32,000 bases of DNA, from positions 9,737-41,736 of the forward strand of contig NZ_QULW01000027.1 in NCBI RefSeq assembly GCF_003481825.1, read 5' to 3'. Below the pieces are notes generated by a model that worked only from the letters and a program-made list of their open reading frames with translations, made no database searches and was not told where the DNA came from. Positions within the stretch are counted from its first letter, which is position 1, and each line of letters starts with the position of its first letter. Source of the DNA: Clostridium sp. OM02-18AC. Lineage in GTDB: Bacteria; Bacillota; Clostridia; Lachnospirales; Lachnospiraceae. The position numbers were made by a program, and so were the translations under genes. Positions 1-32,000 of this stretch are shown piece by piece.

Positions 1-462
1 TATGATGATCAGCATCAGGCCCAGCCAGAAGTTTGGCATGGACGTGCCGAACAGGGCGAATATCATACCCGCTGTATCTTTCCATGTATTTTGGTGTATC
101 GCTGTGTAGATACCGAGCGGCAGGGATACCACTACGGCAATCAGTACGGCAGCTCCTCCCAGCATAAGCGTATTCGGAAGACGCTCCATAAAAGTCTTAA
201 ATACATCACGCTTGGTCACATAGGACTTACCCATGTCACCGGTCAGCATGCCTTTCATATAGTTGCCATAACGTACGATAAATGGATCATTCAGTCCAAG
301 GTCTTCGCGGATCTGCTCGATCTGTTCTGGTTTCGCGTTATCGCCTGCAAGCATCAACGCAGGGTCACCGCCGGTCAGGCTCATGGCCCAGAAGATCAGA
401 AATGAGGTTACCAGAATAACCGGGATCAGCATGATCAGTCTTTTCCCAATGTATTTCAGCAT
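1..462 (-). CDS. ABC transporter permease, peptide/nickel family (OppB/DppB/NikB-like); N-terminal part only, runs off the window start
   Basis: Absent from the ORF track because it is open at the window edge. The reverse-strand ATG at 462-460 reads MLKYIGKRLIMLIPVILVTSFLIFWAMSLTGGDP...FIVRYGNYMKGMLTGDMGKSY, a typical N-terminus of family-5 ABC permeases. It lies 155 nt downstream of the cognate binding-protein gene. Confidence 0.8.
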   Translation of the reverse strand, partial: MLKYIGKRLIMLIPVILVTSFLIFWAMSLTGGDPALMLAGDNAKPEQIEQIREDLGLNDPFIVRYGNYMKGMLTGDMGKSYVTKRDVFKTFMERLPNTLMLGGAAVLIAVVVSLPLGIYTAIHQNTWKDTAGMIFALFGTSMPNFWLGLMLIII

Positions 463-520
463 TTGCCTGTCGCTCCTTTTTGTGTGATAAAAGGCTTATA
501 TAGGTTACTCCTATATGGAA

Positions 521-550
521 ACTTGCGGGGCTTTTGAAGCACCCGCAAGT
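521..550 (-). other. Intercistronic stem-loop between the binding-protein and permease genes
   Basis: Perfect 9-bp inverted repeat acttgcggg (521-529) / cccgcaagt (542-550). No strong T-tract follows on the minus strand, so it is more likely an mRNA-stabilising or partial-termination hairpin of the kind seen after SBP genes. Confidence 0.5.
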
Positions 551-617
551 CTTTTCAGCCATTATGTTTTTGTTATAGAAGGATCCGGTTAGAGATCCTG
601 TTTCACCGCACTTCTCT

Positions 618-2240
618 TTACTCTGCGATGTATGCGTGACGCCAGTCATGGTTGCCGCCGCCATAGAAGTACTGTCCCTGAAGGTTCTTGTTGTATGCAA
701 CAACCAGGTTTGCAATGTATAACGGAACCTGCGGACATGCATCTACTAAGTAAGTCTGCAGCTCTTTTGCAGTTTCAAGACGTTTGTCCTGATCTTTCTC
801 GGTTGCTACGATGTCGATCATCTCGTCAGCCTTAGAATCAGAATAGTGATGATAGTTGGAACCGGAACCGGTATAGAACAGGTCACGGTATACAAAGTCA
901 ACCTTGGAGTCCTCGTTCCATCTCCACAGGAAGAGCTCCTGTTTTCCGTCTACACAGGTGGATTTTAAGGTTGCCGTCTCCATCGGTTCAAGGGTTACGT
1001 CAATGCCGATATCTGCCAGGTTTGCCTGGATGATGGTTGCAATCTGCTCATACGGAGCACCGGATGCATAGGTTAAGGTGGTGCTGATACCGCCGTCCGG
1101 ATAACCAGCCTCTGCCATTAAGGATTTTGCACGGTCTACGTCGTAGTCGAAACCATCCATGTCGTCATAGAATCCCCACAGGCCGCGGTTTAAGATGGTG
1201 GTCTGCAGTGTGCCCTTGCCGTATACAGCTGCCTCAAGGACTGCGTCACGGTCGATCGCACATGCAACCGCCTGTCTTAAGGTCTGGTTGTTCCACGGCT
1301 CTTTCTCTACGTTAAATGCGAAATAGAAAAGACGGGTACCGGTCTGCTCGTAAACGGTAATATTATCGTCATCCTCTAAGTACTGCAGCTCGTTGATCGG
1401 CGGATTTACGCAGACATCGATCTCGCCTGCCTGCAGTGCCATAACACGGGAGGATGCCTCGATGTACGGGCGGAACTCGATGGTCTCAGCTACACCAGGA
1501 GCCAGGTTGTCATCTGCCGGGAGATCGTTGCCCCAATAGTCGTCAACCTTAACCAGGCGACAGTACTCACCCTCTACCCACTCGTCAAACTTGTACGGGC
1601 CGGTACCGATGTAGTACGGATCCTCTACACCGTCATCGTAAGCCTTCTTGGACTGGATGGATAACGGAACCGATGCCAGGGACTGGATGAACTCGTTGTT
1701 GTATTTCTCAATCTCAATCTCGATGGTGTAGTCATCTACTACGGTACAGCCAACATAGCCTGCCAGAATGGAAGCTACCATGTTGCCGGTTGCCATATCC
1801 AGAGTGAATTTTACGTCCTCTGCGGTCATCGGGGTCTTGTCATCATCGTTGAAGTGTACGTCATCGCGCAGCTTCATCTCGATGTGGGTGTCATCCTTGA
1901 ACTCCCATGAAGTAGCCAGACATGGACCGAACCGCTCGTCTCCCTGGGAACCATTGTTAAAGAATACCAGGGTCTGATGGGTATTCTTTAATACGATGTT
2001 GTTGATCTGATCCTGTTGCTGCTGAAGATCCAGGTTGTTAATGTCAGCATCGGTACCAATGATCAGGCTATCCTTGTGCCCAACAGCCGTACTCCCGGCT
2101 TCCGTTCCTGCTCCTGCCTCAGAACCACCGGCAGTCTGACTTCCTGAATCAGAACCAGAACTGGTTTTTCCGCCTCCGCAGCCCGCTAAGGATACTGCCA
2201 TCATGGCAACACTGAGCAGCAATGCGATTTTTTTCTTCAT
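618..2240 (-). CDS. ABC transporter substrate-binding lipoprotein, family 5 (peptide/nickel, OppA/DppA-like)
   Basis: ORF 618-2282. The preferred start is MKKKIALLLSVAMMAVSLAGCGGG at 2240, preceded by GGAGGAA. It has a lipobox (LAGC) and a Ser/Gly-rich linker, followed by the family-5 SBP body. Confidence 0.9.
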   Translation of the reverse strand: MKKKIALLLSVAMMAVSLAGCGGGKTSSGSDSGSQTAGGSEAGAGTEAGSTAVGHKDSLIIGTDADINNLDLQQQQDQINNIVLKNTHQTLVFFNNGSQGDERFGPCLATSWEFKDDTHIEMKLRDDVHFNDDDKTPMTAEDVKFTLDMATGNMVASILAGYVGCTVVDDYTIEIEIEKYNNEFIQSLASVPLSIQSKKAYDDGVEDPYYIGTGPYKFDEWVEGEYCRLVKVDDYWGNDLPADDNLAPGVAETIEFRPYIEASSRVMALQAGEIDVCVNPPINELQYLEDDDNITVYEQTGTRLFYFAFNVEKEPWNNQTLRQAVACAIDRDAVLEAAVYGKGTLQTTILNRGLWGFYDDMDGFDYDVDRAKSLMAEAGYPDGGISTTLTYASGAPYEQIATIIQANLADIGIDVTLEPMETATLKSTCVDGKQELFLWRWNEDSKVDFVYRDLFYTGSGSNYHHYSDSKADEMIDIVATEKDQDKRLETAKELQTYLVDACPQVPLYIANLVVAYNKNLQGQYFYGGGNHDWRHAYIAE

Positions 2241-2605
2241 ACACATTTCCTCCGTTTTCTTATAATCATCCGGTCTGTGCAAACCAGATGTATTCCTGAC
2301 GCTTCATCAATAAACCTTATATACCAAATTTGAGCATAAAAACAGCGCAGTAGCACGACACCCCACCTTCCAATTGGATTTAAAACGAAATGTCCCACAC
2401 ACCTGCGCCGCTCTTTTTCTCTATGCAATGTGTATATTTGTTTATCAATATAACCAAAGTATATCATCACTTTGTGAAATACACAAGCGTTTTTCTTGTT
2501 TTTTCTTCGTTATTTTGTTAACTTTTCCCAAGTGTAACCTCTGTTTTTCATCAATTTTACATTATTCCCACTTTGTAAAATTAAATTTACCTTATATTTT
2601 TTGCG

Positions 2606-3310
2606 TCAGCGCCTTTTCAGCAATGCCTCTGCCAGGATCAGATCCTCCGGTGTTGTCACCTTTAGATTTTCATAGCTGCCTTCCACCAGACGGACCTTCG
2701 TGCCGCTTAAATGTTCCACTACCATAGCATCGTCCGTGATTCCTTTTTGAAGGGATTCGTCCGCCATCAGACGGTCGTAAGCCGCACGCACCAGCGGATA
2801 GGAAAATGCCTGCGGTGTCTGCACCTGCCAGAGTCTGGAACGGTCCGGGGTAGATTGTGCAAACCCGTCTGGATCGACCACCTTTATGGTATCTTTCACC
2901 GGCATCCCCACCACACAGGCTCCATCCTGCATGGCCGCGTAAGCCGCGCGGGAAATAATCTCCCCCGTCACCAACGGTCTGGCTCCATCATGGATCAGCA
3001 CATAATCGCACTTCTGCAGAGCCTTCAATCCTTCATAGACAGAATGATAGCGTTCTTTTCCGCCTGTCACAATACCGCAAAGCTTTTTCAGGTGCAGGGG
3101 CGCCAGGATTTCCTGACGCACATAATCTTCCTCACCGGCACCTGTCACCAGCACCATCGCATCCACAATACTTTGTTCAAATGCTTCCAGTGCATAAGAA
3201 ATCAGCGGGCGGTCATTTAACAGCATATACTGCTTCTGAATATCACTGTGCATCCTGCTGCCGCGCCCGCCGGCCAGGATCACTGCTCCGATCCGTGCTG
3301 TACCGATCAT
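2606..3310 (-). CDS. ispD: 2-C-methyl-D-erythritol 4-phosphate cytidylyltransferase
   Basis: 234 aa. It has the AVILAGGRGSRM nucleotide-binding motif and IspD-like sequence throughout. An RBS (GGAGAAGGAAGG) lies upstream. Confidence 0.92.
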   Translation of the reverse strand: MIGTARIGAVILAGGRGSRMHSDIQKQYMLLNDRPLISYALEAFEQSIVDAMVLVTGAGEEDYVRQEILAPLHLKKLCGIVTGGKERYHSVYEGLKALQKCDYVLIHDGARPLVTGEIISRAAYAAMQDGACVVGMPVKDTIKVVDPDGFAQSTPDRSRLWQVQTPQAFSYPLVRAAYDRLMADESLQKGITDDAMVVEHLSGTKVRLVEGSYENLKVTTPEDLILAEALLKRR

Positions 3311-3442
3311 ATTCCTGCCTTCCTTCTCCTCTTCGTTGCTGCCTAAGTGCCATTACTGTCATCGTCATTTTGCAGCATGGGAACAGCCGTGTTCCTTCAA
3401 AACGATGTATTTTTTCGTCTCTGATACGTTTTTTCGTTATTC

Positions 3443-4495
3443 TCAGCGCTCTCCCAGCTTCAGATTCGGTACCGCATTTAAATCCCAGCCATGCCGGGTT
3501 CCCTTTTTGTATTCGTAATAAGCCGCACAGCCGATCATGGCCGCATTGTCCGTGCAGAAGATCGGGGACGGATGATAGAAATGAATGTGTTCTTTGTCAC
3601 ACGCCGCCTGCATGGCTGCACGAAGAGCCGAGTTGGATGCCACGCCGCCGGCGATCGCCAACTTGTCATAGCCATACTCTTTTGCAGCCAGAACCGCACG
3701 GCTTACCAGTGCCTCTACCACCGCATTCTGGAAGGATGCAACCAGATCCGGCACACAGATCTCCATTCCGGTCATATGTGCCTTGTTAATGTAATTCAAT
3801 ACTGCCGATTTCAGTCCGCTGAAACTGAAATCGTATGGGGAACCTTCTACCTTTGCGCGCGGGAACTCAATAGCATGCGGATTGCCCTCTTTGGCTGCCT
3901 TGTCCACTTTCGGACCACCCGGATAGCCAAGTCCGACGGCTCGCGCCACCTTATCAAAAGCTTCTCCGGCCGCATCATCTCTGGTCCGTCCAATGATCTC
4001 GAACTCCCCGTAATCCTTTACGATGACCAGATGCGTATGTCCGCCGGATACGATCAGGCAGACAAACGGCGGCTCCAGATCCGGGTTTTCAATATAGTTT
4101 GCAGAGACATGACCTTCAATATGATGCACACCCACAAGTGGTTTTTTCGCCGCAAAGGCAATGGCTTTCGCCTCAGCCACGCCAACAAGCAGCGCACCGA
4201 CCAGCCCTGGTCCGTAGGTCACGCCGATTGCATCGATGTCATCCAGAGTCACCTTTGCATCTTCCAGCGCCTGGGTTACTACCTGGTTGATCTTCTCAAT
4301 GTGTTTTCTGGATGCGATCTCCGGCACTACGCCGCCAAACTGGGTATGCAGTGCGATCTGGGAAGAAATGACATTGGAAAGGATCTCCCGGCCATTCTTC
4401 ACCACAGAAGCTGCAGTCTCATCGCAGGAGCTCTCAATCGCCAGGATCAGAATATCCTTCTCTTCTTCGGTTTTCTTATTTTCTGTCTCCATCAT
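3443..4495 (-). CDS. tsaD: tRNA N6-adenosine threonylcarbamoyltransferase
   Basis: 350 aa. It shows Kae1/Gcp/TsaD signatures ([39 protein letters not shown]). Its RBS (GAGGAGGAA) is embedded in the 3' end of rnz. Confidence 0.95.
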
Positions 4496-4501
4496 TTGTT
4501 T

Positions 4502-5413
4502 TTATTCCTCCTCAAAGGTCAGCTCTCTGGTCCAGCCATCCCGTGCAGTCTTTGCTGCCGGGAAGATTTCCCTCACCTTATCAATAAATTCTTCCGGATG
4601 GTTTAAGGAAGGACTGTAATGCGTCAGCCACATTTCTGCCGGCTGCGCTTTCTTTGCCAGGTTTGCTGCCTCGTACATCGTCATATGCTTATATTCCCGG
4701 GCCTTGACTTCTTTTCCGTCTTCGCCGTACATGCCCTCACAGATAAACAGATCTGCATGGTCTGCGTACTCCGCGATGACCGGAACCGGTCTGGTATCCG
4801 TACAATACGTAACTTTCAGACCCTTGCGATCCGGTCCCAGGACCATATCCGGCGTATAAGTCACTCCGTCTAAGGTCAGGGTCTCGCCTTTCTGCAGGCG
4901 GCTCCATGCCTTCATCGGCACATTCTGCGCTTTCGCCCGCTCCACATCAAAGCGGCCTGCACGCGGAATGGAAATGGAATAGCCATAACAGACCACATTA
5001 TGGTTTACCCGGTAAGCATCGATCACATAAGGTCCGATATGAAACTGCTGTCTGTTTTCTTCCAGCTCGATAAACTTTAACTGGAATGGGAGCTCCGGTG
5101 CGATGGTGCGGAGCGCATTCACGACCCGCTCTAAGCCCTTGGGACCGATCAATGTGACCGGCTCCGTACGCTCAGCATTGCCCATCGTGAGAAGAAGCCC
5201 TGGAAGTCCACTGATGTGGTCTGCGTGGTAATGGGTAAAACAGATCACATCGATGGGCTTCGGGCTCCATCCTTTTTCTTTCAGCGCCACCTGCGTTCCT
5301 TCTCCGCAGTCGATCAAAAGACTGCTGCCGTCACAACGCGCCATCATCGCAGTCAGCCAGCGGTACGGAAGCGGCATCATCCCGCCGGTTCCCAGTAAAC
5401 AGATATCTAACAT
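4502..5413 (-). CDS. rnz: Ribonuclease Z / MBL-fold metallo-hydrolase
   Basis: 303 aa. It begins LGTGG, has the HxHxDH motif (THYHADHISGLPGLL), and matches RNase Z in overall length. Confidence 0.82.
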   Translation of the reverse strand: MLDICLLGTGGMMPLPYRWLTAMMARCDGSSLLIDCGEGTQVALKEKGWSPKPIDVICFTHYHADHISGLPGLLLTMGNAERTEPVTLIGPKGLERVVNALRTIAPELPFQLKFIELEENRQQFHIGPYVIDAYRVNHNVVCYGYSISIPRAGRFDVERAKAQNVPMKAWSRLQKGETLTLDGVTYTPDMVLGPDRKGLKVTYCTDTRPVPVIAEYADHADLFICEGMYGEDGKEVKAREYKHMTMYEAANLAKKAQPAEMWLTHYSPSLNHPEEFIDKVREIFPAAKTARDGWTRELTFEEE

Positions 5414-5461
5414 AAATCGATTAACCTCATTTCATTTGATGCTGATATCATAGCATAGCGT

Positions 5462-5704
5462 TTAGATGAATTCAACCGCTTCCTCGATTTCCGGGGCGAT
5501 CGCAAACTGCCGGATAAGCTGGTCATAGCACTCCTCACACAGATCCCAATGATGGATCTCGCCGTCTTTTTCAGAAAAGTAATCCCAGGAATAATGAACC
5601 GAAAAGCTTCCCTCCCGCAGGATGCCTCGCTCCACCACCTGTTTTTTTCCGCAGCCATTGCAGATGACCGATTCCAGGGTTCCGTTTGTCTGATATTTTC
5701 TCAT
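5462..5704 (-). CDS. Hypothetical small zinc-ribbon-like protein (80 aa)
   Basis: Two CxxC pairs (CNGCGKK and CEEC). It has its own upstream terminator and an AT-rich promoter region. I recognise no family. Confidence 0.55.
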   Translation of the reverse strand: MRKYQTNGTLESVICNGCGKKQVVERGILREGSFSVHYSWDYFSEKDGEIHHWDLCEECYDQLIRQFAIAPEIEEAVEFI

Positions 5705-5769
5705 GTCTTGTTCCTCACCTTTTCGTTCCTGTTTCTATACAGGTGTGCATTTTTTTATTCTGTCTTTTT

Positions 5770-5810
5770 AGAATAAAACAGGGGACACGGCACGTCGGCC
5801 GCATCCCCTA
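5770..5810 (-). terminator. Rho-independent terminator after rimI
   Basis: The minus strand reads AGGGGAtgcggccgacgtgccgtgTCCCCTgttttattct, a GC stem followed by a T-rich tail, 25 nt after the rimI stop. Confidence 0.6.
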
Positions 5811-5835
5811 CATTATAATAGAAATATTCGTAATT

Positions 5836-6276
5836 TTAAGTGGTAATTTTTTCCGGCAGATCCCGTTTCCACATGATCACGGCATCCTCGGCCGGGTTGT
5901 GATAATAGGCCTTGCGTACTGCCTCTGCCTGAAAACCATAGGATTCATACAGGTTTCTGGCCGCCAGATTGCTCTCGCGCACCTCCAGGCTGATGGCATA
6001 GGCCCGCTCGCGGATAGCATACTCTACCATGGCATCCATCATTTTTCTGCCAAGACCAAGCCTGCGGCTGTCCGGATGCACCGCGATCCGCTGTACTTCT
6101 CCCTCGCCTGCGAGGACACGCAGGTTGCAATAACCCAGGATTTTTTCTTCCTGTTCAAACACATAGTAGACATCGTACGGACTGTGGATCCCGGACTCCA
6201 GGATATGGTAGGACCAGTTTTCCGAAAAGCAGAGCTTTTCCAGTTCTGCTACCGCCGCAAGATCCCGTTCTTCCAT
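5836..6276 (-). CDS. rimI: Ribosomal-protein-alanine N-acetyltransferase (GNAT)
   Basis: The GNAT core (QRIAVHPDSRRLGLGRKMM) sits in the conserved position after tsaB. I prefer the ATG at 6276 (MEERDLAAV...). An alternative GTG at 6288 overlaps the tsaB stop as GTGA. The 216-aa ORF-track version overlaps tsaB and is not credible. Confidence 0.85.
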   Translation of the reverse strand: MEERDLAAVAELEKLCFSENWSYHILESGIHSPYDVYYVFEQEEKILGYCNLRVLAGEGEVQRIAVHPDSRRLGLGRKMMDAMVEYAIRERAYAISLEVRESNLAARNLYESYGFQAEAVRKAYYHNPAEDAVIMWKRDLPEKITT

Positions 6277-6284
6277 CCGGCGGA

Positions 6285-7040
6285 TCACTGTGCATCTCCT
6301 GTTCCGACACTGTGTCCGGCTGCCAGCTCTTCGGTCTTTCCCTGCCGCTTTGCCTCTTCCAGCTCGCGTTCTGCCTGAGCTTTCCGCAGGTAATCCGGCG
6401 CGTGGTCCATAGCCGATACCGTCTTGCCTTCCGCAAAATACAGACTTCCCAGAGCAGCAACACTGGCTCCTCTCTGGCGGTTGCACTGCGCCGGAGCAAA
6501 AGAAAACGGAACACGAAGTGTTTCCCGGATCACCTTTTCACTGACCGGAACTCCATCGCCCAAGAAGATCACACGCTCCCCACGGGCATTCAATTCCCCG
6601 GTCAGTTCATGAATGTCCATGCCGCACTGCGCTTTTACCACCTCAAATGCATCCTCATAATGATAAAGCCCCGTGTAAACCTGTCCTCTTCTTGCATCCA
6701 TGACTGGGCAGATGAGCGCAGAAGTTCCGTACAGATTGTACGCCATGGCATCCATCGTCGGCACATGGACCAGCGGCTTATTAAGCGCAAGTCCGAGTCC
6801 TTTTGCTGTTGCGGAGCCAATGCGCAGGCCGGTATAAGAGCCCGGCCCTCCGGATACCGCAATCGCGTCCACATCGTTCAGATCCAGTTCCAGCATGCGG
6901 GTCACCTCATCGATCATGGGGAGCAGCGTCTGGGAATGGGTCTTTTTTAAGTTTACGGTATATTCTGCCGTTACCAGTCCATCAGTCACCACAGCCACAG
7001 AAGCCACCAGCGACGAGCTTTCTATTCCAAGTGTTTTCAT
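6285..7040 (-). CDS. tsaB: tRNA threonylcarbamoyladenosine biosynthesis protein TsaB
   Basis: 251 aa. It has the YeaZ/TsaB N-terminus (MKTLGIESSSLVASVAVV). Its ATGA start overlaps the tsaE stop. Confidence 0.9.
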   Translation of the reverse strand: MKTLGIESSSLVASVAVVTDGLVTAEYTVNLKKTHSQTLLPMIDEVTRMLELDLNDVDAIAVSGGPGSYTGLRIGSATAKGLGLALNKPLVHVPTMDAMAYNLYGTSALICPVMDARRGQVYTGLYHYEDAFEVVKAQCGMDIHELTGELNARGERVIFLGDGVPVSEKVIRETLRVPFSFAPAQCNRQRGASVAALGSLYFAEGKTVSAMDHAPDYLRKAQAERELEEAKRQGKTEELAAGHSVGTGDAQ

Positions 7041-7465
7041 GACAATCCCTCCACCGTTATCTTCCGGTAATCAAATCCCTGTTCCAGATCCTTCTCAATC
7101 CGGATGCGGACCACCTGTTCCGGTAAAATTTCCGGGATCAGCTGGGACCACTCGATCAGGCAGACGCCTTCCCCGTAAAAGCAATCCTCGTAGCCGATCT
7201 CATCCATCTCGCTGACATCCCCGATCCGGTATACATCAAAATGATACAGCGGCAGACGCCCGCTGTCATACTGCTGCACGATCGTAAAGGTCGGGCTGTT
7301 TACCGGTTCCTCAATACCAAGCCCGGCTGCAAAACCCTGGGTAAAAATCGTCTTGCCCACTCCAAGATCTCCGTCCAGACAGTAAATCTCACCCGCTTTT
7401 GCCTGCTCACCCAGGCGTTTTCCAAGGGCAAAGGTTTCCTCCGGGCTGTTGCTTCTATATTCCAT
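7037..7465 (-). CDS. tsaE: tRNA threonylcarbamoyladenosine biosynthesis ATPase TsaE
   Basis: 142 aa. It has the Walker A-like motif GDLGVGKT and the SPTFT motif typical of YjeE/TsaE. Confidence 0.92.
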   Translation of the reverse strand: MEYRSNSPEETFALGKRLGEQAKAGEIYCLDGDLGVGKTIFTQGFAAGLGIEEPVNSPTFTIVQQYDSGRLPLYHFDVYRIGDVSEMDEIGYEDCFYGEGVCLIEWSQLIPEILPEQVVRIRIEKDLEQGFDYRKITVEGLS

Positions 7466-7992
7466 CAGATTTTCCTCCGTTTTTCTTTCGGAAGATGCGC
7501 CGTTACCAACTCGCGGAATGCCTCTTCCTGATCTCCCAGCGCTGTTTTCGGAAGCAGATAGGCATGGACACGGTCCATATACAGAATATACATGGATCGT
7601 TTCGCATCCAAAAGCCCCATCTGTTCCCAGGTAAATTCCGCCTGATTGTCCGTCTGGCTGACCGTCAGTTTTTCATCATCGAATACCAGACGCATCGGAT
7701 CCTTGACTGCCGGGCGCTTCGCCTGTTTTTTCGCCTTGGTCCACAGCAAAAATGGCTGCCAGACCGTAAAGATCAGGGCGCAGATTACAAGCAGACAACG
7801 GTATGGAGTGGTTGTGCCGCTCCACCGGAAGATTAAAAGATACAGCGCCGCCAGCGTAAACAGCAGATTAAAGATTCCCATCAGTCCGGCGTTCGCGTGA
7901 TACATGGAAAACGCCCAGAGATCTTTTTCCGTGACGGTTAAAGTGACATCCACAGTTTTTCCCGTCTGGACTGCTTCGTTTGTCATTCGCAC
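7465..7992 (-). CDS. YcxB-like membrane protein
   Basis: 175 aa. It has two central hydrophobic helices and a C-terminal YcxB-type region (assignment from memory). It overlaps the tsaE start by 1 nt. Confidence 0.65.
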   Translation of the reverse strand: MRMTNEAVQTGKTVDVTLTVTEKDLWAFSMYHANAGLMGIFNLLFTLAALYLLIFRWSGTTTPYRCLLVICALIFTVWQPFLLWTKAKKQAKRPAVKDPMRLVFDDEKLTVSQTDNQAEFTWEQMGLLDAKRSMYILYMDRVHAYLLPKTALGDQEEAFRELVTAHLPKEKRRKI

Positions 7993-8055
7993 TCACCGTT
8001 CCTTTCTATCAACAGTTTTATTTTTTGCAGCTGTAATATTCGGAATCATTCTGTT

Positions 8056-10197
8056 TTACAGCTTCATGGTCAATGCAATACGCTTCTTATTCAAGTCCAC
8101 GCTTAAGACCTTCACCTCGACAATATCACCAACACTGACTGCCTCCAGCGGATGCTTGATATAGCGCTCCGTCATCTGGGAAATGTGCACCAGACCATCC
8201 TGATGAACGCCGATATCCACAAAGGCACCAAAGTCAATGACATTGCGCACGGTTCCCTTTAATACCATACCCGGCTTCAGGTCCTTCATTTCCAATACAT
8301 CCGTGCGCAGGATCGGCTTTGGCATCTCCTCGCGCGGGTCTCTCGCCGGTTTTTCCAGTTCTTTTACAATATCCTTTAAGGTGATCTCACCCAGACCCAG
8401 CTCCTCTGCCAGCCCCTTGCAGCCACGCACCTTTCTGCCAAGCTCTTTCAGACCGCCAGATACAATATCTTCTGCCTGATAGCCCAGCTTCTGGAGCAAC
8501 GCCTCAACCGCCTCGTAGCTTTCCGGATGTACGGAGGTCATGTCCAGAGGATTTGTGCCGCCGTTGATGCGCATGAAACCGGCGCACTGTTCAAATGCCT
8601 TCGGTCCCAGCTTTGCAACCTTTAACAGCTGCTTCCGGTTTGTGAATACGCCGTTTTCTTCGCGATAAGCTACAATGTTCTTTGCGATGGTTTTGGTCAC
8701 ACCGGAAATGTACTCCAGAAGAGATGCAGATGCGGTATTTAAATCCACACCAACCCGGTTTACACAGTCTTCCACAACGCCCTGCAGCGTTTCACTTAAG
8801 TTTTTCTGGTTCATATCGTGCTGGTACTGACCAACACCGATGGATTTTGGATCGATCTTAACCAGCTCTGCCAGCGGGTCCTGCAGTCTTCTTGCGATGG
8901 ATGCCGCGCTTCGCTGTCCCACATCGAAGTTCGGGAACTCCTCCGTAGCAAGCTTGCTTGCCGAATATACGGATGCGCCTGCCTCATTGACGATCACATA
9001 CTGCACCTGCTGCGGAATCTCTTTGATCAGGTCTACAATGATCATCTCAGACTCACGGGATGCAGTTCCGTTTCCCACCGAAATCAGGGAAATGTTATAT
9101 TTTTTGATGAGATCCTTTACCACCTTCTTGGATTCCTCAACCTTATTCTGCGGTGCAGTCGGATAGATCACAGTTGTGTCCAGTACCTTTCCGGTCGCAT
9201 CCACAACAGCGAGCTTACAGCCGGTACGGAATGCCGGGTCCCAGCCCAGTACCACACGGCCTGCTACCGGCGGCTGCATCAGAAGCTGCTTTAAGTTCTT
9301 TCCAAAGACCTTGATCGCGCCTGCCTCTGCATTCTCCGTCAGGAAACTGCGGATCTCACGCTCAATGGCCGGTGCGATCAGACGGCGGTAGCTGTCCTCT
9401 GCCACTTCCTTTAATACCGGGGTTGTATACGGGTTGTCCTGTGTGATCACCTGTTTTTCCAGATAACGCAGAATGGTTTCCTCCGGTGCATCGACCTTAA
9501 CCGTCAGGACTTTTTCTTTCTCGCCGCGGTTTAAAGCCAGGACACGGTGTCCCGCACACTTTTTCACCGGCTCCTCGTACTGATAATACATCTCGTATAC
9601 CGATTCCGCTTTTTCATCCTTGGCCTGGGAACGAATCATACCCTGCTCCATGGTAGCCTGACGAATGTAGGTACGGTAATCCGCCTGGTCGGAGATGCGC
9701 TCCGCAATGATATCCTTTGCGCCCGCCAGCGCATCGGCAGCCGTCGGCACTTCATTTTCTTCGGACACATAGTTTTCAGCAAGCTTCTCCACCGGCTCCT
9801 TCACCTGCTGAAGCAAGATCAGGTCTGCAAGCGGCTCCAGTCCACGTTCTTTCGCGATCATGGCACGGGTACGGCGTTTCGGGCGGTACGGACGGTACAG
9901 ATCCTCGAGCGCTACCATGGTCATCGCATCCTGGATCTGTTTTTCCAGCTCCGGTGTCAGCTTTTCCTGATCGCGGATGGAAGAAAGAACCTGGTTCTTC
10001 TTTTCTTCCAGATTGCGCAGGTAACGCAGACGTTCATCCAGATTACGAAGCACCTCGTCGTTTAACGATCCGGTTGCCTCTTTCCGGTAGCGGGCAATGA
10101 AGGGAATGGTATTTCCCTCATCGATCAGCTGGACGGCTGCCTCCACCTGCTTATATCCGATCTGCAGTTCCTCCTGCAATGTTTTCAAAATATCCAT
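8056..10197 (-). CDS. tex: Tex-like transcription accessory protein with C-terminal S1 RNA-binding domain
   Basis: 713 aa. The N-terminus contains IPFIARYRKE, followed by a YqgF/HhH core and a C-terminal S1 domain (GTVRNVIDFGAFVDIG...GLVHISQM). Confidence 0.93.
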   Translation of the reverse strand: MDILKTLQEELQIGYKQVEAAVQLIDEGNTIPFIARYRKEATGSLNDEVLRNLDERLRYLRNLEEKKNQVLSSIRDQEKLTPELEKQIQDAMTMVALEDLYRPYRPKRRTRAMIAKERGLEPLADLILLQQVKEPVEKLAENYVSEENEVPTAADALAGAKDIIAERISDQADYRTYIRQATMEQGMIRSQAKDEKAESVYEMYYQYEEPVKKCAGHRVLALNRGEKEKVLTVKVDAPEETILRYLEKQVITQDNPYTTPVLKEVAEDSYRRLIAPAIEREIRSFLTENAEAGAIKVFGKNLKQLLMQPPVAGRVVLGWDPAFRTGCKLAVVDATGKVLDTTVIYPTAPQNKVEESKKVVKDLIKKYNISLISVGNGTASRESEMIIVDLIKEIPQQVQYVIVNEAGASVYSASKLATEEFPNFDVGQRSAASIARRLQDPLAELVKIDPKSIGVGQYQHDMNQKNLSETLQGVVEDCVNRVGVDLNTASASLLEYISGVTKTIAKNIVAYREENGVFTNRKQLLKVAKLGPKAFEQCAGFMRINGGTNPLDMTSVHPESYEAVEALLQKLGYQAEDIVSGGLKELGRKVRGCKGLAEELGLGEITLKDIVKELEKPARDPREEMPKPILRTDVLEMKDLKPGMVLKGTVRNVIDFGAFVDIGVHQDGLVHISQMTERYIKHPLEAVSVGDIVEVKVLSVDLNKKRIALTMKL

Positions 10198-10319
10198 CTA
10201 ATGTAAAGCTCCTTTGTTTTCAAACTGTAGCAGCTGTTCACACAGGCTTTGCCTGAAAACCGCTGCAAACTGTACCCCTCATTATAATCGATAAGCGGAT
10301 GGTTCGCAAGTTGTTCTGC

Positions 10320-10372
10320 CAGAACTGCATCATACTGGATTTCCAGTTCAGAAAATCCCTGCCTGTAAACAG
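10320..10372. repeat. Dispersed intergenic hairpin repeat, copy 1
   Basis: The sequence is cagaactgcatcatactGGATTTCCagttcaGAAAATCCctgcctgtaaacag. It shares an exact 16-mer (gaaaatccctgcctgt, 10351-10366) with copy 2. It also shares a 20/23 match (cagaactg.atca.ac.ggattt) with 20615-20637. Confidence 0.7.
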
Positions 10373-10380
10373 TAACTACT

Positions 10381-10406
10381 CCGCAGCATCATACCGCAGC
10401 ATCATA
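10381..10406. repeat. Perfect tandem duplication of a 13-mer (CCGCAGCATCATA x2)
   Basis: Positions 10381-10393 equal 10394-10406 exactly. The second copy contributes one arm of an 11-bp inverted repeat with 10439-10449. Confidence 0.9.
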
Positions 10407-10419
10407 ACACAATTCCACC

Positions 10420-10448
10420 TTGAGGCTTTGTTCTTTTCGTGTTATGAT
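10420..10448 (+). promoter_or_regulatory. Candidate sigma-A promoter of the DUF4190-like gene
   Basis: TTGAGG (10420-10425), a 17-nt spacer, then TATGAT (10443-10448), about 45 nt upstream of the ATG. Confidence 0.4.
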
Positions 10449-10492
10449 GGGGAATAGCTGTATTTTTATCTATACTTACGGAGGAATTTTAC

Positions 10493-10843
10493 ATGGAACA
10501 GAATACCGGAGCCAAGCGCCCCGCCCCTAATAGACTCGCCTTGGTCAGCCTTCTGCTGGGTATTTCCGGGATCTTAAGCTGGTTTTACCCACCACTGCAG
10601 ATCATCTTTGGTGCTTCTGCTGCCTTGACTGCATGGCTCTCCCGGAGAGACCGCCGTTTTACCGGAGCCGGAATTGCAGGATTCGTCATCGGGATCTTCT
10701 GCATTTTCCTGAGTTTTTTTATCTTTTTCCAGTATATGCTGGTCTACAATGTCGCTCAAGACCCAGCCAACTCTGAACTCATCCGCCAGGTCTACCACCA
10801 GGCGCAGGAAATTCTAAACAGTGTAGCACCTGCGGCACAGTAA
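10493..10843 (+). CDS. Small integral membrane protein (DUF4190-like)
   Basis: 116 aa with two or three hydrophobic helices and a good RBS (GGAGGAA). It is the only plus-strand gene in the first 17 kb. Confidence 0.7.
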   Translation: MEQNTGAKRPAPNRLALVSLLLGISGILSWFYPPLQIIFGASAALTAWLSRRDRRFTGAGIAGFVIGIFCIFLSFFIFFQYMLVYNVAQDPANSELIRQVYHQAQEILNSVAPAAQ

Positions 10844-10863
10844 ACCATATTTTTAACGTATGA

Positions 10864-10908
10864 GGACCGTGGAAGCTGCCTTTGGCAACTTCCACGGTCC
10901 ATTCTTTT
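10864..10908. terminator. Bidirectional rho-independent terminator between convergent genes
   Basis: Perfect 12-bp stem ggaccgtggaag (10864-10875) / cttccacggtcc (10889-10900), followed by attctttt. Confidence 0.75.
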
Positions 10909-10927
10909 ACGCCCAAATTATTATTTT

Positions 10928-12154
10928 TTAAAACTCTGCCCGGATTCTCTGGCAGATCTTCGCGGTCTTTTCCAGCGCTGCAGCACAGTCTGCATATGCT
11001 GCTTCACTCATCTCACCGGTCAGGAGTGCAAACTCGTCGCTTAAGCTGTCCAACTTTACGACTTCTGCATTTCCAAATGCAGCAGCGGCAGCTTTCTCGA
11101 GTTCTGCTCCAGTTCCCTCTACGCGTACAAAATAACGATGTACAGAGGTTTTCTGGTCTGCAATCGCGAGGCGCTCGCTGCTCCAGCCAAGCACTACATG
11201 ATGGTCTGCGTTCTCGACTGCTTCCATAATGTCTGCGATGACTGCACTGGCAGTCGGCAGTTTGCCTGCACCACTACCATAGAACATCGCGGTTCCAAGC
11301 ATATTTCCTTTTACCATGATTCCGTTGAATACATCATTCACAGCATACAGCGGATGGTCTTTTCCGATCATAACCGGTGCTACCCAGGCATGAACCTCTT
11401 CTCCGTCCATGCGGCTGGTTCCAAACAGCTTCACAGAGGTTCCAAGCTTGTCTGCATACTTGAAGTCCACATCGGTGATTTTGGTAATCCCTTCTGTGCT
11501 GATGTCCTCGTAGTTTACTTCTTTTCCTGTTGCCATCGCCGTGAGGATCGCGATCTTACGGCAGGTATCGTATCCTTCTACATCTGCTTCCGGGTTACGC
11601 TCTGCATAACCAAGCGCCTGAGCCTCTTTTAAGACTGTCTCAAAGGATGCACCCTCTTTGCCCATCTTGGTCAGGATATAGTTGGTAGTACCGTTTAAGA
11701 TACCGGTGATCTCTACGATCTTCTCACCCTTTAAGCAGCGGTACAGCGGACGGATGATCGGGATGCCGCCGCCGACACTTGCCTCAAAGAAGAAATTTAC
11801 ATTCTTTTCTTTTGCAATGGCAAGAAGCTCGGTTCCGTATGCTGCCACCAGTGCCTTATTGGAAGTTACGACATGTTTGCCTGCTAAAAGACTTGCCTTA
11901 ACAAACGGGTATGCCGGATTTAAGCCCCCCATGGTCTCTACTACCACACTGACTTCCGGATCCTGCTCGATCACCTGAAAATCATGCACGATCTTATCTT
12001 CTACCGGACTTCCCGGGAAATCTCTTAAATCCAGGACATATTTCAGTGCTACATCCTGTCCGCAGCCTTTTTTGATCTGATCCGCATTTTGATCTAAAAT
12101 CTCTGTCACGCCGGAACCGATTGTGCCATATCCCATGATTGCTACCTGTACCAT
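10928..12154 (-). CDS. hom: Homoserine dehydrogenase
   Basis: 408 aa. It has the N-terminal NAD-binding motif (VAIMGYGTIGSG), the catalytic core and a C-terminal ACT-like region. Confidence 0.93.
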   Translation of the reverse strand: MVQVAIMGYGTIGSGVTEILDQNADQIKKGCGQDVALKYVLDLRDFPGSPVEDKIVHDFQVIEQDPEVSVVVETMGGLNPAYPFVKASLLAGKHVVTSNKALVAAYGTELLAIAKEKNVNFFFEASVGGGIPIIRPLYRCLKGEKIVEITGILNGTTNYILTKMGKEGASFETVLKEAQALGYAERNPEADVEGYDTCRKIAILTAMATGKEVNYEDISTEGITKITDVDFKYADKLGTSVKLFGTSRMDGEEVHAWVAPVMIGKDHPLYAVNDVFNGIMVKGNMLGTAMFYGSGAGKLPTASAVIADIMEAVENADHHVVLGWSSERLAIADQKTSVHRYFVRVEGTGAELEKAAAAAFGNAEVVKLDSLSDEFALLTGEMSEAAYADCAAALEKTAKICQRIRAEF

Positions 12155-12277
12155 TGCTCCGTCCTCACTTTTCTTTTACTTATATTTTAAGACAGTTTCG
12201 CATTGCTGTCATCCTCTGCTTTCTGTCCAGCTATCGCTTTTGTGATTCCTGTTCACACGCTGCGCAAACAGCCGCTT

Positions 12278-12724
12278 TTATTCTCTCGCAAGAATCTTCA
12301 CATAGTGAATGCCGTCCTGATCCTCGATCTCTTCCACCATCTTGGAAACATTGCCGGTATTGTCTTTTACCTCCACCGACAAGGTTAATGTCGCTACACC
12401 ATTGACCGGAATACTCTGATGAATCGTCAGGATATTCGCTTTGTAAACTGCTACGATATGAAGCAGGTCCGAAAGCAGTCCCTGTTCATCGTCCATCTGC
12501 ACCACAAAGGTTACCGTCTTGCCTTTGGTGTTATCATAAAACGGAAAAATGTCTTCTTTGTATTTGTAAAAAGAACTGCGGCTGATGCCTACCCGCTCTG
12601 TTGCCTCCTGCACGGTTAACACACGCTCGGACTCCAGAAGCTTCTTGGCCTCCACCACCTTCAGCAGCACCTCCGGTACCGCCTTCTGTTTTACCACAAA
12701 ATATTTGCTTTTCTCTTCTGGCAT
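12278..12724 (-). CDS. ACT domain-containing protein (UPF0735/PheB-like) with N-terminal HTH
   Basis: I prefer the start MPEEKSKYFVV at 12724, preceded by AGGAGGAG. An HTH-like segment (TVQEATERVGISRSSFYKYK) is followed by an ACT fold. Confidence 0.8.
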   Translation of the reverse strand: MPEEKSKYFVVKQKAVPEVLLKVVEAKKLLESERVLTVQEATERVGISRSSFYKYKEDIFPFYDNTKGKTVTFVVQMDDEQGLLSDLLHIVAVYKANILTIHQSIPVNGVATLTLSVEVKDNTGNVSKMVEEIEDQDGIHYVKILARE

Positions 12725-12795
12725 AACAACTCCTCCTGCGCACTCTCCATGTTCGTCCACTATGAACATTTGTGCTCATGTGGAAGATATTAGCA

Positions 12796-12840
12796 CAAAA
12801 AAAGGCAGAGTGCAAGCATTTTCTCGCATACACTCTGCTT
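12796..12840 (-). terminator. Rho-independent terminator after prfB
   Basis: The minus strand reads GCAGAGTGtatgcgagaaaatgcttgCACTCTGCCttttttt, a 9-bp stem plus a T7 tract. Confidence 0.75.
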
Positions 12841-12882
12841 TCCCGTTTTAATTGTTCCTGTTCACGCATGCGTGCCCTGCAA

Positions 12883-12918
12883 CTGGATTTTCTGAACGGA
12901 AAATCCCTGCCTGTGAGC
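12883..12918. repeat. Dispersed intergenic hairpin repeat, copy 2
   Basis: The sequence is actGGATTTTCtgaacgGAAAATCCctgcctgtgagc. It forms a perfect 8-bp stem (12885-12892 / 12899-12906). The 16-mer at 12899-12914 is identical to 10351-10366. Confidence 0.7.
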
Positions 12919-12926
12919 CTTAACGC

Positions 12927-14064
12927 TTAGTCGTCCGCAGATGCCTTACGGTCCGGGCATCCCAGGCTCAGCCAGCGCAGGTAGGCACTGATAAACGGGT
13001 CCAGCCCGCCATCCAGGACATTTGCCACGTTTCCGGTTTCTTCCCCGGTACGCAGATCCTTGACCATGGTGTATGGCTGAAGAACATAGGAACGGATCTG
13101 GTTGCCCCAGCCGATTTCTTTGACATCACCGCGGATATCAGAAAGCTTCTCTGCATTTTCCTGCTGCTTGAGCATATACAGCTTCGCCTTTAACATCTGC
13201 ATGGCTTTGTCTTTATTCTGGAACTGGGAACGCTCATTCTGGCACTGTACCACGATTCCGGTCGGAATATGGGTGATACGGATAGCAGAAGAAGTCTTGT
13301 TGATGTGCTGTCCACCGGCACCACTGGAACGGTAGGTATCGATCCGCAGATCGTCCGGATTGATCTCAACATCCAGGTCCTCTTCAATATCCGGCATGAC
13401 ATCACAGGATACGAAAGAAGTCTGGCGCTTTCCTGCTGCATTGAACGGAGAAATGCGCACCAGACGGTGTACACCGCGTTCGGATTTCAGGTATCCAAAC
13501 GCATTCTCGCCATTGATCTGGATGGTCACAGACTTAATGCCCGCTTCATCGCCGTCCAGATAATCCAGGACCTCGGTTTTATACCCCATCTTGTCTGCCC
13601 AGCGGCAGTACATCCGGTACAGCATACTGCACCAGTCACAGGACTCCGTTCCGCCTGCACCTGCATTCAGGCGCAGAATGGCATTGTATTTGTCGTATTC
13701 CCCTGACAGCAATGTCTCCATACGGAGTTTTTCCAGATTGCGCTGGAACTCATCCAACATTTCCTGGATCTCCGGGATCAGGGAAGGGTCCTCCTCCTCG
13801 TAGCCCATCTCGATCATCACCTGGATGTCTTCATACTGCTGTTCCAGACCACGGTAGAGCTCTACGGTATCCTTTAAGTTCTTCGCCTCCTGCACCAGCT
13901 TGGTGGCGCGGTCCGCGTCGTCCCAGAACCCCGGCTCCTCCATGGATTTATCTAATTCATCGATTCGTCTGACCTTGTTATCCAGGTCAAAGTGAATCCC
14001 TCACTTCCACTAATGGTTTTTCAAAGGTCGATAATGTGTACTTGAACTGATCTAATTCTACCAT
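12927..14064 (-). CDS. prfB: Peptide chain release factor 2, requiring a programmed +1 frameshift
   Basis: Frame 0 (14064-13990) encodes MVELDQFKYTLSTFEKPLVEVRDSL and then hits TGA at 13989-13987. The +1 frame from 13988 continues DLDNKVRRIDELDKSMEEPGFWDD... into the 338-aa track ORF, which carries the SPF and GGQ motifs (ISPFN, SSGAGGQHINK). An RBS (GAAGGTGA) precedes the ATG. Confidence 0.93.
13986..14005 (-). promoter_or_regulatory. RF2 autoregulatory +1 frameshift site (SD-like element plus CTT TGA C)
   Basis: The minus strand reads GTGAGGGATTCA CTT TGA C. CTT is at 13992-13990, TGA at 13989-13987 and C at 13986. A purine-rich SD-like GAGGGA lies a few nt upstream. Confidence 0.9.
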
Positions 14065-14098
14065 TGTGTCACCTTCTTTCATATTTATATTTTTTGCA

Positions 14099-14137
14099 AT
14101 GACCGGCGCATTCCAAAAAGGAACATCCGCCGGTCAT
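14099..14137 (-). other. Stem-loop in the secA-prfB spacer
   Basis: Perfect 10-bp inverted repeat atgaccggcg (14099-14108) / cgccggtcat (14128-14137). No T-tract follows on the minus strand, so it is probably not a full terminator. Confidence 0.5.
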
Positions 14138-14160
14138 AACGGTTTTTATCTCATTTTCTG

Positions 14161-16737
14161 CTATCTCGGCATCAGATCACGGCCATGACACTGTTTGAAC
14201 TTCTTGCCGCTTCCGCACGGGCACGGATCGTTCGGGTAGATTTTCTGTACCTGACGTACCTTCGGTGCACGCGGTGCAGAATCGTCACGGTTGGTTCCGG
14301 TTACCTTTGCTGCCGGCTCACGCTCGATTTTCTGCTCAACACGGATGTGGAACAGGATGCGGACGGTCTCCTCGGTGATGGCTGCAGTCATTGCCTCAAA
14401 CATCTCGTAAGCACTCATCTTGTACTCAACAACCGGATCTCTCTGGCCGTAAGCCTGCAGACCGATACCCTGACGCAGCTGGTCCATATCGTCGATGTGG
14501 CTCATCCACTTATTGTCAATGACTTTCAGAAGGACTACGCGCTCCAGCTCACGGATCTGCTCTGCCTCCTGGAACTCAGCCTCTTTCGCCTCGTAAAGCT
14601 TGATCGCCTCTTCTTTCAGCATGTGCTTTAATTCATTCTTCTTGGTCACCGGATGATTCTCTGCGGTGATGGTCTCAAGCGGAATGATCGGAAGCAGAAG
14701 GCTGTTTAATTCATTCAAATCCCAGTCAGAGGATGCCTGGTCATCGGAGATGGACAGGTCTACGGAATTCTCGACAATGTCGGTGATCATCTTTAAGATC
14801 AGGTCACGCATGTTGTCGCCATCCAGAACCTTGCGGCGCTCTGCGTAGATGATCTCACGCTGCTCGTTGTTAACCTCATCATATTTTAAGAGATTCTCAC
14901 GGATACCGTAGTTGTTGTTCTCGATCTTCATCTGTGCTTTCTCGATCGCGCTGGAAAGCATCTTGTGCTCGATCTGCTCACCCTCCGGAACGCCCAGAGC
15001 CTCAAACATAGCCATAAGACGCTCAGAACCGAACAGACGCATCAGATCGTCCTCAAGGGAAATATAGAAGCGGGACTCACCCGGGTCACCCTGACGTCCG
15101 GAACGGCCACGCAGCTGGTTGTCGATACGGCGGGATTCATGACGCTCGGTACCAATGACCTTTAAGCCGCCTGCTGCCTTTGCCTCATCATCCAGCTTGA
15201 TATCGGTACCACGACCAGCCATGTTGGTCGCGATGGTAACGGCACCGTGAATACCTGCATCTGCCACGATCTCAGCCTCGAGTTCATGGAACTTCGCGTT
15301 CAGGACTTTATGCTGGATGCCGCGCTTGGTCAGCATCTTGCTGAGAAGTTCGGAAGTCTCGATGGTGATGGTACCAACCAGCACCGGCTGTCCCTTCTCG
15401 TGGGAAGCCACTACATCGTTGACAACTGCCTCAAATTTTTCTTTTTTCGTCTTGTATACAGCATCCTCATGGTCGATACGCGCAACTGGACGGTTGGTCG
15501 GGATTGCGATCGCATCCATGCCGTACGTATTACGGAACTCCTTCTCCTCGGTCAGCGCAGTACCGGTCATACCTGCTTTCTTGCGGAACTTATTGAAGAA
15601 GTTCTGGAAAGTGATGGTTGCCAGAGTCTTGCTCTCGCGGCGTACATTGACATGCTCCTTCGCCTCGATTGCCTGGTGCAGACCATCGGAATAACGGCGG
15701 CCCGGCATGATACGTCCGGTAAACTCATCGACAATGAGTACCTCGTCGTCTTTTACCACGTAATCCTTATCGCGGAACATCAAGTAATTCGCGCGCAGGG
15801 CAAGAATAATATTGTGCTGGATCTCCAGGTTTTCCGGATCTGCCAGGTTCTCAATATGGAAGAACTGCTCTACCTTCTTGACACCCTCTTCGGTTAAGTT
15901 TACAACTTTATCTTTTTCATTTACTACGAAATCACCAGTCTCCTCGATGTCCTCACCCATGATCGCGTTCATCTTGGTGAACTCGCCGGATGCCTCACCG
16001 CGTACCAGCTGGTGAGCAAGCACGTCGCAGACCTCGTAGAGCTTGGTGGACTTGCCGCTCTGACCGGAAATGATCAGCGGGGTTCTTGCTTCATCGATCA
16101 GGACAGAGTCCACCTCATCGATGATGGCATAGTCCAGATTTCTGAGTACCATCTGATCCTTGTAGATGGCCATGTTGTCACGCAGGTAATCAAATCCCAG
16201 CTCGTTGTTGGTAACGTAGGTGATGTCGCAGTTGTATGCAGCCTTACGTTCCTCAGAGGTCATCGGGTTTAATACCACGCCGACAGTCAGGCCCAGGAAA
16301 CGGTGAACCTGTCCCATCCACTCTGCATCTCGCTTTGCCAGGTAGTCATTGACGGTTACGATGTGAACGCCCTTTCCTGCCAGTGCATTTAAGTATGCCG
16401 GAGAGGTGGAAACCAGAGTCTTACCTTCACCGGTTCTCATCTCAGCGATACGACCCTGATGCAGCACGATACCACCAATGAGCTGCACCGGATAATGCTC
16501 CATGTTCAGCACACGCTTTGCAGCCTCACGTACCGTAGCGAATGCCTCCGGAAGAATATCGTCCAGGGTCTCACCGTTTGCCAGGCGCTCCTTGAAGATA
16601 CGGGTATTGTCGCGCAGTTCCTCATCGGTCTTTGCCTGCATGGTCGGGCGCAGTGCCTCAATCTTGTCCACGATCGGATAGATCATCTTCAGTTCCCGCT
16701 CACTGTGGGTACCAAATACTTTTTCTATGAGATTCAT
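14161..16737 (-). CDS. secA: Preprotein translocase ATPase SecA
   Basis: I prefer the start [17 protein letters not shown] at 16737, with RBS AGGAGAAAG. It has the DEAD-like motor motifs and the C-terminal zinc finger [14 protein letters not shown]. Confidence 0.95.
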
Positions 16738-16805
16738 ATAATTCTTTCTCCTAAACTTTCTTTGTTTCGTCTGTCTCGTTCCTATTATTATAGTCAATCT
16801 TTGAT

Positions 16806-16834
16806 ATTGTACCACCTTCCCCTGATTTATTCAA
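16806..16834 (-). promoter_or_regulatory. Candidate sigma-A promoter of secA-prfB
   Basis: The minus strand has TTGAAT (16834-16829), a 17-nt spacer and an extended -10, TGgTACAAT (TACAAT at 16811-16806). Confidence 0.5.
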
Positions 16835-16992
16835 GTTTTCCCCTTCTTGTTCACAAAAAATTTACCTTCTGCTTACTTTTTCTTTCGGAATCCTCATAAA
16901 ATCACCTGGATTGACCTGCTGCGGCGAATCCGGGTCCTGTAAAATTATGGTAAACTTGTCAGGTTGCACAAAAAACATGTTCGATTCACAAC

Positions 16993-17255
16993 TTATCCAC
17001 TTTATCCACAATATCCACGAAAAATGCATCCACATCTCATTTCCTTGATTTTCAGCCAAAAATGAGTTATGCACCAAGTTATCCACATTATCCACAAAGT
17101 TTTCCCACATTTTTCTGTTCTTTTCTGACGGAAAAAAATAGGTTTTTCTTTGTTCATATCTCATAAATCCACTGTTTAAGCCAAAAAATAAAGGAAAACC
17201 TCTTGACTTTTCTACATTTCCAAAGGTAGGAATGCAATTTATATTTTGTGGATAA
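16993..17255. promoter_or_regulatory. DnaA-box cluster (4 perfect and 5 near-consensus TTATCCACA boxes)
   Basis: Perfect boxes lie at 17002-17010, 17079-17087 and 17088-17096 on the plus strand, and at 17247-17255 as TGTGGATAA. Variants matching 7-8 of 9 positions lie at 16993-17001, 17011-17019, 17026-17034, 17067-17075 and 17101-17109. Confidence 0.8.
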
Positions 17256-17312
17256 AGTATTCGTTTTTATATTTCATTCGCAATAATTGTCTCAACAATT
17301 TCCCGTTTTTAG

Positions 17313-17341
17313 TTGAATTTTTCGGTTTTATATGTTATACT
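17313..17341 (+). promoter_or_regulatory. Candidate sigma-A promoter of hpf
   Basis: TTGAAT (17313-17318), a 17-nt spacer, then TATACT (17336-17341), about 30 nt upstream of the hpf ATG. Confidence 0.5.
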
Positions 17342-17373
17342 TAGGACATCTCAAAAGAAGGAGCTGATGACTT

Positions 17374-17901
17374 ATGCGTTATACCATTACAGGCAGAAAT
17401 ATTGATGTGACTCCGGGGCTTCGCGCCGCCATTGAGGAAAAGATTGGAAAACTGGAACGTTACTTCCTTCCGGATACCGAAATCATCGTAACGCTCAGTG
17501 TACAGAAAGACAAACAGAAAATCGAAGTTACCATCCCGGTGAAGGGAAATATCATCCGTGCGGAAGAATCCAGCAACGATATGTACGTGTCCATTGATTT
17601 GGTAGAGGAAATCATTGAACGCCAGCTTCGCAAATACAAAAACAAACTGATCGACAAAAAACAGTCCGCACAGGCATTCTCAGATCTGTTCATCAGCGAA
17701 GAGAGCGAGCCGGATGACGAGATCCAGATCGTGAAAACCAAACGTTTCGCCATGAAACCGATGGATCCGGAAGAGGCTTGTGTCCAGATGGAACTGTTAG
17801 GCCATAACTTCTATGTATTCTTAAACGCAGAGACCGAGGAAGTCAATGTTGTTTACAAGAGAAAAGGTCAGACCTACGGACTGATCGAGCCGGAATTCTA
17901 A
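17374..17901 (+). CDS. hpf: Ribosome hibernation-promoting factor, long form
   Basis: 175 aa. The N-terminal YfiA/HPF domain (ITGRNIDVTPGLR) is followed by a C-terminal dimerisation domain (FYVFLNAETEEVNVVYKRKGQTYGLIEP). The RBS is GAAGGAG. Confidence 0.93.
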   Translation: MRYTITGRNIDVTPGLRAAIEEKIGKLERYFLPDTEIIVTLSVQKDKQKIEVTIPVKGNIIRAEESSNDMYVSIDLVEEIIERQLRKYKNKLIDKKQSAQAFSDLFISEESEPDDEIQIVKTKRFAMKPMDPEEACVQMELLGHNFYVFLNAETEEVNVVYKRKGQTYGLIEPEF

Positions 17902-17935
17902 AAGCCAGCAATCATCCTTTCATACAAGGCAGCAA

Positions 17936-17977
17936 AAAAGGAAACGCACCCAAAACTGAGTGCGTTTCCTTTTTTAT
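17936..17977. terminator. Bidirectional rho-independent terminator (hpf / acyltransferase)
   Basis: The sequence is aaaaaaGGAAACGCACccaaaactgaGTGCGTTTCCtttttt. An A-tract and a T-tract flank a 10-bp stem. Confidence 0.8.
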
Positions 17978-18077
17978 TGCCTGTAATGTAATTTTTCATA
18001 AAGCCAGACGGCGGATGCAGGCTGCAGTTCTGCTGCCAATCGTCAACGATTGTTTTTGCAATGTATAAACAAGACTG

Positions 18078-19154
18078 TCAGATCAATTTTCCAAGCCAGG
18101 AAAACCGCTCCCGTCCGGAAAGCACCGAAACGATCCAGGCGAACAGGATCATCGGTACCAAGACACATAGTGCAATATTTTTCTCAGTGAGCGGAAGCGG
18201 ATTCCACTTCACGGTCCAGGAGAAAAAGTAAAAGAAATAGAAATGGGAAAAATAGACCCATTCGCTCATTTTTCGCAGAGTCACAAAGAACCTGGAATAT
18301 CCACCCTCTGCTCTCATAAAAAGCTCCGTCAAAAAGAAAGCGGCCGGGGCTGCACTAAATACCATGTTCGTATTAAAGCAGGTGGAAACCTCTTTGTACA
18401 TCAGTGCCAGAGACACCAGGCTTCCGGCAAGCGCCAGAAGAAGCGGCATCCGCCATGTTTTCCGGGAAAACCAGAGTCCCAGAGCCAGATAAAAGCTTCC
18501 GTAAAACAGACCATTTCGCATGGTCACAAACTTCGGCGCATACCACCAGACAAACTCCTGGATCTTCATGGGTGCCTGCTGGGTAAAATACCAGTTGTCA
18601 CAGATGCAGCCGAACACAAACAGCGATCCGGTCAGAATCAGAAGCATCCAGATCTTTAAGCCCACACGGTAACCGGTCCACACGATCAGGCAGGCCAGCG
18701 CAAGCGCCGGCAGATACCAGAGCTGGGCAATGGTGCTGGAGACAAAAAAGGAATGGATGTAGGCTTTCACTGTCTCTGCGATCGTTGCCGTGCCATGGTA
18801 CCAGTTATAAATATCGATGGGCCAGTAGATGGCACACCAGATCAGATACAGCTTTACAATGCGCCAGACGTAACGCCAGACAACCGACCATCCACCCGTT
18901 TTATTTCCACCACCGTATGAATATCCGGCATCCGCATCTTTGCATCTTCTGGGATCCGGAATTTTCCGGAATAGCAGAAAGCCTGCAATGATAAAAAAGA
19001 TGGGCACTGCCAGGTTCGAAAGCCAGCTGCCGATCACCAGACGCCAGCGGCTTTCTGCAGGATAAAAGACCTGGATCATATGACGCGCCGCCACCAGGAG
19101 TGCCATAACAAATTTCAGCAGATCCAGGCCACAGTATTGTTTTTTTTCTTTCAT
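18078..19154 (-). CDS. Acyltransferase family 3 integral membrane protein
   Basis: 358 aa and polytopic. The N-terminus (GLDLLKFVMALLVAARH) is typical of acyltransferase-3 / OatA-like enzymes. Confidence 0.82.
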   Translation of the reverse strand: MKEKKQYCGLDLLKFVMALLVAARHMIQVFYPAESRWRLVIGSWLSNLAVPIFFIIAGFLLFRKIPDPRRCKDADAGYSYGGGNKTGGWSVVWRYVWRIVKLYLIWCAIYWPIDIYNWYHGTATIAETVKAYIHSFFVSSTIAQLWYLPALALACLIVWTGYRVGLKIWMLLILTGSLFVFGCICDNWYFTQQAPMKIQEFVWWYAPKFVTMRNGLFYGSFYLALGLWFSRKTWRMPLLLALAGSLVSLALMYKEVSTCFNTNMVFSAAPAAFFLTELFMRAEGGYSRFFVTLRKMSEWVYFSHFYFFYFFSWTVKWNPLPLTEKNIALCVLVPMILFAWIVSVLSGRERFSWLGKLI

Positions 19155-19165
19155 ACATGCACCTT

Positions 19166-20515
19166 TTAATCCAGGAAGGTAACAGCCTTACATGGAGTTC
19201 GGTAATTGTACTTCGTAATGGTGATACCCGTTGTCGGATTGCTGGAATGGATGATCTGTCCATTGCCTATGTAGATTGCCACATGGTTGATGTAACTTCC
19301 GCTGGCGTAGAATAAAAGGTCACCCGGCTGGATCGCAGACAGGGAAATTTCTTTTCCTTTTGCTGCCTGGTCTCTGGAACTTCGTCCTGTTGTAATGCCA
19401 AAGTGCGCAAATACCTCCTGGGTAAATCCGGAACAGTCTGCACCATTGGTCAGGCTGGTTCCACCATATACATACGGGTTTCCTAAGAACTGCTTCGCAT
19501 ATGCCACGATTGCGGTTCTGGTCGCGGATACTACGGCTGCCGAGCTGCCCGGTCCTGCCACCGGAGAGGACTGGGTCGTCGTGGACGGTCCGGAGGAACT
19601 GGTCTGGCTGGAACCATTCGGGGCAGAACTGTTCTGCGCAGAGCCAGTCTGGGACGGACTCTTCTGAGATGGAGCTGAAGTTACCGTCTGATTGCCTGCA
19701 CTGCTCTGGGAAGAACCGCTCTGCCCTGCAGACGGACTCTGTGTCTGACTCTGATCTTTCGATGTGTTTGCAGTCGGCGCGTTGGTCATGGCTGAATCAT
19801 CGCTCTGTTCCGGATTTGCAGAAATGATCACATCTTTATTTTCTTCGACTTTGATCACCTGCTCCAGATTTGCAAGTGCCGTTTGGGCATCGCGCTTTCT
19901 CTGCGCTTCCTCTTCCAGCTTCGCCCGCTCCTCTTCCAGGGACACCGCCTGGTCAAACTCGACCTCAACCTTGCAGTATGACTTTGCGATATAACCAATC
20001 AGGTCTGCATCGACCTCAACCTTATAAAAATCACCTTCATCGCCCTGGACAACATAACGGGAACCGCTGGAGATCATGGTCAGGACATTACTCGTCAGAT
20101 TTGGCTCCTCGCGCAAACGCAGGTTATCTACGCTGACGGTCACAAACTCCCGGCCGATTGACTGAGCCAGTGTCTCTGCCTCCTGACCGGTAATAAAATA
20201 CTCCGATTTGATGAAGCCATTTACCGTTCCGGACTGGATCCGGTACCAGCTTCCGCCCTCTCCTTCTACTGTTTCCAGAATGGTTGCGGCACAGTTATTA
20301 TAGATCTTGCCGACGATCTTGCTGTTCGTCGTAGCCTGTTCCCGGATATTCACATAATCGGTAACCTGGGATACCGCAATATTTTCATAGTCTGCCGGTG
20401 CAGCCACTAACATTGCCTCATGAGGAGACTTTGCCGCATCTGCATAAGCAGAAAACGGACATGCTGCCGCTGCGCAAAGGCAGGATACTGCCAGTACTTT
20501 CTTCCATTTTTTCAT
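19166..20515 (-). CDS. Secreted SH3b-domain / NlpC-P60 peptidoglycan endopeptidase
   Basis: 449 aa. The domain order is a signal peptide, two SH3b-like repeats (VNIREQATTNSKIVG; LRLREEPNLTSNVL), a coiled coil, a Ser/Gln/Thr-rich linker, and a C-terminal NlpC/P60 domain (GADCSGFTQEVF...HVAIYIGNGQIIHS). Confidence 0.88.
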   Translation of the reverse strand: MKKWKKVLAVSCLCAAAACPFSAYADAAKSPHEAMLVAAPADYENIAVSQVTDYVNIREQATTNSKIVGKIYNNCAATILETVEGEGGSWYRIQSGTVNGFIKSEYFITGQEAETLAQSIGREFVTVSVDNLRLREEPNLTSNVLTMISSGSRYVVQGDEGDFYKVEVDADLIGYIAKSYCKVEVEFDQAVSLEEERAKLEEEAQRKRDAQTALANLEQVIKVEENKDVIISANPEQSDDSAMTNAPTANTSKDQSQTQSPSAGQSGSSQSSAGNQTVTSAPSQKSPSQTGSAQNSSAPNGSSQTSSSGPSTTTQSSPVAGPGSSAAVVSATRTAIVAYAKQFLGNPYVYGGTSLTNGADCSGFTQEVFAHFGITTGRSSRDQAAKGKEISLSAIQPGDLLFYASGSYINHVAIYIGNGQIIHSSNPTTGITITKYNYRTPCKAVTFLD

Positions 20516-20570
20516 GCGTCTTCGCCTTTCTTATTTCTGTTTCTATTCACATGCACTTGCCCGGCAATGG

Positions 20571-20640
20571 GATTTTGCCGATGCTTCGCACTCCAAATCG
20601 GCAAAATCTGCTGTCAGAACTGTATCACACGGGATTTTTA
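20571..20640. repeat. Related hairpin plus flank repeat in the 5' region of the NlpC/P60 gene
   Basis: Perfect 12-bp stem gattttgccgat (20571-20582) / atcggcaaaatc (20597-20608). It is followed by cagaactgtatcacacgggattttt (20615-20639), which matches 10320-10342. Confidence 0.6.
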
Positions 20641-20844
20641 GTTGCACGCAACACGTTTCCGTAATCTGCCATTCAGTATAACATATCCCTTCTGAAAGTT
20701 ACAGAGTGTTCGCAAAATTGTAATTTATTTGTAAAATGTAGCTTGCTGTTCGCGCAAAGCGTAAATAGCAACAAATGTAAGGAGTTTTATGATAGAATAT
20801 GTTTAGAAAACAAGAAACCATGATATGACAAAAGGAGTGATCGT

Positions 20845-21576
20845 ATGGCAAAGAAAGTTGTTCTCGTAACCGGCGCTTCCCGCGGAATCGGAAAAGCCAT
20901 TGCCGTAAAATTTGCAAAAAAAGGCTATAACGTGATCATCAACTGCGCCCACCGGGAGCAGGAATTGATGCAGACCAAAAAAGAAATTGAGCGTTATCAG
21001 GTAACCTGCGCTGCATTTTTAGGGGATATGGGCGATATGGCGGTCTGTGAGCAGCTGTTTTCCATGATCCGCAAACAGTTTGGCAGTCTGGATGTCTTAG
21101 TCAACAATGCCGGTATCGATTATATTGGTCTTTTGCAGGATATGACTTCTGAGGAGTGGGACCGCATCCTGCGTACCAACCTGACCTCCGTATTTAACTG
21201 CAGCAAGCTGGCCATTCCGCTGATGCTTGCCGCCGGTCACGGAAAGATCATCAACATTTCCTCCGTATGGGGCTGCGTAGGCGCTTCCTGTGAAGTCGCA
21301 TACTCTGCCACAAAGGGCGGCATCAATGCCTTCACCCAGGCACTGGCCAAAGAACTTGCTCCAAGCAATATCCAGGTCAACGCCGTTGCCTGCGGTGCCA
21401 TTGACACGGAAATGAATCAGTGGATGGAGGAAGATGAGCTGATCGGGCTGGTTGAGGAAATCCCATCCGGTCGTCTCGGACGTGCGGAGGAAGTCGCTGA
21501 TTTCGTTTATCATCTCGGCTACAAAGGCTCTTACTTAACCGGTCAGATCATAAAACTGGATGGAGGCTGGATCTGA
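20845..21576 (+). CDS. SDR-family oxidoreductase (FabG-like 3-oxoacyl reductase fold)
   Basis: 243 aa. It has the cofactor motif TGASRGIG, NNAG, and the catalytic YSATK. The RBS is AAAGGAG. Confidence 0.88.
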   Translation: MAKKVVLVTGASRGIGKAIAVKFAKKGYNVIINCAHREQELMQTKKEIERYQVTCAAFLGDMGDMAVCEQLFSMIRKQFGSLDVLVNNAGIDYIGLLQDMTSEEWDRILRTNLTSVFNCSKLAIPLMLAAGHGKIINISSVWGCVGASCEVAYSATKGGINAFTQALAKELAPSNIQVNAVACGAIDTEMNQWMEEDELIGLVEEIPSGRLGRAEEVADFVYHLGYKGSYLTGQIIKLDGGWI

Positions 21577-21652
21577 TCTTCCTGTTTTGCCATGCCCGCT
21601 GTCCTTTTCCGGCCGCGGGCAGACAGATTCCCATTCGATAAAGGAGAACACC

Positions 21653-22424
21653 ATGGAGTTCAAACAACTGCAATCCTTCGTGGCTGTTGTCGATTACGGC
21701 AGCTTCACGAAAGCTTCGGAAAAGCTCTTTATCTCCCAGCCTACCATCAGTACCCATATCCGTATGCTGGAAGAAGAGTTTCAATCCTGTCTTCTGGTGC
21801 GCACAACCAAAAGCATCGAATTGACACCGCGCGGGCAGGAATTTTATGAATGTGCCATCAGCATTCTGAGTCTCAAAAACAATCTGCTGGAAAGTTGGAA
21901 CAATGAGACCAAAAATACGATCCATCTCGGCGCTTCCACCATTCCATCCACCTATCTGCTGCCAGAGCTTTTGCCCGCCTACAAAAAACTGCATCCGGAG
22001 ACATATTTTAACATTTATCAGAGTGACAGCCAGGGGATCCTGGAAAAGATTCTGGAAGGTCGTTTTAATCTGGGGCTGGTCGGCATGACCTGCGAAGATG
22101 AACGATTTTGTTTTAAACCATTTTACCACGATCAGATGGTGCTGATTACTCCAAAAACATCTTATTTTGCGCAATTTCAGACGAAACCGATTCCGCTCGA
22201 TATCATTTTGAAATCAGAACCGGTCATTTTGCGTGAAGAAGGAAGCGGCCGCCTGCAGCCCCGGTTCTGATCAAAAGCTTTTCGTTTTTGATCTTCCCGT
22301 GGTCACAGACAGCCGCAGCCTGTATCTGGTCTATCACAAAAGTTTTGTCTTAAAACCTTATATCCATGCGTTTATGGAATTTGTGCTGCAGTTTTACCAG
22401 AAGCAGGAACCCTCAAACCGATAA
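21653..22424 (+). pseudogene. LysR-family transcriptional regulator, disrupted by an internal deletion plus frameshift
   Basis: The HTH N-terminus (MEFKQLQSFVAVVDYGSFTKASEKLFISQPTISTHIRMLEEE) and the effector domain read up to ...VILREEGSG, then stop at 22270. The LysR C-terminus (KLFVFDLPVVTDSRSLYLVYHKSFVLKPYIHAFMEFV) continues in another frame (22233-22424). Together they give about 255 aa, against about 295-300 aa for the family. Confidence 0.72.
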
Positions 22425-22434
22425 GGAAGCTCCA

Positions 22435-22935
22435 TCAGAACTTCCGGATCGTATCCTCTTCGTCGCCCAGATCTTCAATCTTACGGATCACTGCAAAATA
22501 GCTGAAACCATTGTCCGTTGTGATCTCTACCCGGTCGCCTACTTTATGACGCAGGATTGCCTTTCCGAGCGGAGACTCAATGCTGACCATGTTGTGCATG
22601 GAATTTCCACGAATGCTGGTCACCAGCTTATAGGTCTCCTCCTCGTCATCGTCTTCCATATAAAGCGTGACGGCCTTGTTCAGTCCGACTTCATCGGCCT
22701 TGGAAGCATCCGAGATCACAATGGCATTCTTCAGCATATTCTCCAGATAACGGATCCGGCTCTCGTTCTGATTTTTGTCTTTTTTGGCTGCATGATACTC
22801 AAAGTTTTCACTTAGATCCCCATGCGCCCTGGCTTCTTTTACTGCCTCCAGGCATTTCGGACGGATGACAAGCTTCCGTTCTTCAATCTCTGCCTGAATC
22901 TTTTCCACATCGGATTTCGTCAGTTTTTCTCTCAT
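22435..22935 (-). CDS. greA: Transcription elongation factor GreA
   Basis: The N-terminal coiled coil carries GDLSENFEYHAAK, followed by the C-terminal FKBP-like domain. I prefer the ATG at 22935 over the GTG at 22941 used in the ORF track. Confidence 0.9.
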   Translation of the reverse strand: MREKLTKSDVEKIQAEIEERKLVIRPKCLEAVKEARAHGDLSENFEYHAAKKDKNQNESRIRYLENMLKNAIVISDASKADEVGLNKAVTLYMEDDDEEETYKLVTSIRGNSMHNMVSIESPLGKAILRHKVGDRVEITTDNGFSYFAVIRKIEDLGDEEDTIRKF

Positions 22936-22957
22936 ACTCACTCTCTCTTTTCGCGTT

Positions 22958-24184
22958 TTATGCAGTCATCAGCTTTACAAGCAATTCTACCATTTTCTCC
23001 ATAGCCTGAATGGAAATAAACTCATATTTTCCATGATAATTTGCTCCGCCTGTGCACAGATTCGGACATGGGAGTCCCTTGTAAGAAAGACGCGCGCCAT
23101 CGGTACCTCCGCGGATTGGAAGGGTCACCGGCTCTACATCCAGTTCTTTCATCAGCTGGCGCACCCGGTCGATCAGATGCATATGTGGCTTAATCTTTTC
23201 TTTCATATTGAAATAGGAATCCTTAATTTCAATGTCCACGGTACCGGCTCCATATTTCTGGTTCAGGAACACTGCGATCTGACGCATCTGCTCTTTTTTC
23301 TTTTCAAATTTTTCCATATCATGGTCGCGGATCAGGTACTTCATCACAGAAGTCTCCACATCACCCTGGAAATGATCCAGATGGAAAAATCCCTCATAGC
23401 CTTCGGTATACATCGGATTTTCGAAAGTCGGCAGCATCTGCTGGTATTCCATTCCAATCAGCATGGAATTCACCATACCCTTTTTGGCATCTCCGGTATG
23501 CATGCTGCATCCATGAATCGTCACTACCGCAGAAGCCGCATTGAAGTTTTCATATTCCACCTCACCGAGCTCACCGCCGTCTACTGTATAGGCAAACTGC
23601 GCTCCAAAGCCGGAAACATCAAATTTGTCTGCGCCGCAGCCAATCTCCTCGTCCGGGGTAAATGCAATGCAGATCTTTCCATGTGGAATTTCCTTATGAG
23701 AAAGCAGGTAATCTGCTGCCGTCATGATCTCTGCCACACCCGCCTTATCGTCTGCTCCCAGAAGTGTCGTTCCATCGGTCGTGATCAGATCCTGTCCCTG
23801 ATAACGTGCCAAAAATGGAAATTCCGAAAGGCGCATAAAAATCTGTTTTTCCTGGTTCAGGCAGATGTCTTTTCCATCGTAATTTTTTACGAACTGTGGT
23901 TTTACATTGGCTCCGGTCAGAGCCGGTGCGGTATCCATATGGGCAATAAAACCGAGGGACGGAATCTTTTCAGCCTGTCCGGCAGGAACATTTGCCGGAA
24001 TTTCCGCGTAAATATAACCATACTCACTGAGACGCACACGCTCGGCACCCATTTCTTCCAGTTCCTGTTTGAGACATTTGGCTAGCTCCCACTGTTTCTC
24101 TGTACTTGGCATCTTGCCAGTGTCCTCTTTTGACTGGGTATCGAAGGATACATAATTCAAAAAACGTTCGGTTACCTGTGACAT
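22958..24184 (-). CDS. pepT: Peptidase T (tripeptide aminopeptidase, M20B)
   Basis: 408 aa. The N-terminus is [12 protein letters not shown]; HMDT and GADDKAG metal-binding motifs are present. Confidence 0.93.
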
Positions 24185-24246
24185 AATGAATACTCCTTTT
24201 TCTGATAAATCCTTTATTTTTTAATCCCGCTGAATCTGATTATAGC

Positions 24247-24290
24247 ACAAAAAGACTGCCCCTGCAAAAGAATCACAAGGACAGCCTTTT
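24247..24290 (-). terminator. Rho-independent terminator after the NSS transporter, followed directly by the pepT extended -10
   Basis: The minus strand reads GGCTGTCCttgtgattcttttgcaGGGGCAGTCtttttgTGcTATAAT. The TATAAT lies at 24244-24239. Confidence 0.6.
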
Positions 24291-24330
24291 TCATAATCTT
24301 CCACTGAGAAAGTTCCTGTTCGCCGGTATC

Positions 24331-25662
24331 TCAGCCAATTCCCCCGAGCAGCGCACCGGCAACCAGAGCCACAAAAGCCGCCGGAACCAGCACATACTTG
24401 CCGAGCAGGACAAATGTTTTGCCAATTTCCTTTTTGGCACCGCGGTTTACAGCCTCCAGGGCAAAGTCCGTTCCGGCAACCCAGAAGAACATAATTCCGG
24501 CAAGCATCGCCCCAAGCGGGCAGATGTAGATCGACACCACATCCATCCACCCGGAGACAATTCCCTGAATAAACAGTGCAACACTGCAGCCTGCTGCCGC
24601 GATCACGGCTACTGCAGCCGGTCGTTTGAGCCCGCAGCGCTCCTGCAGGGTCTCCACCGGTGCCTCATAGAGGTTTACCAGAGAACTCATTCCGGCAAAC
24701 AGCACGCAGACATAAAAGATCATTCCGCAGATTTTTCCACCCGGCATTCCATTGAACACGTTCAGCAGATAAATAAACATCAGTCCCGGACCTCCGGAAG
24801 AAAGTTCTGCGCCGCCTGCTGCCATGCCCGGAATAATCACAAAAGCAGCCAAAAGTGCAGCAAGTGTATCAAAAAATGCTACATTTTTTGCAGATGCAGC
24901 AATATCCTCAGAATCGCTTAAGTAAGAACCATAGATCACGGTTCCGTTTCCTGCAATGGACAGTGAGAAAAATGCCTGTCCAAATGCATAGATCCAGAGG
25001 CGTATATCCTTCAGTCCCTCCGGATTGATGGTAAAAATATAATGATAGCCTTTTTCTGAGCCTGGAAGTGTAAAGATATAAACACCAAGTCCCAGAAATA
25101 GAATAAATAACAGCGGCATCATGATCTTGTTTGCCTTCTCAATTCCGCCCGCAATTCCAAATGCCATGATCACTGCAGTGACAATCACTGTGATGACCAG
25201 CCAGTTATTATTGCCAAATCCCGTCGCCGTACCGTCAAACAATCCACCGATCGCTCCCATATCCTGTCCCAGGGCATAAAGGTTTCCCGTCAATGCAAGG
25301 AACGCGTACTTAAAGATCCATCCCACTACTACCGTATAGCCGATAGCAAGCGCCATGGACCCCAGTACCGGGATCACACCGATCAGCTCTCCGATCCGTT
25401 TCTTTCCGGTCCGTAATTCCGTACACATGCCAAACGCCTTGATCGGTCCGCTCTTTGCGGCACGTCCCAGTGCCATCTCCTCGATCACGCCTGTGGAGGC
25501 GATCAGCACAACAAACAACAGATACGGAAGCAGAAATGTCATTCCACCCCAATCAGAAACAATATATGGGAAACGCCAGATATTCCCCATACCAACTGCC
25601 GAACCGATGCAAGCAAGCACAAAACCGGTGCGGCTTTTAAAGCCATCCCTTTCTTTTGCCAT
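24331..25662 (-). CDS. Sodium-dependent transporter (NSS/SNF family)
   Basis: I prefer the start MAKERDGFKSRTGFVLACIGSAVGMGNIWRFPY at 25662, which is the canonical NSS TM1 motif. About 12 TM segments are predicted by eye. The upstream 62 codons of the track ORF look non-coding. Confidence 0.9.
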   Translation of the reverse strand: MAKERDGFKSRTGFVLACIGSAVGMGNIWRFPYIVSDWGGMTFLLPYLLFVVLIASTGVIEEMALGRAAKSGPIKAFGMCTELRTGKKRIGELIGVIPVLGSMALAIGYTVVVGWIFKYAFLALTGNLYALGQDMGAIGGLFDGTATGFGNNNWLVITVIVTAVIMAFGIAGGIEKANKIMMPLLFILFLGLGVYIFTLPGSEKGYHYIFTINPEGLKDIRLWIYAFGQAFFSLSIAGNGTVIYGSYLSDSEDIAASAKNVAFFDTLAALLAAFVIIPGMAAGGAELSSGGPGLMFIYLLNVFNGMPGGKICGMIFYVCVLFAGMSSLVNLYEAPVETLQERCGLKRPAAVAVIAAAGCSVALFIQGIVSGWMDVVSIYICPLGAMLAGIMFFWVAGTDFALEAVNRGAKKEIGKTFVLLGKYVLVPAAFVALVAGALLGGIG

Positions 25663-25930
25663 GAAATAAATTCCTTTCCAACACATTACTTTTATTTTGA
25701 TTGCTTCCCACGCCTTCAATCTGTATGAAAACCCCAAGAAGAAAATACAACAATAAAAAAGTCCGGAAAACCAAAGTTTCTCGAACTTTTCTACATCGTT
25801 TCTTTTATTATACTTAACTTTTTCGCAAATATCTATAGAATTTTTCATTCTCTGGGAATTCTTTATCTAATTGCTTGGTTTTTGCAAGTGTAAATTACTC
25901 TTTAGGTATTTTTATTATGCAAGAAACAAA

Positions 25931-26245
25931 TTACTGCATAAACTGTATGAAAACTAACACAACTGGTATTGTTAGTGCAGATAACACCGTGGAAGTAAAA
26001 ATAGCTTTTGCGGCAAGACGAATATTTCTCGAAAAGATATATCAGCCAACGTTGAACCTGTAACCATCATTGCGAGCGGTGTTGTAATCTTTCCGACGTT
26101 TGCTACAATCTTACTTAGCGTGCTATTTACCGAAATATGGAATACTACAGCCAATGATAAATCCTATGACGCAACCCATGATAACTTAGAGGGTGACACT
26201 CACCAAGTTAGCCACCAAGATTCTACGCCGTCAGCAGTTATATTG
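25931..26245 (-). pseudogene. Remnant of an AEC-family (auxin-efflux-carrier-like) transporter gene: C-terminal third only, with frameshifts and an in-frame stop
   Basis: Minus-strand fragments fall in two or three frames: ILVANLVSVTL*VIMGCVIGFIIG / AVVFHISVNSTLSKIVANVGKITTPLAMMVTGSTLADISFREIF / RLAAKAIFTSTVLSALTIPVVLVFIQFMQ*. They resemble the C-terminal helices of AEC transporters. The region is AT-rich. Confidence 0.5.
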
Positions 26246-26513
26246 CGCCTAATGCTTTTTAGATTTTCTTCGCAATCGTAGACAGCTCCGAAATAATACT
26301 AAGAAGATCATTTTTGGCAAGCTCCGTGCGGCAGAATTGGAGCGTGAAAATACGTAGCTACGTCGGAAAGTCCACAGCTATGAGGATGTAATTCAGCGTA
26401 ATAAAAGGAATTTGAGATTGAAAAGGGACGCTTCTCTTTCCGACTGACCGCCCCATACAGAGAGGAACGCCGCAGGGCGGCAAGCGAAGCGGCAAAAAAC
26501 GAATAAAAGGGTT

Positions 26514-27665
26514 TTAGGGCTTCGTTGATTGTTGCGTTGGCAACCCCACCACAATGGTAGTGCCCTTCTCCGAACTTTTCTCCACCCAAACGGAGCCGCC
26601 GTGGAGATCGGCGATCTCCCATACCAGTGAGAGCCCCAGTCCTGCGCCACCGTATTCCCGGCTGCGAGACTTGTCCACCCGGAAGAAGGGCTGGAAGATG
26701 CTGCGCTGATACACCTCCGGAATGCCGCAGCCGGTGTCGGAGACGCGGAGCAAGAGCTTTTCCAACTCCTGAGTGACAGAAACCCGTACCGAGCCGCCCG
26801 GCCGGTTGTACTTGACAGCATTCTCCGTCAGGTTGAAGATCAGCCGGTAGATCAGTGCATCGCTGCCGGTCATAATGCCGTCGCCCTCCGCCGTCAGCGT
26901 GACGCCGCGCTTATCTGAGAGCGGCGCAAGATCTGTGAAGATCTCCTCGATCATGGGAGCGAGCTGGATCCGCTCGTTCCGCGCCACCTGCCGCAGATTG
27001 CTCATCTCCAGCAGTGTCCTGGTCATCTGTATCAGCCGTTCCGTCTGCTCACGCAAAAGCGTAAGGAACTCCGCCGTCTCCGGTCGCACGTCAGGATGCT
27101 CCGCGGAAAACAGCTCCAACTGCGCCTGCATTAGTGCCAGTGGCGTGCGCAGCTCGTGGGCGGCGTTGCCGGTGAACTGCCGCTGGGCGGAAAAGGCGTT
27201 GTTCAGCCGCTCCAGCATCTGGTTGAACGAGCGGCTCAGCTGCCGGAACTCCGAAATAGCGTCTTCATCGATCCTCATATCGGCAAGATTGTTCAGCTGC
27301 ACCTGCTCCACCTGCGAGGTAAAGCTGCGCAGGGGCTTGAGAGCGCGTCCGCTGACGAAATAGGCGAGGATGCCGCTGAGCAGCGTTACCGCCGCCGTGA
27401 TGTACCAGTTGGTGGTGCGGAAGCGCCCCTGCACCCCATCGACGACGATGATCAACTCCTCGTTGGGCGCTATGAGCTGCGGGTCAAAGCTCGCCGCTCC
27501 GCCATCATTCAGGATCACCGTGCCGCCGCCTTGTAAACTGTCCGCAATGGTGTCCATATAGTACACACCGGAGGAGCACAGCAGCAAATTCATGGCCACG
27601 CAGGTGATACCGATGAGCAGAACGGACATCAGCGTGATGCGCCACTGCAGGGAAAACCGCTTCAT
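26514..27665 (-). CDS. Sensor histidine kinase (two TM segments, HAMP, HisKA, HATPase_c)
   Basis: 383 aa. It has the H-box FTGNAAHELRTPL, the N-box NLTENAVKYN and the G-boxes DTGCGI / GGAGLGLS. An extracytoplasmic loop of about 60 aa lies between the TM segments. Confidence 0.9.
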   Translation of the reverse strand: MKRFSLQWRITLMSVLLIGITCVAMNLLLCSSGVYYMDTIADSLQGGGTVILNDGGAASFDPQLIAPNEELIIVVDGVQGRFRTTNWYITAAVTLLSGILAYFVSGRALKPLRSFTSQVEQVQLNNLADMRIDEDAISEFRQLSRSFNQMLERLNNAFSAQRQFTGNAAHELRTPLALMQAQLELFSAEHPDVRPETAEFLTLLREQTERLIQMTRTLLEMSNLRQVARNERIQLAPMIEEIFTDLAPLSDKRGVTLTAEGDGIMTGSDALIYRLIFNLTENAVKYNRPGGSVRVSVTQELEKLLLRVSDTGCGIPEVYQRSIFQPFFRVDKSRSREYGGAGLGLSLVWEIADLHGGSVWVEKSSEKGTTIVVGLPTQQSTKP

Positions 27666-28339
27666 TCCTCCTCGCCTCCCATCAGATAGCCCTCGCCGAT
27701 GCGGTTGCGGATGGGGTCATAGCCCAGCACGGCGCGGAGCTTTTTGCGCAGGGCGGAGATGTGGACGCGAATGGAATTGCTGAAGCTGTCCACGCTATTG
27801 TCCCAAACGTGATCCATCAGCTCCTCCTGACTTACTGGCCTTCCTTGATGCACCATCAGGTATTCCAGGATTCCCGTTTCCTTCCGGGTGAGCGTCAGCG
27901 TCTGCCCGTTGACGGTGGCGGTACGGGAGCGGGTGTCAAAGGTCAGGTCTCCGCAGCTTAGCAGCACATCCTGCTGGGTGAACTGCCGCAATGTCAGGCT
28001 GCGGATGCGGGCCTCCAGCTCCGCCAAGTGGAAGGGCTTCGCCAGATAGTCGTTCGCCCCGGCATCCAGCCCCTGCACCTTGTCCTCCACTTCGCTGCGG
28101 GCGGAGAGGATCAGCACCCGCGTCTCCCGGTCGGTCTGCCGCAGGGTGCGCAGCACCGTCATGCCGTCCTTTTTCGGCAGATTCAGATCAAGAAGCACCA
28201 GATCGTATCGTTCCACGCCCAGAAGCGCCAGCGCCTTTTCGCCGTCATAGCAGTAGTCCACGCTGTAGGCCAGCCGCCGCAGGCTGCGAACGATAGTCTC
28301 GCACAGGGCGCGTTCATCTTCAATTACTAAAAGGTGCAT
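27662..28339 (-). CDS. OmpR-family response regulator
   Basis: 225 aa. The receiver domain (LVIEDE...DLVLLDLNLPKKDG) is followed by a winged-helix output domain (LTRKETGILEYL). It overlaps the kinase gene by 4 nt. Confidence 0.93.
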   Translation of the reverse strand: MHLLVIEDERALCETIVRSLRRLAYSVDYCYDGEKALALLGVERYDLVLLDLNLPKKDGMTVLRTLRQTDRETRVLILSARSEVEDKVQGLDAGANDYLAKPFHLAELEARIRSLTLRQFTQQDVLLSCGDLTFDTRSRTATVNGQTLTLTRKETGILEYLMVHQGRPVSQEELMDHVWDNSVDSFSNSIRVHISALRKKLRAVLGYDPIRNRIGEGYLMGGEEE

Positions 28340-28420
28340 GAGAGTCCTCCTTTTTATTTCTTCATTTTTGTGTTGCTTTCATTATAGCAAAAACAGATAA
28401 GGTTTGCGTTAAGTTTTCGT

Positions 28421-28455
28421 TCTTAACAGAGACTTTAACTCTCCCGCGCTATGAT
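28421..28455 (+). promoter_or_regulatory. Candidate response-regulator-dependent promoter (direct repeats overlapping the -35, plus TATGAT)
   Basis: cTTAACagaga / cTTTAACtctc repeats sit about 12 nt apart (TTAAC at 28423-28427 and 28435-28439, with a further TTAAG at 28409-28413). TATGAT lies at 28450-28455, about 32 nt before the small-ORF ATG. Confidence 0.35.
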
Positions 28456-28486
28456 GGGGGCAGAAAATCGGAAAGGGTGATGAAAA

Positions 28487-28633
28487 ATGAGCTGCAAGAA
28501 AAAGGCCGCAGCGCAGGTCGTGCTGCTGATGGCCGGAGCCGCCATGCTGTGCTTCGGTGTCTGGCGGGGCGAGGCGGCGACAGTGCTGAGCAAAGCAATC
28601 AAATTATGTCTGGAGTGTGTGGGCATTGGGTAA
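28487..28633 (+). CDS. 48-aa membrane peptide with C-terminal CxxC (below the ORF-track size cutoff)
   Basis: The ATG at 28487 follows GAAAGGGTGA and encodes MSCKKKAAAQVVLLMAGAAMLCFGVWRGEAATVLSKAIKLCLECVGIG*. That gives one TM helix plus CLEC. Its stop overlaps the possible TTG start of the next gene. From memory it resembles the short CXXC peptides labelled CD1871A-family in databases. Confidence 0.65.
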   Translation: MSCKKKAAAQVVLLMAGAAMLCFGVWRGEAATVLSKAIKLCLECVGIG

Positions 28634-29534
28634 AAAGTTTTCAGGCGTTTCACAGACCATGTCCCGCTTCCGGGGCTGGATTCAGGCGGGGGCGACGCTG
28701 CTGACCAACCTGCATCTGCCGAACTTTCTCAAGGGCGGACTGTATCAGGGGGCGGGGAAGACCGTCTGCGTGCCGGGACTGAACTGCTACTCCTGTCCGG
28801 CGGCGTCCGGGGCCTGCCCCATTGGGGCGTTTCAGGCAGTGGTGGGGTCTTCCAAGTTCAGCTTCTCCTACTATATCACAGGCTTTCTCATTTTGCTGGG
28901 AGTCCTGCTGGGACGCTTTATCTGCGGCTTTCTATGCCCCTTCGGCTGGTTTCAGGAGCTGCTGCACAAAATCCCCACGAAGAAGCTTTCCACAAAAAGG
29001 CTGAAGCCGCTGACATACCTGAAATACGCTGTCCTGCTGGTGATGGTTTTCCTGCTACCAGTGTTCCTTGTGAACGATGTTGGCATGGGAGACCCGTTCT
29101 TCTGCAAATACCTCTGCCCCCAAGGCGTACTGGAGGGAGCCATCCCGCTGTCCCTTGCCAATTCCGGCATCCGGGCGGCGCTGGGCAAGCTGTTTACATG
29201 GAAATTCAGCATCCTGCTGTCGGTGATCGCGCTGAGCGTGCTGTTCTACCGACCGTTCTGCAAGTGGCTTTGCCCGCTTGGCGCGTTCTATGCGCTGTTC
29301 AACCGGGTGTCCCTCTTCCAGATGAAGGTGGACAAGAGTAAGTGCGTCTCCTGTGGGAAATGTGCCAGAGCCTGCAAGATGGATGTGGATGTGACGAAAA
29401 CGCCCAACCATACCGAGTGCATCCGCTGCGGAATGTGCATCCGCGCCTGTCCAACGAACGCCGTGTGCTTCCGCTACGGCTTCGGCAACGGGAAAGAAAC
29501 AACAAAGAAAACAACGATGGAGGAATCAAAATGA
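28626..29534 (+). CDS. Membrane-bound 4Fe-4S binding protein (NapH/MauN-like polyferredoxin)
   Basis: It has repeated CP motifs in or near TM helices (CYSCPAASGACP, FLCPFGW, YLCPQG, WLCPLG). Two ferredoxin motifs are also present (CVSCGKCARAC and CIRCGMCIRACP). The start is uncertain: TTG 28626 (coupled to the upstream peptide), GTG 28617 or ATG 28659. Confidence 0.85.
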   Translation: MGKKFSGVSQTMSRFRGWIQAGATLLTNLHLPNFLKGGLYQGAGKTVCVPGLNCYSCPAASGACPIGAFQAVVGSSKFSFSYYITGFLILLGVLLGRFICGFLCPFGWFQELLHKIPTKKLSTKRLKPLTYLKYAVLLVMVFLLPVFLVNDVGMGDPFFCKYLCPQGVLEGAIPLSLANSGIRAALGKLFTWKFSILLSVIALSVLFYRPFCKWLCPLGAFYALFNRVSLFQMKVDKSKCVSCGKCARACKMDVDVTKTPNHTECIRCGMCIRACPTNAVCFRYGFGNGKETTKKTTMEESK

Positions 29535-30490
29535 ACAGGAAGAGAATTTTTGCACTGGCTTTTGCCGTGCTGATGGTGCTGGCCTTGGCGGCCTGCGGTA
29601 CGAAGAACAATGACAAGATGGGCGACATGAGCGGCAACGGCTCCGCCATGACTGGCGAGCCGAAAAACGCCGAGGAGGCGCTCGCCCTGCACAAGGAGCT
29701 GCTAGAGCAGGAGAACGCGATCCTGTCGGAAAATACCGAGCTGTGGGAAAATGTCTTTATGGAGGCTGAGAAGGGCATGGCCATGATCGAGGACGGGAAA
29801 AACTACGGCGACTTCCTGCTGGATACCGTCGAGGCCGCTAAAGAGCAGTTCACCAACAAGGAGTATGAGTGGCTGAAGGAGTCAGCCACGGAGATCAGCA
29901 ATATTGAAAACAGGCTGACCGAGTTGGAAGAGAAGTATCCCGAGATCATGCAGAAATCCATGGACGGCGATATGAACATGCCCGCAGGCAGCGACACGAG
30001 CAACTCTCCCGACGACGGCAGTATGCAGAAGTTCCCCGCCTTTGAAGGGAAAGATCTGGACGGCAACACGGTGAAGAGCGACGAGCTGTTCTCCGCCAAC
30101 GCCGTCACCGTAGTGAATTTCTGGTTCACCACCTGCAATCCCTGCGTGGGTGAGCTTGGCGAGCTGGACGCGCTGAACAAGGAACTGGCGAACAAGGGCG
30201 GCGCGCTCATCGGCATCAACTCCTTTACGCTCGACGGCGACGAGAAGGCCATCGCCGAGGCGAAGGAGGTGCTTGCCAAGAAGGGCGCGACCTATCAAAA
30301 CATCTATTTCGGCTCCGGCGGCGATGCCGGTAAGTTTGTGGAGAATGTCTTCGCCTATCCCACCACCTATGTGGTCGACCGCAGCGGCAATATCGTGGGT
30401 GAGCCCATCGTAGGCGCTGTTACCGGCAAGACGCAGGCTGAGGCGCTGCAAGCCCAGATCGACAAGGCGCTCGCCGCCGATATGGGCTGA
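29531..30490 (+). CDS. TlpA-like thioredoxin-fold lipoprotein with Met-rich N-terminal domain
   Basis: The ATG at 29531 overlaps the upstream stop as ATGA and has RBS GGAGGAA. The lipobox is LAAC. The C-terminal thioredoxin fold carries WFTTCNPC. The track ORF starting at 29342 is an over-extension. Confidence 0.88.
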   Translation: MNRKRIFALAFAVLMVLALAACGTKNNDKMGDMSGNGSAMTGEPKNAEEALALHKELLEQENAILSENTELWENVFMEAEKGMAMIEDGKNYGDFLLDTVEAAKEQFTNKEYEWLKESATEISNIENRLTELEEKYPEIMQKSMDGDMNMPAGSDTSNSPDDGSMQKFPAFEGKDLDGNTVKSDELFSANAVTVVNFWFTTCNPCVGELGELDALNKELANKGGALIGINSFTLDGDEKAIAEAKEVLAKKGATYQNIYFGSGGDAGKFVENVFAYPTTYVVDRSGNIVGEPIVGAVTGKTQAEALQAQIDKALAADMG

Positions 30491-30586
30491 CCTGAGATTT
30501 AAAAAGTGCCTGCTGCGCGCCATTGCATTGCCCTCGGCGGGCAAGGGGCGGAGTGAGCTCTGATTCCCCTGAAAGGAGGAAACGCG

Positions 30587-31702
30587 ATGTATCGAAGTGT
30601 ATTGGCCCTGCTTTTCGCCGCAGTGCTGCTGGGCGGCTGCGCCGCCGGGAAGCAGACTGTGCCGAAGGAAAAGAGCGGACAGGAAACAAACATGGACGGA
30701 GCGGCTTTTGACCGGTCCGACGAGGAGGTCACCTATATGGATACCACAGACAATGTCATCTATCTGGCGGGCGGCTGCTTCTGGGGCATGGAACAGCTGA
30801 TGCAGTCCATCCCCGGCGTCATCGATGCCGAGAGCGGCTATGCCAACGGCACCTGCGAGGCGGACGCCGATTACAAGACCGTCTGCCAAGGGAACACCGG
30901 CTTCCGGGAGGCCGTGCGGGTGGAGTATGACCCCGGGCAGGTGAGTCTCGACGCCCTGCTGCTGGCCTACTTCTATGTGATCGATCCCACGGTGGAGAAC
31001 CGACAGGGCAACGACCGGGGCAGCCAGTATCAGACCGGTGTCTATTACACCAACGAAAGCGCGAAGGAAACGGTGGAGCGCATCGCGGAGATCGAGCGGG
31101 GACGCAGTGAAAAGTTCTTCGTGGAGATAGGTCCACTCAAGAACTATTATCCTGCCGAGGAGTACCACCAGAACTACCTCGAAAAGAACCCGAACGGCTA
31201 CTGCCACATCCCGCGCGCGGAGATGGAGCTGTTTTCCCGGCTGCGCATCGATCCGGGCGACTATCAGAAGCCCGCGGCGGAATCCATCCGGGACAAGCTG
31301 ACGGCGGAGCAGTACCGTGTTACGCAGGAGAGCGGCACGGAGCGCGCTTTCACAGGCGAGTTCTGGGATAAGTTTGAAAAGGGCATCTATGTGGATGTCG
31401 TCACCGGCGAGCCGCTCTTTTCCTCCACGGATAAGTACGAGAGCGGCTGCGGCTGGCCGGCTTTCACAAAGCCCATTGAAGAGCCTGCCGTGGTGGAACT
31501 GGAGGACCTGAGCCACGGCATGCGCCGTACAGAGGTCAGAAGCCGTGCCGGAGATTCTCACCTTGGTCATGTGTTCACCGGCGATCCGGAGTCCCCCAAT
31601 GGCGTGCGCTACTGCATCAACAGTGCGGCCCTGCGCTTTGTGCCTTACGCAAAGATGAAAGCAGAGGGTTACGGATATCTTCTGTATCTGTTCGAGGAAT
31701 GA
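30587..31702 (+). CDS. msrAB: Bifunctional methionine sulfoxide reductase MsrA-MsrB, lipoprotein
   Basis: 371 aa. The lipobox is LLGGC. The MsrA active site is GGCFWGME; the MsrB motifs are GCGWPAF and RYCINS. The RBS is AAAGGAGGAA. Confidence 0.93.
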
Positions 31703-31728
31703 GTTCGCATAATACAATGATATAATAA

Positions 31729-31768
31729 GCAGCGGTCCAATCATTATGAACCGGGCCGCTGTCGTTTA
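31729..31768. terminator. Stem-loop / weak terminator between msrAB and the convergent small ORF
   Basis: The sequence is GCAGCGGTCCaatcattatgaaccGGGCCGCTGtcgttta, a 9-bp stem with one G-U pair and a weak T tail. Confidence 0.5.
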
Positions 31769-31781
31769 TGCTCATGTCGGT

Positions 31782-32000
31782 TTATTCAAACAGGACGTTC
31801 AGCTTGCTGTTCAGAATCAGATCGGCATAAGCAAGCGGGTCGTTGTAGATCAGATAATCCAGCTCTGACCACTGGAAGCGGTTATCGGCAACTTCGTTTT
31901 CAACGGCGGTGAAGTCAATGGAAATCCGGCTTCCATCGTCAAAAACCAGTTCTACGCTGGCTGTGTCGATGTTGAATTGACAGAAAATAAGTTTACTCAT
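31782..32000 (-). CDS. Hypothetical 72-aa acidic protein
   Basis: A complete ORF with ATG at 32000-31998 (MSKLIFCQFNIDTASVELVFDDGSRISIDF...). I recognise no motif, and its upstream region lies outside the window. Confidence 0.5.
   Translation of the reverse strand: MSKLIFCQFNIDTASVELVFDDGSRISIDFTAVENEVADNRFQWSELDYLIYNDPLAYADLILNSKLNVLFE

Follow-up and report, generated by a model that had tools for sequence, protein, structure and literature searches.

Besides initiating replication, DnaA acts as a transcription factor, and clusters of DnaA boxes are known to exist outside the origin of replication. The E. coli datA and DARS sites are non-origin clusters with a bendable A/T-rich element between the boxes; their functions require IHF or Fis, which Bacillota are not known to have, and DARS additionally requires oppositely oriented boxes. 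At datA, essential boxes are combined with bound IHF as the bending protein, and the hydrolysis of DnaA-ATP is stimulated. In B. subtilis, DnaA acts from such clusters as an activator of sda and as a repressor of dnaA, ywlC and yydA. The B. subtilis clusters outside oriC are located at gcp-ydiF, yqeG-sda, ywlC-ywlB, ywcI-vpr, yydA-yycS and thdF-jag (PMC2533591, PMC3245932), and the deletion of six clusters causes over-initiation (Okumura 2012, PMC3245932). Stable DnaA binding in this species is captured by the value A, calculated over four successive boxes as summed affinity divided by mean distance, for which a threshold of 0.3 marks all eight ChIP sites (Ishikawa 2007, PMC2533591). In E. coli, DnaA ChIP-seq revealed a preference for the geometry weak box, 3 bp, perfect box, and its transcription-factor sites consist of two boxes separated by 2-3 bp (Stringer et al. 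2024, PMC11317965). Chromosomal origins coincide with a switch of GC skew, the cumulative minimum, and in Bacillota they usually adjoin dnaA/dnaN. They also follow a rule of their own, with at least three NAN trios within 16 bp of a box and then a conserved AT-rich unwinding element (PMC8287927).

The locus described here shares with the B. subtilis clusters the intergenic location, at least four TTATNCACA-type boxes, an A value above 0.3, the conservation among relatives and the position next to a gene whose promoter the boxes may control. It differs from them in its partner gene, hpf, and in the greater rigidity of the Lachnospiraceae cassette, with fixed spacings, one orientation and a -35-like element at a fixed distance. 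Neither yvyD/hpf nor secA appears in the main text of the B. subtilis IDAP-seq paper or the cluster-deletion paper, and our literature search on DnaA together with hpf, hibernation factors or Lachnospiraceae returned nothing relevant and no paper linking DnaA boxes to hpf. We consider the array very probably a genuine non-origin DnaA-binding cluster, and we give roughly even chances to our preferred explanation, a DnaA-responsive upstream promoter module for hpf that would also soak up DnaA. This organization suggests that DnaA may help control ribosome hibernation.

Nine DnaA boxes between secA and hpf

In the window, by which we mean the whole 32-kb stretch of DNA analysed, the 636-bp spacer between the divergent genes secA and hpf contains nine DnaA boxes, all within 263 bp (16993-17255). 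Four are perfect copies of TTATCCACA, three on the plus strand (17002-17010, 17079-17087 and 17088-17096) and one on the minus strand (17247-17255). The other five are variants, of which TTATCCACT at 16993 matches 8/9 positions and ATATCCACG (17011), GCATCCACA (17026), TTATGCACC (17067) and TTTCCCACA (17101) match 7/9 each. Two groups abut head to tail with zero spacer (16993/17002/17011 and 17079/17088). No further perfect box occurs in the window, for which shuffles expect 0.23, and none of 100 shuffles reached at least four; the expectation for 263 bp is ~0.002 (Poisson P(>=4) ~6e-13). The value of A reaches 0.63 at 17002-17096, which is above the threshold for stable DnaA binding; the next best value in the window is 0.04. 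The first-pass annotation had reported this dense array, including the two zero-spacer groups, and recomputing its positions and variants confirmed it. It had further described an AT-rich tract with a putative hpf promoter behind the inverted box and a window free of dnaA and dnaN; both descriptions held, as 17256-17345 has 73% A+T and contains a strong promoter match (P1, 17313-17341), and the gene and domain content of the window includes neither gene. The features of the region are as follows.

14161-16737, minus strand: secA, 858 aa, divergent from hpf (Pfam SecA domains; public gene calls, start 16737)
16806-16834, minus strand: proximal secA promoter, TTGAAT-17-TACAAT with extended -10 TG (consensus scan; strongly conserved in 48 relatives)
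16944-16971, minus strand: distal promoter-like element facing secA, TTGTGC-16 nt-CATAAT (conserved in 48 unique secA-divergent relatives)
16964-16974, plus strand: left-flank motif TTGCACAAAAA (conservation in relatives)
16993-17019, plus strand: distal box group TTATCCACT, TTATCCACA, ATATCCACG, abutting head to tail (box scan)
17026-17034, plus strand: central box, GCATCCACA here and TTATCCACA in most relatives (spacing conservation)
17047-17064, no strand: T-tract/A-tract element GATTTT-N5-AAAAATG between the central and the weak box, with a conserved T4...A4 pattern
17067-17096, plus strand: invariant core, weak box TTATGCACC, 3 bp (AAG), then TTATCCACA TTATCCACA abutting (conservation)
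17101-17109, plus strand: weak box TTTCCCACA, 4 bp past the proximal pair (box scan)
17148-17167, plus strand: spacer elements CTTTGT ... TCATAAA (mean conservation 0.81; also in a non-hpf copy of the cassette)
17203-17232, plus strand: putative distal hpf promoter P2, -35 TTGACT (17203-17208), weak -10 TAGGAA, 18-nt spacer (fixed distance to the boxes)
17247-17255, minus strand: inverted perfect box, at or just after the start predicted from P2 or from an alternative TTTCCA-17-TATATT (17217-17245)
17285-17300, no strand: palindrome AATTGT-CTCA-ACAATT just upstream of P1 (conserved in the secA-divergent clade)
17313-17341, plus strand: proximal hpf promoter P1, TTGAAT-17-TGtTATACT, extended -10 (consensus scan)
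17374-17901, plus strand: hpf, long-form hibernation-promoting factor, 175 aa (Pfam Ribosomal_S30AE and Ribosom_S30AE_C)

The invariant TTATGCACC-AAG-TTATCCACA arrangement, with the weaker box upstream as at purH, resembles the E. coli double-box sites (PMC11317965). Compared with those sites, the doublet is embedded in a larger array with 0-bp pairs and phased distal boxes, which brings it closer to an oligomerisation region than to a simple dimer site.

The ribosome-binding site of hpf, GAAGGAG, is located at 17357-17363, and P1 is kept in all relatives, including those devoid of the array. The palindrome just upstream of P1 is likely an operator for a regulator other than DnaA. We found no sign of a structured RNA or leader in the stretch from the array to hpf, where RNAalifold yielded 0 consensus pairs among 19 sequences; an Rfam search gave no match at the gathering score or at E<=1, and a tRNA search was negative as well. 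A 100-aa ORF on the minus strand (16862-17164) is called in a single public annotation and not in the other assemblies, overlaps the boxes, and was treated as spurious.

A cassette conserved upstream of hpf in Lachnospiraceae

Conservation of the array at the same synteny point in relatives, raised as a check by the first-pass annotation, was evident: in 70 of 81 related loci, the region upstream of hpf has an A value above 0.3, with values of up to 3.5. The density of perfect boxes is 4.6 per kb over the 620 bp that precede hpf, compared with 0.038 per kb in the other 1.31 Mb. The core, consisting of the weak box and the proximal pair, was found in 69 unique relatives and also upstream of hpf genes of 48-68% identity; some hpf genes preceded by the cassette are no more than 48-51% identical to that of the window. 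A search with the HPF protein itself matched close relatives only, at identities of at least 86%, and did not reach distant taxa.

The boxes are the predicted DnaA-binding part of a conserved cassette of ~270-330 bp that is found across Lachnospiraceae and has the order TTGCACAAAAA, distal pair, central box, T/A tract, weak box-3 bp-perfect pair and, ~106 bp further on, TTGAC(T/A). Its boxes share one orientation and helical register (333 forward and 10 reverse boxes among the relatives), and the -35-like TTGAC(T/A) reads towards hpf. The proximal pair is 99% conserved and its flanks 45-46%. A tandem distal pair is present in 49/69 relatives, at a distance from the proximal pair of 88-89 bp in 38 relatives, 77-79 bp in eight (the clade of the window) and 67 bp in one; these differences correspond to whole helical turns. 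Of the 50 relatives with a central box, 38 have its start exactly 53 bp ahead of the proximal pair, and in 46 the distance is 52-54 bp. TTGAC follows the proximal pair at 106 +/- 2 bp in 62/69 relatives, and its distance to the ATG is free (120-363 bp). A good -10 completes this element in 17 relatives (TTGACT-16-TATAGT), and in many others the P2 -10 is weak. At the other end of the cassette, the TTGCACAAAAA motif has a mean majority-base frequency of 0.88 in 68 relatives, compared with 0.56 for the whole spacer. Two boxes of the window deserve separate mention: the weak box at 17101 has a one-mismatch counterpart at the matching place (about -273) in Lacrimispora and others, and the inverted box at 17247-17255 is clade-specific, occurring only in the closest relatives (L001, L011-L015).

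The cassette also contains conserved motifs other than boxes, namely TTGCACAAAAA, TTTTGT/TCATAAA and an element similar to TTCGACA that looks like a Spo0A box. Judged by eye, neither alternative sigma factors nor sigma-54 offered a fitting reading of TTGCACAAAAA, TCATAAA or TTGAC. The T/A tract (17047-17064) is a possible bend or nucleoid-protein site. A covarying hairpin at this position was rejected, given weak palindromy (best stem 3.99 bp, compared with 3.24 bp in shuffles) that consists mostly of T4/A4 and is not fixed in position.

The cassette lies upstream of hpf whether secA is divergent, downstream or absent. The distance from the array to the hpf ATG is ~200-430 bp, with the orientation preserved, and the other flank is formed by secA (minus strand), an SDR gene (minus strand) or various plus-strand genes, amounting to at least six different left neighbours. 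The array has remained with hpf even through an inversion that placed hpf head-on to replication. Exceptions to this linkage are L133, in which the cassette is inverted and points at secA, and L022, with a 1.1-kb insertion. In three further loci (L059, L075 and L087), the array and P2 have both been lost and P1 alone is left.

Copies were also found away from hpf. In the metagenome sample, TTGAC occurs at +103 to +108 in 10/16 hpf-linked pairs and in 15/56 other pairs, with 1.5% expected by chance. One copy without hpf adjoins the 3' end of a V-type ATPase operon and is followed by ~400 bp of non-coding DNA; here, as in loci in which secA is not upstream, the TTGCACAAAAA motif is kept. The existence of such copies and the orientation of the L133 copy towards secA show that the cassette is an autonomous unit and not strictly an hpf element. 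Identical box pairs in the same sample adjoin dnaA/rpmH and precede a DnaD/DnaB-type initiation gene.

A putative DnaA-responsive promoter module

As expected for a DnaA-regulated promoter, the boxes are fixed relative to a promoter element and their linkage to hpf is kept through rearrangements. We infer DnaA binding, the activity of the promoters and the direction of regulation from the sequence, and the following course of events appears plausible. DnaA would bind the high-affinity pairs and oligomerise along the phased boxes, with the T/A tract aiding the bending of the DNA. The resulting complex would modulate the distal promoter P2, from which transcription of hpf is predicted to start, and in the clade of the window the extra inverted box at the P2 start could also block P2. 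Transcription of hpf would thus track free DnaA, in its amount or its activity, and with it the replication status, on top of the constitutive-looking P1, which would remain. Any cluster of this kind would necessarily sequester DnaA too.

This arrangement resembles that at the B. subtilis sda promoter, where the boxes are likewise upstream of, and not over, the promoter, and it would similarly tie the replication status to a decision between growth and dormancy. Target and organism differ, however; activation at hpf would be by analogy alone, and the clade-specific inverted box at the P2 start would repress.

The first-pass annotation had offered three options for the array: DnaA-dependent control of hpf and/or secA-prfB, a titration locus, and an origin or its relic. 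Control of hpf has gained support from the preserved orientation of the array and its distance to hpf, and from the -35-like hexamer at a fixed 106 bp; coupling to secA-prfB as the primary role is not supported, since the array is retained in loci that lack secA or have it downstream of hpf, and the origin has dropped out. Several observations count against control of hpf. A classical operator would be expected closer to its promoter than these boxes, which are 200-320 bp away from P1 and at least ~107 bp away from the P2 -35. The -10 of P2 is weak here (TAGGAA) and in many relatives, so that P2 may not serve as a sigma-A promoter in every genome. The cassette also occurs without hpf (the 15/56 metagenome pairs mentioned above), five related loci do without the array, and the boxes would be conserved in the same way if they served titration.

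Alternative explanations

The strongest competitor is a pure DnaA reservoir or activity-control site like yydA-yycS, ywcI-vpr or E. coli datA, which would restrain re-initiation and to which the adjacency of hpf would be incidental. We regard this as a minority possibility, about half as probable as the module for hpf. The T/A tract between the boxes recalls the bend site of datA, and in the hpf cassette this tract has a conserved T4-N5-A4 pattern; compared with DARS, the core boxes of the cassette are all in one orientation. The A value sufficient for stable binding, the copies in hpf-less contexts without an ORF downstream, the distance of the boxes from P1 and the over-initiation in the B. 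subtilis deletion strain (PMC3245932) are all consistent with titration. It leaves unexplained, however, the fixed 106-bp distance to the -35-like hexamer across contexts, the constant orientation towards the downstream gene and the joint loss of the array and P2. As to the chromosomal position, hpf maps to 3.09 Mb in the 3.75-Mb record CP141832.1 and to 2.05 Mb in the 5.63-Mb record CP070896.1, counted from the record start, which is not necessarily dnaA; if the CP141832.1 record starts at dnaA, hpf would be ~0.67 Mb (~64 degrees) away from dnaA and not origin-proximal, which would count against titration.

Control of secA-prfB by DnaA, with the boxes acting mainly on the divergent element at 16944-16971, is improbable. 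This element may act as a promoter: it is conserved in the 48 secA-divergent relatives, in which the TTGCACAAAAA motif supplies its -35 (TTGTGC, minus strand), and the nearest DnaA box begins 22 bp upstream of this -35. Moreover, the whole cassette aims at secA in L133, and the probably ancestral gene order hpf-secA-prfB would allow read-through to reach secA. Against this, the array is retained where secA is downstream of hpf or not found within 10 kb, the leftward element has no conserved -10 where secA is not upstream, and secA has a strong proximal promoter of its own.

It is more improbable still that the repeats bind a protein other than DnaA or were selected for another reason. The other conserved motifs of the cassette (TTGCACAAAAA, TTTTGT/TCATAAA and the Spo0A-box-like TTCGACA) would fit such a reading, but the invariant units are the exact universal high-affinity DnaA box, the variants fit TTATNCACA, the spacings are known for DnaA, and the identical pairs mentioned above adjoin dnaA/rpmH and precede a gene for a DnaD/DnaB-type initiation protein.

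An origin, or an origin relic displaced from dnaA, would account for the dense high-affinity cluster, the AT-rich tract on one side and the uniform minus-strand orientation of the genes on the left, and the tandem same-orientation high-affinity pair is indeed shared with the basal unwinding system of oriC (PMC8287927). Beyond the box cluster, the sequence features of an oriC are missing. GC skew in the window is negative on both sides of the array (-0.13 on the left; -0.04 and then -0.13 on the right) and does not become positive until 27-32 kb, where a GC-rich island devoid of boxes is located; its sign is likewise unchanged across the array in every related locus with both flanks (~75), being positive in some and negative in others. 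The 24 kb on the left and the 15 kb on the right of the array contain no dnaA, as judged from a search for DnaA signatures in the window and 7.4 kb further left, which answers the earlier question of a dnaA a few kb past the window, and no such signature was detected within +/-10 kb in 90 related loci. Conserved DnaA-trios or an unwinding element, expected within 16 bp of the boxes, were not found either, as the 50 nt past the proximal pair are 0.46 conserved and range from 30 to 82% A+T among relatives. An origin, already disfavoured in the earlier reading, is thus effectively excluded by the lack of a skew switch, of a nearby dnaA and dnaN and of a conserved trio and unwinding module.

A possible link between DnaA and ribosome hibernation in gut Clostridia

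DnaA targets have been mapped in few model species, and we know of none in gut Clostridia. A family-wide cassette upstream of hpf would provide a concrete and testable link between the replication status and ribosome hibernation as a means of shutting down translation, in organisms that dominate the human colon and of which several are cultivable (Lacrimispora, Enterocloster, Clostridium symbiosum). Its rigid layout, with helical-turn spacings, one orientation and a fixed distance to the -35, makes it a clean natural substrate for studying DnaA oligomers that act on promoters at a distance. If its role were titration only, the array would add another case to a known kind and would be of modest interest. 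In the more far-reaching scenario, which we put forward tentatively and hold to be less probable than the module for hpf itself, a self-contained DnaA-responsive promoter cassette would make hpf a direct output of the replication-initiation status in Lachnospiraceae and some distant Bacillota; its copies would drive further targets, among them an unannotated transcript beside the V-type ATPase operon, and together with a murC-dnaD/dnaB-type cluster it would define a DnaA regulon in gut Clostridia.

A DnaA-box array between secA and hpf

The first-pass observation of a DnaA-box array (16993-17255) in the secA-hpf spacer was fully confirmed: four perfect TTATCCACA 9-mers are present with no others in the 32 kb, and the five variant boxes match their description. 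Shuffled sequence contained 0.23 perfect boxes on average and never reached four; base composition predicts 0.002 perfect boxes per 263 bp (Poisson P(≥4) ~6e-13), in agreement with the claim that the clustering is not due to chance. The window is contained in contig QUEH01000023.1 (assembly GCA_003477935.1). The organism is a member of the Lachnospiraceae, and its HPF shares 98% identity with the HPF proteins of 'Clostridium sp. AF27-2AA' and Ventrimonas faecis.

Features of the secA-hpf region in the window
Further left of secA, all (-): tsaB, rimI, MBL-fold gene, tsaD, ispD
Left of secA, all (-): prfB, ACT-domain gene, hom, tex, YcxB-domain gene, tsaE
16737 (-): secA start; 636-bp spacer to hpf, with the array inside
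16806-16834: strong proximal secA promoter, conserved in 48 secA-divergent relatives
16944-16971: distal promoter-like element on the secA side, TTGTGC-16-CATAAT, -35 located 22 bp from the first box, conserved in 48 secA-divergent relatives
17247-17255: inverted perfect box, exclusive to the window's clade
17313-17341: P1, proximal hpf promoter, TTGAAT-17-TGtTATACT with extended -10, ~30 nt upstream of the hpf ribosome-binding site
17374-17901 (+): hpf
Right of hpf: acyltransferase (-), NlpC/P60 gene (-), SDR gene (+), LysR gene (+), greA (-)
Further right of hpf: M20 peptidase (-), SNF transporter (-), two-component pair (-)

The AT-rich tract at 17256-17345, described earlier as harboring the putative hpf promoter, is 73% A+T and indeed contains a strong sigma-70-type match. 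The inverted box lies at or just past the predicted start of the putative distal hpf promoter P2 (-35 TTGACT, 17203-17208) or of an alternative TTTCCA-17-TATATT match, and this is the classical position for blocking a promoter. A palindrome, AATTGT-CTCA-ACAATT (17285-17300), ends 12 bp upstream of the P1 -35 and is kept in the secA-divergent clade; it is probably an operator for some other regulator, and in some relatives its half-site reads TGTCGNA, resembling a Spo0A box.

Several observations concern the neighboring genes. The tsaE-tsaB-rimI-(MBL-fold gene)-tsaD cluster occupies 3443-7465. A canonical CTTTGAC +1 frameshift site of prfB lies at 13986-13992 (-), upstream of ORF 12927-13943, and in public calls the product has 338 aa (second frame only) or 378 aa (joined). 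The GenBank-annotated 100-aa ORF overlapping the array (16862-17164, -) is uncalled in same-species metagenome assemblies and very likely spurious. L065, L066 and other Lacrimispora loci (L numbers denote the loci and metagenome stretches compared) have a perfect box within the first secA codons, ~-689 from the hpf ATG, which encodes I-V-D-K (TGTGGATAA, coding strand) and probably arises by coincidence from the coding sequence; a version with two mismatches lies at 16664-16672 in the window.

The array is linked to hpf across relatives

Conservation in relatives, a check proposed with the first-pass annotation, was examined in 80 loci of other species fetched by HPF similarity (73-98% identity), and perfect and one-mismatch boxes occur upstream of hpf in nearly all of them. 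This holds with secA divergent (about 50 loci), with secA downstream of hpf as likewise in Bacillus (L053, L061, L062, L072, L080, L083, L084) and with no secA inside 10 kb (L040, L041, L048, L051, L068, L071, L081, L090). Box density is 4.6/kb in the 620 bp upstream of hpf versus 0.038/kb across the remaining 1.31 Mb. The array is truly absent in five loci (L059, L074, L075, L086, L087); in L059, L075 and L087 only ~170 bp with the proximal promoter is left between the SDR gene and hpf.

In many loci without upstream secA, the left neighbor is a divergent SDR gene, and in the window the same gene (20845-21576) lies on the right side of hpf. A small inversion of the unit of array and hpf thus appears to have occurred in the window's clade, and would have put hpf head-on to replication with the array staying attached to it.

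In the metagenome-assembled genome L022, a 1.1-kb insertion (8620-9830) carrying a 314-aa ORF without obvious family separates the array from the proximal hpf promoter. A mouse-gut subclade (L021:17483-17523, also L017, L033, L035) has an extra box cluster 5.6-7.9 kb downstream of hpf (A = 2.33, the affinity index defined below), by eye inside an ORF with an HRLDK, pseudouridine-synthase-like motif and with an oppositely oriented perfect box 145 bp away.

A rigid cassette with predicted DnaA binding

Alignment of 69 unique upstream regions, anchored on the abutting proximal pair (17079-17087 and 17088-17096), revealed an invariant core GAGTTATaCACcAAG-TTATCCACA-TTATCCACA (17063-17096 in the window), the pair being 99% conserved versus about 45% in the flanks. 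Fifty relatives have a central box, which in 38 of them begins 53 bp upstream of the pair; a distal abutting pair lies 88-89 bp (38 relatives), 77-79 bp (8, the window's clade) or 67 bp (1) upstream, so that length changes correspond to whole helical turns. Boxes face hpf in 333 cases and the opposite way in 10. Between the central and weak boxes lies a T-tract/A-tract element, GATTTT-N5-AAAAT; its palindromy is weak and we do not claim a hairpin. A left motif, TTGCACAAAAA, is conserved (0.88) also where secA is not a neighbor.

Right of the array follow TTTTGT/TCATAAA, an A-tract and then TTGAC(T/A), which 62 of 69 relatives carry 106 ± 2 bp past the last box, while its distance to the hpf ATG ranges between 120 and 363 bp. 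TATAGT follows at 16 nt in 17 relatives (Lacrimispora, Hungatella and others), giving a good promoter match; the -10 of putative P2 in the window, TAGGAA, is weak. The RNA between array and hpf yielded neither a consensus structure nor a known RNA family.

To gauge binding, we used the A value, the summed affinity of four successive boxes divided by their mean distance, with the distance convention reproduced from Table 2 of PMC2533591. In B. subtilis, A > 0.3 singles out exactly the eight regions that are DnaA-bound in cells (Ishikawa et al., PMC2533591). The array scores 0.63 and the rest of the window ≤0.04; of 81 relatives, 70 lie above 0.3, the highest value being 3.5. The invariant doublet of the cassette (weak box, 3 bp, perfect box) matches the arrangement favored by E. 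coli DnaA at its transcription-factor sites (PMC11317965). From these sequence features we infer that the array would be bound by DnaA.

The cassette in other gene contexts

Scanning metagenome contigs for the abutting perfect pair yielded at least 120 stretches, which were sorted by neighboring genes; the sample is rich in gut metagenomes and its fractions are descriptive only. Among the matches listed, at least 16-17 lie upstream of hpf, including hpf genes 48% (L127), 51% (L150) and 64-68% identical to the window's; these share the core, and 10 of 16 have TTGAC at +103 to +108. At least 9 of those listed adjoin dnaA or rpmH, and none of these 9 dnaA-adjacent pairs carries the full cassette with TTGAC at that distance. 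At least about 56 are in other contexts; here, 15 of 56 testable pairs listed carried the whole cassette with TTGAC at +103 to +108, versus 1.5% by chance.

An even commoner context than hpf among the matches listed (at least 38; L104-L218, e.g., L119:4620-4765, L108, L154, L204) is the spacer between the murC 3′ end and a DnaD/DnaB-type replication-initiation gene (Pfam DnaB_2), often with two pairs 77-180 bp apart, all facing the latter. The arrangement suggests a helicase-loading gene under DnaA control in gut Bacillota.

A recurrent hpf-free context (L136:8390-9050, L165, L116, L201, L202, L122 among those listed) is flanked on one side by an NlpC/P60 or MatE gene and on the other by the 3′ end of a convergent V-type ATPase operon; there the cassette is complete (TTGCACAAA, phased boxes, TTTTGT and TTGACT at +103/104). 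About 400 bp of A/T-rich DNA past it contain no ORF and no Rfam match and may therefore encode an unannotated transcript. In L133:1811-2596, the sole such locus among those compared, the cassette is flanked by divergent hpf and secA and faces secA. Occurring without hpf or facing secA, the unit of box array plus TTGAC at fixed distance is autonomous, and hpf is its usual but not sole partner in the Lachnospiraceae.

Proposed function

We favor a DnaA-responsive distal promoter feeding hpf, because the distance and orientation of the boxes relative to the -35-like hexamer are fixed across genera and contexts and both are lost together. A DnaA complex upstream would set the activity of P2, with P1 providing DnaA-independent hpf expression. 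DnaA of B. subtilis activates sda from its box cluster and represses dnaA, ywlC and yydA from theirs; here, the upstream box position suggests activation or anti-repression, and the inverted box of this clade points to an additional, repressive layer in the window's species.

The main rival is titration as the sole function of the array. A cluster of such affinity will hold DnaA, so titration would accompany promoter control, but a mere DnaA sink explains poorly the fixed distance and orientation to the hexamer and their joint loss. As for the control of hpf and/or secA-prfB raised in the first-pass annotation, the spacing and joint loss support the hpf part, while secA control is a minor possibility, confined to the window's clade.

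The array is not a replication origin or an origin relic, the reading already disfavored earlier: skew, DnaA searches and the lack of a conserved unwinding module all oppose it. Plus-strand GC skew is -0.13 left of the array and, to the right, -0.04 over 17.4-22 kb, where genes lie on both strands, followed by -0.13 over 22-27 kb. In every relative with two-sided sequence, the sign is equal on both sides of the array, negative with hpf divergent from secA and positive with hpf preceding secA. Searched in all six frames, neither the window nor any of 90 loci showed the DnaA signature or the DnaA-type Walker A motif, and the 7.4 kb of contig to the left, where dnaA might have lain just past the window, encode an Opp-type ABC transporter, MgtC and FAD oxidoreductases. 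Origin unwinding modules comprise box(es), a spacer ≤16 bp, ≥3 NAN trios and then an AT-rich element (PMC8287927); among the relatives compared, no conserved form of this follows the proximal pair, where the next 50 nt show the lowest conservation in the spacer (0.46), with an A+T content between 30% and 82%.

Only at 27-32 kb, in a block without DnaA boxes, does skew become weakly positive. This block (27000-32000; 55-60% G+C versus 50%) contains a response regulator/histidine kinase pair, a 4Fe-4S protein and an ORF overlapping an AhpC/redoxin gene as publicly called in related loci. Its two-component genes have quite different neighborhoods in other assemblies; given the varied neighborhoods of the regulator protein and several contigs ending nearby, it is probably an acquired or variable island.

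Full-text literature searches returned no paper tying DnaA boxes to hpf, yvyD, a hibernation factor or the Lachnospiraceae, and the main text of the B. subtilis in vitro DnaA binding paper mentions neither yvyD/hpf nor secA. The array belongs to a known class, that of non-origin DnaA-box clusters or DnaA-regulated promoters; distinctive here are the unusually rigid, family-wide architecture and the biologically suggestive partner gene hpf. With its conservation, what was a curiosity of one genome becomes a hypothesis that can be tested, in which replication would be linked to ribosome hibernation.

Follow-up and report, generated by a model that had tools for sequence, protein, structure and literature searches.

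The locus lies at positions 26514–31702 of the window, the whole 32-kb stretch of DNA analysed here, and comprises two divergent gene sets. On the minus strand, overlapping by 4 nt, are the genes for a sensor histidine kinase (HK; 26514–27665; Pfam HAMP, HisKA and HATPase_c) and an OmpR/PhoB-type response regulator (RR; 27662–28339; Response_reg and Trans_reg_C). The plus strand encodes a 48-aa CXXC micro-protein of the CD1871A family (28487–28633), a NapH-like membrane polyferredoxin (28617/28659–29534; Fer4_5 twice and Fer4), a TlpA/ResA-like thioredoxin-fold lipoprotein (29531–30490; AhpC-TSA and Redoxin) and an MsrA-MsrB fusion lipoprotein (MsrAB; 30587–31702; PMSR and SelR). All six genes were confirmed where the preliminary description had placed them, and coordinates, domains and overlaps bear out its picture of an OmpR-type RR/HK pair diverging from a tightly packed set of four plus-strand genes. 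Specifically, the polyferredoxin may start at ATG 28659, which is 25 nt 3′ of the peptide stop codon, or at GTG 28617 or TTG 28626, either of which would overlap that stop, and the polyferredoxin stop and the tlpA start overlap as ATGA. The gap between tlpA and msrAB is 96 nt, and neither a terminator scan nor the sequence revealed a terminator-like site on the plus strand within it. The GC content of msrAB (0.60–0.62) matches that of the remaining cassette. On the plus strand 3′ of msrAB (31730–31761), a hairpin formed by AGCGGTCC...GGGCCGCT and followed by GTCGTTTAT is a weak candidate for a bidirectional terminator that would possibly end the operon; the terminator scan calls it on the minus strand only, at 31753–31733.

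The divergent promoter region (28381–28455) was delimited from the sequence and from an alignment of intergenic regions. It contains an operator-like element, GTTAAG-N8-CTTAAC-N6-TTTAAC (28408–28439), a −10 box, TATGAT (28450–28455), serving the plus-strand operon, and a candidate −10 element of the RR-HK operon, TGCTATAAT, on the minus strand (28381–28389). CTTAAC...A.TTTA and both −10 blocks are conserved in the alignment, which spans 18 loci from Clostridia and Coriobacteriia. A consensus promoter scan detected no σ70 −35/−10 pair in the divergent region, as expected if the promoter is activator-dependent. Judged from the sequence, the adjacent RR probably binds the conserved operator and activates the operon. 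The two-component system had been described as dedicated to these genes, and this is upheld by the conserved operator-like element and by conservation with the cassette, the HK being kept beside it in nearly all window-type loci and the RR being retained along with it.

The HK is composed of two TM helices and a short outer loop of ~55 aa, followed by HAMP, HisKA and HATPase_c. HK homologues share a TM1 cysteine and an N-terminal SLQWR motif but differ in the outer loop, which contains no conserved His, Met or Cys in the homologue alignment. The conserved TM1 cysteine together with the variable outer loop suggests intramembrane sensing, maybe with a partner protein. The best NCBIfam matches of the HK all fall under their cutoffs, including the top one, heavy-metal sensor kinase (198 bits; cutoff 292); the heavy-metal model for the RR likewise stays under its cutoff of 279, at 165 bits, and other families give comparable scores.

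The 48-aa peptide scores 67 bits against NF040920, ‘CD1871A family CXXC motif-containing protein’ (cutoff 32). A single TM helix separates a basic N-terminus, predicted to lie inside, from an amphipathic tail, predicted to lie outside, which includes the C-terminal CLEC motif and ends in KAIKLCLECVGIG-COOH. The protein collection holds 626 homologues of the CD1871A peptide, and nearly all loci have a homologue immediately 5′ of the polyferredoxin gene. The C-terminus reads C[LTM]EC[IV]G[IL]G in 158/158 sequences, with four residues past the last cysteine in 157 of them. Furthermore, at loci with a fused polyferredoxin the identical tail terminates a protein of 250–280 aa with five TM helices.

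In the polyferredoxin, the domain search verified the two 4Fe-4S ferredoxin motifs reported earlier, alongside two Fer4_5 domains; the match to the napH subfamily model, at 67 bits, falls short of its cutoff of 213. Four Cx3CP-type motifs had also been reported for the membrane part. Three are indeed CX3CP motifs (C89/C93, C149/C153 and C201/C205), while the fourth is instead a C-x5-C-x2-CP-x5-CP loop (C37, C43, C46 and C53). The predicted topology consists of four TM helices with both termini inside, which places C37/C43/C46/C53 and C149/C153 in outer loops, C89/C93 and C201/C205 at the inner face, and the C-terminal 2×[4Fe-4S] domain in the cytoplasm. The charge distribution agrees with this topology except for loop 1, which is ambiguous and net positive, so the four-helix assignment rests partly on NapH homology and on the fusions described below. 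All 18 cysteines, ten in the membrane part and eight in the ferredoxin domain, are invariant among homologues of 39–84% identity, and the six predicted at the outer face (loops 1 and 3) are an invariant feature of the subfamily that is missing in E. coli NapH. An AlphaFold2 model has a pLDDT of 80.6, with low confidence for the cysteine loop (residues 26–50). A PDB search returned no solved structure for the membrane part, the matches being to the generic ferredoxin domain only. The distance between inner and outer cysteine sites may exceed the range of electron tunnelling unless an intermediate cofactor is present.

The TlpA-like lipoprotein carries a lipobox (LAAC), a helical N-terminal domain of ~130 aa and a Trx domain with the motif WFTTCNPC, and its PDB relatives include ResA, CycY and TlpA. 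Across 20 lineages, conservation extends to the lipobox, the helical domain and an NFWF..C.PCV motif, while the Met-rich stretches of the window's protein reflect an enrichment confined to the window's lineage. A Redoxin domain is fused after the ferredoxin domain in 37 of 50 long polyferredoxin representatives (50%-identity clusters). In these fusions, the two domains are joined by a basic stretch plus one additional TM helix, which puts the ferredoxin domain on the inside and the Redoxin domain on the outside. The lipoboxes of the unfused proteins point to the same arrangement, and the thioredoxin domain thus lies outside the membrane.

The peptide, polyferredoxin and thioredoxin genes are adjacent in ~160 loci from Clostridia and Coriobacteriia, of which 81 are genome-derived and 80 come from metagenomes, the latter down to ~32% identity. 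The genes flanking this trio vary between loci, and the recurrence of the arrangement in ~160 independent loci is more than chance would give. Near-universal synteny and widespread natural fusions tie the FeS protein and the CXXC micro-protein to the thioredoxin lipoprotein, as the preliminary description had proposed, and at the level of gene organization the three form one functional unit. No CcdA/DsbD-like (PF02683-like) ORF was found in the 32-kb window or at the ~160 loci in a search run without a Firmicute positive control, in line with the earlier statement that neither is present here. The window also lacks MsrP and MsrQ homologues. The cassette is common in gut anaerobes, where it groups a surface thioredoxin with an FeS membrane protein and a very small peptide with a CXXC tail; our literature search found no paper describing such a pairing.

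MsrAB has a lipobox (LGGC), so that both lipoboxes noted earlier, this one and that of the thioredoxin-like protein, are present. Also present are the GCFWG catalytic motif, the catalytic cysteine of MsrB (RYCINS) and a resolving cysteine (SGCGWP), and the best PDB matches of the protein are MsrAB fusions (E = 2e-100). A complete msrAB gene lies 3′ of the cassette at five loci (L003, L119, L144, L159 and L160) and msrAB fragments at three (L130, L152 and L154). Among the ~160 loci, the gene is absent from this position in the close relatives L004, L049 and L151 and in all other lineages, so that msrAB-bearing loci are limited to part of the window's lineage (polyferredoxin at least 93% identical). 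The expected co-occurrence of the 4Fe-4S gene and the CXXC peptide thus holds for tlpA but extends to msrAB in a minority of loci, and the proposal of a dedicated methionine-sulfoxide repair module has to be given up. Since MsrAB stands outside the conserved unit, the cassette is best read as a general reducer of a thioredoxin at the cell surface, and MsrAB as its client in this lineage.

On balance, the evidence tips towards a cassette, controlled by its two-component system, that sends reducing equivalents across the membrane to its outer face by an FeS/Cys path without a CcdA/DsbD transporter. Such a cassette would be self-contained and horizontally mobile. The two [4Fe-4S] clusters would take electrons from a cytoplasmic donor of low potential, most probably ferredoxin or flavodoxin, and from the clusters electrons would pass to the conserved inner-face sites C89/C93/C201/C205 and on to C37/C43/C46/C53/C149/C153 at the outer face. 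There, together with the C-x-E-C tail of the peptide, a disulfide would be reduced by chemistry like that of ferredoxin:thioredoxin reductase (FTR), and the resulting dithiol could reduce the CNPC site of the lipoprotein. The lipoprotein would in turn serve surface clients, which in the window's lineage would include the MsrAB lipoprotein, repairing oxidised methionines of surface proteins. The gene for the cytoplasmic donor does not lie within the cassette. Quinol, the other donor suggested earlier, appears thermodynamically unlikely. The outward direction is drawn only from the TlpA/ResA-type active site and the MsrAB neighbour, the latter present in a minority of loci.

A thiol-disulfide relay would account for the data as well as an electron wire. 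In such a relay, which we regard as rather unlikely, flow is again outward, the paired membrane cysteines form a DsbD-like cascade, and the FeS domain is an entry point or a redox sensor. Paired cysteines are available on both faces (three CX3C, one CX2C and the peptide CXXC), the loop-1 region is modelled at low confidence, and we know of no obvious route for assembling FeS clusters at the outer face of a Sec-inserted protein. The CX3CP motifs, however, fall in Pfam Fer4_5, a family annotated for 4Fe-4S binding, though such an annotation is no test in itself. Electrons could also run inward, with the polyferredoxin and peptide acting like DsbB or VKOR to move electrons from the lipoprotein inward to FeS clusters and a cytoplasmic acceptor, in which case the cassette would be an inducible system for surface disulfide formation or isomerisation. 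Synteny and fusion linkage are blind to direction, a reductase client such as MsrAB is missing from most loci, and some Gram-positive thioredoxin-fold lipoproteins, such as BdbD and SdbA, are oxidases. We nevertheless consider inward flow improbable: the Trx domain is nearest to the reductive TlpA, ResA, CycY and DsbE, a client gene, where one was recruited, encodes MsrAB, which requires reductant, and strict-anaerobe hosts with low-potential ferredoxin pools would offer few oxidants for an inward drive.

Two further readings were weighed. The lipoprotein and MsrAB might be reduced by a CcdA encoded elsewhere, the polyferredoxin and peptide having a different role, for example redox reporting to the HK; the CcdA/DsbD search covers the 32-kb window of the host genome, and the features of the HK that suggest partner-assisted intramembrane sensing would suit such a role. 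Polyferredoxin-thioredoxin fusions in many lineages without a two-component system, however, favour direct redox coupling over signalling, as do distant metagenome loci that hold the trio without any such system, and we judge a distal CcdA very unlikely. Metal handling, with a CcoG-like metal reductase, a TlpA/Sco-type thiol protein, a CopS/CusS-like sensor and an incidental MsrAB, appears the least probable. The top match of the HK, the heavy-metal model score of the RR and the Met-rich stretches in the lipoprotein of the window point in this direction, and a Fer4_5 relative, CcoG, reduces Cu(II). The scores of the two-component system are, however, under cutoff and unselective, the Met enrichment is lineage-specific, the HK outer loop offers no conserved His, Met or Cys, and no conserved metal exporter, chaperone or Sco-type motif occurs near the loci.

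The outward FeS/Cys path can be compared with known systems. In F. nucleatum, the ccdA-trx-msrAB-modRS locus is activated during oxidative stress by its own OmpR-type two-component system, and in the cassette the polyferredoxin and peptide genes occupy the place of ccdA, which supports the position assigned to them in the preliminary description. Pneumococcus has a CcdA-Etrx-MsrAB2 system (PMC3914529), and surface systems of the CcdA-Etrx/SdbB-MsrAB type are described in S. pneumoniae and S. gordonii (PMC3914529; PMC7034828); in a 2026 review, DsbD and CcdA are the only membrane partners listed for exported MsrAB enzymes. As in these systems, a thioredoxin-fold lipoprotein shares its locus with an exported MsrAB, and reductant must cross the membrane. 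In the window and the ~160 loci, however, the polyferredoxin and the CXXC-tailed micro-protein replace CcdA/DsbD, and MsrAB is an optional accessory, not a core component. The cassette probably carries reducing power outward without the usual transporter.

NapH-like proteins have been proposed as transmembrane electron conduits connecting extracytosolic redox enzymes with electron pools in the cytoplasm or the membrane (PMC8238504). The polyferredoxin shares with the NapH/NosR/PceC family its four TM helices, two cytoplasmic-face CX3CP motifs and C-terminal 2×[4Fe-4S] domain, although identity to E. coli NapH is 19%. It differs in having six extra invariant cysteines in two predicted outer loops and a thiol-disulfide protein as its partner, not a cytochrome, flavoprotein or terminal reductase. 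In addition, unlike NapH-type systems and the flavinylated systems of Meheust et al. 2021, the cassette has no NapG, FMN-binding domain or ApbE. MsrPQ is cited in PMC8238504 as an electron-based, CcdA/DsbD-independent route of envelope methionine sulfoxide repair. Whereas MsrPQ combines a haem-b MsrQ with a molybdoenzyme MsrP, the cassette uses FeS/Cys sites, a thioredoxin and a thiol-based MsrAB, and the proteins are unrelated. FTR and heterodisulfide reductase couple one-electron FeS carriers to two-electron disulfide reduction and then to a thioredoxin-fold protein, and the proposed path resembles them conceptually, with FeS-disulfide chemistry feeding a thioredoxin-fold protein. Neither FTR nor the HdrB/HdrD CCG domains turned up as relatives in sequence or fold, the PDB matches being to the generic ferredoxin domain. 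Unlike FTR, the cassette spans the membrane, and its target is an extracytoplasmic thioredoxin.

Gene and domain calls recover all six genes that the preliminary description had listed for the cassette, at the coordinates it had assigned to them. On the minus strand, a histidine kinase (HK, 26514-27665) with HAMP, HisKA and HATPase_c domains and an OmpR-type response regulator (RR, 27662-28339) with Response_reg and Trans_reg_C domains share a 4-nt overlap. Divergent from this pair, and separated from it by a 147-nt intergenic gap, are the closely packed plus-strand genes for a 48-aa CD1871A-family peptide (28487-28633), a polytopic polyferredoxin of 291-305 aa (28617 or 28659 to 29534) with two Fer4_5 domains and two 4Fe-4S ferredoxin motifs, a TlpA-like thioredoxin-fold lipoprotein (29531-30490), and an MsrA-MsrB fusion (30587-31702). 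The polyferredoxin start overlaps the peptide stop or lies at most 25 nt from it, and the tlpA start codon overlaps the end of the polyferredoxin gene as ATGA. The gap between tlpA and msrAB measures 96 nt and contains a strong ribosome-binding site; a terminator scan of its plus strand found no terminator-like site.

To define the conserved unit, we ran a polyferredoxin profile against one genome for each GTDB species, obtaining 80 loci with 71-99% identity, to which an exact protein look-up added one further locus (L001), giving 81. The order HK-RR, divergent from peptide-polyferredoxin-tlpA, is kept in essentially every locus not cut by a contig end, and the genes outside these five differ in almost every lineage. 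The hosts include Oscillospiraceae, Lachnospiraceae (Blautia, Coprococcus and Roseburia) and other Clostridia, as well as Coriobacteriia, among them many Collinsella, Tractidigestivibacter and an Atopobium. A second scan, of metagenomes with distant fused homologues as seeds, retrieved 80 further loci with identity to the query fusion down to 32%. In these loci the two-component system is often missing and the trio is kept, comprising a peptide of 43-55 aa that ends in the same tail, a polyferredoxin of 270-300 aa and a TlpA-like protein of ~170-200 aa, with no other conserved neighbours. Hence the 4Fe-4S gene and the CXXC peptide travel with tlpA across the 81 and 80 loci, and this comparison shows the peptide, the polyferredoxin and the thioredoxin lipoprotein as one unit. 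The family is large: at E <= 1e-30 it comprises 621 clusters (50% identity), and single 90% clusters contain ~20,000 metagenomic members.

The peptide matches the whole of NCBIfam model NF040920 with residues 11-48 (67.3 bits, cutoff 32). It has a basic N-terminus, one transmembrane (TM) helix (residues 7-25) and a tail, KAIKLCLECVGIG, in which CLEC occupies residues 41-44, four residues from the C-terminus. Without exception, the 158 peptide homologues in the loci end in C-[LTM]-E-C-[IV]-G-[IL]-G, and the last cysteine is followed by exactly four residues in 157 of them. In the fusion loci, the product of the gene directly upstream is 250-280 aa long, has about five hydrophobic helices and ends in ...KAINICTECIGLG, the tail of the 48-aa peptide. 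Since the N-terminus is basic and the number of helices odd in both forms, the positive-inside rule would place the tail outside the membrane in short and long forms alike. The long tail-bearing proteins (L084 5199-5969, and also L083, L088, L091, L095, L098, L099 and L104) have no recognisable soluble domain.

We also considered the peptide as a RiPP or bacteriocin precursor accompanied by a disulfide-forming helper and a quorum-sensing two-component system. This reading was rejected: the peptide has no leader-cleavage motif, its basic N-terminus and TM helix are kept and its tail is near-invariant across phyla, and the identical tail occurs on the 250-280 aa, five-TM proteins of distant lineages. 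The 'CD1871' named in a C. difficile paper is an ABC permease, unrelated to the CD1871A peptide.

The polyferredoxin resembles NapH in part. TIGR02163 and NF007013, both NapH models, score 67.4 bits (cutoff 213) and 52.3 bits (cutoff 234), respectively, and cover the C-terminal third alone. Aligned with the annotated K-12 record of E. coli NapH, at 19% identity, the polyferredoxin shares the four-TM scaffold, the CX3CP motifs after TM2 and TM4 (C89/C93 and C201/C205) and the eight ferredoxin cysteines; E. coli NapH has gaps, however, where the polyferredoxin carries cysteine motifs in the TM1-TM2 loop (C37, C43, C46 and C53) and the TM3-TM4 loop (C149/C153). All 18 polyferredoxin cysteines, eight of which make up the two ferredoxin motifs, are invariant in an alignment spanning 39-84% identity. 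We rejected a true NapH, as the model scores fall under their cutoffs and the nap partners are missing, with no nap genes in the window or among the conserved neighbours of related loci. A flavinylated NapH-like system (Meheust et al. 2021) was rejected for want of an FMN-binding domain and ApbE: Pfam detects no FMN_bind domain in the polyferredoxin, and no FMN_bind or ApbE genes were found in the window.

Brondijk and colleagues are said to have shown by experiment, in 2004, that NapH has four TM helices, both ends inside and cytoplasmic CX3CP motifs. By homology to this topology, the six extra cysteines are predicted to lie in two extracytoplasmic loops, on the side of the peptide CxEC tail and the lipoprotein, and the ferredoxin domain is predicted to lie inside. 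Charge counts fit this arrangement for the N-terminus, loop 2, loop 3 and the C-terminus, and are ambiguous for loop 1 (net +2.4 over 42 residues). The AlphaFold2 model of the polyferredoxin is of reasonable quality as a whole, with a pLDDT of 80.6 and a pTM of 0.78; its confidence is low at residues 26-50, as would be expected if a cofactor or partner binds to this loop. A comparison of this model with solved structures found none covering the membrane part; just the generic ferredoxin domain has relatives.

The lipoprotein carries the lipobox LAAC after a basic, hydrophobic signal sequence, and Redoxin and AhpC-TSA domains at residues 166-297 with the W-x-x-x-C-x-x-C site WFTTCNPC. Its PDB relatives are ResA, CycY and TlpA; all equivalog and subfamily models score under their cutoffs, so that the TlpA/ResA/DsbE assignment holds at family level. 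A peroxiredoxin, suggested by the AhpC-TSA match, was rejected given the thioredoxin-type WxxxCxxC site and these nearest structures. Evidence for location also comes from fusions. A HMMER search of 1.84 billion representative proteins returned 8034 polyferredoxin homologues, 621 at E <= 1e-30, and many of the matches with 45-53% identity are 430-820 aa long. Among the best 150, 50 representatives have at least 400 aa; 37 of these carry a Redoxin/AhpC-TSA domain C-terminal to the ferredoxin domain, and none carries an Msr domain. The fusions inspected run from the ferredoxin domain through a basic stretch, one hydrophobic helix and a linker to a CxxC thioredoxin domain, an order that would therefore make the ferredoxin domain cytoplasmic and the thioredoxin domain external. 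This agrees with the lipobox of the unfused proteins, kept in 20 lineages, and the sequences thus show the thioredoxin domain on the predicted outer side of the membrane.

Several features of individual proteins were observed in passing. The N-terminal region of the window lipoprotein is Met-rich, with 11 methionines at mature positions 1-150 (KMGDMSGNGSAMTG and MQKSMDGDMNMPAG are examples), compared with 1-7 in the other 19 lineages; this lineage is the sole one with msrAB downstream in some members. Such stretches might act as a sacrificial sink for oxidants or as an Msr substrate, or the pattern may be a coincidence. In several lineages (L005, L008, L009 of Eggerthellaceae, L017, L018, L028 and L031) the linker that joins the helical domain of the lipoprotein to its Trx domain has an FPGCG motif with an extra conserved cysteine, which the window lipoprotein lacks. 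In one representative from the homologue search, P0243 (457 aa), a phage-integrase domain follows the N-terminal Fer4_5 portion of a polyferredoxin with 97% identity; this is probably a mobile-element-disrupted gene or an assembly or gene-calling artefact.

The window MsrAB has PMSR (E = 7e-56) and SelR (E = 2e-47) domains, the lipobox LGGC and the expected catalytic cysteines in the motifs GCFWG (C64), SGCGWP (C288) and RYCINS (C343); solved MsrAB structures match it at E = 2e-100. The distribution of msrAB is patchy. A complete gene follows tlpA solely where the polyferredoxin is 93-99% identical to that of the window (L003, L119, L144, L159 and L160), and fragments occur in L130, L152 and L154. 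No msrAB was found in the close relatives L004 (96%), L049 (94%) and L151, nor in any other lineage among the loci. The conserved function would therefore be to maintain a defined redox state of a surface thioredoxin, a function of which methionine-sulfoxide repair is, on this distribution, probably one use, recruited in the lineage of the window. The original interpretation as a CcdA-independent repair module for methionine sulfoxide is thus partly supported: the FeS/CXXC route is retained as probable, and the label of a dedicated repair module proves too narrow, msrAB being limited to part of the lineage. In L001, whose polyferredoxin is 85% identical, the position of msrAB is taken by a gene convergent to tlpA (11976-12899, minus strand) that encodes a 307-aa thioredoxin-reductase-like flavoprotein (Pyr_redox_2).

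Reduced extracytoplasmic thioredoxins power MsrAB envelope repair, cytochrome maturation and disulfide isomerisation. To our knowledge, every characterised route that keeps them reduced uses DsbD/CcdA-type thiol transporters fed by cytoplasmic thioredoxin. Characterised surface Msr operons place ccdA beside the thioredoxin and msrAB genes, as in CcdA-Etrx-MsrAB2 of pneumococcus (PMC3914529) and in the ccdA-trx-msrAB-modRS operon of F. nucleatum, which is H2O2-induced and ModR-activated, and a 2026 review tabulates DsbD or CcdA only as membrane partners of exported MsrAB. Whereas these operons have a ccdA/dsbD gene of their own, the cassette has none. A phmmer search that used full-length E. 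coli DsbD, its beta domain and an approximate CcdA seed as queries, without a Firmicute positive control, found no transporter-like ORF among the 18,208 ORFs of the window and ~160 loci, and gave just weak matches between the DsbD thioredoxin domain and TlpA-like proteins. A heuristic for polytopic ORFs with two PC-type motifs, applied to the window and loci, returned the fusions themselves alone, and Pfam scans found no DsbD family member among the other window genes. As a source of Firmicute CcdA seeds, tblastn of the DsbD beta domain against plasmids matched proteobacterial DsbD alone. Taken as a CcdA-independent FeS/CXXC route, the cassette is well supported by comparative genomics.

We propose that a low-potential cytoplasmic donor would reduce the two [4Fe-4S] clusters, and that reducing equivalents would then pass through the CX3CP pair at the inner face and reach the cluster of cysteines at the outer face, either as electrons via additional clusters or along a thiol-disulfide relay. 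At the outer face, the peptide CxEC and the loop cysteines could form a dithiol that reduces the CNPC site of the lipoprotein, which would in turn serve clients such as MsrAB. The potential of menaquinol is ~-74 mV and that of a TlpA/ResA-type disulfide ~-200 mV or lower. Because menaquinol cannot reduce such a disulfide without energy input, we consider ferredoxin or flavodoxin a likelier donor than quinol. No conserved gene for a cytoplasmic donor was found near the cassette, and the TrxB-like neighbour in L001 recurs in no other locus.

Four alternatives bear on this proposal. The weightiest keeps the outward path identical and takes it to be a pure thiol relay. Next in weight is flow in the reverse direction, with the system acting as an oxidase. 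MsrAB needs a thioredoxin-type reductant, and its recruitment therefore argues for outward electron flow. In a third alternative, a distal CcdA reduces the lipoprotein, and the polyferredoxin and peptide serve the sensor. The CcdA negative, which draws on E. coli DsbD, the approximate CcdA seed and the motif/TM heuristic, covers the window and ~160 loci; the trio is kept in the metagenomic loci in which the two-component system is often missing. The least weight falls on a metal-handling module, to which the likeness of the two-component system to heavy-metal sensors would point, although that likeness stays under the family cutoffs.

Returning to the FeS/CXXC route, we regard the cassette as a membrane electron module of the NapH type, distinguished by a new class of acceptor and taking over the functional position of CcdA. 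The nearest published concept is that of NapH-like proteins as modular transmembrane electron conduits working with ApbE-flavinylated FMN domains and respiratory enzymes, a proposal (PMC8238504) from which the cassette differs in lacking both kinds of partner. The component families are known, as is the NCBI name for the peptide family; a literature search turned up no function assigned to the peptide, to the polyferredoxin subfamily or to the coupling of the two with a thioredoxin lipoprotein. Literature on CD1871A, on Fer4_5/NapH-like proteins with thioredoxin and on CcdA- or DsbD-independent routes likewise yielded no description of a polyferredoxin-thioredoxin pairing. Tentatively, and with slightly more doubt than confidence, we suggest a third class of machinery besides the DsbD/CcdA/ScsB thiol relays and haem-based MsrQ: an FeS membrane 'ferredoxin:surface-thioredoxin reductase' in which a NapH-like polyferredoxin is paired with an obligatory CXXC-tail micro-protein, and which would be widespread among ferredoxin-based anaerobes of the gut, having spread horizontally as a sensor-controlled cassette.

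If the FeS-based mechanism is true, it would constitute a new class of transmembrane disulfide reductase, and strict anaerobes with ferredoxin-centred metabolism could shield their surface proteins from host oxidants by a ferredoxin-fed FeS route. It would also provide a function for a large unannotated family, a role for the NapH/NosR superfamily's enigmatic CX3CP motifs, and a further case in which a micro-protein is an essential redox subunit. Among human-gut Clostridia and Collinsella the cassette is abundant; it is apparently mobile by horizontal transfer and may therefore bear on commensal tolerance of inflammation.

Alignment of the RR-peptide intergenic region from 18 loci of both phyla reveals three conserved blocks. 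Specifically, TGnTATAAT (28381-28389, minus strand) is a putative -10 box of RR-HK, TATGAT (28450-28455, plus strand) is a putative -10 box of the plus-strand operon, and GTTAAG-N8-CTTAAC-N6-TTTAAC (28408-28439) lies between them as a candidate RR operator, binding of the adjacent RR being the obvious reading of its position. A promoter scan found no canonical -35 box in the divergent promoter, which would fit activator-dependent promoters. In the HK, the outer loop is short, acidic and poorly conserved, TM1 contains a conserved cysteine, and the N-terminus has a near-invariant SLQWR motif (within residues 1-35), a pattern that suggests sensing in the membrane or via a partner and not by ligand binding to the loop.

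The cassette including msrAB (26400-31600) forms a GC-rich island, with a GC content of 0.55-0.62 compared with 0.33-0.52 in the flanks and 0.49 in the window. It occurs in Clostridia and in Coriobacteriia (Collinsella, Tractidigestivibacter and Atopobium) at 73-85% protein identity, always with different flanks, and this combination points to horizontal transfer of the cassette. No flanking repeats or integrase were found around the island. One metagenome contig (L151, 1138-9625) contains the full HK-RR-peptide-polyferredoxin-tlpA cassette twice in tandem, with identical scores for peptide, polyferredoxin and tlpA and nearly identical scores for RR and HK. A contig binned as Phocaeicola dorei (L006) carries a cassette with an 81%-identical polyferredoxin, reflecting either mis-binning or transfer into Bacteroidota. 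The other 26 kb of the window hold ordinary housekeeping genes (TsaBDE, Tex, SecA, RF-2 and others). Among these, a 338-aa release-factor ORF (12927-13943, minus strand) has PCRF and RF-1 domains and enters the PCRF profile at position 12, a late start that would fit an RF-2 with its first codons in another frame (programmed +1 frameshift).
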